A DNA stretch of 64,000 bases from an uncultured Gammaproteobacteria bacterium. Its GTDB lineage: Bacteria > Pseudomonadota > Gammaproteobacteria > Steroidobacterales > Steroidobacteraceae. Under the pieces are notes generated by a model. It saw only the letters and a program-made list of their open reading frames with translations. It did not search any database and was not told the origin of the DNA. Below, piece by piece: positions 1 through 64,000 of this stretch. The position numbers and the translations under genes are program-made. The DNA is taken from the NCBI GenBank assembly GCA_963746545.1, contig CAVVBV010000029.1, positions 210,163 to 274,162 of the forward strand, given 5' to 3'. Position 1 is the stretch's first letter. Each line of letters opens with the position of its first letter.

Positions 1-420
1 GCCTTCGGCGGCCAGCAGCTGACCGAGGAGATCATGCGCACCTACGGGCTTTCGATGGAGGAAGCCGGCCGCGCCAAGAAGGAAGGCGGCCTGCCGTCCA
101 ACTACCAGCCCGAGGTGCTCGACCCGTTCATCGACGACATGACCCAGCAGGTCAGCCGTTCGCTGCAGTTCTACCTGGCATCCGGCAGCGGCCGCAGCCA
201 GCCCGAGCAGATCATCATCTGCGGCGGCTGCGCCAACATCCCGGGTGTTGCGGACGTCATCGCGAGCCGGGTGGGTATCCCGGCGGAGCGCGGCGATCCG
301 CTCGGCCAGATGAAGATTTCCTCGAAGGCGAAGGCGCTCGGCGTGCAACGCGACGCCACTGCGTTACTGACAGCCTGCGGCCTCGCATTGCGGAGCTTCG
401 ACGAAGATGCCAAGTATTAA
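1..420 (+). CDS. pilM: Type IV pilus assembly protein PilM, C-terminal part (5' end outside window)
   Basis: The frame is open from nt 1 (AFGGQQLTEEIMRTYG...). It has an actin/FtsA-like C-terminal block, ...IIICGGCANIPGVADVI.... pilN-O-P-Q follow in canonical order. Confidence 0.85.
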   Translation, partial: AFGGQQLTEEIMRTYGLSMEEAGRAKKEGGLPSNYQPEVLDPFIDDMTQQVSRSLQFYLASGSGRSQPEQIIICGGCANIPGVADVIASRVGIPAERGDPLGQMKISSKAKALGVQRDATALLTACGLALRSFDEDAKY

Positions 421-1018
421 CCTACTGCCCTGGCGGCAAGCGCTCCGCCAGCGGCGCAAGAAAGAGTTCGCCATCGGGATTGGCGCGGCGGTCGCACTGG
501 CCGCGCTCGTGACGCTGCTCACGCACCTGACGGTCAGCTCGATGATCGACACGCAGCACCGGCGCAACGACCTGCTGAAGGCGGAGATCGCCGAACTCGA
601 CAAGGCCATCGAGCAGATCGTGGCGCTCGAGGAGCAGAAGTCGGCAATGATCTCGCGCATGGAAGTCATCGAGAGGCTGCAGTCGAGCCGCCCCGAGGTC
701 GTGAAGCTGTTCGACCAGGTCGTCGCGACGCTGCCCGAGGGCGTCTACCTGACGTCGATGAAGCAGAGCGGCAGGAAGATCGAATTCAACGGCGTCGCGC
801 AGTCGAGCACGCGCGTGTCCGCGTTCATGCGCAACATCGACGCCTCCGAGACGATTTCGGCGCCCGACCTCAAGGTCATCCAGACCGGCAAGGACGCGGG
901 CCCCGGCTCGCAGTTCACGCTGTTCGCGCAGATGCGCGCTGCTGCCAACGAGGATGCCGACGAGGCAGTGGCCGCCAAAGTGAAACGCCCCGCCCGCGTT
1001 TCGGAGGTCAGCCAATGA
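407..1018 (+). CDS. pilN: Type IV pilus assembly protein PilN
   Basis: 203 aa. N-terminal INLLPWR motif followed by a single TM helix and a coiled-coil region. It overlaps the pilM end by 14 nt. Confidence 0.85.
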   Translation: MPSINLLPWRQALRQRRKKEFAIGIGAAVALAALVTLLTHLTVSSMIDTQHRRNDLLKAEIAELDKAIEQIVALEEQKSAMISRMEVIERLQSSRPEVVKLFDQVVATLPEGVYLTSMKQSGRKIEFNGVAQSSTRVSAFMRNIDASETISAPDLKVIQTGKDAGPGSQFTLFAQMRAAANEDADEAVAAKVKRPARVSEVSQ

Positions 1019-1707
1019 CCTTCCTGGAACAGCTTCGCCAGCTCGATCCGCGCGACGTCGGCCGTTGGCCGTTCCTGTTCCGCGCGCTCGGCGTGGCCGT
1101 GATATTCCTGGTGACGGCCGGGATCCTGATCTACTACTTCGTCAGCCAGGGCAACCTCGTGGACCTGCGCAAGGCCGAGGCCGAGCAGAAGTCGCTGTGG
1201 TCGACCTTCGACGGGAAGCAGCGCAAGGCGGCGAATCTCGAGGCCTATCGCCAGCAGCTCGCGGAAATCGAGCGCACCTTCGGCGCGATGCTGCGGCAGC
1301 TGCCGGGCAAGACCGAGGTGCCCTCGCTGCTGGTGGACATCTCCCAGACCGGCCTCGCAGCCGGCCTCCAGGAGCACCTGTTCGAGCCCGGACAGGAGGT
1401 CCGCAGGGACTTCTACGCGGAGCTGCCGATCAAGATCCAGCTGTCGGGCGGCTACCACGAGTTCGGCAATTTCGTCAGCGGCATCGCGGCGCTGCCGCGC
1501 ATCGTCACGCTGCACGACATTGAGATCACCCGCGGCAGCGGCACCACGCGCAACACTCAGCGCGGTGGCCGCGCACCGGCGCCGAGCGACGATCTGACGC
1601 TCAACCTGACCGCGAAGACCTATCGCTACCTCGAGGAAGGGGAAGCGGGCGGCGACGCGGACGGCAAGAAAGACGCGAAGACGAAGCCGAAGCGGAACAC
1701 GACATGA
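1015..1707 (+). CDS. pilO: Type IV pilus assembly protein PilO
   Basis: 230 aa. N-terminal TM helix, coiled coil and a PilO-like C-terminal domain. ATGA overlap with pilN; position within the pilMNOPQ operon. Confidence 0.85.
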   Translation: MTFLEQLRQLDPRDVGRWPFLFRALGVAVIFLVTAGILIYYFVSQGNLVDLRKAEAEQKSLWSTFDGKQRKAANLEAYRQQLAEIERTFGAMLRQLPGKTEVPSLLVDISQTGLAAGLQEHLFEPGQEVRRDFYAELPIKIQLSGGYHEFGNFVSGIAALPRIVTLHDIEITRGSGTTRNTQRGGRAPAPSDDLTLNLTAKTYRYLEEGEAGGDADGKKDAKTKPKRNTT

Positions 1708-2219
1708 GCCAGGCACGCATGCGTACCATCCTCACATTGGCCGGGATCGCCGGCAGCCTGCTGCTGGCCGGCTGCTCCGACGACCTCGACGACCTGCGCG
1801 CGGACATCGAGAAGGCCAAGCAGCGGCCGGGCGGGCGCATACAGCCGCTGCCCGAGGTCAAGCCGTACATCAGCCATGAATACGAGATGGCGGACAAGCG
1901 TTCGCCGTTCCTGCAGAGCCTTGCGGGAGAGAACCCGAGCGGCCCGCGGCCCGACATCCAGCGCCCGCGCGAGTACCTCGAGCAGTTCCCGCTCGACACG
2001 CTGAAGATGGTCGGCACGCTGCGCCTCGGCAGCGCCTACTACGGGCTGGTGCAGACCCGCGATGGATTGATTCACCGCGTGCTGCCCGGCAATCACGTCG
2101 GCCAGAACGACGGCCGCGTGACGACGATTGCCGACGCACGCATTTCAGTGACTGAGATTGTGCCCGATGGACTCGGCGGTTACCTGGAGCGCCCCGCGGC
2201 GCTCGCGCTGAGCGATTGA
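1704..2219 (+). CDS. pilP: Type IV pilus assembly lipoprotein PilP
   Basis: 171 aa. Signal peptide with lipobox LLLAGC. ATGA overlap with pilO; lies immediately upstream of the secretin. Confidence 0.8.
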   Translation: MSQARMRTILTLAGIAGSLLLAGCSDDLDDLRADIEKAKQRPGGRIQPLPEVKPYISHEYEMADKRSPFLQSLAGENPSGPRPDIQRPREYLEQFPLDTLKMVGTLRLGSAYYGLVQTRDGLIHRVLPGNHVGQNDGRVTTIADARISVTEIVPDGLGGYLERPAALALSD

Positions 2220-2237
2220 ATCCTGGGAGAACGTCTG

Positions 2238-4400
2238 ATGGCTCGCAATAACCTGACAACGGCGTTGTTCAACAGCGGGGCTCGAAGCCTCGCGCGCGGG
2301 CTCGGCGGCGCGCTGGCCATACTGGCCATCGCGTGGTCGCAGTTCGCGCTCGCACAGGGCTCGGTCAGGCTGACCGCAGTCGAAGTGCTGCCGATGCAGG
2401 GGTCGACCCTGCAGGTCAGGCTGCACACCGACGGCGTCGCGCCGCAGCCGCTGACATTCACCATCGACCGCCCCGCACGGCTGTCGGTGGACCTGCCTGA
2501 CGTCGTGCTCGCGCTCGAAAACCGGCGCATCGACGTCGGCGCGGGCGGCGTGGATACGATCGTCGCCGCGGAGGCCTCTGGCCGCACGCGCGTCGTGTTC
2601 AACCTCGATTCCCTCGTGCCGTACTCGGCCCAGGCGGACGGCGACAGCGTCATCGTGACCCTCGGCAGCGCGGCGGCGGCCACGACCGCTGCGGCCCCGG
2701 CCACCTACACGGCCGCGCCGTCGTCGGGCGGCACGCGCAGCATCACGGGCGTCGATTTCCGCCGCTCGCCGGATGGCGCCGGCCGCGTCGTCGTGCAGCT
2801 GTCCGATCCCTCGACGCCGGCCAGCCTGCGCCAGGAAGGCAACCGCGTGATCGTGGACTTCACGGGCGCGCAGCTCGGCGAAGAGAACATGAAGCGCTAC
2901 GACGTCGTGGACTTCGCGACGCCGGTGACGACGGTCGACGCGGCGCGCGTCGGCGACAACGCCCGCATCGTCGTGACTGCGACCGGCGACTTCGAGCAGC
3001 TCGCCTACCAGACCGACAACCAGTACGTCATCGAGATCAAGCAGCGCGCAAAGGTCTCTGCGGCGACCATGGACGAGAAGGTCTACAGCGGCGAGCGCCT
3101 GACGCTGAACTTCCAGGACATCGACGTGCGCCCGGTGCTGCAGCTCCTTGCTGATACCAGCGGCCAGAACATCGTAGTGTCCGACTCGGTCAAGGGCCGC
3201 GTCACGCTGCGCCTGCAGAACGTCCCCTGGGACCAGGCGCTCGACATCGTACTGCGGACCAAGGGCCTCGACATGCGGCGCAAGAACAACGTGATCATCG
3301 TTGCGCCCCAGGCCGAGCTCGCGGCGCAGGAAAAGGCCGAGCTCGCCGCGCAGAAGGACCTCCAGGACCTGGCGCCGCTGCGCACCGAGTTCCTGCAGGT
3401 CAACTACGCGAAGGCCTCCGAGATCGCGCGCCTCGTCAAGTCGGGCGGCGGCGGGTCGCTGCTTTCCGCACGCGGCAGCGTCACGGTTGACGAACGCACC
3501 AACACGATGCTGGTGCAGGACACGCCTGAACAGCTGACCGCGATCCGCAACCTGGTCTCGACGCTGGACATCCCGGTGCGCCAGGTGCAGATCGAGGCGC
3601 GCATCGTGATCGTCAGCGACGACTTCAGCCGCGAGCTTGGCGTCCGCGCCGGGTTCACGCGCGTGTCGAACGACATCAAGGACCTGATGGCGGTCAGCGG
3701 CAGTGCGCAGGCCACCGACACGATGATGGGCTCGGTGCTCGACAACCTGGCGAGCACGGGCTCGCCGTTCCCGGTCCAGGTGCCGTTCGGCAACTTCGAC
3801 CGCTACAACGTGAACATGCCGGTCTCGAATCCCGCGGGCCGCATTGCGCTGTCGATCCTCGATTTCGACGATTACCTGATCGACCTCGAGCTGTCGGCCG
3901 CGCAGAACGAAGGCCGCGGCGAGATCAAGTCGACCCCGCGCGTCATCACGGCGAACGGTCGCGAGGCGATCATCGAGCAGGGCGTCGAGATCCCGTTCCA
4001 GGAATCGGCGTCCTCGGGCGCGACGACCACGCAGTTCAAGAAGGCGGTGCTGTCGCTCAAGGTCACGCCGCAGATCACGCCGGACGACCGCGTGATCCTC
4101 GACCTGACCGTCACCAAGGACAGCGTCGGCCAGCTGGTGCCGAGCGCGACCGGCGGTTTCGTGCCGTCGATCGACACGCGCAACATCCAGACCCAGGTGC
4201 TCGTCAAGGACGGCCAGACGGTCGTGCTGGGCGGCATCATGGAGACGGAGCGCCGCGACTCGGTGAAGAAGGTGCCGCTGCTCGGCGACGTGCCGGTGCT
4301 CGGCAACCTGTTCAAGTCCAAGAACAAGACCAACAACCGCGACGAGTTGCTGATCTTCATCACGCCCAGGATCCTGCGCGAGGGTTCGAGCGTGAACTGA
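2238..4400 (+). CDS. pilQ: Type IV pilus secretin PilQ
   Basis: 720 aa. Signal peptide, AMIN-like N-terminal repeats, and a C-terminal secretin block (...VPLLGDVPVLGNLFKSK...LLIFITPRI). Confidence 0.9.
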   Translation: MARNNLTTALFNSGARSLARGLGGALAILAIAWSQFALAQGSVRLTAVEVLPMQGSTLQVRLHTDGVAPQPLTFTIDRPARLSVDLPDVVLALENRRIDVGAGGVDTIVAAEASGRTRVVFNLDSLVPYSAQADGDSVIVTLGSAAAATTAAAPATYTAAPSSGGTRSITGVDFRRSPDGAGRVVVQLSDPSTPASLRQEGNRVIVDFTGAQLGEENMKRYDVVDFATPVTTVDAARVGDNARIVVTATGDFEQLAYQTDNQYVIEIKQRAKVSAATMDEKVYSGERLTLNFQDIDVRPVLQLLADTSGQNIVVSDSVKGRVTLRLQNVPWDQALDIVLRTKGLDMRRKNNVIIVAPQAELAAQEKAELAAQKDLQDLAPLRTEFLQVNYAKASEIARLVKSGGGGSLLSARGSVTVDERTNTMLVQDTPEQLTAIRNLVSTLDIPVRQVQIEARIVIVSDDFSRELGVRAGFTRVSNDIKDLMAVSGSAQATDTMMGSVLDNLASTGSPFPVQVPFGNFDRYNVNMPVSNPAGRIALSILDFDDYLIDLELSAAQNEGRGEIKSTPRVITANGREAIIEQGVEIPFQESASSGATTTQFKKAVLSLKVTPQITPDDRVILDLTVTKDSVGQLVPSATGGFVPSIDTRNIQTQVLVKDGQTVVLGGIMETERRDSVKKVPLLGDVPVLGNLFKSKNKTNNRDELLIFITPRILREGSSVN

Positions 4401-4449
4401 CGCCTGTCCGGGTCCGGCTTGCGTCCCAGGCCGGTTCCCATGCACAGTC

Positions 4450-4481
4450 ACACGGCCGCCTCCGGGCGGCCGTGTCTTTTT
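4450..4481 (+). terminator. Rho-independent terminator-like hairpin after pilQ
   Basis: 11-bp GC-rich stem ACACGGCCGCC / GGCGGCCGTGT with loop TCCG, followed by CTTTTTG. Confidence 0.55.
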
Positions 4482-4491
4482 GCGGTGACCG

Positions 4492-5001
4492 ATGCTTCGG
4501 AGCGTATTCCTGGTGGGGCCGATGGGTTCGGGCAAGACCGCGGTCGGCCGGCAGCTCGCAGAGCGGCTCGGCCTTCCATTCGCGGACAGCGACGCCGAGA
4601 TCGAGGCACGCACCGGCGTCGACATCGCCTACATCTTCGAGCGCGAGGGCGAGGCCGGATTCCGGGTCCGCGAGCGCGACATGATCGATGAACTCACGCG
4701 CCGCGAGGGAATCGTGCTCGCGACCGGCGGCGGGGCGGTCCTGCTGCCCGAGAATCGCGAGCGGCTGTCCACGCGCGGCACGGTCGTGTTCCTCGACGCC
4801 ACGCTCGAGCAGCAGATGCAGCGCACGCGGCGCGGGCGCCACCGGCCGCTGCTCGCGACCGACGATCCGCGCGCGAAGCTCGAGGAGCTGATGCGCGTGC
4901 GCGATCCGCTCTACCGCTCCATCGCTGCGATCACCGTCACGACCGACGGGCGCCGGCTGGCATCGGTCGCCGACGAGATCGCCAGGATGCTTTCCGCATG
5001 A
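4492..5001 (+). CDS. aroK: Shikimate kinase
   Basis: 169 aa. P-loop GPMGSGKT at the N-terminus. Conserved pilQ-aroK-aroB synteny. Confidence 0.9.
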
Positions 5002-6086
5002 GGCGCGTGGACCTCGATCTCGGCGCGCGGCGCTGCCCGATCCTGATCGGGCCGGGCCTGCTGGGCTCGCAGGCGCTGCTCGCGGAGCACACGGGCGATG
5101 CGCAGCTGATGGTCGTCAGCAACGAGACCGTCGCGCCCCTGTGGCTGCCGCGGCTGCGCGAGGGCCTTGGCGGCCGCCCCTTCGCGCAATGCCTGCTGCC
5201 GGATGGCGAGGAGCACAAGACGCTCGCGAGCGCCGCGCGGGTCATCGACGCGCTCATCGAGGCGCGCATGAACCGCGACTGCATGGTGCTCGCGCTCGGC
5301 GGCGGCGTCATCGGCGACATCGCCGGCTTCGCCGCGGCGACCTACCAGCGCGGCGTCGCGTTCCTGCAGCTGCCGACCACGCTGCTCGCACAGGTGGATT
5401 CCGCGATCGGCGGCAAGACCGGCGTCAATCACCCGGGCGGCAAGAACCTGATCGGCGCATTTCACCAGCCCGTCGCCGTCATCACCGATACCGACACGCT
5501 TGCCACGCTTTCGGACCGGGAGTTTCGGGCAGGTCTCGCCGAGATCATCAAGGCCGCGCTGATCGCGGACAGCGGATTCTTCGACTGGCTCGAGCAGGAG
5601 ATCGAGGCGCTGCTCGCGCGCAAGGCCGGGGCGCTCGAGGAGGCGATCGGCCGCGCCTGCGAAATCAAGGCCGCGATCGTCGCCCGCGACGAGCGCGAAG
5701 CGGGCCCGCGCGCGCTGTTGAACCTCGGGCACAGCTTCGGGCACGCGATCGAAACCGGGCTGGGCCACGGCCGCTGGCTGCACGGCGAGGCGGTCGCCGC
5801 CGGCATCGTGCTCGCCGCCGAACTCTCGCAGCGCAGCGGCCGGCTGGCCGCGGGCGAGGTCGGCCGCGTGCGCGGCCTGCTGGCCCGCGCGGGCCTGCCG
5901 GTCGATCCGCCGCGGCTCGGGCGCGAACGCATGCAGGCGCTCCTCGGCATGGACAAGAAAGTCGCGGGCGGGCGGCTGCGCCTCGTGCTGCTGGATGGGA
6001 TCGGCGCGGCAACGTGCACGGCCGAGTTTCCGCAGGACGCGCTCGAGAAGCTGCTCGAGGACCGGGCCGGCACGGGCGCGGCGTGA
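4998..6086 (+). CDS. aroB: 3-dehydroquinate synthase
   Basis: 362 aa. Blocks [41 protein letters not shown] and [16 protein letters not shown] overlap with aroK. Confidence 0.9.
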
Positions 6087-7246
6087 GGAAGGGGCGCGAT
6101 CCGGATGCGGGGCTCGCGCCCTATGCCGCGCTGGTCGCGACTTCGCGCGGTCGCCGTCATCCCGAACCCCCGGCCGACTACCGCAGCGAGTTCCAGCGCG
6201 ATCGCGACCGCATCGTGCATTCGAACGCCTTCCGGCGCCTGGTCTACAAGACCCAGGTGTTCGTCAATCACGAAGGCGACATGTACCGCACGCGGCTTAC
6301 GCACACGCTCGAGGTCGCGCAGATCGGCCGCTCGGTCGCGAGCGCGCTCGCGCTCTCCGAGCCGCTGACCGAGGCGATCTGCCTCGCGCATGACCTGGGC
6401 CACACGCCCTTCGGCCACGCAGGCCAGGACGTGCTGAACGAGTGCATGCGCGAATACGGGGGCTTCGAGCACAACCTGCAGTCGCTCAGGGTCGTGGACG
6501 AACTGGAGGATCGCTACGCGAAGTTCCGCGGCCTGAACCTGACCTTCGAAACCCGCGAGGGAATCCTGAAGCATTGCTCGCTCGCGAATGCACGGCAGCT
6601 CGGCGACGTGGGCCGCCGCTTCATCGAGCGCCAGCAGCCCGGCCTCGAGGCGCAGATCGCGGACCTGGCCGATGCGATCGCCTACAACAATCACGACGTG
6701 GACGACGGCCTGCGCTCCGGGCTCGTGACCATCGACGACCTCTGCGAGGTCGCGCTGTTCGCGCGTCACCACGCAACCGTCAGCGCGCTGTACGCGGACC
6801 TCGCCGGCCGACGCATGATCCACGAGATCGGGCGGCGCATGATCCACGACGTCGTCACCGACCTGATCGAGGAGACGACCCGGCGCCTGGCCGAGGCGAA
6901 GCCCGCGAATATCGACGCCGTGCGCGCGATGCCGGGACCGCTGGTCGGATTCTCGGCGGCCGGGGAGGCCGGGCACCTGGAACTGAAGAAGTTCCTGCGC
7001 ACGCGCCTGTACCGTCACGAGCGCATCGAGGCCGCGCGCATGGGCGCCGGCCAGGCGCTGCGCAGCCTGTTCGAGTCCTTCATGCAGGACGTCACGCGCA
7101 TGCCGGCCGAGCACCGCGACGCGGCGCTCGCCCTGGAATCGGGGTCGGGAATGGCCGGCCGCGCCCGCGCGGTCGCCGACTACGTCGCCGGCATGACCGA
7201 TCGCTACGCTTTTCAGGAACACGCGCGGATAGCGGGCGCGCTTTGA
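6083..7246 (+). CDS. dGTPase-like HD-domain triphosphohydrolase
   Basis: Only the 3' part of track ORF 5141..7246 matches: FQRDRDRIVHSNAFRRL, RTRLTHTLEVAQIGR, HDLGHTPFGH. The proposed start is GTG 6083, overlapping the aroB stop (GTGA). The upstream part of the ORF overlaps aroB and is Arg/Ala-rich junk. Confidence 0.8.
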   Translation: MRKGRDPDAGLAPYAALVATSRGRRHPEPPADYRSEFQRDRDRIVHSNAFRRLVYKTQVFVNHEGDMYRTRLTHTLEVAQIGRSVASALALSEPLTEAICLAHDLGHTPFGHAGQDVLNECMREYGGFEHNLQSLRVVDELEDRYAKFRGLNLTFETREGILKHCSLANARQLGDVGRRFIERQQPGLEAQIADLADAIAYNNHDVDDGLRSGLVTIDDLCEVALFARHHATVSALYADLAGRRMIHEIGRRMIHDVVTDLIEETTRRLAEAKPANIDAVRAMPGPLVGFSAAGEAGHLELKKFLRTRLYRHERIEAARMGAGQALRSLFESFMQDVTRMPAEHRDAALALESGSGMAGRARAVADYVAGMTDRYAFQEHARIAGAL

Positions 7247-7277
7247 TACCATCGCGCGGCCAAATGAAGGAGACCGG

Positions 7278-7994
7278 GTGGCCAGGGCCGAGATACCCGC
7301 GCGCGAACGACTGATCTTCGCGATGGACGTGCCGAATGCCGACGCTGCGCGCCGGCTCGCGGACACGCTCGGCGATTCCGTGTCCTTCTACAAGCTCGGG
7401 CTCGAGCTGTTCATGGCCGGCGACACCTTCGAGCTGCTCGACTGGATGGTGGGCCGCGGCAAGCGCGTGTTCGTGGACCTCAAGTTCTTCGACGTGCCGG
7501 CGACCGTGGCCGGCGCCGTGCGCAACCTCCGCAATCGCGGCGTGACATTCGCGACCGTGCACGGCAACCAGTCGATCATGGAAGCGGCGGTTTCGGCCGC
7601 GGGCGACGTCGGGATCCTCGCGGTTACCGTGCTGACCAGCCTCGATCGCGGCGACCTCGACGACATGGGATTCCAGTGCGACGTGGGAGCGCTCGTGCTT
7701 TCGCGCGCGCGGCGTGCGCTCGAAGCCGGCTGTGCCGGCGTCGTTTCTTCCGGGCTCGAGGCGAAACTGCTGCGCGCGGGCGTGGACGACCGCCTGATCG
7801 TGGTCACGCCGGGCATCCGGCCGGTCGAAAACCGCCCGACCGACGACCAGAAGCGCGTCATGAGCGTACCCGAGGCGTTCGTGAATGGTGCCGATTACAT
7901 CGTCGTCGGGCGGCCGATCCGCGATGCCGCCGACCCGCGCGCCGCCGCGGAGCAGATCCAGGCGACCATCGCCGGCCTGTTCCCGGGCCGATGA
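7278..7994 (+). CDS. pyrF: Orotidine 5'-phosphate decarboxylase
   Basis: 238 aa. LIFAMDV...FYKLGLELF...[11 protein letters not shown]...IVVGRPI are PyrF hallmark blocks. Confidence 0.9.
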
Positions 7995-9055
7995 GCAAAC
8001 CGCTCGCGAACGACCGCCTGCTGCGCGCCCTGCTGCGCCAGCCCGTGGACCGGACGCCGGTGTGGCTGATGCGCCAGGCCGGGCGTTACCTGCCGGAATA
8101 CCGCGCGACGCGTGCCGAGGCCGGCAGCTTCATGGCGCTTTGCACGAATCCCGCGCTCGCCTGCGAAGTCACGCTGCAGCCGCTCGCGCGCTTCCCGCTG
8201 GACGCCGCGATCCTGTTCTCCGACATCCTGGTGATTCCGCACGCGATGGGGCGCGGCCTCAGCTTCGAAGAAGGGGAGGGCCCGCGCATCACCCGTCCGG
8301 TCCGGAGCGACGCGGATGTCCAGTCCTTGCCCGTGCCGGACCCGGACGACAAATTGCGATTCGTGCTGGACGCGATCGCGCTGATACGGCGCGAACTCGC
8401 CGGCCGGGTGCCATTGATCGGGTTTGCCGGTTCGCCGTGGACGGTTGCCACTTACATGGTCGAGGGCGGCTCGAGCAGGGATTTCCAGCGCATCAAGTCG
8501 CTGCTGCAGTCCGAACCCCGCACCCTGCACGCGCTCCTCGACAAGCTCGCCCGCGCGACGACCAGCTATCTCAACGCGCAGATCGCGGCGGGCGTGCAGG
8601 CCGTGATGATCTTCGACACCTGGGGCGGCGCGCTCGCGACACCGGATTACCTCGAGTTCTCGCTGGCCTACATGCGGCAGATCCTGGCCGGCCTCGCGCG
8701 CGAACCCGCGGGCCAGCGCGTGCCGGTGATCCTGTTCACCAAGGGCGGCGGCATCTGGCTCGCGCGCATGGCTGCGGCCGGTGCCGATGCGCTCGGCATC
8801 GATTCCGCGACGGAACTGTCGGCTGCGCGTCAGGCGACCGGCGACCGCGTCGCACTGCAGGGCAATCTCGATCCGCTGCTGCTGCACGAACCGCCGGAGC
8901 GGATCCGCGCGGAGGTCGCGCGCGTGCTCGAAAGCTACGGGCGCGGGCCCGGACACGTGTTCAACCTGGGGCACGGCGTGCAGCCTGAAACGAACCCGGA
9001 CCATGTGGCCGCGATGATCGCGGCCGTGCACGATCTCTCGCCTCAGTACCACTAG
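7991..9055 (+). CDS. hemE: Uroporphyrinogen decarboxylase
   Basis: [38 protein letters not shown]... is the typical HemE N-terminus. ATG 7991 overlaps the pyrF stop (ATGA). 354 aa. Confidence 0.9.
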
Positions 9056-10734
9056 ACGGCGCGCAACTCGTCGCGCAGCGTGCGGCGCAGGATCTTGCCG
9101 ACGTTGGATTTCGGCAGTTCGTTCCGGAAATAGATCGCGCGCGGCAGCTTGTAGCCGGTCAGCTCGCGCCTGCAGAAGGCGACGACCTGCTCGCTGGTCA
9201 GCGCCGGATCCTTTTTCACGATGAAGAGCGCGACGACTTCGCCGGATTTCTCGTCCGGCTGCGCAACCGCAGCGACCTCGAGCACGCCCGGCATCTGCGC
9301 GACGACGCCCTCGACCTCGTTGGGATAGACGTTGAAGCCGGACACCAGAATCATGTCCTTCTTGCGGTCCTCGATGAACGTGCGGCCGCGCTCGTCCATG
9401 CGGCCGATGTCTCCGGTGCGCAGCCAGCCGCCCGGCAGCATGACCTTGGCGGTCTCCTCGGGGCGGTTCCAGTAGCCGCGCATCACCTGCGGCCCGCGCA
9501 GGCAGATCTCCCCGACCGAGCCCGACGGCAGCGCGTTACCGTCGTCGTCGCGGATCGAGATCTCGGTGGAGGGCAGCGGATAGCCGATCGAGCCGGTGAA
9601 ATCCGTCGTTCCCGGCAGGTTCGAGGTGCCGACCGGCGAAGACTCCGTGAGGCCCCAGCCCTGGCAGATGTGCCGCCCGGTCACCTGCCGCCAGCGTTCG
9701 GAGACCGCGGCCTGCACCGCCATGCCGCCGCCGAGCGCGACTTTCAGCGAACTGAAGTCGAGCTTGTCGAAGCCTGGCGTGTGCAGCAGCGCGTTGAACA
9801 GCGTGTTGACCCCGGTGATGAACGTGAAGCGGACGCGGCTCAATTCCCTGACGAAGCCGGCCATGTCGCGCGGATTCGTGATCAGCACGTTCATGCCGCC
9901 AACGCGGGTGAACACCAGGAAGTTCGAGGTCAGCGCGAAGATGTGATAGAGCGGCAGCGCCGTGATGACGACGGCGTTCTTTATCTCGCGCAGCTCCGGC
10001 ATGAAGGCGACGACCTGCAGCGTGTTGGCGACCAGGTTGCGATGCGTCAGCACCGCGCCCTTCGACACGCCGGTCGTGCCGCCGGTGTATTGCAGGAAGG
10101 CGACGTCGTAGCCGCCGACGTCCACCGGATCGAGCTTCAGCGACGAGCCGGCCTTCATGATCTCGTTGAAGGAGAGCGCGCCCGGCAGCTTCCACGGCGG
10201 CACCATCTTCCTGACGCGGCGGATCACGAAATTCGTGATCGCTCCCTTGGGGAAGCCGAGCAGGTCGCCGATGCCGGTCACGACGATCTTGCGGATCGGC
10301 GTCTTCGCAAGCACCTGCTCGAGCGTCGCGCAGGCGTTCTCGAAGATCACGATCACCGTGGCGCCCGAGTCGTTCAGCTGGTGCTCGAGTTCGCGCGCCG
10401 TGTACAGCGGGTTGACGTTGACGACCGTGCAGCCAGCGCGCAGCGTACCGATGATCGCAATCGGGTACTGCAGGACGTTCGGCATCATCAGCGCGACGCG
10501 ATCGCCCTTCCTGAGCCCGGCCTGCTTCTGCAGCCAGGCGGCGAAGCGGCGAGAACGCTCTTCGACTTCGGCATAGCTCAGCGTGCGGCCCATGTTCGAG
10601 ACCGCGGGCAACGCCGCGTAGTCGCGGCAGGCGTCCTCGAACAGGTGCTTCAGCGAGCGCACCGAGTCCGGATCGATCTCACCCGGAACGCCGGGCGGAT
10701 AATCCTTGCGCCAGAAGGTCGCGTCGTTCATCAC
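9052..10734 (-). CDS. fadD: Long-chain-fatty-acid--CoA ligase
   Basis: 560 aa. AMP-binding motif [18 protein letters not shown], plus GWLRTGDIG and a C-terminal ...[12 protein letters not shown]. Confidence 0.85.
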
Positions 10735-11351
10735 TTGTGTTGCAGGAGCGGCGAGAGCTGCGGCCAGAGATTGTTCAGCAGGATCGGCTGCGCCTGGGCA
10801 TTCGGGTGGATGCCGTCCGCCTGGAACAGCGCCAGGTCCACCGCGACCTGGTCCGACAGGAAGGGCACGAGGCCGATCTTGTAACGGTTCGCGAGATCGG
10901 TATAGACGCCCCGGAACGAGGTCGTGTAGCGCTGCCCGTAATTGGTCGGCACGCGGATCGCGACCAGCAGCACCTCTGCGCCCGCGGCCCGGCTCTGCGT
11001 GATCAAGAGTTCGAGATTCGAGCGCAGCCGCGACACCGGCAGTCCGCGCAGCCCGTCATTGCCGCCGAGTTCGATGACGACGATCGCCGGATGATGCTGG
11101 TCGAGCGCGCGCTTCAGCCGCTGGACGCCGCCGTCCGTCGTTTCGCCGCTGACACTGGCATTGACCACGCGGTATCCGTAACCTTCCCGCTTCAGCCGCT
11201 GCTGCAGCAACGACACCCAGCCCTGCCCGGCGACCAGGCCGTAGCCGGCCGACAGGGAATCGCCGACGATCAGGATGACCGGTGGCTCCGCGGCCCGCGC
11301 TTGCAATGGCGCGGCGGCGATCAGACATAGCGTAATCAGGACGAGGCGCAT
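10731..11351 (-). CDS. tesA: GDSL/SGNH arylesterase-thioesterase (TesA-like), secreted
   Basis: The start is set at MRLVLITLCLIAAAP (signal peptide). SGNH blocks GDSLSAGYG, GGNDGLRG and DGIHPN. The upstream extension of track ORF 10731..11546 overlaps the divergent ABC gene and was dropped. Confidence 0.8.
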   Translation of the reverse strand: MRLVLITLCLIAAAPLQARAAEPPVILIVGDSLSAGYGLVAGQGWVSLLQQRLKREGYGYRVVNASVSGETTDGGVQRLKRALDQHHPAIVVIELGGNDGLRGLPVSRLRSNLELLITQSRAAGAEVLLVAIRVPTNYGQRYTTSFRGVYTDLANRYKIGLVPFLSDQVAVDLALFQADGIHPNAQAQPILLNNLWPQLSPLLQHK

Positions 11352-12024
11352 GGATAGAAAGACAGTGCTCGAAGCCAGGAGTTTGCGCAAGCAGGTTACC
11401 AGCCCGGAGGGAATGCTGACCATCCTGGACGACGTCAGCCTGCAGGTCGCGGCCGGCGAGACCGTCGCCGTGGTCGGGGCTTCCGGCGCCGGAAAATCCA
11501 CGCTGATCGCGCTGCTCGCCGGGCTCGACGAGCCGACCGAGGGCACGGTCTGGCTCGATGGCGTCGAGCTCTCGGCGCTGGACGAGGACGGCCGCGCCGC
11601 GGCGCGTGCCCGGCATGTCGGCTTCGTTTTCCAGTCGTTCCACCTGCTGCCGTCCCTGACGGCGCTCGAAAACGTGATGCTGCCGCTCGAACTCGCCGGC
11701 CGGGCGGATGCGCGCGCGGCGGCCAGGGACGTGCTGCGCCAGGTCGGCCTCGAGAACCGCCTCGGCCATTACCCGCGCCAGCTATCGGGCGGCGAGCAGC
11801 AGCGCGTCGCCATCGCGCGCGCCTTCGTGACCAAGCCCGCCGTGCTGTTTGCCGACGAGCCGACCGGCAATCTGGACACCGCGACCGGCGCGCGCGTGAT
11901 GCAGCTCCTGTTCGACCTCAATGCCGCGTCCGGCACGACGCTGGTGCTCGTCACGCACGATCGCGAGATCGCCGGGCGCTGCGGCCGCATCATCGCGATG
12001 GATGCCGGCAGGCTCGTTCATTGA
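11350..12024 (+). CDS. ABC transporter ATP-binding protein (YbbA/LolD-like)
   Basis: 224 aa from ATG 11350. Walker A GASGAGKST, signature LSGGEQQRVAIARA, Walker B VLFADEPTGNLD. Its start overlaps the tesA start back-to-back, the conserved tesA/ybbA/ybbP arrangement. Confidence 0.8.
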   Translation: MDRKTVLEARSLRKQVTSPEGMLTILDDVSLQVAAGETVAVVGASGAGKSTLIALLAGLDEPTEGTVWLDGVELSALDEDGRAAARARHVGFVFQSFHLLPSLTALENVMLPLELAGRADARAAARDVLRQVGLENRLGHYPRQLSGGEQQRVAIARAFVTKPAVLFADEPTGNLDTATGARVMQLLFDLNAASGTTLVLVTHDREIAGRCGRIIAMDAGRLVH

Positions 12025-12036
12025 GCGCTGCCTGAC

Positions 12037-14526
12037 ATGAGGGCCCTGCGATTTGCGATGCTCGCGCTGCTGCGCGACTGGCGATCGGGCGAGCTCGCGG
12101 TCCTGCTCGCGGCGCTCCTGGTCGCGGTCACGGCGCTGACCGGCGTCGGCTTCTTCACCGACCGCATCGGCCAGGCGGTCGAGCTGCGGGCCGCGGAAGT
12201 GCTGGCGGCGGACCTCAAGCTCCAGTCCACCGAGCCGCTCGATCCGGCGTACGTGAAGCTCGCAGGCGAACGCGGCATCGCGACGGCCGCCACCGTTTCC
12301 TTCCCGAGCGTCGTGTTCTTCGGCGACGACTCCACGCTGATCTCGCTGCGCGCTTCGGGGCCCGGCTACCCCTTGCGCGGACGCCTGAAGATCTCGGATG
12401 CACCGTTCGCGCCGGCGCGCGAGACCTCGGACCTCCCGGGGCACGGCGAGGCCTGGCTCGACTCCCGCCTGCTCGCGCGGCTCGGCGCGCGGGTCGGCGA
12501 TCGAGTCAGCGTCGGTTCGACGGCCTTCCAGGTGACGCAGGTTCTGGACTACCGGCCGGACCAGGGATCGGCGTTCGTCGATCTCGCGCCATCGCTCCTG
12601 ATCAATCTCGCGGACCTGGGCGATACCGGGTTGCTCGGCCCGGGCAGCCGCGTGACTTACTCCCTGCTCTTCGCCGGTGCGCCCGCAGCGATTCGCGACT
12701 TCAAGACTGCGCTTGCGGAACGACGCAAGCCGGGCGAGCGGCTGGTGGATATCGAGGAGGCGAGTCCGCAGATCCGTTCTTCCACCGAGCGCGCTGGACG
12801 ATTCCTCAATCTCTCGGCGCTGATCACGGTGCTGCTCGCCGCGATCGCGGTCGCGATGGCTGCGCGGCGCTACACGCAGCGGCATCTCGACCATGTCGCA
12901 GTGATGAAATGCCTGGGCGCGCCGCAGTCGCTGGTCCTGCAGCTTACGGTGATCGAGCTCGGCCTCCTGGCGCTGATCGCGACGGCCGTGGGCAGCGCGC
13001 TCGGGTTCCTCGCACAGGAAGTCCTCGCCTGGCTCCTGGGCGGCATCGTGCGCGCGGACCTGCCGCCTCCGACGGTGGCGCCGGTGGTCATGGGCGCGGT
13101 GACGTCGCTTGCGATCCTGGTCGGATTCGCGATGCCACCGATGCTGCAGCTGAAGCGCGTGCCGCCGGCACGGGTGCTGCGCCGCAATCTCGAGCCGCCG
13201 CCGCTGCGCTATTCCGTGTCCTATGGGCTCGCGCTCGGCGCGCTGCTGGCCGTGCTGTACTGGCTGGTGCGCGATGGCTGGCTCGTGCTTTACGTCGCGC
13301 TCGGTGTCGGCGGCACGCTCGCCGTGCTGTCCGGCGCCGGATGGCTGCTGGTGCGCCTGGCCGGGCGCATGCGTGGGGCGGTCGGCGTCGCCTGGCGTTA
13401 TGGCCTCGCGAATCTCGCGCGCCGCGGTCGCGAGAGCATCGTGCAGGTGGTCGCCTTCGGGCTCAGCCTGATGGTGCTGCTGCTGCTCGCGGTCGTGCGC
13501 AAGGACCTGCTCGATGACTGGCGGGCCAGTCTCCCGGCTGACACACCGAACTACTTCATGGTCAACATCCCGACGGCCGACACCGGGGCATTTGCGGATT
13601 TCGTCAACGGGCAGGGCCTCCCGCGCCCGACGCTGTTCCCGATGATTCGCGCGCGCCTGACGGAAGTGAACGGCAAGCCCGTGGACAAGCGGGGGCTGCA
13701 GACCGATCGCGCGCAGGCCTTCGCCGAGCGCGAGCAGAACCTGTCCTGGGCGGAAAAACTGCAGAAGGACAACCGCCTCGTCGAGGGACGCTGGTGGACG
13801 GAGGCCGATCGCGGCCGGAAGCTCGTCTCGGTCACGACGGAGTACCAGGAAGACCTCGCGCTCAGGCTCGGCGACCGGCTGACATTCGACATCGCAGGCG
13901 AGGCGCTCACCGCCGAGATATCGAGCTTCCGCAAGGTCCAGTGGGACACGTTCCAGCCGAATTTCTTCCTGGTGTTCTCGCCCGGCACGCTGGATGGACT
14001 GGTCGGCACCTGGCTCACCGCCATGAAGCTGAAACCGGAGCAACGGCCGCTGCTCGCCGACCTCGTGCACCGCTTCCCTTCGGTGTCGATCTTCGACATC
14101 GATTCGATCCTCGCCCAGATCCGCGACATCATGGATCGCGCATCGCTCGCTGTTCAGTACGTGTTCCTGTTCACGCTCGCGGCCGGCATCACCGTGCTGC
14201 TCGCCGCGATCCAGTCGACGCGCGACGAACGCCGCTACGAGAGCGCGATGCTGCGCACGCTGGGCGCAAGCCGGCGCGTCGTGCTCGCCGGCGTCGCGTC
14301 GGAATTCACCGCGCTCGGCATGCTGTCGGGAACGCTCGCGGCGCTCGGCGCAACGCTCGCCGCCTGGCTGCTCGCGGAGAAGGTCTTCGACCTCAAATAC
14401 ACGCTCGATCCCTGGGTCTGGGTGATCGGGCTTGCGGCTGGGGCCATAATCGTCGGCGGCGCGGGCACCTTCGCCGCACGCGGCGTCATCAATCAACCGC
14501 CGATCAGCACCTTGCGGCAGGCTTGA
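12037..14526 (+). CDS. ABC transporter permease, FtsX-like, duplicated (YbbP-like)
   Basis: 829 aa. Two FtsX-type TM bundles separated by large periplasmic domains. Directly downstream of the ATPase. Confidence 0.8.
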   Translation: MRALRFAMLALLRDWRSGELAVLLAALLVAVTALTGVGFFTDRIGQAVELRAAEVLAADLKLQSTEPLDPAYVKLAGERGIATAATVSFPSVVFFGDDSTLISLRASGPGYPLRGRLKISDAPFAPARETSDLPGHGEAWLDSRLLARLGARVGDRVSVGSTAFQVTQVLDYRPDQGSAFVDLAPSLLINLADLGDTGLLGPGSRVTYSLLFAGAPAAIRDFKTALAERRKPGERLVDIEEASPQIRSSTERAGRFLNLSALITVLLAAIAVAMAARRYTQRHLDHVAVMKCLGAPQSLVLQLTVIELGLLALIATAVGSALGFLAQEVLAWLLGGIVRADLPPPTVAPVVMGAVTSLAILVGFAMPPMLQLKRVPPARVLRRNLEPPPLRYSVSYGLALGALLAVLYWLVRDGWLVLYVALGVGGTLAVLSGAGWLLVRLAGRMRGAVGVAWRYGLANLARRGRESIVQVVAFGLSLMVLLLLAVVRKDLLDDWRASLPADTPNYFMVNIPTADTGAFADFVNGQGLPRPTLFPMIRARLTEVNGKPVDKRGLQTDRAQAFAEREQNLSWAEKLQKDNRLVEGRWWTEADRGRKLVSVTTEYQEDLALRLGDRLTFDIAGEALTAEISSFRKVQWDTFQPNFFLVFSPGTLDGLVGTWLTAMKLKPEQRPLLADLVHRFPSVSIFDIDSILAQIRDIMDRASLAVQYVFLFTLAAGITVLLAAIQSTRDERRYESAMLRTLGASRRVVLAGVASEFTALGMLSGTLAALGATLAAWLLAEKVFDLKYTLDPWVWVIGLAAGAIIVGGAGTFAARGVINQPPISTLRQA

Positions 14527-14598
14527 GCGGCGGTCTGTTCGCGCCCGCATCCTGCGAGATCGACAGGCCGCGGCAGATATCGTAGGGTTCTGGCACCC

Positions 14599-15276
14599 AT
14601 GATGGAGCCCTACATCCGCAACCTGTTTGCCGATCCGGAGATGCTGCGCATGGGTCATGGGCAGCGTCCTGCCGACCTCAATCTGGGCCTGGGCTGGATC
14701 TACTATGCCCTCGGTCGGGTCATCCGCCCGGCGCGGGCCGTCGTCATAGGTTCCTACCGCGGCTTCGTACCCAGCGTGATTGCCAGGGCGCTGCTCGACA
14801 ACAGCGAGGGTGGCGAAGTCTGTTTCATCGACCCGTCGCTCGCCGATGATTTCTGGAAACTGCCGGCGAGCGTCGCCGGGACATTCCAGCGTCTCGGCAC
14901 GCCAAATGTCCGGCATCACCTGCTGACCACCCAGGAGTTTGTGGCAACCGAGGCCTATGCCGGGCTTGCCGATGTTGGGCTCGTCATGATCGACGGGTAT
15001 CATTCCGCGGAACAGGCGCGCTTCGATTACCTGGCCTTTATCGACAAGCTGAGTGCCGACGCGGTCGTGCTTTTTCACGACAGCACCGCGCGGCGGTCGA
15101 GTTCCTTTTACGGCGAAGAAAACAGGTATGAACATACTGTCTGCCTGCTGATGGAACGGCTGAAGGTGACGCCAGGACTCGAGGTGCTGACCTTGCCAAT
15201 TGCCAGCGGGCTGACGCTGGTCAGTGGCAGGCCCGGGTCCCTCCAGCGGATCAACGAGCCGTTCGGCGACGCGTGA
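14599..15276 (+). CDS. Class I SAM-methyltransferase-fold protein (Methyltransf_24/CmcI-like), function unknown
   Basis: 225 aa. Rossmann-like blocks VVIGSYRGFVPSVIA, EVCFIDPS, MIDGYHSAEQARFDY and VVLFHDS. The family assignment is by eye only. Confidence 0.5.
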   Translation: MMEPYIRNLFADPEMLRMGHGQRPADLNLGLGWIYYALGRVIRPARAVVIGSYRGFVPSVIARALLDNSEGGEVCFIDPSLADDFWKLPASVAGTFQRLGTPNVRHHLLTTQEFVATEAYAGLADVGLVMIDGYHSAEQARFDYLAFIDKLSADAVVLFHDSTARRSSSFYGEENRYEHTVCLLMERLKVTPGLEVLTLPIASGLTLVSGRPGSLQRINEPFGDA

Positions 15277-16469
15277 CAACCGAAACGGCAATGCAGTTCA
15301 AGTCAGGGGAAAGCGGACCCCGGTTCGCGCGCGTGCTGCCCGGCTGGGACCGGCGCGAGCCGCGTAGTCCGCCGCACTTGATCGGGGTCCTGCCGGGCGA
15401 GGGCATCGGACCTGAGATCGTTGCAGCGAGCCTGTCGCTGCTCGGAACCATCGAGTCCGCGTCCGACCACCGCTTTGAAATCCGCAGGGGCGGCAAGATT
15501 GGGCTCGAGGCGCAACAGGCCTCGGGCCAGTTCCTCACGCAGGACGTCATCGGCTTTTGTGAAGAAATCTTCGCCGGACATGGCGCCGTGTTTTGCGGAC
15601 CGGGCGGCGGGCGCTTTGTCTACGATCTGCGCCGCCGATTCGATCTGTACTGCAAGATGACGCCGCTACAGCCGTTCACGGCCCTGCGCGACACCGGAGC
15701 GCTGCGCCCGGCGGCGGTCGAAGGGGCCGACATCCTGATCATCCGCGAGAATGTCAGCGGCCTGTATCACGGCAAGTCGGGATTCGAGCCGCATGGCGGG
15801 CAGCGGCGCGCGTTCCAGAATTTTCATTACGATGAGAGCGAGGTGACGCGCATTCTCGCGATCGCGCGCGATGTCGCAGGGCTGCGCCGCAGGCGCTTGT
15901 GCGTCGTCACCAAGCCCGGAGGCGCGCCCGCGATCAGCCAGCTCTGGCAGGAGCGGGCGGAGCGCTTGATGGACGGGGCGGATATCGACGTGAAGCTGCT
16001 GAATGTGGACACGGCCTGCTATCAACTGGTCGCCGACGCCAGGAATTTCGACGTGGTCGTGGCGCCCAACATGTTCGGCGACGTGCTCGCAGATGTCGCG
16101 ACACTGCTCCTCGGTTCGCGCGGCATGTCCAGTTCGGCGAATTTCGGCGATGGCGGCCTCGCCGTCTACCAGACGGGCCATGGCGCGGCCTACGACCTCG
16201 CGGAGCGCGATCGCGCAAACCCGCTTGGCCAGGTTCTTGCGCTTGCGACGATGCTCCACGAGAGCTTCGGCCTCGAGCAACTCGGCATGCAGGTCCGCGA
16301 TGCCGTCAGCGAAACGCTGGCCAGCGGCTGGCGGACCGCGGACATCATGGCGCCGGGCTGCCGCGCTGTCGGCACGCGCGAATTGGTCGCGCAGATCGGC
16401 ATGCGGCTTCAGGAGTGTTTGCAGGACGCAGCGCCGGAGCGCGTCGCGGACCAAGCCATCGGCCGATGA
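15273..16469 (+). CDS. Isocitrate/isopropylmalate/tartrate dehydrogenase-family enzyme
   Basis: 398 aa. IGVLPGEGIGPEIV, IIRENVSGLYHG and NMFGDVLADV are family hallmark blocks. The start is either GTG 15273 (GTGA overlap with the upstream stop) or in-frame ATG 15291. Confidence 0.7.
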   Translation: MTTETAMQFKSGESGPRFARVLPGWDRREPRSPPHLIGVLPGEGIGPEIVAASLSLLGTIESASDHRFEIRRGGKIGLEAQQASGQFLTQDVIGFCEEIFAGHGAVFCGPGGGRFVYDLRRRFDLYCKMTPLQPFTALRDTGALRPAAVEGADILIIRENVSGLYHGKSGFEPHGGQRRAFQNFHYDESEVTRILAIARDVAGLRRRRLCVVTKPGGAPAISQLWQERAERLMDGADIDVKLLNVDTACYQLVADARNFDVVVAPNMFGDVLADVATLLLGSRGMSSSANFGDGGLAVYQTGHGAAYDLAERDRANPLGQVLALATMLHESFGLEQLGMQVRDAVSETLASGWRTADIMAPGCRAVGTRELVAQIGMRLQECLQDAAPERVADQAIGR

Positions 16470-18361
16470 AGCCCGCGCTGCTGTTGGTCGACCTGCAGCT
16501 CGATTTCCTGGCGCGGCCTGGACTCAATCCGGAAGCCGCCGAGCTGGTCACATGCGTAGAGGCATTACTCGCCGGCTGCCGCGCGCTGGGATTGCCGGTG
16601 CTACACGCCCACACGCGCATCCGCGCCGATGTCTCCGATCGCATGCCGCATTGGGCCCGCGCCGGCTATTCGGCCTGTGTTTTCGGCACCGCCGGCGCCC
16701 AGTCGCCGCCCGCGCTCGCGCCACTGGCGAGTGAACCGGTGTTTGCAAAACGCTTCTTCAGCGCATTCGAGAACCCGGGTCTCGAGCAGCATCTGCATTC
16801 GCTCGGGATTGACACGCTGGTCATCGCCGGCCTCTATCTGCACGGCTGCGTCCGGACGAGCGTGCTCGATGCGTACGCGGCGGGTTTCCGGGTGCTGGTC
16901 GCGACGGATGCGGTGGGCTCGACCGAGCCGCTACACGCCACGATCTCGCGCGAATACCTGGATGGACGCGCCGCCGAGTTCATGTGTTCCGAAGCGCTTC
17001 TGAAGCACCTCGCCGGTACCGATGGGCGACAGACACATCCGGCGACGTCGAAGTCCGCCGATGTTGCACAGGCAACGGCGACAGCAGCCGGCGCCTGGGC
17101 TGCGTGGCGCAATACAGGTCAGGCGACGCGCGCGGACCTGCTGCTTGGCTGGCGTGCCATCCTCGAGCAGGACTCGGAGACGCTCGCGGGCTTGCTCGCG
17201 GATGAAATCGGCAAGCCGCTCGCGGCCGGACGCGAAGAAATGCAGCGCGCGCTCGCACATATCGACACGGCAGTCCGCATCGCGTCGGAGGCGCCGGCAC
17301 TGACCGCAGGCGTGCGGGTTCGCTATCGCCCGGTCGGCTGCGTCGGGCTCATCACGCCGTGGAACAACCCGGTGGCGATTGCCGTCGGCAAGATCGCGCC
17401 GGCACTCGCTTTCGGCAACACGATCGTGTGGAAGCCGTCGCCGCATGCGCCGCGCGCATCGCGGCGAGTCATGGAATCGCTGGCTGCGGCGGGCATGCCA
17501 TCGGGCTTGGTCAGCCTCGTGTCCGGCGGTGCCGAGGCGGCGCAGGCGTTGATGCGCGACCCCGCGATCGTGGCGGTTTCGATCACGGGCTCGCAGCGCA
17601 CGGGCCAGGATGCAGCCGCTCTTTGTGCGCTCTCCGGCAAGCCGCTGCAGGCGGAGCTTGGCGGGAACAATGCGATGATCGTGCTCGCTGACGTCGATGT
17701 CGAAGGCGCGGCTACTGCGCTCGCGCGTTCGGCGTTCAGCTTTGCGGGCCAGCGCTGCACGGCGGTAAGGCGTTTCATCGTCGAGGCGTCGATCGCCGCG
17801 AGATTCGAGCGGGTGCTCGCATCCGCCACGCGCGCCCTCCGAATAGGCGACCCGCGCCGCGACGATATCGACGTGGGCCCGCTGATCTCGGCGGAACATT
17901 GCGCGCATGTCGCCGCCGTGGTTGCGCAGGCGCTCGCGGATGGCGGTCGGCTGGTCACCGGCGGCAGGGAGCCGGAAGGGCGATCCGGCGGCTGCTGGTT
18001 CGAGCCGACCCTGCTTGCCGAAGTTGGGCCCGACACCGCAATTGCACAACAGGAAACCTTCGGGCCGGTGGCCTTGATCCTTCGCGCCGCGAACCTCGAC
18101 GATGCCTTGAGCCTCGCGAATGGCGTGCCGCAGGGCCTGCTGGCGGGCCTGTTGAGCGCGGACGCCGGAGCGCGGGCGCGTTTCGCCGCGGAGATTGACG
18201 CGGGTATCCTGCAGTTCGGCCCGGGCCCGTTCGCGCTGCATGCCGATGCGCCCTTCGGCGGCTGGAAGTCGTCGCGCATCGGCCCCGCGGAGCATGGGAG
18301 ATGGGACCGCGAGTTCTATGCCAGGCCGCAAGTCCAGTACGGCGAGGCTGGCGCACCGTGA
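16466..18361 (+). CDS. Fusion protein: N-terminal isochorismatase-like hydrolase plus C-terminal aldehyde dehydrogenase
   Basis: 631 aa from ATG 16466 (ATGA overlap). The N-terminal ~190 aa has LLLVDLQLDF, ...FAKRFFSAF... and VIAGLYLHGCVRTS (Asp-Lys-Cys triad pattern). The C-terminal ~430 aa has ITPWNNP, ELGGNNAMIV and FSFAGQRCTAV (ALDH Glu/Cys). Confidence 0.7.
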   Translation: MKPALLLVDLQLDFLARPGLNPEAAELVTCVEALLAGCRALGLPVLHAHTRIRADVSDRMPHWARAGYSACVFGTAGAQSPPALAPLASEPVFAKRFFSAFENPGLEQHLHSLGIDTLVIAGLYLHGCVRTSVLDAYAAGFRVLVATDAVGSTEPLHATISREYLDGRAAEFMCSEALLKHLAGTDGRQTHPATSKSADVAQATATAAGAWAAWRNTGQATRADLLLGWRAILEQDSETLAGLLADEIGKPLAAGREEMQRALAHIDTAVRIASEAPALTAGVRVRYRPVGCVGLITPWNNPVAIAVGKIAPALAFGNTIVWKPSPHAPRASRRVMESLAAAGMPSGLVSLVSGGAEAAQALMRDPAIVAVSITGSQRTGQDAAALCALSGKPLQAELGGNNAMIVLADVDVEGAATALARSAFSFAGQRCTAVRRFIVEASIAARFERVLASATRALRIGDPRRDDIDVGPLISAEHCAHVAAVVAQALADGGRLVTGGREPEGRSGGCWFEPTLLAEVGPDTAIAQQETFGPVALILRAANLDDALSLANGVPQGLLAGLLSADAGARARFAAEIDAGILQFGPGPFALHADAPFGGWKSSRIGPAEHGRWDREFYARPQVQYGEAGAP

Positions 18362-19590
18362 ATGAAGAACAGCAGATATTCCTGACACGCGTCGGACCCG
18401 GCACGCCGATGGGAGCACTGCTCCGTCGCTACTGGTTTCCCGTGGGCGTCACCAGCGACATGGCAGCGGGCAGCGCCCGCGCGACGCGACTGCTGGGACA
18501 GGATCTGGTGCTGTTTCGTACCACGACCGGCGCGCTCGGGCTCCTCGATCGGGCGTGCCGGCACCGCGGCGCCGGACTTCACTGCGGCCATGTGGACGAC
18601 GAAGGCATTGCCTGCCCATACCACGGCTGGAAATTCGCGAGCGACGGGCGCTGCCTGCGAATGCCGGCCGAGCCACGCAATGCCGGGCTGCTCGACCGGG
18701 CGAGAACCCAGGCCTATCCGGTCGAGGAACTGGGCGGGCTGATCTTCGGTTACCTCGGGCCCCAGCCCGCGCCACTACTGCCGCGCTACGACCTGTTCGT
18801 GTGGAGCGGCGTCCTGCGCGACATCGGCCGCGCTCTGCTCCCCTGCAACTGGCTGCAAATCATGGAGAACAGTGTCGACCCGACGCATGTGGAATGGCTG
18901 CACGGCCATCACCTGGGCCAGGTGCGTGCCGCGGAGGGCCTCGATCCGCCGCAGCACTACCGCCTTCACCATACGAAGATCGGATTCGACGTCTTTCCGT
19001 ACGGCATCATCAAGCGCCGCGTGGTCGAGGGCGGCAGCGAGGCCGATGACGACTGGCGCATCGGGCACCCGCTGATCTTTCCATGCATGCTGCGCGTCGG
19101 CGCGCGCGGACAACACCGGTTCCAGATCCGGGTTCCCGTGGACGACACGACTACGATGCATTACTGGTATTCCTGCTATCGGCCGCGGCCGGGCGTGACC
19201 GTGTCGCCGCAGCCCGTGATCCCGGTGTACGAAGTTCCCTGGCGGGATGGCAAGGGAAATTTCATCGTCGACTTCGTGGATGGCGGCGACATCATGACCT
19301 GGGTCACGCAGGGACCGATTGCCGATCGCACCCGAGAGCTGCTGGTGAAGTCCGACAAGGGGCTGGTGATGCTGCGACAGCTCCTGAGCGAGCAGGTCGA
19401 CCGGGTCGCGCGCGGCCTGGATCCTCTCGGCGTCCTGCGCGATCCCGCAAGCAATGCGCTGATCGAGTTTGCGCAGGAGCACGACAAGCTGGGCGACGGT
19501 CGTTCATTCCTGCGCGAGTCCATTGCGATGAGTCATGTCCGCCATAGCCCGATCAGGGACCAGATCATCGAGCTGCTGGAACGCGATTGA
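18358..19590 (+). CDS. Rieske [2Fe-2S] non-haem iron oxygenase, alpha-subunit type
   Basis: Rieske motif CRHRG...CPYHGW and an iron motif region DPTHVEWLHGHH. The start is proposed at GTG 18358 (GTGA overlap). Track ORF start 18301 would overlap the upstream gene by 61 nt. Confidence 0.75.
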   Translation: MNEEQQIFLTRVGPGTPMGALLRRYWFPVGVTSDMAAGSARATRLLGQDLVLFRTTTGALGLLDRACRHRGAGLHCGHVDDEGIACPYHGWKFASDGRCLRMPAEPRNAGLLDRARTQAYPVEELGGLIFGYLGPQPAPLLPRYDLFVWSGVLRDIGRALLPCNWLQIMENSVDPTHVEWLHGHHLGQVRAAEGLDPPQHYRLHHTKIGFDVFPYGIIKRRVVEGGSEADDDWRIGHPLIFPCMLRVGARGQHRFQIRVPVDDTTTMHYWYSCYRPRPGVTVSPQPVIPVYEVPWRDGKGNFIVDFVDGGDIMTWVTQGPIADRTRELLVKSDKGLVMLRQLLSEQVDRVARGLDPLGVLRDPASNALIEFAQEHDKLGDGRSFLRESIAMSHVRHSPIRDQIIELLERD

Positions 19591-20783
19591 ACACCGCCCG
19601 CCCGCGCGGCCAGCGGCTGCGCATCCTGCTGCATTCGCAACACCTCACGGGTGTCGGGCATTTCGTGCGCATGCGCGAAATCGCGCGCTCGCTCGTTTCC
19701 CGGCATGACGTGTACATGGTCGATGGCGGCCGCCCCGTGCCGGGTGCCGACGCGGGCGGCGCGACTCCGGTCGAGGTGCCGCGGATCATCCGCGAGGCAG
19801 GCCGTCTCGTTCCGCTGGCGGGCGAATCCGGTATCGCCGCCACGCTGACGGAACGTCGCAGGATCCTGTGCGAAGCGATCACCCGGTTACGCCCTGATGT
19901 GCTGATCGTCGAGCACTACCCGTTCAGCAAGTGGGAGCTGCAGGACGAGATCGAGGCGGCGATCGCAGCGACACGCGTTGCGAATGCCCACGCCGTGGTC
20001 CTGTGCTCGGTGCGCGACATCGTGCGCCAGACCCGCCATGAATCGTGCACCGGGGCGGACTACGTCCTGCGCGTGCTCGGCTCGCTGCACGCCGGCTTCG
20101 ACGCGCTGCTGGTTCACGGCGATCCGGCACTGACGCGTCTCGAAGAACATTTCCCCGGCGTCGGCGAAATCCGGATCCCGGTCGAATACACGGGCATCGT
20201 TTCGCAGCCGCTCCGGCCGGAGCAGCGCGATGCGCGGACGATCGAACAGCTCACCAACGGCGCACCGTTCGTGCTGGCGAGTGCGGGCGGCGGCCCCGAT
20301 GCGCAGGGATTGCTGGTGCAGTGCGTGCTCGCGTGGCAGCTGCTCGTCGCGCAGGGCGCGCTGCCAGGATGGAGGCTCGTGATCTGCTCGGGGCTGGCTT
20401 CGCCTTCCGGCGAATTGCGCGAACTTGCGTCCGCCGAGGGCGCGGGCAGCATCGTCGTCCAGCCCTTCAGCGCCGACTACCTGGCCTGGCTGGAGATGGC
20501 GCAATTGTCGGTGAGCTGCGCGGGCTACAACACCTGCGCGAACCTGCTGCAGCTGCGCTGCCGTGCGTTGCTGGTGCCGGACCCGCAGATGTCCGATCAG
20601 CCGGAGCGCGCGCGCATCCTGGCGGCACGCGGCATCGCATCGGTGCTGGACCCACGGGAGCTGGACGGGAGGACGCTTGCCGATGCGATCCACAGGGCAC
20701 TCGCGTCCTCGCCGACGCCGCACGACATTGCAATGAATGGCGCCGCACGCACCCGCGACATCATCGAACGTCTCGCGGGCTGA
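19587..20783 (+). CDS. Glycosyltransferase-like protein (GT-B fold, COG4671/GT28-like)
   Basis: 398 aa. N-terminal RILLHSQHLTGVGHFVRMREIA resembles the predicted-glycosyltransferase family with an HD/HS-x-GLGH motif. TTG start overlaps the upstream stop (TTGA). Confidence 0.55.
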   Translation: MNTARPRGQRLRILLHSQHLTGVGHFVRMREIARSLVSRHDVYMVDGGRPVPGADAGGATPVEVPRIIREAGRLVPLAGESGIAATLTERRRILCEAITRLRPDVLIVEHYPFSKWELQDEIEAAIAATRVANAHAVVLCSVRDIVRQTRHESCTGADYVLRVLGSLHAGFDALLVHGDPALTRLEEHFPGVGEIRIPVEYTGIVSQPLRPEQRDARTIEQLTNGAPFVLASAGGGPDAQGLLVQCVLAWQLLVAQGALPGWRLVICSGLASPSGELRELASAEGAGSIVVQPFSADYLAWLEMAQLSVSCAGYNTCANLLQLRCRALLVPDPQMSDQPERARILAARGIASVLDPRELDGRTLADAIHRALASSPTPHDIAMNGAARTRDIIERLAG

Positions 20784-20800
20784 TGGACGGGCGGGCGCAC

Positions 20801-22180
20801 TTACCCGGGCAACAGCGACAGGAATTCCTCGAACTTGCCGGTCGGTCCGCGCGCGATCGCTTCCACGGCAACGACATTCACCCGATACAGAAAGCCGAGC
20901 GTCTCGCGGACGACGTCTATTGCCTGCTGCGTTTCCGCGACCGTCAACGGCCGATCAAGAACGACGCGTAGCTCGATTGCATCGGGCGCCGTCTGCACCC
21001 ATTGCGCCTGGCGGACCACGCTGACTGCGCGGATCTTGTAGAGGGTGATGGGGTAGTAGCGCTGACCGTCGGGACTCAGGGCCATGTTCTTTACGCGGCC
21101 CAGCACCTGGCGTATTACCGGCGACGCGCGGCCGCAGCCGCAGGGCTCACCGACCGTTGCGTAATCGCCGATCTGGTAGCGTATCAACGGCGTCGCGAGG
21201 TTGTGCAGGGGCGTCAGCACGACTTGGCCGGATTCCCCGGGCGCGCAACGCTCGCGCCGCTCGTTCAGGATCTCGACGAAGATCCCCTCAGACTGCACAT
21301 GCAGGCTCCCGTGTTCGCGGCAACGAAATGCGATCTGGCCGTTTTCATTGGAGGTGTACATGTCCGATACACGCACGCCCCATGCGGCGGTAATGCGGGA
21401 TTCGAACTCGGTATCGACCGGCTCCGAGATGAGCCGGATTTCTTCGAGCGCCGGCGTCTTTCCACCCGGGCCTAGTGCGCCGAAAAGCTCCGCCGCGACA
21501 CTAGGGTAAGTCAACAGGTAGTGCGGATCGAAGCGGCGCAGCCACTCGATCAGCAGCTCTACCGGCAGTTTGACATGCGCGACGGCTGCCGGCCCTGTGC
21601 GATAGAGGTCCGCAACCGGTGGGCCCCAGATGCCTTCTTGTCGATGCCTTGCTGAATGCCAGTCGGCCGGCTTGAAGGAGCGGATGACACCCAGCCGTTT
21701 CGAGAAATCGCGTCGTTGCCAGAGGTGCTCGCGCACGCCGAGCGCGTCCCAGATCATGCGCGTGACCGCCGTCGTACGAATCTCCACCGGAATGCCGGTG
21801 GACCCCGAGGTGCGCACTGCTGCGAGCGGCAGGTGCGGATGTGGCACCACCGACGCGTTGAGTGCGGGACCCTCGCTGTGAAGCGTTGCCTTCGCCAGCA
21901 AGGGCAATTGCAGCCACTGCTCCTCGAAGCGCTCCGGCGACCGACGCAGGATCTTGAGGGCCGCCTTCAGCGAGCCCGTCCTCAGGTAGTACGGCACATT
22001 GTTGGCGGCCCATTCGAGCAGCAGGATCAGCTGCGATTGCGTGCCGGCAGCAAGCTCAGCCGCTGACCACCGCTGCGATTCTTCCAGTCCGCGCACCACG
22101 TCCTGCAGCCTGGCGGGAGGAGTCGCGAGAAACGGAGGCCACGACAGGAACGGAGAGAGCGGCGGCAGCGGGCGCGTCAT
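20801..22180 (-). CDS. PaaK / coenzyme F390 synthetase-like adenylate-forming enzyme
   Basis: 459 aa. TSGSTGIPVEI adenylation motif and YQIGDY...GRVKN blocks typical of the phenylacetate-CoA ligase / CapK family. Confidence 0.65.
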   Translation of the reverse strand: MTRPLPPLSPFLSWPPFLATPPARLQDVVRGLEESQRWSAAELAAGTQSQLILLLEWAANNVPYYLRTGSLKAALKILRRSPERFEEQWLQLPLLAKATLHSEGPALNASVVPHPHLPLAAVRTSGSTGIPVEIRTTAVTRMIWDALGVREHLWQRRDFSKRLGVIRSFKPADWHSARHRQEGIWGPPVADLYRTGPAAVAHVKLPVELLIEWLRRFDPHYLLTYPSVAAELFGALGPGGKTPALEEIRLISEPVDTEFESRITAAWGVRVSDMYTSNENGQIAFRCREHGSLHVQSEGIFVEILNERRERCAPGESGQVVLTPLHNLATPLIRYQIGDYATVGEPCGCGRASPVIRQVLGRVKNMALSPDGQRYYPITLYKIRAVSVVRQAQWVQTAPDAIELRVVLDRPLTVAETQQAIDVVRETLGFLYRVNVVAVEAIARGPTGKFEEFLSLLPG

Positions 22181-22230
22181 CCCATGATTCTATCCGTGCC
22201 CGCGACGCGCCACCCGTCAACGACGGCGTC

Positions 22231-22737
22231 TCATTTCCCCGCGATGCTCAATCGCGATTCCGCGTACTTCTCAAGCTCCCCGCGCCGCGTGTAGCCCTCG
22301 ACGCGCAGGCGATAGATCCCGTTCGGCAGCATCGACGTGTTGAATCCGAGGTGCAGCTCGCCGTTGGAGTCGAGCGCGAGGCGTTCGGCGTGCAGCAGCG
22401 CCGTGCCGTCGTCGCGCGACAGCGCAATGCGGTAGCGGTCGAAACGATCGCTGGTCACGGCGATCGCGAGGTCGACGCGGGTGGCGAAGCCGCCGGCGTC
22501 GATGCCGGTCAGGCGGCCGGCACGCGGATCGACGTGGACCGTCCGGGTCGAGGAGGGTGGCTGCAGGAAGCCGACCGCGGCCTGGGCCTGCATCATCGTC
22601 ATGCGATCCAGGGCGACATTCCAGCGCCAGGCGGTCCAGATGAGCGCCACGACCAGGACGAAGATCAGGATCGCGCCCCCTGCCAGGACCTGCGGTTTCT
22701 GGTACCTGGCCATCCATTCGGGATATTCGATTTCCAT
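22231..22737 (-). CDS. Membrane-anchored hypothetical protein
   Basis: 168 aa from MEIEYPEW. One TM helix (GGAILIFVLVVALIWTAW) and a beta-rich C-terminal domain. Only this 3' part of track ORF 22231..23649 looks protein-like. Co-directional with the PaaK-like gene. Confidence 0.45.
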   Translation of the reverse strand: MEIEYPEWMARYQKPQVLAGGAILIFVLVVALIWTAWRWNVALDRMTMMQAQAAVGFLQPPSSTRTVHVDPRAGRLTGIDAGGFATRVDLAIAVTSDRFDRYRIALSRDDGTALLHAERLALDSNGELHLGFNTSMLPNGIYRLRVEGYTRRGELEKYAESRLSIAGK

Positions 22738-22799
22738 TGACCCAACTCCGTGGCCCGCTGCGTTTATTCTATGCGTCCAGAGACCGAGGAGAGCCCGAC

Positions 22800-24331
22800 A
22801 TGACTTCGTTGTCTGCCCGAGTTCACATTTTGCTGGCCGGCAGCCTGATCGCCGCCTGCGCCCTGGCGGCCGAGCCCCAGACGGCGCTGACCGTCTACAG
22901 TTCCGCGCAACCGGGCGGCATCCCGGCCGAGTGGTATCGCCCGCTGCCCGGCATGGGCACGCCGCAGGCGAGTTCCCTGCCCGGATTCGCGCTGGTGCGC
23001 GTGGACCGGGATCTCGACCTCGACGCGCGGACGGAGCAAGTTGCAGTTCACGGACGTCGCCGCGCTGATCGACCCGACGACCGTGCAGTTCCGTTCGCTG
23101 ACCGATCCCAACGGCACGAAGGTGCTGGAGCAGAATTTCCAGTTCGACCTGGTCAGCACCGAGAAGCTGCTGTCGCGCTACGTGGACCGCAAGGTCAGCG
23201 TCGAGAGCCAGCAGGGCGACGGCGTCAAGCTGACCGAAGGCACGCTGCTCTCGGCGAATGACGGGCTGGTGCTGCGCGGCGACGACGGCCAGATCCATGC
23301 GCTGCGCAACTGGAGCGGCATGCAGTTCGGCGAACTGCCGGGCGGGCTGATCACGCGGCCGACGCTCGAATGGGACATCCTCGCCGCGAAGGCCGGCACG
23401 CATCGCGCGCGCGTCTCGTACCAGACCGGCGGCATCACCTGGTGGGCGGACTACAACCTGGTTTTCACCGAAGGCGCGGACGCGAATTCCGGCTTCGTGG
23501 ACGTGGGCGCCTGGGTGAGCCTGCTGAACCAGTCCGGCGCGAGTTACCAGGACGCGAAGCTCAAGCTGATCGCGGGCGACGTCAATCGCGTGCAGCCGGG
23601 CACGGGAGGCATCATGCCGGCGGCACAGCGCGCGAAAGGTCTTCGACATGGCCGCGGATGCCCCCGGCTTCGAGGAGAAATCCTTCTTCGAATATCACCT
23701 GTACACGCTGGGCCGGCCCGCGACGCTTCCCAACAACTCGACCAAGCAGATCGAGCTCTTCGACGCGGCAACGCGGGTGCCGGCGAAGAAGCAGCTCGTG
23801 TACTACGGCGCGGAGGGTTATGGCTTCTACGGCGACCTGGTACTCGACCGGGATTTCGGCCCGACCTCCAACACGAAAGTGGACGTGTGGCTCACGCTCA
23901 AGAACGACAAGGCCTCGGGCCTCGGCATGCCGTTGCCTGCCGGGCGCATCCGCGTCTCGCAGCAGGACAAGGCCGACGGCAGCATGGAGTTCATCGGCGA
24001 GGACAAGATCGACCACACGCCCAAGGACGAGGACGTGCGGGTCAAGCTCGGCACGGCCTTCGACGTGGTCGGCGAGCGCCGCCAGACCGATTTCGCGCTG
24101 AACTCGAAAGGCCGCGTCATGGAAGAGGCCTTCGAGATCAAGGTCCGCAACCACAAGGACCAGGCGGTCGACGTGGTCGTGCGCGAGAACCTCTATCGCT
24201 GGAGCAAGTGGACATTGATCCAGCAGTCCACGCCATCCGAGAAGAAGGACGCGCGCACCATCGAGTTCCCGGTGCGGATCGCGCCGGACGGCGAGGCGAT
24301 CGTCACCTACCGGGTGCGTTACACCTGGTGA
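22800..24331 (+). pseudogene. DUF4139-family secreted protein interrupted by two +1 frameshifts
   Basis: Three collinear pieces lie in three frames. (1) Signal peptide MTSLSARVHILLAGSLIAACALA... to ~23028. (2) ...LQFTDVAALIDPTTVQFRSL... to ~23635. (3) ...FFEYHLYTLGRPATLPNNSTKQIELF...VTYRVRYTW to 24331. Confidence 0.6.
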
Positions 24332-25140
24332 GCTTCGAGGGTCAGCGGCGCGCCGACCGCGATCGTCTCGCCGACGCCTTCGACCAGGACGCAGTTCTGG
24401 CCGAAGGCGACGCCATGCAGCTTGCGGTCGTGACGATAGGTCTTCAGCGTGCGCAGCGGCTCCTGCTGCGGATCGCGCGAACCGTTCTTCTGGTCGGTGG
24501 TCGTGATCGAGCAGCGCGTGCAATGCTTGACGCCGCGCAGCACGATGTTGCCGGAGCGGAATGAGATCATCGCGTCTTCCGCGTACGGCGCGACGCCCTC
24601 GATGACGACATTGGGCCGGAAGCGCGCCATCGGGACCGGCTTCGGCAGGCGGCTGTTCAGTTCCGCGAGCGATTCGCGGGAAATCATCAGCACCGGGTAG
24701 CCGTCCGTGAAGGTCACGGGTTGCGGCTTCGGGCCCGCGTATTCGGGATTGGCGAGCCGCGGCGCCCGCTCGTCGAACCGCATGAGCCGGTAGTTTCCGC
24801 CGAGCACGCGGAACAGCCATGCCGCGGCCTCGTCGCCGGCATCGATGCCGTTGCAATGGTCCTTCCAGATCCGCACAGGCCGCGTGGCGCCGCTCGCATG
24901 CGCGTCCACCGTGAGCGTCGAATGCCCCTCGGCGGACAATTCGAGCCGGCCGCCGGCGATCGCGGTCGTGATGGTCGCGAGCTTCGCATGCTCGCGCTGC
25001 GTCACGAAGTGATCCTTGCCGTCCACGATCATCCAGCGCCGGTCCCATTCGAGGCCGGTCGGCGTCAGGAGCGCCGTGGCGACATCGATGCCGCGGCAGG
25101 ACTTGACCGGATAGATGTGCAGGCTCGCGATGCTGGCCAT
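24319..25140 (-). CDS. MOSC domain protein (YcbX-like N-terminal beta-barrel plus MOSC)
   Basis: 273 aa. MASIASLHIYPVKSCRG... N-terminus and a C-terminal ...GVKHCTRCSITTTDQ... MOSC Cys block. Confidence 0.8.
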   Translation of the reverse strand: MASIASLHIYPVKSCRGIDVATALLTPTGLEWDRRWMIVDGKDHFVTQREHAKLATITTAIAGGRLELSAEGHSTLTVDAHASGATRPVRIWKDHCNGIDAGDEAAAWLFRVLGGNYRLMRFDERAPRLANPEYAGPKPQPVTFTDGYPVLMISRESLAELNSRLPKPVPMARFRPNVVIEGVAPYAEDAMISFRSGNIVLRGVKHCTRCSITTTDQKNGSRDPQQEPLRTLKTYRHDRKLHGVAFGQNCVLVEGVGETIAVGAPLTLEAHQV

Positions 25141-27945
25141 TCAGGGGCTCGACTTTAGCGCGAAGTCGAAACTGCCGTAGTGCAGGTAGTTGGCCCAGTC
25201 GGCGGAGGGCAGTTCGCGAACCGCGGCGCGCGCGGCATTGAGCGCCACGCCGATCGAGCTGCCGCCGGCCAGCTCGCGGTAGAGCAGCGTCGCAAAGGCC
25301 GTGGCGCCGGCATCCGACACCGGCCACCAGGTGCCGATGAAGTTCGCGACGCCGCCGCGCAGGAAGGCCTCGGCAAATCCGACGCTGCGGTCGAGTTGCC
25401 GCAGCGGCTTGACGGCGCTGCGCAGCCTGCCGGATTCGCAGGCGTTGAAGAACACGAGCGCCGGCACGGAATCCATCGCGGCGAGGTCGCCGCCGGACAG
25501 GACGCGGCCGCCCGCGCACAGGATGCCGCTCGAAGCGGGTGCGGCGGAATCGAAGAACGCGTGACCGGCGAAGTGAATCGCGTCGTAGTCGCCGGAGCGG
25601 AATTCCGCGAGCAGCCGCGCGCGCGTCGCCTCGCCGCCGCGGATTGCCGTGATGCCGGTGCCCGGCAGGCGCGTCAGCATCTGCGCGACGCGCTCGCCTT
25701 CCTCGATTGCGCCCGGCAGGTCGCCGGTCGGATTGATGACCAGGAGCACGTTGAGGCCGCGCTCGCGCCGGCGCTGCTCGCGCCACTTGGCGACCGACAT
25801 CCCCTCGGCCGCATAACGCCGGCTCAATCCGGCCTCCGCGGCGGGCGCCCAGCCCTTGATGCTGAGCGCCTCCCAGGGCCAGTGCGCGCCGGCGCTGTCG
25901 TGCACGACGACGAGCGGCGCCTCCTTCACCGCGGGGAGCGCCGCGACGATTTCCTCCGGCAGCAGCAGCTCCGCGAGGCGTTCGCCGAAATCCTCGAGTT
26001 CCGCGATCGGCATGCCGGGCTCGAGGCGCGCGTGCTCGCGTTCGAGCGCGCGCAGGTCGAGCCGCCGGATCGCGGTCAGCGCGGTCGCCTTCGGCGCCGT
26101 GCCAAGGAGCGCCGCGTGCATCTGGCCGGCGGATTCCTGCACGAAAAGCCAGGCGAGCGGTGTGGCGGTCGGCTTGATCACCCGGCTGGGCTTGCGCGCC
26201 GCCTTGCGCGCCGGCTGCAGGCGCAGGAGCGGCGCTGCCGGATGCAGGCGCAGCAGGTCTTCCGCGACCCGGCGCGCGGCGGAGAGCCTGCGCGCATTGC
26301 GCGACAGGATCGTGATGCGCCGCAGCCGCAGTTCCGGCGAGAGATCCGACAGCGCGGTCAGCACGCCCTCGAGCTGGGCGCGAGCGGCATCGGCGGCATC
26401 GGCGCCGGAGGCAGTGCCCCACAGCACCATCGCAAAGTCGCCGACGCCGGCGAGCGCGAGCGTGCGCGTGACATTCGCGGCGGCGAGGCGCTGCACGTCC
26501 GGCCCGTAGCGCCCGAAGTCGCCGAGGCCCGCGAGCACGACCAGCCGCGCCGCGAGCCCGCGCCGGCCGACGGGCAATACGAATACTTCTCCGGCCGCGG
26601 CGCCGATCGCGCGCCGGCGCGACAGGTCGCCGATTGCGCCGTGCAGCATCGTGTCGACGGCAAGCGCCGCGCCCGCCGGCTCGACATTGGCAAACGCGCC
26701 GAGTACGAGCGCGGATGCCTGGCTCTGGGTGATGCTGCCCTCGACGAAGGCGAGTTCGACCGGCCGGGCCTGCCCGCCGCTCCGCGCGACGGGCGTGGCG
26801 CTGGTCGCGGGATCCGCGACGGCGACGAACTCGTGCAGGAATTCGCGTTGCTGCCGTTCGGACAGGTCACTCCAGGCAATCTTGACGGGCGTCGGCGCAC
26901 GGGTGTCCGTTTCCCACAGCGTCGGCACGCCGCGGCGGCGCGGCAGCACGTGCGGCAGCACCTCGGTCGTATCGCCCCGCGCGAGGTCGATGACGGCGCG
27001 GCCGACGTCCGCGTTGCCGGGCAGCGAGCCATGGCTTTCCTCGACGTACCAGGTCGGCATGCCGGGCCAATGCGCGAGTGCGAGCGGCACCGTGCCGTCT
27101 CCCGCCGGCCCGCGGCCGAACTCCAGGCGCTGCGAGAGCCGTTTGACGCCGAGAACCGTGTCCTGGCCGAAACCGGCGATCAGGCGGAATCGTTCGTCGG
27201 GCGGCGGCAGCGTCTCGAGCGTGCGGCGCGCATTGGTCAGCAGGCTTTGCGCGGGATTCGGCCCCTTGGGCCACTGCGCCGCGTCGAAGGGATCGAAATC
27301 CTTGCAGGCGGCGGCTGGCGGCAGCAGTTCACAGAGTCCCGGGAATGTCGTCAGCACCCGGCTCGCGATGTCGTCGGCATCGTGCAGGAGATCCAGCATC
27401 GCCAGGCGCCGGATCAGCGGATAAGTCCCGCGCAGCGCCTGGACAGCGACGAACGCGCCGCGATTGGGCGCGCCGAGCTGGATCACGCGCGTGATTCGTT
27501 CAGCGCCTTTCTGGGCGAGTGCGGCGCGCGCGACCAGTCCGCCCAGGCTGTGGCCGACGAGGATGACTCCCTGGCGCCGTTCGCCGACCAGGCGTTCCGC
27601 CAGCACGCGCCCGTTGGCGGAAAGGTCGAGGCGCCAGTCATAAGGATGGAAAGCGGCGTCGTAGCCGGCGATCCTGAGCACGAGGCGCAGCCGTTCGTAG
27701 GCGAATCGCAGGACGCCGAGCGGCCCGTAGCGGCGGCCGCCGGGCAGCGCGAGTTTCCTCAGGCCGCCGGCCGCGATCTCCAGCGGGTCGAACCACTTGA
27801 TGTCGTCCAGCATGCCCTTGCGCGGGCGGCCGAGCGTCGAGCCCATGATGCCCGGCAGGATCAGCACGCGCGGCCCGCCGCGCATGCCCGCCGCCCGCCG
27901 GGCGAGCCGCGACAGTTCCTGGTCCGCTTCGAGATAGGACGACAT
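25141..27945 (-). CDS. 934-aa multidomain protein: lipase/LCAT-like alpha/beta-hydrolase, macro-like (M17 N-terminal-like) middle region, C-terminal CHAT (caspase-like) protease
   Basis: The N-terminal ~330 aa has GHSLGG (Ser ~133), GDGTVP and ESHGSLP. The middle region (aa ~400-560) resembles the leucyl-aminopeptidase N-terminal/macro fold (...LVVLAGLGDFG...). The C-terminal region has the CHAT dyad pattern YDAIHFAGHA (His ~795) and LVFFNACESG (Cys ~836). Confidence 0.75.
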   Translation of the reverse strand: MSSYLEADQELSRLARRAAGMRGGPRVLILPGIMGSTLGRPRKGMLDDIKWFDPLEIAAGGLRKLALPGGRRYGPLGVLRFAYERLRLVLRIAGYDAAFHPYDWRLDLSANGRVLAERLVGERRQGVILVGHSLGGLVARAALAQKGAERITRVIQLGAPNRGAFVAVQALRGTYPLIRRLAMLDLLHDADDIASRVLTTFPGLCELLPPAAACKDFDPFDAAQWPKGPNPAQSLLTNARRTLETLPPPDERFRLIAGFGQDTVLGVKRLSQRLEFGRGPAGDGTVPLALAHWPGMPTWYVEESHGSLPGNADVGRAVIDLARGDTTEVLPHVLPRRRGVPTLWETDTRAPTPVKIAWSDLSERQQREFLHEFVAVADPATSATPVARSGGQARPVELAFVEGSITQSQASALVLGAFANVEPAGAALAVDTMLHGAIGDLSRRRAIGAAAGEVFVLPVGRRGLAARLVVLAGLGDFGRYGPDVQRLAAANVTRTLALAGVGDFAMVLWGTASGADAADAARAQLEGVLTALSDLSPELRLRRITILSRNARRLSAARRVAEDLLRLHPAAPLLRLQPARKAARKPSRVIKPTATPLAWLFVQESAGQMHAALLGTAPKATALTAIRRLDLRALEREHARLEPGMPIAELEDFGERLAELLLPEEIVAALPAVKEAPLVVVHDSAGAHWPWEALSIKGWAPAAEAGLSRRYAAEGMSVAKWREQRRRERGLNVLLVINPTGDLPGAIEEGERVAQMLTRLPGTGITAIRGGEATRARLLAEFRSGDYDAIHFAGHAFFDSAAPASSGILCAGGRVLSGGDLAAMDSVPALVFFNACESGRLRSAVKPLRQLDRSVGFAEAFLRGGVANFIGTWWPVSDAGATAFATLLYRELAGGSSIGVALNAARAAVRELPSADWANYLHYGSFDFALKSSP

Positions 27946-27971
27946 GCGGCAATTCTACAGGCGAATGTAAG

Positions 27972-29579
27972 ATGGAAAGCATGACGCACCGCACCGCGCA
28001 CGCAGATTCATTCGCGCGCGACCGCCTGCCACCCATTGACCAATGGCCACGGCTGCATTTCGACCTGCCGGAACTGCGTTATCCGGAGCGCCTGAACTGC
28101 GCGACCGTGCTGCTGGATGACGCGATCGCCGAAGGCCATGGCGAACGGCCCGCGATCCTGACCGACGCCGGCAGCATCAGTTACCGGTCATTGCTCGCCC
28201 GCGCGAACCGCGTCGCAAACGTCCTGCAGGCCGCGGGCGTCGTGCCCGGCAACCGGGTGCTGCTGCGCGGCTACAACAGCCCCGAGCTCTACGCCTGCTG
28301 GCTCGGCGTGATGAAGGCGGGCGCGATCGCCGTGACGACCATGCCCCTGCTGAGGGCGCCCGAACTGACCGCGATCATTGTGAAGAGCCAGCCGGCGGTC
28401 GCCCTCTGCGACCACCGGTTGCTGGCCGAGTTGCGCGCGGCGGTCGAGGTGACGGGCATCGTCGGAGAAATCCTGGCCTGGGGCAATGGAGAGCTCGAGG
28501 ACCGGATGGCCGCAGTCCCGCAGCAGTTTGCGAACATCGACACCGCTTCGGACGACGTGTGCCTGCTCGCCTTCACTTCCGGCACGACCGGCCAGCCCAA
28601 GGCCTGCATGCATTTCCACCGCGACGTGCTGGCGATGGCCGACGTCGTCGCGCGCCACCTGCTGCACACGAAGCCGGACGATGTCTACGCCGGCAGCCCG
28701 CCGCTGGGCTTCACCTTCGGGCTCGGGGCGCTCCTGGTATTTCCCTTCCGATTCCGCGCAGCGGTCGCACCGGTCGAGGCGCCGGCGCCCGCGGCACTGC
28801 TCGCCACGATCGAGCGGCACAAGGTGACCTGTCTCTTCACGGCGCCCTTCGCCTACCGCGCACTGATGACCGAACTGGAGGGGCGCGACATCGGTTCGCT
28901 GCGCCAGTGCGTGTCCGCGGGAGAATTCCTGCCGAGCGCCGTCTCGGACGCCTGGAAGGAGCGCACCGGCATCCGGATCATCGACGGCATCGGCGCAACC
29001 GAGATGATCCACATTTTCATTTCGGCAGCCGGCGACGAGATCCGGCCGGGCGCGACGGGGAAGCCATTGCCCGGCTACACGGCCTGTGTGCTCGATGACG
29101 AAGGCCGACCGATGCCGGCCGGCAGCATCGGGCGCCTGGCCGTCACGGGACCGACCGGCTGCCGCTACCTGGACGACGAACGCCAGCGCGACTATGTGCA
29201 GTACGGCTGGAACCTGACCGGCGACCTGTACCGCGTGGACGAGGACGGCTATTTCTGGTTCGTCTCCCGCGCCGACGACATGATCGTCTCGGCCGGCTAC
29301 AACATCGCCGGTCTCGAGGTCGAATGGGCGCTCCTCGCCCATCCCGCAGTGCGCGAATGCGCGGTCGTCGGCGCTCCGGACGCCCTGCGCGGCACGGTCG
29401 TGAAGGCCTTTGTCGTGATCCAGCCGGGGAGGGCGGCGGACGAAGCGCTCGCGCGCGAGCTGCAGGAGTTCGTCAAGCAGCGCATAGCACCCTACAAGTA
29501 CCCGCGCCTGGTCGAGTTCCTCGAGGCGCTGCCGAAGACGCCGACGGGCAAGCTGCAGCGCAAGGCCCTGAGAAAATAA
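27972..29579 (+). CDS. 2-aminobenzoate/benzoate-CoA ligase-like AMP-dependent synthetase
   Basis: 535 aa. FTSGTTGQPKACMH adenylation motif, YRVDEDGYFWFVSRADDMI and a C-terminal PKTPTGKLQR. The neighbours are 2-aminobenzoyl-CoA pathway genes. An alternative start is ATG 27981. Confidence 0.75.
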   Translation: MESMTHRTAHADSFARDRLPPIDQWPRLHFDLPELRYPERLNCATVLLDDAIAEGHGERPAILTDAGSISYRSLLARANRVANVLQAAGVVPGNRVLLRGYNSPELYACWLGVMKAGAIAVTTMPLLRAPELTAIIVKSQPAVALCDHRLLAELRAAVEVTGIVGEILAWGNGELEDRMAAVPQQFANIDTASDDVCLLAFTSGTTGQPKACMHFHRDVLAMADVVARHLLHTKPDDVYAGSPPLGFTFGLGALLVFPFRFRAAVAPVEAPAPAALLATIERHKVTCLFTAPFAYRALMTELEGRDIGSLRQCVSAGEFLPSAVSDAWKERTGIRIIDGIGATEMIHIFISAAGDEIRPGATGKPLPGYTACVLDDEGRPMPAGSIGRLAVTGPTGCRYLDDERQRDYVQYGWNLTGDLYRVDEDGYFWFVSRADDMIVSAGYNIAGLEVEWALLAHPAVRECAVVGAPDALRGTVVKAFVVIQPGRAADEALARELQEFVKQRIAPYKYPRLVEFLEALPKTPTGKLQRKALRK

Positions 29580-29580
29580 G

Positions 29581-29639
29581 CTGTAATTCACGGTTTTCGC
29601 GCGATTACTTGACATATAAATGATATAGGCCTGTAATTC
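29581..29639 (+). promoter_or_regulatory. Sigma70-like promoter with flanking direct repeat CTGTAATTC (candidate MarR operator)
   Basis: TTGACA (29609-29614), a 17-nt spacer, then TGTAAT (29632-29637). The 9-mer CTGTAATTC occurs at 29581-29589 and 29631-29639, the second copy overlapping the -10. This is a locally AT-rich intergenic region. Confidence 0.45.
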
Positions 29640-29659
29640 TCCCGGCACTCGGGGGTCCC

Positions 29660-31944
29660 TTGAAGAGAATCGTCTGCCTGGGCGGCGGCCCTGCCGGCCT
29701 GTACTCGGCCATCCTGTTCAGGAAGACGCTGCCGCGCGCGCGGGTCGAGGTCTACGAGCGCAATCGCCCGGACGACACCTTCGGCTGGGGCGTCGTGTTC
29801 TCCGACCGGACCATGGAAGGGTTCCGCGTCGCCGATGCGCCGACCCACGAGGCGATCACGGCCGGCTTCCATCATTGGGACGACATCGACGTCCATTACC
29901 GCGGCACGACCATCACGCACGGGCGGCCACGGCTTCTGCGGCATCAGCCGCAAGCGCCTGCTGAACATCCTGCAGGAGAGGGCGGCCGGACTCGGCGTCC
30001 ACCAGAGTTTCGAGCACGAGGTCGAAGACGATGCGCCCTACGCGGACGCGGACCTCGTCATCGCCGCCGACGGTGTCAACAGCAGGACCCGCACGCCGCC
30101 ACGCGGCTGTCTTCGAGCCGGACATCGACGTGCGCCAGTGCCGCTTCATCTGGCTCGGCACGAAGCAGTCCTTCCCGGCCTTCACCTTCGCCTTCGAGAA
30201 GACCGAGCACGGCTGGTTCCAGATCCACGCCTACCAGTTCAGCAGCGATCTCTCGACCGTGATCGTCGAGACCCGCGAGGAGACCTGGCGCGCGCACGGG
30301 CTCGACAAGTTCGACCACAGGCAGTCGATCGCATTCTGCGAAAAGCTGTTCGGCAGGTATCTCGGCGGCCATCCGCTGATGAGCAACGCCTTGCACCTGC
30401 GCGGCTCGGCCTGGCTCAACTTCAACCGCGTGCGGTGCAAGCGCTGGCATCACCGCAACCTGGTGCTGATCGGCGACGCCGCGCACACGGCGCATTTCTC
30501 GATCGGCTCGGGCACGAAGCTTGCGATGGAGGACGCGATCGAGCTCACCGCGCGCGTCGCGCATGCGACCGACGTGCCGGCGGGCCTCGTGCGCTACCAG
30601 GAGGAGCGCTCGCTGGAGGCGCTGAAGCTGCAGAGCGCGGCGCGCAACCGGATGCGCTGGTTCGAGGAAGTCGCGCGCTACGTGAACTTCGAGCCCTGGC
30701 AGTTCACCTACAGCCTGCTGACCGGCAGCCAGCGCATCGGCCACGAGAACCTGCGGCTGCGCGACCCGGGTTTCGTGCGCGACGTCGAGACGAAGCTCGC
30801 GGCACAGGCGGGGGCGCCGTCGCCGCGGCCGCCGATGTTCCTGCCCTTCACGCTTCGCGGCATGAAGGTGGAGAACCGCGTCGTCGTCTCGCCGATGGCG
30901 CAGTACCTCGCGAAGGACGGCATGCCCGATGACTGGCACCTCGTGCATCTCGGCGCGCGCGCGACCGGCGGGGCGGGGCTCGTGTTCACCGAGATGACCT
31001 GCGTGTCGCCGGAAGGCCGCATTTCGCCCGGCTGCACGGGTCTCTGGAACGAGGCGCAGCGCGAAGCCTGGCGGCGCATCGTGGACTTCGTGCACGGTGC
31101 GAGCCCCGCGAAGATCTGCCTGCAGCTCGGGCATTCCGGCCGCAAGGGCTCGACGCAGCTCGGCTGGGAGGAATCCGATCATCCCTTGCCGTCCGGCAAC
31201 TGGGAGACGATCGCGCCGTCGGCCATACCTTATTACGAAGGCATCAGCGCGCCGCCACGTGCGATGACGCGCGCGGACATGGACAAGGTGCTCGCCGATT
31301 ACCTGCGCGCGACGCGCCATGGCGCCGAGGCAGGCTTCGACATGCTGGAACTGCACATGGCGCACGGTTACCTGCTGGCGAGTTTCCTGTCGCCGCTGAC
31401 CAACCGGCGCGCGGACGAATACGGCGGGGTGCTCGCTAATCGCCTGCGCTTCCCGCTGGAGATCCTCGCGGCCGTGCGCAAGGCCTGGCCGGCCGACAAG
31501 CCGCTCTCCGTGCGCCTGTCGGCGAGCGACTGGGCTGACGGCGGCCTGCGCGAGGAGGAGCTGCTCGACATCGCGCGCGCGATGAAGGCCGCCGGCGCCG
31601 ACGCCCTCGACCTGTCGAGCGGCCAGACCGTGCCCTGGCAGAAGCCGGTGTACGGGCGCATGTGGCAGACGCCGTTCTCGGACCAGGTCCGGAACCTCGT
31701 CGGCATCCCGACCATCGCGGTCGGCAACATCTACGAGCCGGATCACGTGAACTCGATCGTGGCCTCGGGTCGCGCGGATCTCTGCGCGCTCGCGCGGCCG
31801 CACCTGGCGGATGCGGCCTGGACGCTGCATGCCGCGGCCGCACAGGGCTATCGGGAGCAGTGGTGGCCGAAGCCCTACGAGACGGCGCGGCGCCAGCTCG
31901 AGCGCAATCTCGAGCGCGCAGCGCAGATGGCGGGGCCGGTCTGA
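29660..31944 (+). pseudogene. 2-aminobenzoyl-CoA monooxygenase/reductase-like flavoprotein (FAD monooxygenase plus OYE-type reductase) with two +1 frameshifts
   Basis: Piece 1: [15 protein letters not shown]...HYRGTTIT, to ~29922. Piece 2: [18 protein letters not shown]...ADGVNSRTR, to ~30095. Piece 3: [21 protein letters not shown]... continuing into the OYE-like C-terminal half, to 31944. Each break can be explained by one extra G or C. Confidence 0.7.
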
Positions 31945-32435
31945 TGCCGCGCACGGCAACCGACGTCGAGACCCGCGTCGCGAGCGACGACCACGCGGCG
32001 ATCCGGCTGTGGCTGCGCATGCTCGCGACCAACCGGCTGATCGAGACGCGCACGCGGCGCCTGTTGCATGAACGGTTCACGACGACGCTGCCGCGCTTCG
32101 ACCTGATGGCGCAGCTCGAGCGCGTGCCGGGCGGGCTCAAGATGGGCGAGCTGTCGAAGCGCATGATGGTGACCGGCGGCAACGTCACCGGCATCACCGA
32201 CATGCTGGAACAGGAAGGCCTGGTCGAGCGCGTGGACGATCCCGACGACCGGCGCGCCTGGCTCGTCAGGCTGACGCCGGCCGGCCGGCGCACGTTCGCC
32301 GCGATGGCGCGCGAGCACGAGCGCTGGGTCGTCGAGGCATTCGGGGCCCTCGGCGCGCGCGAGAAGGCGGTGATGGCGGGCTTCCTCGGCCGCCTGAAGA
32401 CGCATGTTCGGTCACTGGAGGGGCGAGACGCATGA
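31944..32435 (+). CDS. MarR-family transcriptional regulator
   Basis: 163 aa from ATG 31944 (TGATG overlap). Winged-helix block ...[57 protein letters not shown].... Confidence 0.8.
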
Positions 32436-33235
32436 GCATCGAATCGGCAGAGCATTTCCTGTGGCGCGTCGAGGGCCGGGTCGGCCGGGTAACGCTGAAC
32501 CGTCCCGAGCGCAAGAACCCGCTGACCTTCAAGTCGTATGCGGAACTGCGCGACCTGTTCCGCGCGCTGACGACGGACAACGACGTGCGTGCGGTCATCA
32601 TCGACGGCGCGGGCGGGAACTTCTGCTCCGGCGGCGACGTGCACGAGATCATCGGGCCGCTGACGAAGATGAACAAGCCGGGGCTCCTGAACTTCACGCG
32701 CATGACCGGTGACCTGGTGCGCGCGATGCGTGCCTGCCCGCAACCGATCATCGCGGCCGTCGACGGCACCTGCGCCGGCGCCGGCGCCATCATCGCGCTC
32801 GCCTCGGATTTCCGCTTCGCGACGCCCGCCGCGCGCACCGCCTTCCTGTTCGTGCGCGTGGGACTCGCCGGCTGCGACATGGGCGCCTGCGCGATGCTGC
32901 CGCGCGTGATCGGCCAGGGCCGCGCCGCGGAACTCCTCTACACCGGGCGCTCGTTCACCGCGGAGGAGGGCGAACGCTGGGGCTTCTACAATTCGATCGT
33001 GCCGGCCGAGGGGCTGCTGCACGAGGCGATGAAACTCGCCGGCGAGATCGCCGCCGGCCCGACCTTCGCGCATGCGATGACGAAAAAGATGCTGCATCGC
33101 GAATGGAACATGGCGATCGACGAGGCGCTCGATGCGGAGTCGAAGGCGCAGGCCGTGTGCATGCAGACCGCCGATTTCAAGCGGGCTTATGAGGCTTTCT
33201 CCGCGAAGCGCAAGCCGGTTTTCGAGGGCAACTGA
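32432..33235 (+). CDS. Enoyl-CoA hydratase/isomerase family protein
   Basis: 267 aa. Crotonase blocks [21 protein letters not shown] and [16 protein letters not shown]. Confidence 0.85.
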
Positions 33236-34423
33236 TGGCCACGCAGAACGATCACCTGATATGGCCCTTCTTCGATGAGCCGCACCGTCGGCTCGCCGCG
33301 GAGGCGCGCGACTGGGGCCAGGCGAACCTCGCCGGCGCCGCGCATCCGATGGATCGCGCGGGCGTGGATGCGCGCTGCCGTGCGCTTGTCGCCGCATTGG
33401 GCCGGGCGGGCCTGTTGAAGCACTGCCTGCGCGCCGAAGACGGCGGTGCGAGCGCGGAATTCGACGCCCGCTCGCTCTGCATCCTGCGCGAGTCGCTCGC
33501 CTGGTGGGACGGGCTCGCCGATTTCTCGTTTTCGATGCAGGGCCTCGGCAGCGCGCCGCTGACGCTTGCCGGCAGCGACGCCTTGCGGGCCCGCTACCTG
33601 CCGCGCGTCGCGAAGGGCACGGCGATCGCCGCATTCGCGCTGTCGGAGCCCGAGGCTGGCTCCGATGCCGCCGCGATGCAGGCGAGCGCGCGCCGCGACG
33701 GCGCGCATTACCGGCTGGACGGCAGCAAGACCTGGATCTCGAATGGCGGCATTGCGGACTTCTATTGCGTGTTCGCACGCACCGAGGCCGCGAAGCCGCG
33801 CGCCGACGGCAGCGCCTCGGCCGAGGGAATCAGCGCCTTCGTCGTGGAGCCGGGCGACCCGGGATTCTCCGTCGCCGAGCGCATCGACGTGATGGCGCCG
33901 CATCCGCTCGCGCGGATCAGCTTCGCCGATTGCCGCATCCCGGCCGACCGGCTGATCGGGGAGGAAGGCGAGGGCTTCAAGATCGCGATGCGCACGCTCG
34001 ACGTGTTCCGCACTTCGGTCGCGGCCGCCGCCTGCGGCTTCGCGCGCCGCGCGCTGGACGAGGCGCTGAAGCACGTGCTCGAGCGTTCGATGTTCGGCCG
34101 CCGGCTTGCCGAGTTCCAGCTGACCCAGGCTGCGCTCGCCGAGATGGCGACGGGCATCGAGGCCGCGCAGTTGCTGACCTATCGCGCCGCCTGGCTGCGC
34201 GATCGCGGCGACCGTTTTACCGCTGCGGCCGCGATGGCCAAGCTGACCGCGACCGAGACCGCGCAGTCGGTCATCGACCGCGCATTGCAGATGTTCGGCG
34301 GGCGCGGCGTGACGCATGGCGAAGTCGTCGAGAGCCCTGTATCGCGAGATCCGTGCGCTCCGGATCTACGAGGGCGCGAGCGAAGTGCAGAAGCTGGTCA
34401 TCGGCCGGGAGCTGCTGAAATGA
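33235..34423 (+). pseudogene. Acyl-CoA dehydrogenase with one +1 frameshift near the 3' end
   Basis: The ACAD sequence reads to ...[15 protein letters not shown] at ~34335. The conserved C-terminus [29 protein letters not shown] continues in the next frame and stops at 34421-34423. One extra C in AGCCCTG explains the shift. Confidence 0.7.
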
Positions 34424-34813
34424 TCCGCCAGACCCTGCAACCGCCGGGCTGGCCGAGGCCGCTCGGTTATGCCAATGGCATCGCCGCCGAGGGCCGGCAG
34501 GTCTTCATTTCCGGCCAGATCGGCTGGAATGCGGAGCAGAAATTTGCGAGCGACGAACTGGCCGCGCAGGTCCGCCAGGCGCTCGACGAATGTCGTCGAG
34601 GTGCTCGCCTGCGCCGGCGGGAGGCCGGAACAGCTCGTTCGCCTGACCTGGTACGTCACGAGCCGCGAGGAGTATTACGCCTCGATCGAGGGCATCGGCG
34701 CGGCCTATCGCGAGGTCATCGGCCGGCATTTCCCGGCGATGTCGGTCGTCGTCGTGGCGGGGCTCCTCGAGCCGCGCGCGAAAGTCGAGATCGAGGCGAC
34801 CGCGGTCCTGTAG
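34420..34813 (+). pseudogene. RidA/YjgF-family protein with one +1 frameshift
   Basis: [36 protein letters not shown]...VRQALD in one frame. After ~34588 it continues as NVVEVLACAGGRPEQLVRLTWYVTS...VEIEATAVL* in the next frame. Confidence 0.65.
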
Positions 34814-34828
34814 GAGCCTGCCAGCCTC

Positions 34829-36373
34829 TCAGGCCCGGTAGATTGCGCGCAGCTCGCGCTTCAGCAGCTTGCCATTGGGATTGCGCGGCAGTTTCGCGAC
34901 GCACTCGATGCGAGCGAGGCGTTGCTGCTTGCCCAGGCGCTCGTTAACCCAGCTGCGGATGGCCTCGCTGTCCATGTTCGCGTGGCCGGGTCGCAGCACG
35001 ACGAGCCCGAGCGGCGTCTCTCCCCATTTCTCGTGCGGAATGCCGATCACGCCGCAATCGAACACGGCCGGATGTTCCTTCAGCACCGCTTCGATGTCAG
35101 CCGGATAAATATTCTGGCCGCCTGACAGGATCATGTCCTTCTTGCGATCCACGATGTAGAGATAGCCCTCCTCGTCGACACGCCCCAGGTCGCCGGTGCG
35201 AAGCCATTGCCTTCCCTGCTGGTCCCGCCACAGCGTTTCCGCGGTCGCCTCCGGCCGGTTGTGATAGCCGCTCATGACGAAGCGCGACCAGCCCACGATC
35301 TCGCCAACCGCGTCGGGTGGCAATTCATGGCCCGCGTCGTCGATGATCGCGAGATCCGTACCCGGGATTGGCTTGCCGACCGAAGCCGTGCGGCTCTCGA
35401 CATCCTCCGGATCCAGCGTCGTGATGATGCCCTCGGTAAGGCCATAGAGTTCGATCAGGCCGCAGCCGAATTGCCGTGCGACACGCCGCTTGAGCGCGGG
35501 ATGCATTGGCGAGCCGACCGTGCAGAGCCAGCGCAGCGAACGCAGGTCATGGCGCGCAAAGTCCGATTGCTCGACGATCAACTGGAACTGCAGCGGCACC
35601 ATCGCCGCATGCGTGCAGCGATGGCGCTCGACGAGAGCGAGGAATTCCGCCGCGTCGAAATGCTCCATGACGACGATCGCGCCGCCGACCAGGAAGCTGC
35701 AGAGCATCGCGACCCAGCTGATGTTGGAGAATAGCCCGACCGGGCACAGCGCGATCGCGGCCGAGTCGTAGCGCAGCGCGAGCCCCACGTCGTAGGCCCA
35801 TTCGATGCGCCGGCGATGCGAGTGCACGATGCCCTTTGGCATGGCCGTCGTGCCCGAGCTGTAGATGATGTTGCAGGGATCGTCGGGTTGCGGCACGACC
35901 GTGCAGCGTCCGGCATGCGCGGCGTCGCGCCAGGCCGCGTAATCGGTCCAGCCCGCGCCGCCGTCCACGCAGATCCAGGCGCCATCCGCGACCTGCGGCA
36001 GGCGTGAACGCATCGACTCCAGCCGCGCGCGCTGCGCGGGCGTCGCGACGATGACGCCCACGCCCGCATCGCGCAGCATCCGTTCGACGCCGTCGTCCGA
36101 CACCGAGAGATTCAATGGCACGACGCAGGCGCCGGCCTTCATCACGCCGAACAGCACCTCGACCATCGGGATGCCGTTGTTCATCAGCACGCCGACGGTA
36201 TCGCCGCGACCGGCCCCCAGCCGCACAAGCGCATTCGCGACGCGTTCGGTATTTCGGTCTAACTCTGCCCACGAAAGCGTCGTGGCGCCGCAGATGAGCG
36301 CCGGGCTGTTGCGCCGCCAGCGCGCGTTGAGGCGCAGGATGTCCGAAATGAGCGGCGCGGGTGCGGGGATCAC
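34829..36373 (-). CDS. AMP-dependent acyl-CoA synthetase/ligase
   Basis: The start is set at GTG 36373 (VIPAPAPLISDILRLNARW...), giving 514 aa. Motifs IIYSSGTTAMPKGIVHSH, WLRTGDLG and PRNPNGKLLKREL. The upstream part of track ORF 34829..36535 is Arg-rich junk. Confidence 0.75.
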   Translation of the reverse strand: MIPAPAPLISDILRLNARWRRNSPALICGATTLSWAELDRNTERVANALVRLGAGRGDTVGVLMNNGIPMVEVLFGVMKAGACVVPLNLSVSDDGVERMLRDAGVGVIVATPAQRARLESMRSRLPQVADGAWICVDGGAGWTDYAAWRDAAHAGRCTVVPQPDDPCNIIYSSGTTAMPKGIVHSHRRRIEWAYDVGLALRYDSAAIALCPVGLFSNISWVAMLCSFLVGGAIVVMEHFDAAEFLALVERHRCTHAAMVPLQFQLIVEQSDFARHDLRSLRWLCTVGSPMHPALKRRVARQFGCGLIELYGLTEGIITTLDPEDVESRTASVGKPIPGTDLAIIDDAGHELPPDAVGEIVGWSRFVMSGYHNRPEATAETLWRDQQGRQWLRTGDLGRVDEEGYLYIVDRKKDMILSGGQNIYPADIEAVLKEHPAVFDCGVIGIPHEKWGETPLGLVVLRPGHANMDSEAIRSWVNERLGKQQRLARIECVAKLPRNPNGKLLKRELRAIYRA

Positions 36374-36606
36374 GGGGTGGCCTTGCCCAGGCCGCGGCGA
36401 ATGTGACGAATGCCGTGTTCGGCATCCGCGGCGGCGGCGCCGATGCCGCTTCCGACCCCGGTGATGAGGATGTTGCGTTCTTGCAAGACGCCCCCTGCGC
36501 TTGACAGTAACGCCCGGTGAACCGGGCGGCCTCATACGTTAGTACTATTCACGCGGTACTACTCGATGGCCGACAGTTCGCTGCAGACTCGCCTGGGGAT
36601 CCTGAA

Positions 36607-36827
36607 ATGAAGCACCGGAAATTGGCGGGCGCGAAGCCCATGGCCGCGTTACTCGCGGCGGCCGTCGCCGTTCCGGCGGCGGGCGCGCAGCCGGCGAAAT
36701 CGTCGGACGACCGAATCCGGAGGGTCTTCGACGGCCCGATGACGACTTGTTGAGCGCCGGGCTTGGGGTGGAGGGGCTGCGCGGGCCCGCGCCGGGATTT
36801 GCCGATCCGGCGAAGCCCACGGCCTGA
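36607..36827 (+). pseudogene. N-terminal ~70-codon fragment of a 3-hydroxybutyrate-oligomer-hydrolase-like secreted protein, frameshifted and truncated
   Basis: Signal peptide MKHRKLAGAKPMAALLAAAVAVPAAGA...RRVFDG. After a -1 shift (~36735) it reads DDDLLSAGLGVEGLRGPAPGFADPAKPTA*, which resembles the conserved N-terminal DDLLTAGLG block of that ~700-aa family. The sequence ends exactly at the AT-island border. Confidence 0.45.
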
Positions 36828-37636
36828 ATTTATTTTATATATACTGATTTGCAGCGCAATAAAAATTTTGAACGGTGATGCTATAATATGTTTTAATGAA
36901 TGCAGACTTAATTAAATATAGTTGAAATTGTACATTATAGTGTAGCTGGTTGGGCAATATTGATGAAGATCTGCTACGGGAGACAGTATGTAGATGATCG
37001 GTGCGATAGCTGGTTCTCATTGTTGACATGCATAATATCTGTGATATTCGCGCTTGATTATTTAATTTTATTTAATAAAATTAATTAATATTAAATTTAA
37101 TTTTTTTATTTTTTTTTAAATTATAATTTAAAGCGTTGCGCTGATCGTAATATAATAATTTATTATTATAATTTATATTATTTTATATGATTTTTATAAT
37201 TATATTTTGATAAATATTGTAATGATTATTAATTACGATGACGAGGTTAAGATAGACTGGATGATAATAATATTATTAATATTATTATATTTTGATCGGT
37301 TGGCTCTGGTTGCATGCATGTTCATTCGCGCACGCGCTGCATGCGATCGATTCTACACGCATATGTTCCGAGTCGGCATCAGTACTTCGAATCTATTGCT
37401 ATTTCTCTCTCCCATGCAGACAAAGCGGCGCTGATCATTTTATAAATTTTTATATTATATATTATTAAATATATTATTAATTTATTAATAATATAAATAT
37501 ATATAATTTAATATATTAAATATAATATTATTATATTTATTATAAATTAAATATTATATATTATTATTATTTTATTTAAATATATTAATATATTTATATT
37601 TATTTATATCTGCGCTTGCGTGCTTTGTTATTAATC
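36828..37636. other. Extreme A+T-rich, largely non-coding island
   Basis: The composition flips relative to the flanks. There are G/C-free runs at 37057-37132 (76 nt), 37148-37188 (41 nt) and 37437-37609 (173 nt). Short GC-normal patches are interspersed. There is no convincing ORF, tRNA or transposase. Confidence 0.9.
36996..37436 (+). repeat. Two degenerate tandem copies of the 5' region of the downstream DoxX-like gene, each followed by an A/T-only spacer
   Basis: Copy 2 (37294-37436) shares collinear identical words with the gene copy (37633-37780): TCGCGCACGC, TCTACACGC, TCCGAGTCGGC, CAGTACTTCGAATC and GCATGTTCAT. Copy 1 (36996-37056 plus 37130-37146) shares GATCGGT, CTGGTT, CATGCAT, ATTCGCGC and the tail AAAGCG..GCGCTGATC. 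The period is about 290-345 nt. Confidence 0.6.
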
Positions 37637-37638
37637 GG

Positions 37639-38130
37639 GTGGCACTGGGCTGCATGTTCATCGCGCACGCCCTGCTGAAATGCGTCGTCTACACGCTGTC
37701 CGAGTCGGCCCAGTACTTCGAATCGCTCGGCATTCCGGGCTGGCGCATCGTGGGAGTTGATTATTGCTGTGCTGGTGTATTGCACATCTGGGTACTACGG
37801 AGATGGCAGCGGAGTGTTGGATTTGGACTTACGTCGCACGATATGCTGTTATGCTATTCCAGGTTGCTCGCGAATCTCGTCGGCATATCCGGGCTAGCAT
37901 CGCTGTCGCCTACGTCGTCACGATTCGTCGAGATCGTCGGTGGCACGGCTGGTGCTCGGCATCGTCACGCTGGGCTGCCCGCCGCTGCTGCCGGTGCTCC
38001 TGGGAACGCGTGGGTGCACTCGGAATGGCGGCTCTTCACCTCTCCGAATGGAAGGCTGGGAATGTTCTGGAGCCTGGGCGCGGCGACGTTCGGGCTCGTG
38101 GCGGGCTCGCAATTCGGGCGGCGCTCACTG
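37639..38130 (+). pseudogene. DoxX-family membrane protein remnant with multiple frame disruptions
   Basis: DoxX-like segments are scattered over three frames: VALGCMFIAHALLKCVVYTLSESAQYFESLGIPGW, ASIAVAYVVTI, VEIVGG, ARLVLGIVTLG.PPLLPVLLGT, WVHSEW.LFTSPNG, GWE and FWSLGAATFGLVAG. The middle part (about 37740-37900) is visibly AT-enriched. The 3' limit is approximate. Confidence 0.5.
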
Positions 38131-40088
38131 ATCGAGCGCGTGCAGGCCAACTCGTTCGTCGAGGCGCAGGCGGCAGGCGGTGCGCCGGGCGTGTGGGCGC
38201 CCGCACAGGAGCTGACCGTCAAGGAACTGCGCCCGCTGGTGGAACGATTCATCGGCAGCAACCGCGCGGCGCGGCATTTCGCGGATCTCGGCTGGCGGGG
38301 CGGCGAGGACGCGCGCGCGAGCGCCCAGCAGCTCGAGGCGACGCAGAAGCTGCTCGCATCGGTCCTGGGCGCGTCATCCGCGCAGCGCCTCGTGGACGTG
38401 GCTGTCGCCGGGCGCGAGGTGCCGCTCGAGGACGTCGTGTCGATCGTCGACGAGGCCTCGCAGGCGCTCGAGTTCAGCCATGAACTGTTGCAGTCGTCAT
38501 TGGAAAACGTCAGTCAGGGCATCAGCGTGGTCGACGCGGAGCTGCGGCTCGTCGCATGGAATCGCCGATACGCCGAGTTCTACAGGTACCCGCCAGGTTT
38601 CCTGCGCATTGGCCAGCCGATCGAGGAATTGCTGCGTTGCAACGCGGAGCGCGGCGAACTGGGACCTGGCGACACGGACGAGCTCGTCGCGCGACGGCTT
38701 GGCCATCTGCAACGCGGCACCCCCTATACTTTCCAGCGCACGCGCCTCGACGGCACCGTGCTCGAGATCCGCGGCAATCCGATGCCCGGCGGGGGTTTCG
38801 TCACGAGCTTTGCGGACGTCACCGAGTACAAGCGTGCGGAAGAGGCGCTCCGGGTCGCGAACGAGTCACTCGAGCAGCGCGTGCGCGAACGCACGCGGGC
38901 GCTGTCCGCGATGAACGACGAATTGCTGGCGGCGAAAGCGGAGGCCGAACGCGCGAATGCCGGCAAGACGCGCTTCCTGGCCGCCGCTGGCCACGACCTG
39001 ATGCAGCCGCTCAACGCCGCGGGCCTGTTTGCCGGCGCGCTCGCGCAGAAAAGCCGGGGCGCGGAACAGCGTGCGCTGCTCGCCGACCTCGAGGAATGCC
39101 TGCATTCCGCCGAGGGCCTGATCTCCGACCTGCTGGACATTTCGCGGCTCGACACCGGCGCGATGCGGACGCAGGTCATGGACGTGCCACTCGCCAGCGT
39201 CTTCGATGCGCTCGACGCCGAGTTCCGCCTGACGGCCGGCAAGAGGCGCATTGCGCTCGCGGTCCACAGGAGCCGCGCGATCGTGCATTCAGATCCGAAA
39301 TTGCTGCGGCGCGTGCTGCAGAACTTCGTTGGCAACGCGCTGCGCTACACGCCCGCCGGGCGCGTGGTCGTCGGCGTGCGGCGCCGCGGCGGGCGCGTTC
39401 GTGTCGAAGTTTGGGATACCGGCATCGGCATCACCCCGGAGCAGCAGCCGCATGTATTCGAGGAGTTCTACCGCGGCAGCGGCCGGCGCGACGCTGATGA
39501 CACGCGCGGCTTCGGTCTCGGACTCGCGATGCTGAGCTCATTGCGTGCGTGCTCGGGCATGCGGTCGGATTGCGCTCGACGCCCGGCCGCGGCTCGGTCT
39601 TCTGGATCGAAGTCGAACGTGGCCAGACAACCGCACCGGTCGCCATTCCCGAGCCGCGCCAGCGCCCGACGGGTGCGCTGGCCGGCATCCGCGTGTTGTG
39701 CATCGACAACGACTCGGCGGCGCTCAGGGGCCTTGCCACATTGCTGAATTCCTGGGGCTGCGAAACGCTCGCGGCGCCGGGCATCGAGGACCTGGTTGAG
39801 CACCGGCGCCTGCAGGGCTTCCGGCCGCATGTCATCGTCGTGGACTACCATCTCGAAGGCGGCGTCACGGGACTCGATGTCGTACAGCATCTGCGCGCGG
39901 TCGAAGGCATTCGTGCGCCGGTGCTCGCGGTGTCGGCGGACGCGAGCGATTCCGTGCGCGCGGAGGCAGAGGCATTGGATTGCGTGTTCCTGCGCAAGCC
40001 CCTGAAGCCGCTCGCGGTGCGTAGCGCGCTTGCGCGACTGCTGGAAACTGCCCGGCCCGCCGCCAGTGACGACGCGGCGGCCTTGTGA
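38131..40088 (+). pseudogene. Hybrid sensor histidine kinase/response regulator (PAS-HisKA-HATPase-REC), apparently lacking its N-terminal sensor/membrane module, with a -1 frameshift
   Basis: PAS-like ...VSQGISVVDAELRLVAWNRRYAEFYRYPPG...EIRGNPMPGGGFVTSFADVTEYKRAEEAL. H-box FLAAAGHDLMQPLN, N-box NFVGNALRYTP, G1 VWDTGIGI, G2 GFGLGLA. The frame breaks at ~39529. It then continues AELIACVLGHAVGLRSTPGRGSVFWIEV plus a REC domain (VVDYHL...LRKPLKP). There is no own start codon or RBS; it is in frame with the DoxX remnant. The 5' limit is approximate. Confidence 0.6.
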
Positions 40089-40151
40089 CCCGAGAATCGA
40101 TTCGTGACGCCCAAACCGGCAACTGCCGCTGCGAGCGCCCGTCCCCGGGCG

Positions 40152-40808
40152 TTAACGCGCAGGCGACTGACCGGGATCGGCGATTTCGAGTTCGCGGAAC
40201 ACGAGTGAAGCCTGGGTCCGGTTGCGCACGCCGAGCTTCGCGAGCGCGGCGGAGACATGCGCCTTGACGGTCGTCTCCTCGATCGAGAGCTCGGCGGCAA
40301 TCTGCTTGTTGAGACGGCCGAGCGCGACCAGTTCAAGCACGCGGTATTGCTGCGGCGTCAGGCTGTTGAACCGCGCTGCGAGCAGTTCCTTGCCCTCGGC
40401 CGGGCGGCGCGCGGAGAGCGCGGTGCCGGGCGGGAACCACTGGCCGCAATGCGCCACCGTGCGGATTGCCGTGATCAGATCGACCTGCGCGACCGACTTG
40501 GGGACATAGCCGGCGGCGCCAAATGTCCGCGCCTGGGCGATCACGTCCGGATCCTCGTTGGCCGAGACGATCATCACTGCCGTTCCCGGGAACTGATTCC
40601 GCAGCCACGCGAGCGGTGCAAAACTCTTCGCACCCGGCATCAGCAGGTCGAGCAGCACGAGGTCGGGTTCCGGCAGGGCGCTTGCTGCCGCGCGCAGCGA
40701 ATCGACGTCGTGAGCCTCGGTCGTCTCGGCGTCCGGCACGGCCTGAAAAGAGCGCCGGCGTAACGCGGCCCGGAACAACGGATGGTCGTCCGCGATGAGA
40801 ACCCGCAT
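40152..40808 (-). CDS. LuxR/FixJ (NarL-type) response regulator
   Basis: 218 aa. REC domain MRVLIADDHPLFR...LVLLDLLMPG and a C-terminal HTH LTPQQYRVLELVALGRLNKQIAAELSIEETTVKAHVS. Confidence 0.85.
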   Translation of the reverse strand: MRVLIADDHPLFRAALRRRSFQAVPDAETTEAHDVDSLRAAASALPEPDLVLLDLLMPGAKSFAPLAWLRNQFPGTAVMIVSANEDPDVIAQARTFGAAGYVPKSVAQVDLITAIRTVAHCGQWFPPGTALSARRPAEGKELLAARFNSLTPQQYRVLELVALGRLNKQIAAELSIEETTVKAHVSAALAKLGVRNRTQASLVFRELEIADPGQSPAR

Positions 40809-40817
40809 GCGCGTATC

Positions 40818-41702
40818 TTAGAGCGCCGTGCGCGAAATCACATCGCAGACGGCCGCGATCGCTGCGCCGCGCGTCGTCGAGCGGCGCCAGGCGGCGCCGA
40901 TCACGCGCGACGGCGAGGGCGGCGCAAACGGCCGCACGACCAGTCCGCGCGCGGCCGCGAACGGGCCTTCGGCGGAGAGCCGCGGCAACAGCGTGAGGCC
41001 GAGTCCCGCCGCGACCATCTGCCGCAGCGTCTCGAGGCTGGTCGCGCCGAAATCCTGCTCCTCCGTTCCCACCCTGCGGCAGACCTCGAGCGCCTGGTCG
41101 CGCAGGCAATGGCCGTCCTCGAGCAGCAGCAGTTTCTCGCCCGCGAGATCGGCGGGCTTCAGCCGGCGACGTGCCGCCAGGCGGTGACGCTCCGGCATCG
41201 CGACGAGGAAAGCCTCCGCGAACAGCGATCGCGTTTCGAGCCCCTGCGTGTCTGCGGGCAGCGCCAGCAACGCGAGATCGAGCTCCCCGTCCCTGACGCG
41301 CGCGAGCAGCGGCTCGGTCTGGTGCTCGTGCAGCAGCAGTTGCAGCTTCGGCAGCGCGCGCTGCAGGCGCGGCGCAACGCGCGGCAGCAGGTAGGGCCCG
41401 AGCGTCGGGATCAGGCCGATCTTGAGCTGTCCGCCCAGCGGATCCTGGCTGGCGCGGGCGAGGGCGCGGATGTCCTCGGCGTCGCGCAGCATGCGCCGCG
41501 CGCGCTCGACCACCGCGACGCCGGCCGCCGTCAGCGCGACATCCCGCGGCCGGCGCTCGATCAGCGTGACGCCGAGGTATTCCTCCAGCTTCTTCAGCTG
41601 GGCGGACAGCGTCGGCTGGCTGACATGGCATTTTCGCGCGGCGCGGCCGAAATGCCGGGTTTCTGCCAGCGCCACGAGATATTGAAGATCGCGGAGGTTC
41701 AA
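40818..41702 (-). CDS. oxyR: LysR-family hydrogen-peroxide sensor OxyR
   Basis: 294 aa from TTG 41702: (M)NLRDLQYLVALAETRHFGRAARKCHVSQPTLSAQLKKLE. Redox cysteine pair in LLEDGHCLRDQALEVC with OxyR-type spacing. The upstream part of the 478-aa track ORF was dropped. Confidence 0.8.
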   Translation of the reverse strand: MNLRDLQYLVALAETRHFGRAARKCHVSQPTLSAQLKKLEEYLGVTLIERRPRDVALTAAGVAVVERARRMLRDAEDIRALARASQDPLGGQLKIGLIPTLGPYLLPRVAPRLQRALPKLQLLLHEHQTEPLLARVRDGELDLALLALPADTQGLETRSLFAEAFLVAMPERHRLAARRRLKPADLAGEKLLLLEDGHCLRDQALEVCRRVGTEEQDFGATSLETLRQMVAAGLGLTLLPRLSAEGPFAAARGLVVRPFAPPSPSRVIGAAWRRSTTRGAAIAAVCDVISRTAL

Positions 41703-41711
41703 GTTCTGTGC

Positions 41712-41748
41712 ATAGTCAAAGGCTATCGAACAGAAGATAACAATCGAT
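41712..41748. promoter_or_regulatory. OxyR-type operator candidate in the oxyR divergent promoter
   Basis: ATAG-N7-CTAT (41712-41726), 7 nt, then AAGA-N7-CGAT (41734-41748). This approximates the tetranucleotide-spaced OxyR consensus ATAGnt-N5-anCTAT x2. It lies 10 nt upstream of the oxyR start. Confidence 0.4.
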
Positions 41749-41891
41749 GATCCTGATTGCCAGCCCCAGCCCATCCCGGCCCCAACCCGATCCGGCCGCT
41801 TTCTTGCGTCGCCGGCGCCGGCAGCGCAACATTCTCCCTTCACGCGCCCGCAAGAGGCGCGATCAGCGGACTCGCAGCCCCGAGGGGGAGC

Positions 41892-42347
41892 ATGAGCTGG
41901 AAGATCACCCTGGCCGGCGGCGCCGTCTATTACCTCGCCATGTTCGGCGTGTCGATGTTCACGGGCTATTTCATCCATTCGCAGGATGGCGTGCTGGCCG
42001 AGGTGTACCGCGCGACTGCGCCGTTCTGGCGTCCCGAACTCAGCGCGAATCCGCCGGACTTCGGCGTGATGTTCAAGATGTGGATTCCGTCCGGACTGGC
42101 CGGCGCCATGCTGCTGGCGGGCGTTTACTCGGTGGTTCGACAGTCGCTTGCAGGCGCTGCCTGGAAGCGCGGGCTGAAATTCGGCGTCATCGCCGCCATC
42201 TTCGGGTTCGTCGGCATCCTGGGCTATCGGGGGCTGTTCAACCTGCCGGATCAACTCTGGGTCTGGTGGACGATCGGCGCGACGATCATCAACCTGGCCG
42301 GCGGCATCGTGCTCGGCTGGATTGCGCAGAAACTCGTGCCGGCATGA
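41892..42347 (+). CDS. Hypothetical integral membrane protein
   Basis: 151 aa from ATG 41892, preceded by GGGGGAG. About four hydrophobic helices. The track ORF upstream extension was dropped. Confidence 0.5.
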   Translation: MSWKITLAGGAVYYLAMFGVSMFTGYFIHSQDGVLAEVYRATAPFWRPELSANPPDFGVMFKMWIPSGLAGAMLLAGVYSVVRQSLAGAAWKRGLKFGVIAAIFGFVGILGYRGLFNLPDQLWVWWTIGATIINLAGGIVLGWIAQKLVPA

Positions 42348-43183
42348 GTCTCGCCACCCTCGACGCGAAATTTCCGCAGAAGCGCGCGCTGATCACCGGC
42401 GGCGCGAGCGGACTCGGACTTGCGACCGCGGAACTGCTTGCCGCGCGCGGCTGGCGGCTCGGCCTGCTGGACCGCGACGCGACCCGCCTCGCCGCCGTCG
42501 CCGCCGACCTGCGCACGAGGGGTACGCCGCTCTGTGAGGTCTACGCGGTGGACGTGACGGTCGAGGCTGCGGTGAAATCCGCGGTCGACGATTTCGCGGC
42601 GCACTGCGGCGGGCTCGATTTCGCGATGAACTCGGCCGGCGTCGCGGTCGCCGGCGGGATCCTGGAGACGCCCGCGGCGGACTGGAACTGGATCATGGAC
42701 ATCAACGTGATGGGCGTCGCGCATTCCTGCCGCGCGGAACTGCCGCACATGGTCGCCTCGGGCGGCGGCCTCATCGTCAACATCGCAAGCGCGGCGAGCT
42801 TCGCGTGCACCTCGAATTCGAGCGCCTACAGCGCCTCGAAAGCGGCGGTCGTGGCGCTCTCGGAAACGCTGTACCAGGAATTCGCGGACCGGCGGGTACG
42901 TGTCGTCGCTGCGATGCCTGGCTTCTTCCGCACGCGGCTGATGGAACATGCCCGTGCGCCGGCCGGCGCGGCAGGATTCGCGCAGAAAATGATGCAGGCG
43001 TCGAACCTGGAGGCGGATGCGGTCGCACTCGAGATCGTCTCGCGCGCCGCCGCCGGCGCAACGCATATCGTGCTGCCGGCGCGCTATCGCTGGCTGTGGC
43101 GCTTCAAGCGCCTCGCGCCGCGGACCTACCTGGACTGGATGGTGTCGGTGCAAAGGCGCTACGCTGCCCGTGCCCGCAAATGA
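42344..43183 (+). CDS. Short-chain dehydrogenase/reductase (SDR)
   Basis: 279 aa from ATG 42344 (ATGA overlap). TGGASGLG cofactor motif, NSAG, and the YSASK catalytic motif. Confidence 0.85.
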   Translation: MSLATLDAKFPQKRALITGGASGLGLATAELLAARGWRLGLLDRDATRLAAVAADLRTRGTPLCEVYAVDVTVEAAVKSAVDDFAAHCGGLDFAMNSAGVAVAGGILETPAADWNWIMDINVMGVAHSCRAELPHMVASGGGLIVNIASAASFACTSNSSAYSASKAAVVALSETLYQEFADRRVRVVAAMPGFFRTRLMEHARAPAGAAGFAQKMMQASNLEADAVALEIVSRAAAGATHIVLPARYRWLWRFKRLAPRTYLDWMVSVQRRYAARARK

Positions 43184-43190
43184 GGCAACC

Positions 43191-43682
43191 ATGTACCTGC
43201 CGGTAAAACTGCTGCACATCGTCGCGGTCATCGCGTTTCTCGGCAACATCACGACCGGGCTCTTCTGGCACATGCACGCGGCGCGCACGCGCGATGCGCG
43301 CCTCCTCGCGCACACGATGAACGGCATCATCCGCAGCGACCGGCTGTTCACGATGCCGGGCGTCTTCGTGATCATCGCGACGGGAATCCTCACGGCGATC
43401 GCCGGCGGCCTGCCGCTCCTGCGCACCGGCTGGATCCTCTGGACGCTCGTGCTGTTCGCGATCTCGGGCCTGATCTTCATGGCCTTCGTCGGGCCGTTGC
43501 AGCGCCGGCTCCTCGCGCTCGCGCAGGCGGGCTCGACGCAGGGGATTTTCGATTACGCGGGCTACGCGGCCGTGGCGCGACGCTGGGAATTCTGGGGCGC
43601 GGCTGCGTTGCTGACGCCCGCTGCGGGCCTCGTGCTGATGGTCCTGAAGCCGGCGCTCTGGGCGGTCGGCAGGCCCGGCTAG
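43191..43682 (+). CDS. DUF2269-like integral membrane protein
   Basis: 163 aa from ATG 43191. MYLPVKLLHIVAVIAFLGNITTGLFW... with four TM helices. Confidence 0.6.
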   Translation: MYLPVKLLHIVAVIAFLGNITTGLFWHMHAARTRDARLLAHTMNGIIRSDRLFTMPGVFVIIATGILTAIAGGLPLLRTGWILWTLVLFAISGLIFMAFVGPLQRRLLALAQAGSTQGIFDYAGYAAVARRWEFWGAAALLTPAAGLVLMVLKPALWAVGRPG

Positions 43683-44104
43683 TCGAGCGCGCGCAGCGCC
43701 TCGAGCGTCGTCTGTCGCAGAACGTCGATCGCCCCGTCGATGCGCTGAAACGCCGCGTCGTCTTCGACGAGCCCGGTAGAATCGGATTGCCAGACGGTCT
43801 TCAACTCACCTGCGTCCCGGGCAACCTCGGCGGGCATCAGCGCGGCCAGGTCGTTGATCGTCAGCATGTCGGCCCAGCCCATGCGCGGGTCCCCGCGCTG
43901 GTCGCCTTGCGCGTAGTGGGCGTAGAAAATGATCTGCTGCAGCGAGCCGACCTGGGTCAGCAACTGGAAGCCGGCGGCGCGGATGTTGCGGTTGTGCTCG
44001 GTCCGCTCGTTGCGCCAGGTGTTGTAGCCGAGCGCCGACAGCGCAATGACGAGGCTGATGAGCGCCACCATGTTGCTGCGGAGCTGTTCGCGCATGTCCG
44101 GCAT
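43679..44104 (-). CDS. Hypothetical membrane-anchored protein
   Basis: 141 aa. A single N-terminal TM (MVALISLVIALSALGY) and normal amino-acid composition. No family recognised. Confidence 0.45.
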   Translation of the reverse strand: MPDMREQLRSNMVALISLVIALSALGYNTWRNERTEHNRNIRAAGFQLLTQVGSLQQIIFYAHYAQGDQRGDPRMGWADMLTINDLAALMPAEVARDAGELKTVWQSDSTGLVEDDAAFQRIDGAIDVLRQTTLEALRALD

Positions 44105-44164
44105 GGCTTGATGTTAGCGCAGCTGCGAAGGCGCTAGTATTCAGCCCGGGAACCGGGGAAACCA

Positions 44165-44575
44165 TTGGCCAGGCTCGAGAACACAGGTAACCGGGGGCTG
44201 CCTCCGCCGCCAGCCGCCACGCGGCGCGGCGCGAATCCATGGCGGCTCTCCGACACCGCGCGCAGGCCGGAGACGGCGCAGCCGTCGGTAAGCCCGCAGC
44301 TGCTCGAGGAACTGATGAAGAGGGTTCCCGCGGCGGACGTGGCTGCCCGCGAATCCGCGCCGGCCAGGGCCACCGCCAAGCGTGCGCGACCCGGGCTGAT
44401 CGGCCTCGTGATGATCCTGATCGCCGGTTCGATCGTGTTTCGCCTGTTCTTCGACAGGCGGGGCGACGGCGACTGGGTCAAGTTCATCGGCCCGCTGATC
44501 TTCATCGCGATCGTCGCGCACGGCCTGTGGCGGTCCCGACAGCGCCGCGAGGAAGATAAGCCTAGCCAGGGCTGA
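44165..44575 (+). CDS. Hypothetical small membrane protein (start uncertain; may be ATG 44315)
   Basis: Two TM helices (GLIGLVMILIAGSIVFRLFF and FIGPLIFIAIVAHGLW). The N-terminal 50 aa of the track ORF are Pro/Arg-rich and doubtful. Confidence 0.3.
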   Translation: MARLENTGNRGLPPPPAATRRGANPWRLSDTARRPETAQPSVSPQLLEELMKRVPAADVAARESAPARATAKRARPGLIGLVMILIAGSIVFRLFFDRRGDGDWVKFIGPLIFIAIVAHGLWRSRQRREEDKPSQG

Positions 44576-45164
44576 GCGGCTGCTTCCAGACCAGCGTCTG
44601 GTTGTTGGCCGGCATGCGATGGTCGGCCTGCAGCACGAAGCCGATGCCGCGCGCCAGCGCATCCACCGCCTCGAAATCGCGGATGCCGCTCGCGGGATCC
44701 CGCGCCCGCAGCATCTCGTCGAAGGATGCGTTGCTCTCCGAAGTGTATTTTCCCGCGTAACGGAACGGCCCGTAGACTACGAATACGGTGCCGGGTTTCA
44801 GGATCGCAGGAAGGTTTGCGAAAAACGCCTCGACCTCGCGCCAGCTCATGATATGGAGCGTGTTCGCCATGAACACGCCGTCCACGCGCCGCAGGTCCCA
44901 GGGCGGCTGCGTGACGTCGAGTTCGACCGGCGCACGCAGGTTCTTCGGCCCCTCGTAGACGATGCGCTTGCGCAGCCCCGGCATTTCCTCCGCGCGCTCG
45001 CTCGGCTGCCAGACCAGCCACGGCATTTCATTCGCGAAATGCACCGCATGCTGTCCCGTGCCGCTGCCGATCTCGAGGACGTGCTTGCAGCCCGCGAAGG
45101 CCTCGCGCAGGACCTCGAGTATCGGGCCCTTGTTGCGTTCGCAGGCGTCGGAATACGGAAGCAT
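44562..45164 (-). CDS. DUF938-family SAM-dependent methyltransferase-like protein
   Basis: 200 aa. MLPYSDACERNKGPILEVL...VLEIGSGTGQH...ANTLHIMSW are typical DUF938 blocks. Confidence 0.75.
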   Translation of the reverse strand: MLPYSDACERNKGPILEVLREAFAGCKHVLEIGSGTGQHAVHFANEMPWLVWQPSERAEEMPGLRKRIVYEGPKNLRAPVELDVTQPPWDLRRVDGVFMANTLHIMSWREVEAFFANLPAILKPGTVFVVYGPFRYAGKYTSESNASFDEMLRARDPASGIRDFEAVDALARGIGFVLQADHRMPANNQTLVWKQPLSPG

Positions 45165-45189
45165 CGGGACAGTATCGCGCGATCGGGAT

Positions 45190-46077
45190 TCAGGCGAGTG
45201 CGAGGGTCCAGGCGCAAACGAGCAGTAATGCCGCCGCCAGTCCCGCCGCCCATTGCAGTCCGCTGCGCCCGGGCCGCGGCATCGGGAGCTTCGCGCACAG
45301 CGCGCCGATGCCGGTGCCGACCACGAAACCGGCCAGGTGCGCCAGGATGTCGGTGTTCTCGCCGCCGGTGCCGGTGAAGGCGAGGAGCGCGACGCCGCCG
45401 ATCAGGGGCGCCGTCCGGCGCAGCCACGGCGCCCAGTTCCGCAGGTTCCGGCGCCAGCCATAGGCCGCGATCAGGCCAAGCGCCGTGAACACAGCCGTGG
45501 AGGCGCCGAGCAGGTAGTGATCGGGCGGATGCAGCATCGCGTCCACGCCATAGGCGACGCCGCCGCCCAGCAGGATCAGCAGCCACGCAACGCCGGGCCC
45601 GAACAGGCGCGCCGCGGGATAGCCGAACAGCGCCCCGAAGGCGAGGTTGGAAAGCAGGTGCGGCAGGTCGGCGTGCAGGGTCAGGGCAGTCAGCACGCGC
45701 CAGGGCTCGCGGCGATGCAGGAAACCGGCATCCAGCACGCCTGCGGAATGCCAGTTGTGCCCGCCCAGGTGTGCGACCGACGCGATCGTGACCGCGATCA
45801 GGACCAGCGCGTAGCCGTACACGCCGTAGATCGCGTGCGGGTGATTCGGCCAGACGACGGGGGCCGCCGGCGGACGGCGGTTCTCGCGCAGGTAATGCTG
45901 CAGCTCGAATGCCGCGCGGGCGTGATCGGCGGGCTGGACCCACAGGCTCGAGCCCTCGACCGTGGTCCGCCGCTCGTAGGGAATGCCGACGGCGTCCAGC
46001 ACCAGCGCCCAGTCGGCGCAGGCAGCGGGCGTGAGCTCGGTGGTCAGGGGGATCATCGGAGCGGGAACCGCAATCAT
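45190..46077 (-). CDS. Rhomboid-family intramembrane serine protease
   Basis: 295 aa. HADLPHLLSNL (H-x4-H-x3-N-like) and the GASTAVF serine motif. Multiple TM helices plus an N-terminal cytoplasmic domain. Confidence 0.8.
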   Translation of the reverse strand: MIAVPAPMIPLTTELTPAACADWALVLDAVGIPYERRTTVEGSSLWVQPADHARAAFELQHYLRENRRPPAAPVVWPNHPHAIYGVYGYALVLIAVTIASVAHLGGHNWHSAGVLDAGFLHRREPWRVLTALTLHADLPHLLSNLAFGALFGYPAARLFGPGVAWLLILLGGGVAYGVDAMLHPPDHYLLGASTAVFTALGLIAAYGWRRNLRNWAPWLRRTAPLIGGVALLAFTGTGGENTDILAHLAGFVVGTGIGALCAKLPMPRPGRSGLQWAAGLAAALLLVCAWTLALA

Positions 46078-46135
46078 GGCTGGAGGGTCTTGCTACATGG
46101 TGCCTATCGGGAAAGTATCAACTAGAGTAGCGCCC

Positions 46136-46921
46136 ATGTACGCAGAGAAGCGCGGGCCGCCACCGGAACCGGACGAGCAGCTGGGCCGCTGGATCCTCGG
46201 CGGAGTGGTCCTGATCGCGGTCGCCGCCGGCATCTGGTTCTGGCAGAAGCGCCACCCGGCCGAAGACGTGCCGCCGGTCACCGCCGAGGCGATCGCGACC
46301 GACGAGCCGAAGATCCTCCATCCGATCGAACCCACGGCGGATGACGGTGCCAACCTGTCGGCTTCAGACCGGATCGCGGCGCTGGTCGGCGCGCCGCGCT
46401 TTGCGGCGATGTTCGTTCCCGACGACATCGTGCGCCGCATCGTCGCGACCGTGGACAACCTGCCGCGCCAGAAAGTCGCGATGCAACTGTCGCCGGCGAA
46501 GCCGCCGGCGGGAAATTTCGTCGCCGTCGGCGGCGAGGACAACCTGGTGCTCGGCGCCGCGAACTTCGAGCGCTACACGCCGTGGATCGAACTGGTCGAC
46601 TCGCTCGACCCGGATGCGACCTTCGAGTTGTACCGGCGGCTGTACCCGCAGTTCCAGGCGGCCTACGAGGCGCTCGGCAATCCGGACGGCTATTTCAACG
46701 ATCGCGTGATCGAGGTCATCGACCACCTGCTCGAAACACCGGAGCCGCCGGAGACGATCACGCTGAAGCGGCCGAACGTGCTGTATGAATTCGCGGATCC
46801 CGGGCTCGAGTCGGAATCGGCGGGCCGCAAGCTGCTCCTGCGCATGGGCCCGGGCAATGCCGCGCGCGTCAAGATGAAACTCCGCGACCTGCGTGACCGG
46901 CTGGCGTCGCAGAAGAACTGA
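46136..46921 (+). CDS. DUF3014-like protein (single TM)
   Basis: 261 aa from ATG 46136. TM helix ILGGVVLIAVAAGIWFW and conserved blocks ...DNLPRQKVAMQLSP..., ...YPQFQAAYEALGNPDGYFNDR.... Confidence 0.65.
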   Translation: MYAEKRGPPPEPDEQLGRWILGGVVLIAVAAGIWFWQKRHPAEDVPPVTAEAIATDEPKILHPIEPTADDGANLSASDRIAALVGAPRFAAMFVPDDIVRRIVATVDNLPRQKVAMQLSPAKPPAGNFVAVGGEDNLVLGAANFERYTPWIELVDSLDPDATFELYRRLYPQFQAAYEALGNPDGYFNDRVIEVIDHLLETPEPPETITLKRPNVLYEFADPGLESESAGRKLLLRMGPGNAARVKMKLRDLRDRLASQKN

Positions 46922-46923
46922 CT

Positions 46924-47376
46924 CTAGATCTCGTCGGGCGTGATGGCGAGGCGCAGCACGACCTCGATCGCATCTTCCCGCCTGCGATTGCGGATCCACC
47001 AGACTGCGCCCTTGGCCAAGTGCCAGCTGGCTGCACGGCCGGACAGGAGTTCAGCCGCAATCTCCCCGAGTGTTGGCTGGTGGCCGACGACGAGCACTGA
47101 GCAGTCGGAATCCGGCCAGCCGCTCGCCGCGAGAATCGCCGACGCAGGCTGACCCACGCCGACAGCCTCGAGTGTCTCGAATTCCCTCTGCAATGCGCGC
47201 GCCGTCTGCTGGGCCCTCAATGCCGGCGAGACGAGTATCCGCAAGTCCCCAGGCAGCCTGGACTCCAGCCATCGCGCCATGGCGCGGGCTTGCTTTCTGC
47301 CTTTCTCGGTCAATGGCCGCGCCGAATCGGGCTGGCCATCCGCGGCATCGGCATGGCGCCAGAGGATCAGATCCAT
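46924..47376 (-). CDS. sixA: Phosphohistidine phosphatase SixA
   Basis: 150 aa. LILWRHADA...RPLTEKGRKQA (RHG-type phosphatase motif). Lies adjacent to ppx. Confidence 0.8.
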   Translation of the reverse strand: MDLILWRHADAADGQPDSARPLTEKGRKQARAMARWLESRLPGDLRILVSPALRAQQTARALQREFETLEAVGVGQPASAILAASGWPDSDCSVLVVGHQPTLGEIAAELLSGRAASWHLAKGAVWWIRNRRREDAIEVVLRLAITPDEI

Positions 47377-47382
47377 GACAGG

Positions 47383-48870
47383 TCAGGACATGCGCCGGAT
47401 CGCAAGCTGACGCCCGATCGTTTCCCACTGGCGCGCCTCCGATTCGAGCGCGGCAGCCGTCAACGCATTGCGTGCGAGCCAGGAGCGCGGCAACTCGAGC
47501 GAGAATCGCGACTCGTTGATTGTCACCTTGAACGCCGGCAGTCGCACGCTCGTGCGACGGCGCAACAGCGTTGACGCGAGCCGCAGCGCGAATACGAGCG
47601 GCCAGTCCGGATCCTCCAGGCCATCGCCCTTCATCTTCTCGAGCTTGCCGCGATGCGCGAGCACGATGCGCGCGAGCCGCTGCTGCTCGATTCGCGAGAA
47701 GCCAGGCATATCGGCGTTCGAGAGCACATAGGCCGAGTGCTTGTGGTACTGGGCATGGGCGATGGAGAGTCCGACTTCCGCCAGACGCGCAGCCCAGTCG
47801 AGCAGCATGCGATCCGGATCGTCTTCGCGGCCGCCTTCCGGCGCCAGCTGGTCGTAGATGCGCAACGCGAGATCGCGCACTCGCACGGACTGGGCGGCGT
47901 CCACCTGATAACGGCGCGTGAATTGCGACACCGTGGCCTCGCGCATGTCGTGATGCTGCACGCGGCCGAGCAGGTCGTAGAGCACGCCGTGGCGCAGGGC
48001 GGCCTCGGAGATGCTCATCTCCCCGATGTCGAGTTCCTCGAAAACCGCGTACATGATGGCGAATCCGCCAGGCAGTACCGCCGCGCGTCCCGGCTTGAGG
48101 CCGGCGATCCGTTCCGGGTCGGCGCTTCCGACTTTGATCAGCAGATCACGCAGGCGCTCCAGCCCTTCGCGCGTGATGCCGTGTGAGGCAAACTCGTTCG
48201 CGCCGAGGATGTTCTCGATGGTGCGCGCCGACCCTGATGAGCCCAGGGCTTCCTTCCAGCCGGAACGGCGATAACTGCGCGCAACGATGGCAAGTTCCTG
48301 GCGTGCCTCGAGCACCGCCGCCTTCAGGCTGCGCTTCTCGATCCGCGAGTCGGGGAAATGCCGCAGGCTGGAACTGACGGAGCCCATGTAGAGGCTTTCC
48401 ATCAGGCGCGGTTTCAGGCCCTCTCCCACGATCAGCTCGGTCGAGCCGCCACCGATGTCCACGATCAGTCGCCGATGCTCGGCAGGCGGCAGCGAATGGG
48501 CGACACCGAGGTAGATCAGGCGCGCTTCCTCGCGCCCGGCAATGACCTCGATCGGGAAGCCCAGTACCTCACGCGCCTCGCGCAGGAAGGCGGGTGCGTT
48601 CTTTGCGATCCTGAGCGCATTGGTGCCGACGGCCCGGACCGCGTCACGCGGCAGGCCGCGTAGGCGCTCGCGGAACCGCGCGAGGGTTTCCAGCGCGCGC
48701 GCCTGGCTGGCTCGATCGAGGCGCTTGTCGGCGGTCAGCCCTGCGCCGAGCTGGACCTGTTCGCGCAACGCGTCGAGCGGATAGATCTGGCCGTCGACGA
48801 CGCGCCCGATCTGGAGGTGGAAACTGTTGGATCCGAGGTCGACCGCGGCGAGGGTTTCGTGGCGCGCCAT
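47383..48870 (-). CDS. ppx: Exopolyphosphatase / GppA-family phosphatase
   Basis: 495 aa from MARHETLAAVDLGSNSFHLQIGR. Ppx/GppA blocks DIGGGSTELI and an HD-like C-terminal half. The upstream part of the 749-aa track ORF was dropped. Confidence 0.85.
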   Translation of the reverse strand: MARHETLAAVDLGSNSFHLQIGRVVDGQIYPLDALREQVQLGAGLTADKRLDRASQARALETLARFRERLRGLPRDAVRAVGTNALRIAKNAPAFLREAREVLGFPIEVIAGREEARLIYLGVAHSLPPAEHRRLIVDIGGGSTELIVGEGLKPRLMESLYMGSVSSSLRHFPDSRIEKRSLKAAVLEARQELAIVARSYRRSGWKEALGSSGSARTIENILGANEFASHGITREGLERLRDLLIKVGSADPERIAGLKPGRAAVLPGGFAIMYAVFEELDIGEMSISEAALRHGVLYDLLGRVQHHDMREATVSQFTRRYQVDAAQSVRVRDLALRIYDQLAPEGGREDDPDRMLLDWAARLAEVGLSIAHAQYHKHSAYVLSNADMPGFSRIEQQRLARIVLAHRGKLEKMKGDGLEDPDWPLVFALRLASTLLRRRTSVRLPAFKVTINESRFSLELPRSWLARNALTAAALESEARQWETIGRQLAIRRMS

Positions 48871-48943
48871 GCGCCCGGACGGTAACACCCGGCTGCCGGG
48901 CCCGTAAACCCGCGTTGTCACGCAAGTGTAACCTGCACACACG

Positions 48944-51046
48944 ATGCTCCGTCGACGCATGAGCGACCGCGCGAACCGGATACCGCTGCTGAACCGCGAG
49001 CTAGGCATGCTCGCGTTCAATCGCCGCGTACTGGCCCAGGCGGCGGACGATAACTTGCCGCTGCTCGAGCGCCTGCGGTTCCTGACCATCGTTTCCTCGA
49101 ACCTGGACGAGTTCTTCGAAATCCGCGTGGCTGGGCTCAAGGAGCAAATCAAGCTCGGCTTCACCGATGCCGGCCCGGATGGCATGACGCCGAAAGAGGT
49201 CTTCGCCGTCGTGACCAAGGAGGCGCGGTCCCTGTTCACCGAGCAATACGACCTGTTGAATGACGTGCTCCTGCCGGCACTGGCCGGGACCGGTGTGCGG
49301 TTCCTGCGTCGCGATACCTGGACCGAGGGCCAGAAAGCCTGGGTACACGAATACTTCGCGCGTGAAGTATTGCCCGTTCTGACGCCCATCGGGCTCGATC
49401 CCGCACATCCTTTCCCGCGCCTGTTCAACAAGAGCCTCAATTTCGTCGTCGAACTGGAGGGGCGGGATGCCTTCGGCCGCGTGTCGCGCATCGCGATCGT
49501 GCAGGCCCCGCGGATGCTGCCGCGCGTGATCCGGCTGCCCGCGGCCATCGTGAAGGACGAGCACGCCTTCGTGTTCCTGACCTCGGTGATGCACGCGCAT
49601 GTGGACGAGTTGTTCGCCGGGATGACCGTCAAGGGCTGCTACCAGTTCCGCGTCACCAGGAATTCGGACCTGTTCGTCGACGAGGAAGAAATCAAGAATC
49701 TGCGCATCGCCCTGCAGGGCGAGCTCTTGCAGCGCCATTTCGGCGATGCCGTGCGCCTGGAGGTCGTGGACCAGTGCTCGCAACCGATGATCGAGTTCCT
49801 GCTCCAGCAGTTCGCGCTCGACGAGCAGGACCTCTATCGCGTGGACGGGCCCGTCAACCTGTATCGGCTTCGCGAAGTGCTGGCCCAGATCGATCGCCCG
49901 GATCTCAAGTACCCGCTATTCGTCCAGTCCGTGCCGGCGGCGCTTGAGATGGGGGACAAGGACCTGTTCGAGACGATCTCGCGCAATGACGTGCTGCTGC
50001 ACCATCCCTTCCAGTCATTCGCGCCGGTGCTCGACTTCATCCGCGCGAGCGCCGTGGATCCACGCGTGGTTGCGATCAAGCAGACGGTGTACCGGACCGG
50101 CGCCGATTCCGAGCTGATGCAGGTGCTGATCGACGCAGCCCGTGCCGGCAAGGAAGTCACGGTAGTGGTCGAGCTGATGGCGCGCTTCGATGAGGAGGCC
50201 AATCTCCGCTGGGCCGCGCGGCTCGAAGAAGTCGGTGCGCACGTGATCTATGGCGTCGTTGCGCACAAGACCCACGCAAAAATGGCGCTGATCGTGCGCC
50301 GCGAAACGGGGCCGGATGGCGCGGTGCTGAAACGCTATGCGCATCTCGGCACCGGCAACTATCACTCCGCGACCACGCGCCAATACACGGATTTCGGCCT
50401 GCTGACCGCCAATGAAGAAGTCTGCCGCGACGTCAACGAGGTCTTCAAGCAGCTGACGGGCCTCGGGCGCGCCAGCAAGCTGAAGCATGTCTGGCAGTCG
50501 CCGTTCACGCTGCACAAGCGCATCGTGGAGGCGATCCGGAACGAAGCGCGCATCGCTGGGGAAGGCCGGCCGGCGCGCATCATCGCCAAGATGAATGCGC
50601 TGCTCGAACCTGGAATCATCGAGGCGCTGTATTCCGCGTCTCGCGCCGGCGTGAAAATCGACCTGATCGTGCGCGCGATGTGCGCGCTGAAGCCCGGCGT
50701 CCCGGGACTGTCGGAAAACATCTCGGTGCGCTCGATCGTCGGGCGCTTCCTCGAACACACGCGCATATTCTGCTTCCGCAATGACGGCGCCAACGACGTC
50801 TATCTTTCGAGCGCCGACTGGATGGACCGCAATTTCTTCCGTCGCATCGAACTGTGCTTCCCGGTGCTGGACCCGAAGTTGAAACGGCGCGTGATCCGCG
50901 AGGGCCTGCAGCCATATCTTGAAGACAACAGCCAGGCCTGGGTCATGGACGGGGACGGGGGCTTCCGGCGCCTGAAGCCGAGGCGTGGCAAGCGCCGCGC
51001 CGCGCAGGAAGAACTGCTGTCACTGCTGGCGACTGGCGGCAGTTGA
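48944..51046 (+). CDS. ppk: Polyphosphate kinase 1
   Basis: 700 aa. NRELGMLAFNRRVLAQA, and the two PLD-like HKD regions (...HAKMALIVRRE... and ...FLEHTRIFCF...). Divergent from ppx. Confidence 0.9.
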   Translation: MLRRRMSDRANRIPLLNRELGMLAFNRRVLAQAADDNLPLLERLRFLTIVSSNLDEFFEIRVAGLKEQIKLGFTDAGPDGMTPKEVFAVVTKEARSLFTEQYDLLNDVLLPALAGTGVRFLRRDTWTEGQKAWVHEYFAREVLPVLTPIGLDPAHPFPRLFNKSLNFVVELEGRDAFGRVSRIAIVQAPRMLPRVIRLPAAIVKDEHAFVFLTSVMHAHVDELFAGMTVKGCYQFRVTRNSDLFVDEEEIKNLRIALQGELLQRHFGDAVRLEVVDQCSQPMIEFLLQQFALDEQDLYRVDGPVNLYRLREVLAQIDRPDLKYPLFVQSVPAALEMGDKDLFETISRNDVLLHHPFQSFAPVLDFIRASAVDPRVVAIKQTVYRTGADSELMQVLIDAARAGKEVTVVVELMARFDEEANLRWAARLEEVGAHVIYGVVAHKTHAKMALIVRRETGPDGAVLKRYAHLGTGNYHSATTRQYTDFGLLTANEEVCRDVNEVFKQLTGLGRASKLKHVWQSPFTLHKRIVEAIRNEARIAGEGRPARIIAKMNALLEPGIIEALYSASRAGVKIDLIVRAMCALKPGVPGLSENISVRSIVGRFLEHTRIFCFRNDGANDVYLSSADWMDRNFFRRIELCFPVLDPKLKRRVIREGLQPYLEDNSQAWVMDGDGGFRRLKPRRGKRRAAQEELLSLLATGGS

Positions 51047-51056
51047 AATGATTGAT

Positions 51057-51106
51057 GCCGGGTCGCAGTTTCGCAGTTGCTGTTAACTGCGAAACTGCGA
51101 CCCGGC
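51057..51106. terminator. Perfect 22-bp-stem hairpin between convergent ppk and ggt (bidirectional terminator candidate)
   Basis: GCCGGGTCGCAGTTTCGCAGTT, loop GCTGTT, then AACTGCGAAACTGCGACCCGGC. There is no clear U-tract on either strand. Confidence 0.5.
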
Positions 51107-51123
51107 ACCGTCTTCCCGGTCCG

Positions 51124-52842
51124 TTAGTGCAAGATCCTGAACACGCCTTCGCGCCGCGGGTCGGCCGCGCCTTCGCTCTTGCCGTCAGCATGCAGCACGA
51201 TGCCGTGCAGTCCCGACTCCTCGCCGCGGCCGGATTTCACGGTAATGCCGCGCGCCGCGAGCCCGGCGACGATCTCCGGCGACAGCTTCGCGACTTCGCC
51301 GAAATAGTCGTCGCCGCGCGCGACCAGGTTCGGCAGGTTGATGGCCTGCTGCAGCGGCAACTTCCAGGCGAGCAGGCCGACCAGCGTCTTCGCGTTGTAG
51401 GCGAGGATCGCCGTGCCGCCCGGCGAGCCGAGCGCGGCGACCACGTGTCCGTCGTGATCGAGCACGATGACCGGCGCCATCGAGGAGCGCGGGCGCTTGC
51501 CGCCGGCAACCGCGTTCGCGACCGGCTGACCGTCGATCACCGGGCGGTAGGAAAAATCGGTCAGCTGGTTGTTCAGCATGAAGCCGCCGACTGCGCGCCC
51601 CGAACCGAACAAGGATTCGACGGTAGTTGTCATCGAAGCAACATTTCCTTGAGCATCCACCACCACAAAATGAGATGTACCTGCCGCCTCGTTGGAGGCA
51701 TCCGCTCCTCGTTGGATCGGCGCTGGCTGACCGGCAGCCGGGGCGGGACCTGCAACTGCGCCGATCAACGAGGTCCGCGTGGCCACATATCCGGGGTCGA
51801 GCATCCCCGCGACAGGAACGTCGATGAAAGCAGGATCGGCGACATAGCGATCGCGGTCCGCATACATGATCCGGCTCGCCTCGGCGAACAAGAACCAGGC
51901 CTGCGGATCGCCCGGCCCGCGCGTGGCGATGTCCGTGCGATCGAGGATGGCGAGCAGTTGCAGCAGCGACACGCCGGACGATGGCGGCGGCGGCACGCAG
52001 ACGACGTACACGAGATACGGCCCGCACAGCGGATCGCCGATGCGCGGCTGATAAGCGTCGAAGTCAGCGGCCGCGAGCGTACCCGGGCGCGGCTCGGCAT
52101 GCGTGCGCGCGATGATCGCGTCGCGGATCGGCGCTTCGAGCAGGGCGCGCGGACCGCGGGCGGCGACCTGCCGCAGCGTCGCGGCATAAGCAGTGTTCGT
52201 CAGGCGATCGCCGATCTGCAGCGGCTTTCCGTCAGCATCGGAAAAGAGCGCGCGCACGTCCGGCTCCGCCGCCTGCGGCCAGGAACCGTTGACGTAGCGC
52301 CCGAGCCGTTGCGGCACGGGGACTCCGGACTCGGCAGCGCGGATCGCGGGATCGAACAATGCTTGCCAGGGCAGGGCGCCATGGCGCGCATGCACGGCGC
52401 CCAGCATCGCGATCGCCCCTGGCACGCCGGTCGAGCGCCCGGAGAGCACCGCGCGCTCATAGGAAAGCGGCTCGCCCGTTACATCGAGGAACATGTCGGG
52501 TGTCGCACCCTTCGGCGCGGCTTCGCGTCCGTCGAAGGCGGTGATCTTCGAAGTCGCCGCGTCGTAATACAGCAGGAATCCGCCGCCGCCGAGGCCGGAA
52601 CTCTGCGGCTCGACGAGGCCCAGCATCGCCTGCACGGCGACCGCGGCATCCGCGGCATTGCCGCCGGCCGCCAGCACTTCGAGGCCGGCGTCCACGGCCA
52701 GCGGATTTGCGGCGGCAATTCCGGCCTCGCGTACGGGCGGTGCTTCGCCCTGTGCGGGCAGCTGCGCGCAGGCCGTCAGGCACACCGCGAGGCAGGCGGC
52801 GGCGATCGGCACGGCGATGCGAAATGCGAATCTCATCTTCAT
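51124..52842 (-). CDS. ggt: Gamma-glutamyltransferase
   Basis: 572 aa from MKMRFAF (ATGA overlap with the upstream anti-sigma gene stop). Lipoprotein-type signal ...LTAC, GGGGFLLYYD, and the autoprocessing/nucleophile site AAGTSHFVVVD. Confidence 0.85.
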   Translation of the reverse strand: MKMRFAFRIAVPIAAACLAVCLTACAQLPAQGEAPPVREAGIAAANPLAVDAGLEVLAAGGNAADAAVAVQAMLGLVEPQSSGLGGGGFLLYYDAATSKITAFDGREAAPKGATPDMFLDVTGEPLSYERAVLSGRSTGVPGAIAMLGAVHARHGALPWQALFDPAIRAAESGVPVPQRLGRYVNGSWPQAAEPDVRALFSDADGKPLQIGDRLTNTAYAATLRQVAARGPRALLEAPIRDAIIARTHAEPRPGTLAAADFDAYQPRIGDPLCGPYLVYVVCVPPPPSSGVSLLQLLAILDRTDIATRGPGDPQAWFLFAEASRIMYADRDRYVADPAFIDVPVAGMLDPGYVATRTSLIGAVAGPAPAAGQPAPIQRGADASNEAAGTSHFVVVDAQGNVASMTTTVESLFGSGRAVGGFMLNNQLTDFSYRPVIDGQPVANAVAGGKRPRSSMAPVIVLDHDGHVVAALGSPGGTAILAYNAKTLVGLLAWKLPLQQAINLPNLVARGDDYFGEVAKLSPEIVAGLAARGITVKSGRGEESGLHGIVLHADGKSEGAADPRREGVFRILH

Positions 52843-53594
52843 GGCGTCGGCCCGGGTCGCCATCCGGCATTGCGTGCCGCGATCTCGGACGGCGCATCGA
52901 AGGGCTCACCTTCGATCGACGCATCGACTGCCCGCAGAACCGCCATCGGCATCGAGGCCGCACCGCGCAACTCGCCGTCCTGCGGCGCCGCCGCGGCAAG
53001 CACCTGCAGCTTCCATTCTTCGCCACTGCGGCAGGCGAGGCCCGCGAGCGGCCCTTCCTGCTGCAACCGGAACGTGCGGCAGTTAGCACCGCCGTGATCG
53101 CGGAAGCTCACGCCGATGCTGACTGCACCCGTGCCTTCATCGCTCGATAGCTGGCCGGTCAGGGCCCAGGCAAGTTCGCCGCGCGCGACCAGGCCTGCCT
53201 TTGTATCGGCATACGGCGCCTCCGGGCCGCGCATCACCAACATGCCGACGAAGAGCCCGAGCACCATGGCGGCCGCCATCGCGCTCCATTGCGGCAGCAC
53301 CCAGCGCTTCGGCGACACCGCCGGCTGCGATTCGGATTGCGCGTTGCGCCGTGCAGCGAGATCGACGACCGGTGCCGCGACCTTGGGCGTGACCAGGCTC
53401 GAGAGCTTCAATGGAATCGGCTCCTGCAGCACGCTGCCGTACGCCGCCTGCACGCGCGAGCGCAAGGCACGATGCTGCTCGACGGCGCGCCGGATCTCAG
53501 GGTCGGTCGCCATCGCACTTTCGATTTCGGCGCGCGAAACGAGATCGAGCTCGCCGTCCGCGTAGGCCATCAGCATTTCGTCGGAGAATTTCAT
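52839..53594 (-). CDS. Anti-sigma factor (single-pass membrane)
   Basis: 251 aa. The N-terminal MKFSDEMLMAYADGELD... anti-sigma domain, a central TM (WSAMAAAMVLGLFVGMLVM) and a periplasmic C-terminal domain. ATGA-type overlap with the upstream ECF sigma gene. Confidence 0.6.
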   Translation of the reverse strand: MKFSDEMLMAYADGELDLVSRAEIESAMATDPEIRRAVEQHRALRSRVQAAYGSVLQEPIPLKLSSLVTPKVAAPVVDLAARRNAQSESQPAVSPKRWVLPQWSAMAAAMVLGLFVGMLVMRGPEAPYADTKAGLVARGELAWALTGQLSSDEGTGAVSIGVSFRDHGGANCRTFRLQQEGPLAGLACRSGEEWKLQVLAAAAPQDGELRGAASMPMAVLRAVDASIEGEPFDAPSEIAARNAGWRPGPTP

Positions 53595-54103
53595 CGTGGG
53601 GTCTCCCGCCCATCATCCAGCATCGCCTGCAGCGCGTCACGGCCTCGCGCGAGCCTGCTGGTCAGCGTGCCGATCGGTACGCCGAGCGCTTCTGCGGCCT
53701 CCTTGTATGAGAGGCCCTCGACCAGGACGAGCGCAACTGCGAGGCGCTGTTCGTCGGGCAGGCGCGCCATCGCCGCCTGGATCGAGAGCGCCGTATCGCG
53801 GTCCTCGGCCGAGCGGTCGCCGACATCGAGGCCGGCCTCCTCGGGCGCGAGAACGCGCCCGCGTCGGCCGCGCGCGCGAATTTCATCGACCCAGGCGTTC
53901 TTCATGATGCCGAACATCCAGCTGTCCAATCGCGACTCCGGCCGCCACTGGTCGGCATGAGTCAGCGCCTTTTCGATGGCCACCTGCACGAGGTCGTCGG
54001 CGTCCTGGACGTGGCGGGTGATTACCCGGGCGAAGCGCCGCAGCCGCGGCAGCAGCGCGCCGAGTTGTTCGCGAACGTCATCGAACGACGATGGCCTGTT
54101 CAT
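53591..54103 (-). CDS. ECF-type RNA polymerase sigma factor
   Basis: 170 aa. Region 2 (...DADDLVQVAIEKAL...WMFGIMKNAWVDEIR) and region 4 (LPDEQRLAVALVLVEGLSYKEAAEALGVPIGTLTSRLARGR). Confidence 0.85.
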   Translation of the reverse strand: MNRPSSFDDVREQLGALLPRLRRFARVITRHVQDADDLVQVAIEKALTHADQWRPESRLDSWMFGIMKNAWVDEIRARGRRGRVLAPEEAGLDVGDRSAEDRDTALSIQAAMARLPDEQRLAVALVLVEGLSYKEAAEALGVPIGTLTSRLARGRDALQAMLDDGRETPR

Positions 54104-54228
54104 GCTCTATACGTCCGGGGCGCCGCCTTTGTTCCCGTGGATGAAATGGGTCACATCGCGCGTATACAGGGAGTGAGGCTGCGCGCCGGAATGCTAGCAT
54201 TCCCGCCGGCTCGAACGGACACAGGGCC

Positions 54229-55516
54229 ATGAAACGACTGCTCAGGACCATGTGGATACTGCTGGTCGCGGCCGGTGCGGCGGCGACGGCCTCCGCGCAG
54301 ATCAGCCTGCCGGGACTGCCCGTGCCGCAGTTACCGACCGTCATCGACCCGCTCGCCGGCACGCTTCGCACGGCGCAGTCGGCAGCTGCGCACGGACGTG
54401 CGCAAGCTGCGCATCCGCGAACTGCTGCGCACGCAACGCAAGGAAGTGGAAGCCGATCCGGACGGCCAGCCGATCCTGCGCGGCCAGGTCGGCGCGCTGT
54501 CGCCGACGCCCGGGGCCCTCGCACAGGCAAGGGAGGCCGGCTTCACGGTGCTGAGCGAGGAAACGCTTTCGGGCCTCGGACTCACGATGGTCGTGCTGCA
54601 TGCGCCGGAGGGCATGTCCACGCGCCGCGCGCTGAAGCGCCTGCGCGAACTCGATCCGCAGGGCAGCTACGACTACAACCACCTGTATCTCGACAGCGGC
54701 ATTACGGGTGCGGGGGCCGCCGGGACTGCGCCGCAGTCACAGACTCCGGCCGCGCAGGGCGCAGGAGTCCGGATCGGGCTCATCGACAGCGGCGTGGACG
54801 GATCGCATCCATCGCTTGCGGGCACGACCATCCATCGCTTCGGCTGCGACGGCGCGGTGCTGCCGCAGGCGCATGGCACTGCCGTCGCATCGTTGCTGGT
54901 CGGCCAGACGGCGGATTTTCACGGCGCGATACCGGGCGCCGAACTCTATGCCGCCGATGTCTTCTGCGGAAATCCTGGCGGCTCGATTGCGCTGCTATCC
55001 ATTGCGCTCGACTGGATGGCGCGCGAGGGCGTGGCGGTCATCAACATCAGCCTGGTCGGCCCGAAGAGCGTGCTTCTGACGCAACTCGTGCGCGTGATGA
55101 ACGATCGCGGGCACCTGATGGTCGCCGCGGTCGGCAACGACGGGCCGGCGGCGCCGCCGCTTTATCCCTCGGCGTATCCGGGAGTAATCGGCGTCACCGG
55201 TGTCGATGCGAAAGAGCACGTGCTGCCCGAGGCCTGCCGCGGCGAGCACGTGGCCTACGCGGCGCCGGGCGCCGACATGCGCGCGGCCGCGCCCGGCGGC
55301 GGCTGGGCCGAAGTGCGCGGCACGTCGTTTGCCTCGCCGATCGTCGCGGGCCTGCTCGCGGCCTCGCACTCGAGCCCGGATTCGACACAGGCGCGGGCAG
55401 CGCGCGAGAAGCTCACGGCCATGGCCGTGGACCTCGGCCCGAAGGGCGTCGATACGACCTATGGCAATGGCCTCGTCGGGGCGTCTCTCCGGAACCCCCC
55501 AATAGCTGCAAATTAG
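54229..55516 (+). pseudogene. Secreted subtilisin-like (S8) serine peptidase with one +1 frameshift after the signal peptide
   Basis: The signal peptide MKRLLRTMWILLVAAGAAATASAQ... is in one frame, to ~54385. QLRTDVRKLRIRELL... and the S8 triad blocks GLIDSGVD, HGTAVASLL and GTSFASPIVAG are in the next frame. Confidence 0.65.
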
Positions 55517-55603
55517 AGCCCGGGGCAGGGAAGAAACCCCGGCCCTCCAGCGTCCTTGCTTCTGAGAGCCGCGGATGGTCCGCGGCGAAACAGGAGAAAG
55601 GCC

Positions 55604-56449
55604 ATGAAAATCAAACGTTTACTGTTCAGCGCCGCAGTCAATGCCGTGCTGTCGATGAGTTCGGTGGCCTATGCCCAGGTGCTGGGCGGCGGCGTCACCG
55701 GGGGCTTGGGCGGCTCGATCACGGGCGGCCTCGGCAACATCGGCGCGACCGGCAATGGCGCGATCAACGGCACCCTGGGCGCGGGCTCTGACGCGCTCGA
55801 CCGTACTCGCGATGCGGGCTCGCGCATTCGCAACAAGGGCGAGCAGACGGCGGCGAGTGCGCACGAGCGTGCGAGCTCAGCGGCTGCTTCGACGACGGCG
55901 ACGGCTTCGGGCGCGCTCGGCGCGACGGCGGATTCCGCTGCCGAAGCCACCAATGCCGCCTCAGCGAGCGCCGAAGCCGCAGGTAATGCGGGCTCCGACG
56001 TGACCGTTCCGAGCGGCGACCCGGCGAGCGAGGCCCCAATGCTGGACTTCTCGGGCCAGGGCAATGGCAGCGGCTCGGGCATGCTCGACCTGGGTGCGAA
56101 CCAGGCGGGGCAGCCGGCCGAAGTCGTTGACCACCCGCAGCCGTCACGGGCGCAACCCGAAGGCGGGCGCGGCGAACGGCAACAGAAGCCGGTCCACGGC
56201 TCGCCCACCGGAGCCGTTGGCCATGCGCTGATGCAGGGCCAGGGCTCGGGCAGTGCAGAGGCTTCACGCGGCGAGCCGGCGTTTGACGAACAGTCAGGCT
56301 CCGACCAGCCGCGGCAGAGCAAGCCCCGCGCGAAAGCCAAGGCCGACGGAAAGGCCAATGCAGGCGCCGACTTGCAGTCCGACGGCAATGGCAAGGCCAC
56401 GGCCAATGCCAACGCCTCCGCGGACGCGCAGGCCTCGGTCGATAAGTAA
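55604..56449 (+). CDS. Secreted low-complexity Gly/Ala/Ser/Asn-rich protein
   Basis: 281 aa from ATG 55604, preceded by CAGGAGAAAGG. Signal peptide MKIKRLLFSAAVNAVLSMSSVAYA and Gly-rich repeats GGGVTGGLGGSITGGLGNIGATGNG. No family recognised. Confidence 0.5.
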   Translation: MKIKRLLFSAAVNAVLSMSSVAYAQVLGGGVTGGLGGSITGGLGNIGATGNGAINGTLGAGSDALDRTRDAGSRIRNKGEQTAASAHERASSAAASTTATASGALGATADSAAEATNAASASAEAAGNAGSDVTVPSGDPASEAPMLDFSGQGNGSGSGMLDLGANQAGQPAEVVDHPQPSRAQPEGGRGERQQKPVHGSPTGAVGHALMQGQGSGSAEASRGEPAFDEQSGSDQPRQSKPRAKAKADGKANAGADLQSDGNGKATANANASADAQASVDK

Positions 56450-56470
56450 TGCCGGAGACCACGGCGCGAT

Positions 56471-56500
56471 GCGGCGGGGAAGGCCCCGCCGCATTTTTTT
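56471..56500 (+). terminator. Rho-independent terminator
   Basis: Stem GCGGCGGGG / CCCCGCCGC with loop AAGG, followed by ATTTTTTT. Confidence 0.65.
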
Positions 56501-56592
56501 GCGCCCCAACAACGGGTGCCGCCTGCTGCTTCCAATCGTCATCGGGAGGTGTAATCTCTGGAGCGTGGACAAGCCGTAGGAGGACCCTGCCA

Positions 56593-56856
56593 ATGCACGA
56601 CGAGCTGACCACGCTGCCCGGTGTCGGGCCCGCCATCGCGGCGGATCTCCGGCACCTCGGCATTCACTCCATCCGGGAACTCGCAGAAGCAAACCCGGAA
56701 CAGCTCTACGCCCGACTCCGCAATATCACAGGCCACGAACAGGAACCCTGCCTGCTCTATACGTTCCGCTGCGCGACCTATGCCGCGCGGACGCCGGAGC
56801 CGCAGCAGGAACTCCTGAAGTGGTGGAACTGGAAAGACCGCCGACTCGAAGACTGA
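56593..56856 (+). CDS. Small helix-hairpin-helix DNA-binding-like protein (Cdd1/TfoX-C-like)
   Basis: 87 aa from ATG 56593, preceded by GTAGGAGGA. LTTLPGVGPAIAADLRHLGIHSIRELA is a helix-hairpin-helix motif. Confidence 0.55.
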   Translation: MHDELTTLPGVGPAIAADLRHLGIHSIRELAEANPEQLYARLRNITGHEQEPCLLYTFRCATYAARTPEPQQELLKWWNWKDRRLED

Positions 56857-56915
56857 CGCTCTGACAGCGAGCAATGCCGCATGACGCGGTCAACAAAGAC
56901 CGCGCGCACGGTCGC

Positions 56916-57341
56916 TCACGTGCCATCCACGAGGCCGCCGCTGATCGCCCGCTCCTGATTCTGGAAAATCGCCATCGCCGTGCGCATCCGCAGGAAGCCG
57001 AGCTTCCGGTAGAAACCTTCCTTCCCGGGATTGGCGTACAGAATGATCTTCCGGTGGCCCGCGGACATTTCCTTCAGCTTGACGATGATGGCCTTGCCGA
57101 TGCCGCGGCCCTGGTAACCGGGATGCACCGCGACGTCGCACAGGTAGGAGCAGTCGATCCCATCCGCCAGGGCTCGTCCCGCCGCGATCAATTCGCTGCC
57201 GTCGAAAACGAAGCACTTGTACCGGCTGTTGGAAAACGCGAGCTTCAGTTCTTCCGGCTTCTTGTCCCCCAGCGGCGCGATCTGGTAAAGCCGGCAGAGT
57301 TCGTTCCAATCGATGGATCCCTGATCGAACAACCACTGCAT
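56916..57341 (-). CDS. GNAT-family N-acetyltransferase
   Basis: 141 aa. VAVHPGYQGRGIGKAII acetyl-CoA-binding motif (Q/R-x-x-G-x-G/A). Confidence 0.8.
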   Translation of the reverse strand: MQWLFDQGSIDWNELCRLYQIAPLGDKKPEELKLAFSNSRYKCFVFDGSELIAAGRALADGIDCSYLCDVAVHPGYQGRGIGKAIIVKLKEMSAGHRKIILYANPGKEGFYRKLGFLRMRTAMAIFQNQERAISGGLVDGT

Positions 57342-57428
57342 CGGCGCATTGCTCCCAATTCATGATACCCGGCACAAAACGGCCTTTCGCGTCGAAGGAT
57401 TTACCGCCGCCGGGCGTCCAAATGAGTA

Positions 57429-58058
57429 ATGGCTGACATGGTTCATGTCGACCGCGCCCTGGCGCGCCGGATCCTGGCGGGCGACGAGGCCGCGTTCCAG
57501 GACCTGTTCGACCGCTTCTTCCCGCGCCTCTACCGCTTTGCGCTGGTGCGGCTCGACAGGGACGCGGAGGGCGCGCGCGACGCCGTGCAGCAGACGTTCT
57601 GCAATGCGATCGAGCGCCTCGACAGCTATCGTGGGGAAGCGGCTCTTTACACCTGGTTCTGCCAGATCTGCCGCAACGTGATCGCCGATCATTATCGCAG
57701 GAAACAACGCAGCGCCTTGCGCGTCGTGCTGCTGGAAGACCAGCCGAACGTGCGCGCGATCCTCGAGTCGCTCGCGGCGCCGGAGGGAGACGAACCGGAG
57801 ATGGGCGTGTGGCGGCAGCAGCTGCACCGTGTCGTCGAGGCGACGCTCGACGCACTGCCGGGGCATTACGGCGAAGTGCTCGAGTGGAAATACCTGGACG
57901 GGCACTCGGTGCAGGAGATTGGCAGCCGCCTGAACCTCGGCCCGAAGGCGGCGGAATCGCTGCTGACGAGGGCTCGCGTGGCATTTCGCGACGCGATCGC
58001 GGATCTCGCGGGAGCGTCCGATGAACTGACCGGCCCGCTGGGCCGCAGCCCGGGATAG
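57429..58058 (+). CDS. ECF sigma factor (FecI-like)
   Basis: 209 aa. Regions 2 and 4 are recognisable. Followed by FecR-like and TonB-dependent receptor genes. Confidence 0.85.
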   Translation: MADMVHVDRALARRILAGDEAAFQDLFDRFFPRLYRFALVRLDRDAEGARDAVQQTFCNAIERLDSYRGEAALYTWFCQICRNVIADHYRRKQRSALRVVLLEDQPNVRAILESLAAPEGDEPEMGVWRQQLHRVVEATLDALPGHYGEVLEWKYLDGHSVQEIGSRLNLGPKAAESLLTRARVAFRDAIADLAGASDELTGPLGRSPG

Positions 58059-58062
58059 GAAT

Positions 58063-59058
58063 ATGGAACAGGAATCGCAGGATCATCGGGACAACAGCGA
58101 CCTGGTCGCGTCGCTGATACGCGCGGCGGGCAAGCGCGCGGAGCCGCCGCAGCAGGCCTATCAGCAGGTGCTCGCCGCTGCGACCGAGGCGTTTCGCAGC
58201 AAGACGGCAAAACGCCACGAACGGACCTGGCTGCTGTGGGCCGGCGCCGCGGGCATCATGGTGTTCGCGATTGGCCTGATGCTGCAGTGGAAGCCGCCGG
58301 TCGCGCAGCGCGACCCGATCGCGCACATCGAGCGCGTCATCGGCTCCGTCGAACAGGCGACCGGCGATATCTGGAGTCCGCTCGGCCACGCGACGGTCGC
58401 ATTCACCCGCGGCACGAAGATCCGCACGCTGGCCGGCGGAATGGCCGGCCTGACGCTCGAGGGCGGCACGTCGCTCCGGCTCGCGGCGGACACCGAGATC
58501 ATGCTCGACACGCCGCCACAGCTGTATCTGCAGCGCGGCACGATCTATCTCGATCATTCCGGCCGCGCCGAAACCGGATACCGGATCGAGACGCCCGCGG
58601 GCACGGCGCGCGACGTCGGCACGCAGTTCGAACTGAAGGTCGCGGGCAAGGCCCTGCGCCTGCGCGTGCGCGAAGGCCGCGTGGAAATCGACCGGGCCGG
58701 CCAACTGCTGTCAGGTGCAGCCGGCGAGCAGCTCGAACTCGACCAGCAGGGCGCGGCCACACGTTCATCGATCGCGGCCGCGGATGCGGCCTGGCAGTGG
58801 GCCGAGGCGGTTGCCCCGGCTCCGGACGTGGATGGCCGGCCGGCGAGCGTGCTGCTCGCCTGGGTCGCGCGTGAAACCGGGCGGCAACTGCACTACGAGT
58901 CCACGACGGTCGAAGCGCGCGCGACGAACGTGATCCTGCACGGCAACATCCAGCATCTCGCGCCGCTTGCGGCGCTCGACGTGATGCTCGCGACCACCGA
59001 CCTCGAATACACGCTGGTCGGCGATACAATGGAGGTCCGCATCCGCACCGGGTTGTAA
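58063..59058 (+). CDS. FecR-family transmembrane anti-sigma/sensor protein
   Basis: 331 aa. Cytoplasmic N-terminus, one TM (WLLWAGAAGIMVFAIGLML) and a periplasmic FecR-like beta-rich domain. Confidence 0.8.
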   Translation: MEQESQDHRDNSDLVASLIRAAGKRAEPPQQAYQQVLAAATEAFRSKTAKRHERTWLLWAGAAGIMVFAIGLMLQWKPPVAQRDPIAHIERVIGSVEQATGDIWSPLGHATVAFTRGTKIRTLAGGMAGLTLEGGTSLRLAADTEIMLDTPPQLYLQRGTIYLDHSGRAETGYRIETPAGTARDVGTQFELKVAGKALRLRVREGRVEIDRAGQLLSGAAGEQLELDQQGAATRSSIAAADAAWQWAEAVAPAPDVDGRPASVLLAWVARETGRQLHYESTTVEARATNVILHGNIQHLAPLAALDVMLATTDLEYTLVGDTMEVRIRTGL

Positions 59059-59066
59059 CCACGGTC

Positions 59067-61355
59067 GTGAAAAGATTGGCGCTGCTGCTGGCCTGCCTGC
59101 CGGGCGTCGCTGCAGCCGCGGCATACCAGGGACTGACGGTCGAGCAGGTGCTCGAGCAATTGCGCGGTCGCGGCGTTGCGCTCTTCTACAGCAGCGACCT
59201 CGTGAAGCCCTGGATGCGAGTCGAACATGAGCCTGCGGCCACCGAGCCGCGCGCGCTCCTCACAGAAATCCTGGCGCCGCACGGTATCAGCGTGACCGAT
59301 GGACCCGACGGCACCCTGCTGTTGGTGCGCGAGGCCCAGCACGCGCCGCGGCGCGCGGCGCCCGGCGCGCCGCAGAGCCCGGCGCCGACGCCGCTCGATA
59401 CGGTCGTGGTCAGCGCAAGCACCTACCTGTTCGGCGGCGCTGCACCGCTGTCATCGGCGGTATTCAGCACCAAGGAACTCGAGGCGCTTCCCGAGATCGG
59501 CGAGGACCCGGTGCGCGCCGTGTCGCGGCTGCCGGGCGTCGCACGCGAGGATTTCTCCAGCCGCGTCCACCTGCGCGGCGGCAGCGACCAGGAAACGCTG
59601 GTGCGCTTCGACGACCTGCGACTCTACGACCCGTTCCACTTCAAGGATTTCTACGGCATCTTCAGCGCGATCGATCCGGCGATCGTCAGCGACATCCGCG
59701 TCTACACCGGCGGCTTCCCCGTGACCTTCGGCGATCGCAGCAGCGGGGTCATCGAGATCGCGCCGCGCCTCGCGGCGCAGAAGTTCCAGGGAGAGGCCGT
59801 GCTGTCGCTGTTCACGACCGGCGTCTCCATGAACGGCGCCTACGGCGGAGGCGACGGCGACTGGGCACTCGCCGCGCGGCGCAGCAACCTGGGCGAGTTC
59901 TTCAGCCTGACGAACCAGTCGTTCGGCCAGCCGGACTACCACGATTTCTTTGCGCACGCCGGCCGGCGCATCAATGAGAACTTCGCGATTTCGGCAAACG
60001 TCCTCTCCTTCGTGGACCAGATCGTGGCCTCCGATACCGACCAGGAGGAACGCGCCCGCGCCGAATATCGCGACGACTATTACTGGCTGCGCATGGACCT
60101 CGGCGCGTCCGACGGCTTCGGCGGGCGCGTGCTCGTCTCGCGCACCGAGCTCGGCAGCGACCGCGCGGGCAGCACGGATCTTCCCGGCATCGCGACCGGC
60201 TCGCTCGTGGATGAGCGCGATTTCGTCATCAACTCGATCCAGGCCGATGGCTGGTGGCGGCCCGGCGCGCGCTCGGTGCTGCAGGCGGGCGCGGAGTGGC
60301 GGCAGATGGATGGCGATTACCGCTACTCGGACGACGTCGACTTCGCGCTCCTGTTCCTGACACCGGGCGCGCCGACGACAGCGTCGCGGTCGCGCTCGAT
60401 CCGGGTGCGGCCGTCCGGTCACCAGTCCGGTGCCTACGTGAACTGGCGCTTCGAACCGGCCGCGACGGTGACCACCGATCTCGGCCTGCGCTGGGACAGC
60501 GAGTCGCTCGCTCCAGAGGACGGATCGCATACGAGCCCGCGCGCGGTGCTGATGTGGCGCCCCCGCGATGACACGCGGCTGCGTCTTTCCTGGGGCCGCT
60601 ATTTCCAGGCCCAGGGCATCAACGAACTGCATGTGTCGGACGGCGAGCAAATCTACTCTCCGTCGCAACGGGCGACGCACCTGGTCGCGAGCATCGAGCA
60701 CGACCTGACGCCGGCATTGAAATTGCGTGCGGAGGCCTATCGAAAGCAATACCAGGACCCGCTGCCCCGCTACGAGCTCCTGATGAACACGCTGATCGTG
60801 CTGCCGGAGCTGAAGCCCGACCGCATCCGGATCGCGCCGGACTCCGCGCAAGCGGAAGGCGCGGAGCTATCGCTGAATTACGACGCCGGCGCGTTCTCCG
60901 GCTGGCTCAGCTTCAGCGCATCGCAGGTGTACGACCGCGTGGATGGCGAGCGGATTCGGCGGCGCTGGGACCAGCACGATTACGTGAGCGGCGGCCTCAG
61001 CTGGCGCGGCGCGAGCTGGGATGCATCCATGGCCGCCACCTGGCATACGGGCTGGCGCACGACCAGGCTCGAACTCGCGACGCTCGATCCGTTTCCGCTG
61101 GTGACGGTCGGCAAGCGCAATGCGCTGAAGCTCTCCGACTTCGCGAGCATCGACCTGCGCGTCGCGCGCCGCTTCGACCTCGGATCGGCCGGCGAACTGA
61201 CGGCATTCCTCGAGATCAACAACCTGACCCAGCAACGCAACCAGTGCTGCGTCGAATACCAGATCGAGAGCGAGTTCGACCCCGATGTCCTCGACGTGCA
61301 GGTCCAGCAGTCCCTGCCGCTGATTCCCTCAGTCGGCTTTCTCTGGAAGTTCTGA
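59067..61355 (+). CDS. TonB-dependent receptor with N-terminal signalling (STN) extension
   Basis: 762 aa. Signal peptide, an STN-like segment (LTVEQVLEQLRGRGVALFYSSDLV), a plug (TonB-box region, ...HLRGG...), a beta-barrel, and a terminal aromatic residue ...FLWKF. Confidence 0.85.
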   Translation: MKRLALLLACLPGVAAAAAYQGLTVEQVLEQLRGRGVALFYSSDLVKPWMRVEHEPAATEPRALLTEILAPHGISVTDGPDGTLLLVREAQHAPRRAAPGAPQSPAPTPLDTVVVSASTYLFGGAAPLSSAVFSTKELEALPEIGEDPVRAVSRLPGVAREDFSSRVHLRGGSDQETLVRFDDLRLYDPFHFKDFYGIFSAIDPAIVSDIRVYTGGFPVTFGDRSSGVIEIAPRLAAQKFQGEAVLSLFTTGVSMNGAYGGGDGDWALAARRSNLGEFFSLTNQSFGQPDYHDFFAHAGRRINENFAISANVLSFVDQIVASDTDQEERARAEYRDDYYWLRMDLGASDGFGGRVLVSRTELGSDRAGSTDLPGIATGSLVDERDFVINSIQADGWWRPGARSVLQAGAEWRQMDGDYRYSDDVDFALLFLTPGAPTTASRSRSIRVRPSGHQSGAYVNWRFEPAATVTTDLGLRWDSESLAPEDGSHTSPRAVLMWRPRDDTRLRLSWGRYFQAQGINELHVSDGEQIYSPSQRATHLVASIEHDLTPALKLRAEAYRKQYQDPLPRYELLMNTLIVLPELKPDRIRIAPDSAQAEGAELSLNYDAGAFSGWLSFSASQVYDRVDGERIRRRWDQHDYVSGGLSWRGASWDASMAATWHTGWRTTRLELATLDPFPLVTVGKRNALKLSDFASIDLRVARRFDLGSAGELTAFLEINNLTQQRNQCCVEYQIESEFDPDVLDVQVQQSLPLIPSVGFLWKF

Positions 61356-61360
61356 GAGGA

Positions 61361-61858
61361 TCAGGTGGCCGGTTCGGCTGCCGGCGCTGCGGCCGCAGCC
61401 GGTGCCTTGTCCGAGTTCCAGATGTCGCGAACGATCAGCCACTTCCCGTCCATCTTCTGCACGGCTTCCATGTAGCTGCCGCCGTCGACCTGCGCGCCCG
61501 AGGCGTCGCTGACGGAATAGGGCCCCGAGTGCCAGGCGACGTCGCCCGAGATGCCGACGCTGTCCCCGTGTTCGATGGTCAGCGTCACACCCGCCGCCTT
61601 GGCGGCAGCGCTGTCGCCGGCGATGTATTCGCGGATCGCGGCGCGGCCGTACACCGGCTCGTGGCCCGGCGGCATGACCGCGGCGTCTTCCGCATAGAGC
61701 TTCGCTACGCCGTCCGCGTCGCCGGCGTTGTAGGCCACGGCCCACGCCCTGGTTGCGTCCTGGATTTCAGTCTTGTCCGCGTCGGTATTCTTCGGCGCCT
61801 GCTGGCAGCCCGCTACGACAAGCAGCCCGGTCGCAATGACTGCAGCGATCATTTTCAT
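61361..61858 (-). CDS. DUF4440/SnoaL-like (NTF2-fold) lipoprotein
   Basis: 165 aa from MKMIAAVIATGLLVVAGC (lipobox). ...WAVAYNAGDADGVAKLYAEDAAVMPPG... and a C-terminal Ala/Pro-rich tail. Confidence 0.65.
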   Translation of the reverse strand: MKMIAAVIATGLLVVAGCQQAPKNTDADKTEIQDATRAWAVAYNAGDADGVAKLYAEDAAVMPPGHEPVYGRAAIREYIAGDSAAAKAAGVTLTIEHGDSVGISGDVAWHSGPYSVSDASGAQVDGGSYMEAVQKMDGKWLIVRDIWNSDKAPAAAAAPAAEPAT

Positions 61859-61877
61859 GTTCACGATTCCCCCCAGG

Positions 61878-61901
61878 AAAGGCCCCCGCGAGGGGGCCTT
61901 T
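61878..61901. terminator. Palindromic GC hairpin between the two DUF4440-like genes
   Basis: AAAGGCCCCC, loop GCGA, then GGGGGCCTTT. A short T-run follows on the minus strand. Confidence 0.4.
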
Positions 61902-61924
61902 GTCTGCATCCGGAAAACGGGCAA

Positions 61925-62437
61925 TCAGGTCGCGGGAGCGGCGGCGGCATCCGCTGCCGGAGCAGCCGCGGGCGCGGGCGCGCGGTCGGAGTTCCAGGTG
62001 TCGCGGACCACCAGCCACTTGCCGTCGATGTTCTGCAGCACCTCCAGGTAGCTGCCGCTGTCGACCGCATTGCCATTCGCGTCGCTGACCGTGTACGCGC
62101 CGGAATGCCAGGCGAGATCCCCGGAAACACCCGCTTCATCGCCGTCGCTGATGGCGAGCGTAACGCCCGCGGCCTTCGCGCCGGCGCTGTCTTTCGTCAG
62201 GAACTCGCGAATCGCGTCATGACCCGCGGCGGCCGCTGCGCCCGGCGGCATGATGACCGCATTGTCCGAGTACTTCGCAACGATCGATTCGACGTCGCCG
62301 GCGTTGTAGGCGGTGGCCCAGTCGCGGGAGCCCCGCTTGGCCTCATCGGCAACCGCTTTCGTGTCCACCGACTTCTGGCAACCGGCGAGCGCGACCAAGC
62401 CCACTGCAATGAGTGCAGCTGTTTTCAGGATGTTCAC
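61925..62437 (-). CDS. DUF4440/SnoaL-like (NTF2-fold) lipoprotein, paralogue of 61361..61858
   Basis: 170 aa from GTG 62437, preceded by AAAGGGGAAAC. Lipobox LVALAGC. It aligns along its full length with the downstream paralogue, including the Ala/Pro tail. Confidence 0.65.
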   Translation of the reverse strand: MNILKTAALIAVGLVALAGCQKSVDTKAVADEAKRGSRDWATAYNAGDVESIVAKYSDNAVIMPPGAAAAAGHDAIREFLTKDSAGAKAAGVTLAISDGDEAGVSGDLAWHSGAYTVSDANGNAVDSGSYLEVLQNIDGKWLVVRDTWNSDRAPAPAAAPAADAAAAPAT

Positions 62438-62513
62438 TGTTTCCCCTTTATCTGATCTTTGGCCGCTGATTTTCGCGGTCGTGTAACATTCTACTCCCTT
62501 CGCGGGGGGATCC

Positions 62514-63854
62514 ATGCGCGACCTGACCCAGGGCCCGATCACGGGCAATCTCGTGCAGATGGCCGTGCCGATCGCGGTCGGCATGCTGGCGCAGACGCTC
62601 TATTTCCTGGTGGACCTCTATTTCGTCGCGCAGCTCGGCGATGCGGCGATCGCGGGCGTCAGCGCCGCGGGTCTCGCGATGTTCATCGTGATGGCACTGA
62701 CCCAGACGCTCGGCGTCGGCACGGCGGCGCTCGTCTCGCAGGCGGTCGGGCGCAAGGACCCGAATGACGCAAATCTCGTCTTCAACCAGTCGCTGGTGCT
62801 CGCCGCGCTCTGCCTCGTGGGCACGCTGGTCGGCGGTTACGCGCTGACCGGCGGCTACATGCGCTCGATCGGCGCGGACGCCGCGACCGCCGATGCGGGC
62901 ATCAGCTATCTCACCTGGTTCCTGCCGGGCCTCGCGCTGCAGTACGTTTCCATCGTGATGATGTCGGCGCTGCGCGGCACGGGCGTCGTGCAGCCGACGA
63001 TGATCGTGCAGATGGTCACGGTGCTGCTGAACGTGGTGCTCGCGCCGGTGCTGATCGCGGGCATCGGCACCGGCCGGCCGCTCGGCGTCGCCGGCGCGGG
63101 CCTCGCGAGCACGATCTCGGTCGCCGCCGGCGTCGTGCTGCTGTCGTTCTATTTCGTGCGCCTCGAGAAATACGTTCACTTCCGCGCCGGCCTGTGGGCG
63201 CCGCGATTCGCGGTGTGGGGCCGCATGCTGAACATCGGGCTGCCGGCCGGCGGCGAGTTCGCGCTGATGTTCGTCTACATGTCGGTGATCTACTGGATCA
63301 TCCGCGACTTCGGCTCGGCGGCGCAGGCGGGATTCGGCGTCGGCTCGCGACTGATGCAGGCGATCTTCCTGCCGGCGATGGCGATCGCCTTCGCGACCGG
63401 GCCGATGGCGGGACAGAACTACGGCGCGAAGCAGTTTGCGCGCGTGCGCGCGACCTTCCGCACCGCGGCGATCCTGAGCAGCGTGCTGATGTTCGCGCTC
63501 ACTCTCGTCTGCCAGTGGAACCCGGGCTGGCTGGTGACGAAGTTCACGAGCGATCCGGAAGTGATCGAGGTCGGCACGCGCTTCCTGCAGGTCATCTCGT
63601 GGAACTTCGTCGCGTCAGGCCTGATCTTCACCTGCTCCGGAATTTTCCAGGGCCTCGGGCACACCTGGCCCGCGCTCGCGAGCACCTCGTCGCGCATCCT
63701 GACCTTCGTGCTGCCGGCGATCTGGCTCTCGACGCTGCCGGGTCTCAAGCTCGATCACATCTGGTACCTGTCGGTGGCGAGCGTCGCGACGCAGGCGATC
63801 CTCAGCCTCGTGCTGCTGCAGCGCGTGATGCGCGCGAAGCTCGACGGAGCCTGA
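62514..63854 (+). CDS. MATE-family multidrug/toxin efflux transporter
   Basis: 446 aa. MRDLTQGPITGNLVQMAVPIAVGMLAQTLYFLVDLYFV is the typical MATE N-terminus. 12 TM helices. Confidence 0.85.
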   Translation: MRDLTQGPITGNLVQMAVPIAVGMLAQTLYFLVDLYFVAQLGDAAIAGVSAAGLAMFIVMALTQTLGVGTAALVSQAVGRKDPNDANLVFNQSLVLAALCLVGTLVGGYALTGGYMRSIGADAATADAGISYLTWFLPGLALQYVSIVMMSALRGTGVVQPTMIVQMVTVLLNVVLAPVLIAGIGTGRPLGVAGAGLASTISVAAGVVLLSFYFVRLEKYVHFRAGLWAPRFAVWGRMLNIGLPAGGEFALMFVYMSVIYWIIRDFGSAAQAGFGVGSRLMQAIFLPAMAIAFATGPMAGQNYGAKQFARVRATFRTAAILSSVLMFALTLVCQWNPGWLVTKFTSDPEVIEVGTRFLQVISWNFVASGLIFTCSGIFQGLGHTWPALASTSSRILTFVLPAIWLSTLPGLKLDHIWYLSVASVATQAILSLVLLQRVMRAKLDGA

Positions 63855-64000
63855 TCAGGTCGCGAGCGCGATCTCGACGCGCTTGTTGCGCTTGCCTTCG
63901 TTCCTGATCCGCGTCACGCGGATGCCGCCGATCTCGGCGATGTTCTTCACGTGCGTGCCGCCGCAGGGCTGCAGGTCGATGCCGGGAATCTTCAGCAGCC
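63855..64000 (-). CDS. Alanyl-tRNA editing (AlaX-like) protein, C-terminal end only (5' end outside window)
   Basis: The reverse frame reads ...LLKIPGIDLQPCGGTHVKNIAEIGGIRVTRIRNEGKRNKRVEIALAT*. The CGGTH zinc motif belongs to the Thr/Ala-tRNA synthetase second additional domain. Confidence 0.6.
   Translation of the reverse strand, partial: LLKIPGIDLQPCGGTHVKNIAEIGGIRVTRIRNEGKRNKRVEIALAT

What the first reader, a model, noticed from the sequence alone, without database searches (positions are those of the whole stretch)
36996..37780. Degenerate tandem array: the 5' end of the DoxX-like gene is repeated two to three times, each copy followed by an A/T-only spacer
Segment 37294-37436 is collinear with 37633-37780. 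They share exact words of 9-14 nt in the same order: GCATGTTCAT, TCGCGCACGC, TCTACACGC, TCCGAGTCGGC and CAGTACTTCGAATC. Substitutions and small indels separate these words. A weaker third copy lies at 36996-37056. Its tail AAAGCGTTGCGCTGATC (37130-37146) matches AAAGCGGCGCTGATC (37422-37436). In this copy the middle is replaced by a 76-nt A/T-only run of similar length (73 vs 86 nt). The older the copy appears, the more A/T-rich it is, which suggests serial duplication with progressive A/T drift or replacement. This module-plus-spacer architecture is unusual for bacteria.
Basis: seen in the sequence. Interest (0 to 1): 0.65.

Follow-up and report, generated by a model that had tools for sequence, protein, structure and literature searches.

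The report
Garbled DoxX patch, probably assembly artefact
A 1.2-kb A/T-rich patch in an otherwise 68% G+C bacterial contig holds noisy, restarted partial copies of one small gene (DoxX). It most likely reflects garbled long-read assembly at a spot where two related bacteria differ in gene content, not a biological repeat array.

Summary
The core observation is real. Window 37292-37393 and 37631-37724 are collinear copies (z = 31 against shuffles). Both are the 5' part of a DoxX gene. The claimed third copy (36996-37056) is not significant.

A 93%-identical relative (L081) shows the true anatomy. One 132-codon DoxX gene is chopped into restarted pieces: codons 7-11, A/T run, codons 12-42, codons 3-11, A/T run, codons 11-48, 123 orphan bases, then codons 40-105.

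The whole patch (36824-38065) replaces 8,188 bases that are intact in another relative (L170). It fuses DoxX to codon ~495 of a sensor kinase.

The copies differ mainly by sprinkled A/T insertions (12 of 12 inserted bases) and not by substitutions. The A/T runs at equivalent positions are unrelated to each other. Error density is more than ten times that of the adjacent pseudogene remnants, and on the right it ends abruptly at 38066.

The contig is a mosaic of an L081-like backbone and L170-like segments (98-99%).

Best reading (~0.7): unpolished or garbled long-read consensus at a structural difference between co-assembled relatives. Natural decay or filler DNA is not excluded (~0.15-0.2). 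Interest is low unless raw reads confirm the sequence.

The parts
36600..36823 (+). Remnant (first ~72 codons) of a 3-hydroxybutyrate-oligomer hydrolase gene (3HBOH). L170-like, with three small indels at 36695, 36714 and 36736 just before the patch.
   Evidence: Matches L170 up to L170 position 9553. The orthologous gene is PF10605 in L167, L168 and L170. Indels and the rise to 14 differences per 100 nt are.
36824..37129 (.). Orphan A/T-rich sequence (GC 0.26) including the 76-nt A/T-only run 37057-37132. It contains the claimed 'third copy' at 36996-37056.
   Evidence: No significant match to DoxX, L170, L081, the window, plasmids, phages or Rfam.
37130..37146 (+). DoxX codons 7-11 (KAALI) with a 2-nt TT insertion. 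This is the head of unit 1.
   Evidence: Aligns to L081 10019-10033, z = 8.3 for the tile.
37147..37293 (.). A/T run 1 (GC 0.12), interrupting DoxX after codon 11.
   Evidence: Not homologous to A/T run 2.
37294..37393 (+). Copy A: DoxX codons 12-42, peppered with A/T insertions.
   Evidence: Aligns to L081 10037-10125. Against copy B it has 12 inserted bases (all A/T), 4 deleted bases and 4 substitutions.
37394..37410 (.). 17 orphan bases between unit 1 and unit 2.
   Evidence: No match.
37411..37437 (+). DoxX codons 3-11, the head of unit 2. The native start codon is missing.
   Evidence: 27/27 identical to L081 10008-10034.
37438..37629 (.). A/T run 2 (GC 0.06; 37437-37609 is pure A/T, 173 nt), interrupting DoxX at codon 11/12.
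37630..37744 (+). Copy B: DoxX codons 11-48. This is the only stretch with ordinary divergence (92%, no indels).
   Evidence: Aligns to L081 10031-10145. Pfam DoxX E = 3e-5.
37745..37867 (.). 123 orphan bases (GC 0.50) inside DoxX.
   Evidence: No significant match.
37868..38065 (+). DoxX codons 40-105. It re-copies 27 nt already present in copy B. It is very noisy: 15 gap events and 22 mismatches in 209 columns.
   Evidence: Aligns to L081 10119-10314.
38066..40088 (+). 3' part of a hybrid sensor kinase/response-regulator gene, starting at about codon 495 of ~1168. It is clean sequence, with one 1-nt deletion near 39530.
   Evidence: Window 38066-39429 matches L170 1364-1 at 92.7% with no indels. 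The deletion is seen against three relatives.

Best explanation
The degenerate array and its A/T-only spacers are most likely not an accurate picture of a genome. They look like a ~1.3-kb stretch (about 36695-38065) of unpolished or garbled long-read consensus inside an otherwise well-polished metagenome contig.

Shown:
- The contig is a mosaic of two related Steroidobacteraceae lineages. The backbone resembles L081, which carries RidA-DoxX-LysR at this locus. Two inserted segments resemble L170, which carries a 13.5-kb block (acyl-CoA synthetase ... sensor kinase, response regulator) at the same locus and no DoxX.
- The patch sits exactly where the two arrangements cannot be reconciled. It replaces 8,188 bases of the L170-type block.
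- It contains one DoxX gene rendered as restarted partial pieces. These are separated by A/T-only bursts and peppered with A/T insertions.

Inferred:
- The source is a long-read (probably Nanopore, Flye-type) metagenome assembly holding both populations.
- The join was carried by one or very few erratic or chimeric reads, or by a consensus of mis-piled reads from both populations. Polishing then could not repair the patch, while the flanks were polished to high quality.
- A DoxX gene, and possibly a real structural junction, exist underneath. The A/T runs, the stuttered re-copies and the indels would then be noise.
For: 1. Extreme composition. Four A/T-only runs of 30-173 nt sit in a 68% G+C window.
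2. Error spectrum. Copy A equals copy B plus 12 inserted bases, all A/T, with only 4 substitutions. The 3' DoxX piece has 15 gap events in 209 columns, whereas copy B has none.
3. A/T runs at the same gene position in both units are mutually unrelated.
4. The noise is confined to the patch and ends abruptly on the right. It ramps up on the left (14 differences and 3 indels in 36700-36799). At 38066 the sequence becomes clean at once: 2-6 differences per 100 nt over the first ~500 nt, and no indels in 1,364 nt against L170. Pseudogene remnants of equal or greater age next door are far less decayed.
5. Mosaic ancestry. Window 25-34.7 kb and 40.8-50.7 kb are closest to L081 (mostly 89-95%; some stretches 80-87%). 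Window 34.7-36.7 kb is 98-99% identical to L170, and 38066-38565 is 97%.
4-nt-scale detail: the DoxX allele in the middle is the L081-type occupant of the very same locus. That points to a homology-driven process such as assembly, consensus or recombination, not random ligation.
6. Four window-specific +1 insertions in the OYE-type oxidoreductase (2), the acyl-CoA dehydrogenase and RidA each lie at a site where L081 and L170 differ. Mixed-population pile-ups would produce this.
7. Provenance. The window's own synthetase (P0121) sits on a 329,714-nt contig in NCBI/ENA. Its closest relatives are on ENA contigs named contig_15373 and contig_23724, of 379 and 795 kb. That is the naming style of Flye. 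A large Nanopore-only Flye + one-round-Medaka soil survey uses such a pipeline (PMC12313526).
8. Unlike those two relatives, P0121 has no exact counterpart in the Logan read-level assemblies.
9. Noise and low-complexity reads are documented Nanopore artefacts (PMC5872496).
Against: - No reads, coverage or quality values are available, so the artefact is inferred and not observed.
- The link of this contig to a Nanopore/Flye project rests on naming style and database sources. Accessions could not be traced.
- No adapter sequence is present in the patch (adapter sequences were recalled from memory).
- I know of no documented mechanism by which a basecaller, Flye or Medaka re-copies the same 100 nt twice.
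- The DoxX-kinase join is clean and lies at a short microhomology, as real illegitimate recombination would give.
- The left crossover lies inside homologous sequence (~34700), as real homologous recombination would give.
- The clustered frameshifts could be genuine decay of an inactivated operon.
Confidence: 0.7

Rival explanations
1. The sequence is accurate and records natural illegitimate recombination. An L081-like recipient (RidA-DoxX-LysR) took up DNA from an L170-like donor. Each side was anchored by homology (RidA 3' end; LysR side) and joined illegitimately inside or next to DoxX, in the manner of homology-facilitated illegitimate recombination. The junction was filled by template-switching synthesis that re-copied DoxX pieces and added A/T-only DNA. 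The disrupted gene then decayed.
For: - DoxX occupies the same locus in L081-type genomes.
- The switch to L170-like sequence occurs ~100 nt inside the shared RidA gene.
- The DoxX/kinase junction has 2-4 nt of microhomology and an 8-nt shared word 22 nt upstream.
- Neighbouring genes carry frameshifts, consistent with a decaying locus.
- The short-chain dehydrogenase (SDR) gene deletion shared with L170 shows that real deletions occur here.
Against: - Filler DNA at bacterial illegitimate junctions is normally a few bases, not hundreds of A/T-only bases (general knowledge, not tested here).
- Re-copied pieces made by a polymerase should be near-exact. They should not carry one indel per ~13 nt with an all-A/T insertion bias.
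- The decay is far greater than in the adjacent remnants that would be the same age.
- No independent assembly carries the junction.
Confidence: 0.15
2. One reading: serial tandem duplication of the DoxX 5' end together with its spacer, followed by progressive GC->AT mutational drift in the older copies.
For: - There are two significant copies.
- Copy A is more A/T-rich than copy B. Its substitutions against L081 lean GC->AT (10 against 3 in the wider copy-A alignment).
Against: - The spacers are not homologous.
- The third copy is not significant.
- Differences are dominated by A/T insertions, not substitutions.
- The divergence would need far more time than the 7% separating the window from L081, during which flanking pseudogene remnants stayed nearly intact.
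- There is no purine/pyrimidine-preserving relation between the A/T runs and native sequence.
Confidence: 0.04
3. The A/T-rich DNA is foreign: a fragment of a low-G+C mobile element, plasmid, phage or eukaryotic/organellar DNA inserted into DoxX and then duplicated.
For: The composition is utterly unlike the host.
Against: - No match in 72,556 plasmids or 50,697 phage records, and no Rfam family.
- There is no ORF, terminal inverted repeat or target duplication beyond an imperfect 4-mer.
- Pure A/T over 173 nt is low-complexity and not gene-like.
- Two unrelated A/T runs sit at the same codon in both units.
Confidence: 0.03
4. Targeted hypermutation of a repeat pair: a template/variable-repeat pair of a diversity-generating retroelement (DGR), or deaminase/RIP-like mutagenesis of duplicated DNA.
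For: There are two ~100-nt repeats with many differences.
Against: - Only 4 substitutions separate the copies (G>T, A>T, C>G, C>T). They are neither adenine-specific nor transition-only, and the rest are indels.
- No transition-collapse signal was found.
- The repeats are fragments of a broken membrane-protein gene, not a variable C-terminal domain.
Confidence: 0.01

Closest known systems
Mis-joined or unpolished consensus in long-read metagenome assemblies (strain- or species-collapsed chimeric contig)
   Same: - Noisy, indel-dominated stretch with an abrupt edge to clean sequence on the right.
- Located at a structural difference between two co-occurring relatives.
- The flanks take the sequence of different populations.
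- Extra single-base indels lie at sites where the populations differ.
   Different: I have no read-level proof. Stuttered re-copies of the same 100 nt and 173-nt pure A/T bursts are not a textbook form of this artefact.
Nanopore noise and low-complexity reads (for example the 'high-quality noise reads' of CarrierSeq, PMC5872496)
   Same: Low-complexity sequence with no match to any database, attributed to pore or translocation problems.
   Different: Those are whole reads. Here noise alternates with recognisable gene pieces inside an assembled contig.
Homology-facilitated illegitimate recombination in naturally transformable bacteria
   Same: Foreign segments of ~2-2.8 kb are anchored on one side in homologous DNA (RidA 3' end; LysR side) and joined on the other at a few bases of microhomology, with loss of recipient sequence.
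   Different: Known junctions carry no filler or only a few bases. They do not carry A/T-only runs or noisy re-copies (from general knowledge).
Templated-insertion 'filler DNA' of polymerase-theta end joining in eukaryotes
   Same: A deletion junction is filled with several short re-copies of nearby sequence that restart at earlier positions.
   Different: This is a eukaryotic enzyme. Its copies are near-exact and tens of bases long, and no A/T-only synthesis occurs.
Ordinary DoxX family gene (PF07681), 132 codons, last gene of a RidA-containing operon in related Steroidobacteraceae
   Same: The pieces add up to codons 3-105 of this gene and are 81-100% identical to the L081 orthologue.
   Different: It lacks a start codon, is interrupted three times, is partly duplicated, is frameshifted, lacks the last 27 codons and is fused to a truncated kinase gene.

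Membership tests
Natural tandem (segmental) duplication | Copies are collinear and more similar than chance. | tested here: met
   z = 31 for 37292-37393 against 37631-37724.
Natural tandem (segmental) duplication | Everything inside the duplicated unit, spacer included, is homologous between the copies. | tested here: not met
   A/T run 1 against run 2: z = -2.1 on the + strand and -0.2 on the - strand, using dinucleotide shuffles.
Natural tandem (segmental) duplication | The kind and amount of divergence fit neutral decay of the neighbourhood. | tested here: not met
   There are three times as many indel events as substitutions, and all 12 inserted bases are A/T. The adjacent kinase remnant has 0 indels in 1,364 nt.
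Regular repeat-spacer array (CRISPR-like or minisatellite) | Three or more repeats of constant length with regular spacing. | tested here: not met
   Only two significant copies exist and the third fails. Tandem Repeats Finder reports only low-complexity A/T periods.
DoxX family (Pfam PF07681) | Sequence match above the curated threshold. | tested here: met
   25 bits against a cut-off of 23.6 for the raw frame. The frame-corrected reconstruction gives 39.2 bits, E = 1.1e-9. It is 70-73% identical to 132-aa DoxX proteins.
DoxX family (Pfam PF07681) | Intact open reading frame. | tested here: not met
   There is no start codon. The gene has three interruptions, frameshifts and a missing 3' end.
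Diversity-generating retroelement template/variable repeat pair | Differences are confined to adenine positions of the template, without indels. | tested here: not met
   The substitutions are G>T, A>T, C>G and C>T, plus 8 insertion events.
Deaminase / RIP-like hypermutation | C>T and G>A transitions dominate, so the purine/pyrimidine pattern is preserved. | tested here: not met
   Transitions are 8 of 17 mismatches. Purine/pyrimidine identity of the A/T runs to native sequence is 42-58% in register.
Long-read assembly / consensus artefact | Indel-dominated errors are confined to a block bounded by clean sequence. | tested here: met
Long-read assembly / consensus artefact | The flanks derive from different populations, or the site is a structural variant between co-assembled genomes. 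| tested here: met
   L081-like backbone against 98-99% L170-like inserts. An 8,188-nt difference lies at the patch. That both populations were in the same sample is inferred.
Long-read assembly / consensus artefact | Read support collapses or reads disagree across the block. | not testable with these tools
   No reads or coverage are available. The window's proteins could not be found on any independent contig.
Homology-facilitated illegitimate recombination | One end lies in homologous DNA and the other at microhomology. | tested here: inconclusive
   The left switch lies inside RidA at ~34700. The right junction has 2-4 nt of microhomology. The left illegitimate junction is buried in unassignable sequence.

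The most novel reading that the evidence does not exclude
The sequence is accurate. A 68% G+C soil gammaproteobacterium repaired an 8-kb deletion / foreign-DNA junction with filler made by a template-switching, A/T-adding DNA synthesis activity. This left up to 173 nt of de novo A/T-only DNA and several stuttered, A/T-peppered re-copies of the neighbouring DoxX gene. It would be a bacterial counterpart of eukaryotic templated-insertion end joining, combined with untemplated A/T synthesis.
Probability: 0.1. Interest if true: 0.75.

Novelty: not a real feature. Interest (0 to 1): 0.12.

Why it matters
If the patch is an artefact, the value is practical:
- It is a clear example of how a long-read metagenome contig can merge two related populations and leave a garbled, A/T-rich stretch in a public genome.
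- That stretch creates a false 'DoxX-kinase fusion' ORF of 702 codons and false repeat architecture.
- Simple screens would flag such patches: A/T-only runs in high-G+C contigs, indel-dominated divergence from close relatives, and abrupt switches of nearest relative.

If raw reads confirmed the sequence, it would be remarkable. De novo A/T-only DNA and stuttered templated filler at a bacterial recombination junction have no described mechanism.

Tried and rejected
- Third copy at 36996-37056. Three scoring schemes with dinucleotide shuffles gave p = 0.2-0.9, and there is no match to DoxX. Rejected.
- A/T runs as transition-collapsed (C>T, G>A) versions of native sequence. Purine/pyrimidine alignments gave z of about 2-3 on both the forward and the reverse-complement reference, which is a composition effect. 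In-register identity was ~50%. Rejected.
- 'G/C erased to A/T' model, in which orphan segments are degraded continuations of the 3HBOH or DoxX genes. An asymmetric-matrix alignment gave p > 0.05 everywhere. An apparent continuation across the left breakpoint (GAATT...CTGA) is not significant. Inconclusive to rejected.
- Homology among the A/T runs: none.
- Sequencing adapters (Nanopore ligation and rapid, SMRTbell, Nextera, TruSeq; sequences from memory): no match above shuffles.
- Foreign origin: no plasmid, phage or Rfam match. No match of the orphan segments to any fetched relative or to the rest of the window.
- A DoxX paralogue elsewhere in the window as a source of the copies: none.
- Independent assemblies of the same junction. 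Exact-protein look-ups of four window proteins found nothing. The three other members of the synthetase's 90% cluster all carry intact blocks.
- The metagenome scan with the synthetase returned only distant relatives (56% or less), so that scan was wasted.
- Tracing ENA/SRA accessions to a publication: no hits, and the supplements are not held.
Full report
**Setting.** The window is uniformly 63-74% G+C per kilobase, except for one kilobase at 37001-38000 (36%). At 100-nt resolution the anomaly runs from about 36800 to 37900. It reaches 0% G+C at 37450-37599. The nearest relatives of the flanking genes are uncultured Steroidobacteraceae.

**Checking the observation.**
- All five quoted words occur once in each of the two segments, in the same order.
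- Smith-Waterman alignment of the two segments scores 96, against 17.6 +/- 2.5 for dinucleotide-preserving shuffles (z = 31).
- The alignment spans only 37292-37393 against 37631-37724.
- The proposed third copy (36996-37056) is no better than shuffles under three gap regimes (p = 0.2-0.9). It does not match the DoxX gene either.
- A/T-only runs of 76, 41, 30 and 173 nt are present.

**What the pieces are.**
- The translated copy B matches Pfam DoxX.
- A frame-corrected reconstruction finds 132-residue DoxX proteins at 70-73% identity, one of them from a Steroidobacteraceae genome.
- Contigs encoding the best hit (L081-L086) are ~93% identical in DNA to the window over tens of kilobases. They carry the order ...acyl-CoA dehydrogenase, RidA, DoxX, LysR....

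Using L081 as a ruler, the patch resolves as follows:

| Window | Content |
|---|---|
| 37130-37146 | DoxX codons 7-11 |
| 37147-37293 | A/T run 1 |
| 37294-37393 | codons 12-42 (copy A) |
| 37394-37410 | 17 orphan bases |
| 37411-37437 | codons 3-11, 27/27 identical to L081 |
| 37438-37629 | A/T run 2 |
| 37630-37744 | codons 11-48 (copy B; 92%, no indels) |
| 37745-37867 | 123 orphan bases |
| 37868-38065 | codons 40-105 (15 gap events and 22 mismatches in 209 columns) |

The A/T runs therefore interrupt the gene at the same codon (11/12) in both units. They do not follow the copies.

**What the patch replaces.**
- More distant relatives (L005, L167, L168) and one close one (L170) carry a block between RidA and LysR. 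The block holds an acyl-CoA synthetase, (a short-chain dehydrogenase), a 3-hydroxybutyrate-oligomer hydrolase, a 330-residue protein, a TonB-dependent receptor, a transporter, an ~1168-residue sensor kinase/response-regulator hybrid and a LuxR-type regulator. The block contains no DoxX.
- Window 27996-36823 aligns without a break to L170 18422-9553. Window 38066-39429 aligns to L170 1364-1.
- The 1,242-nt patch therefore stands in place of 8,188 nt. It leaves the first ~72 codons of the hydrolase and removes the first ~494 codons of the kinase.
- The mechanical 702-codon ORF at 37639-39747 is a fusion of DoxX fragments with the kinase remnant. It is not a gene.

**Mosaic ancestry.**
- In 500-nt tiles the window is closest to L081 at 25-34.5 kb (91-95%, falling to 82-87% at 28.0-29.5 kb) and at 41-50.5 kb (mostly 89-94%, with stretches at 80-87%).
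- From about 34700 to 36700 it is 98-99% identical to L170. At 38066-38565 it is 97%. The synthetase proteins differ at 12 of 514 residues.
- The switch happens about 100 nt before the RidA stop codon, inside sequence shared by both lineages.
- The contig thus combines an L081-type backbone, two L170-type segments and, between them, the L081-type occupant of the same locus (DoxX).

**Why the patch is unlikely to be faithful sequence.**
1. Copy A differs from copy B by 12 inserted bases in 8 events, every one an A or a T. There are also 4 deleted bases and only 4 substitutions. Natural paralogues diverge mainly by substitution.
2. The A/T runs at the same gene position in the two units are unrelated beyond composition. 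Yet the gene pieces that flank them are ~80% identical.
3. Noise is confined to the patch. Differences from L170 rise to 14 per 100 nt, with three indels, in 36700-36799. The DoxX 3' piece has one gap event per ~14 nt. From 38066 there are 2-6 differences per 100 nt over the first ~500 nt, and no indels for 1,364 nt. Remnant pseudogenes created by the same event, or by older ones, are almost undamaged, so neutral decay cannot explain the patch.
4. Four window-specific single-base insertions disrupt the oxidoreductase (29915, 30096), the acyl-CoA dehydrogenase (34333) and RidA (34586). Each lies at a site where L081 and L170 differ. A consensus built from mixed populations would produce this pattern. 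No coding frameshift was found in the other ~15 kb compared with L081: the remaining single-base indels there are intergenic, compensated, or lie at a gene's extreme 3' end.
5. No biological source for the orphan or A/T DNA was found. There are no plasmid, phage or Rfam matches. There is no match to relatives or to the rest of the window. No transition-collapse or G/C-erasure relation to native sequence appeared.

**Provenance (inference).**
- The window's synthetase is listed as the window's own protein on a 329,714-nt contig held by NCBI and ENA.
- Its cluster mates sit on ENA contigs named contig_23724 (795 kb) and contig_15373 (379 kb). This naming and contiguity are typical of Flye long-read metagenome assemblies.
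- A national soil survey used exactly such a Nanopore-only pipeline with one round of Medaka (PMC12313526). I could not link the accessions to it.
- The two cluster mates are reproduced exactly in Logan read-level assemblies. The window's protein is not. This is weak evidence for low or mixed support.
- Nanopore runs are known to emit low-complexity and noise reads (PMC5872496).

**Most likely mechanism.**
- The sample held an L081-like and an L170-like population.
- Their shared flanks (about 82-92% identical over the 9 kb to the left) let the assembler or polisher combine them.
- At the locus where one has 0.46 kb (DoxX) and the other 13.5 kb, the path was carried by one or a few erratic or chimeric reads, or by mis-piled reads.
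- Polishing fixed the flanks with abundant reads but could not fix the bridge.
- The A/T bursts and the sprinkled A/T insertions look like one and the same noise process at different intensities.
- The mosaic, the error spectrum and the boundaries are shown. The read-level events are inferred.

**What argues the other way.**
- The DoxX/kinase junction is clean and has 2-4 nt of microhomology.
- The left crossover lies in homologous DNA.
- The locus is demonstrably prone to real rearrangement. The dehydrogenase deletion is shared with L170, and the whole block is absent in L081.
- No adapter was found.
- I know no documented way for a basecaller or polisher to re-copy 100 nt twice.

A real homology-facilitated illegitimate recombinant, whose junction region is either truly strange or merely badly read, therefore remains possible. 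I put about 0.7 on noise. I put about 0.15 on an accurate sequence produced by illegitimate recombination with filler.

**Comparison with known things.** The patch fails the tests for a natural tandem duplication (spacer homology, divergence spectrum). It also fails those for a regular repeat-spacer array, a DGR repeat pair and deaminase/RIP-type mutation. It meets the sequence-level criteria of an assembly or consensus artefact. The decisive criterion, read support, cannot be tested here. The gene fragments are ordinary DoxX.

**Verdict.** The duplication is really in the sequence as given, but it is most probably not a real genomic feature. Interest is low (0.12). If reads confirmed it, it would be a very unusual case of de novo A/T DNA and templated filler in a high-G+C bacterium (probability ~0.1, interest ~0.75).

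Noticed in passing
window 34700-36823 and 38066-40818, against 25000-34700 and 40819-50670: The contig is a mosaic. The backbone is closest to L081 (mostly 89-95%; some stretches 80-87%). The synthetase/hydrolase-remnant segment is 98-99% identical, and the start of the kinase remnant 97% identical, to a different relative (L170). The switch point is ~100 nt inside the RidA gene. This is either recent recombination between co-occurring species or a chimeric assembly.
   Followed up: partly
window 36824-38065 against L170 1365-9552: 8,188 nt are missing relative to L170. The missing stretch holds most of a 3-hydroxybutyrate-oligomer hydrolase, a 330-aa protein, a TonB-dependent receptor, a transporter and the first ~494 codons of a sensor kinase. 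In L081-type genomes the entire ~13.5-kb block is absent and DoxX sits in its place, so the RidA-LysR interval is a hotspot of gene-content variation in this family.
   Followed up: partly
window 29915, 30096, 34333, 34586: Four window-specific +1 insertions frameshift the FAD/old-yellow-enzyme oxidoreductase (twice), the acyl-CoA dehydrogenase and RidA. None lies in a long homopolymer. Each lies at a site where relatives L081 and L170 differ. No coding frameshift was seen in the other ~15 kb compared.
   Followed up: partly
window ~39530: A 1-nt deletion relative to three relatives splits the kinase remnant from its receiver domain (ORFs 37639-39747 and 39549-40088).
   Followed up: partly
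window 36376-36435: The short-chain dehydrogenase gene found between the synthetase and the hydrolase in L005, L167, L168 and L171 is reduced to ~60 nt. Only its N-terminal Rossmann motif, NILITGVGSGIG, is left. L170 lacks the gene too, so this looks like a real inherited deletion.
   Followed up: partly
window ~40745-40765 (minus strand, LuxR-type regulator 40152-40808): Residues 17-22 read RRRSFQ where relatives have RLALTQ. This looks like a compensated -1/+1 frameshift over a few codons. It was read from the translations only.
   Followed up: no
window 41749-41850: A cluster of seven small deletions (38 nt in total) relative to L081 lies in the LysR / next-gene intergenic region. It is probably ordinary intergenic variation.
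   Followed up: no
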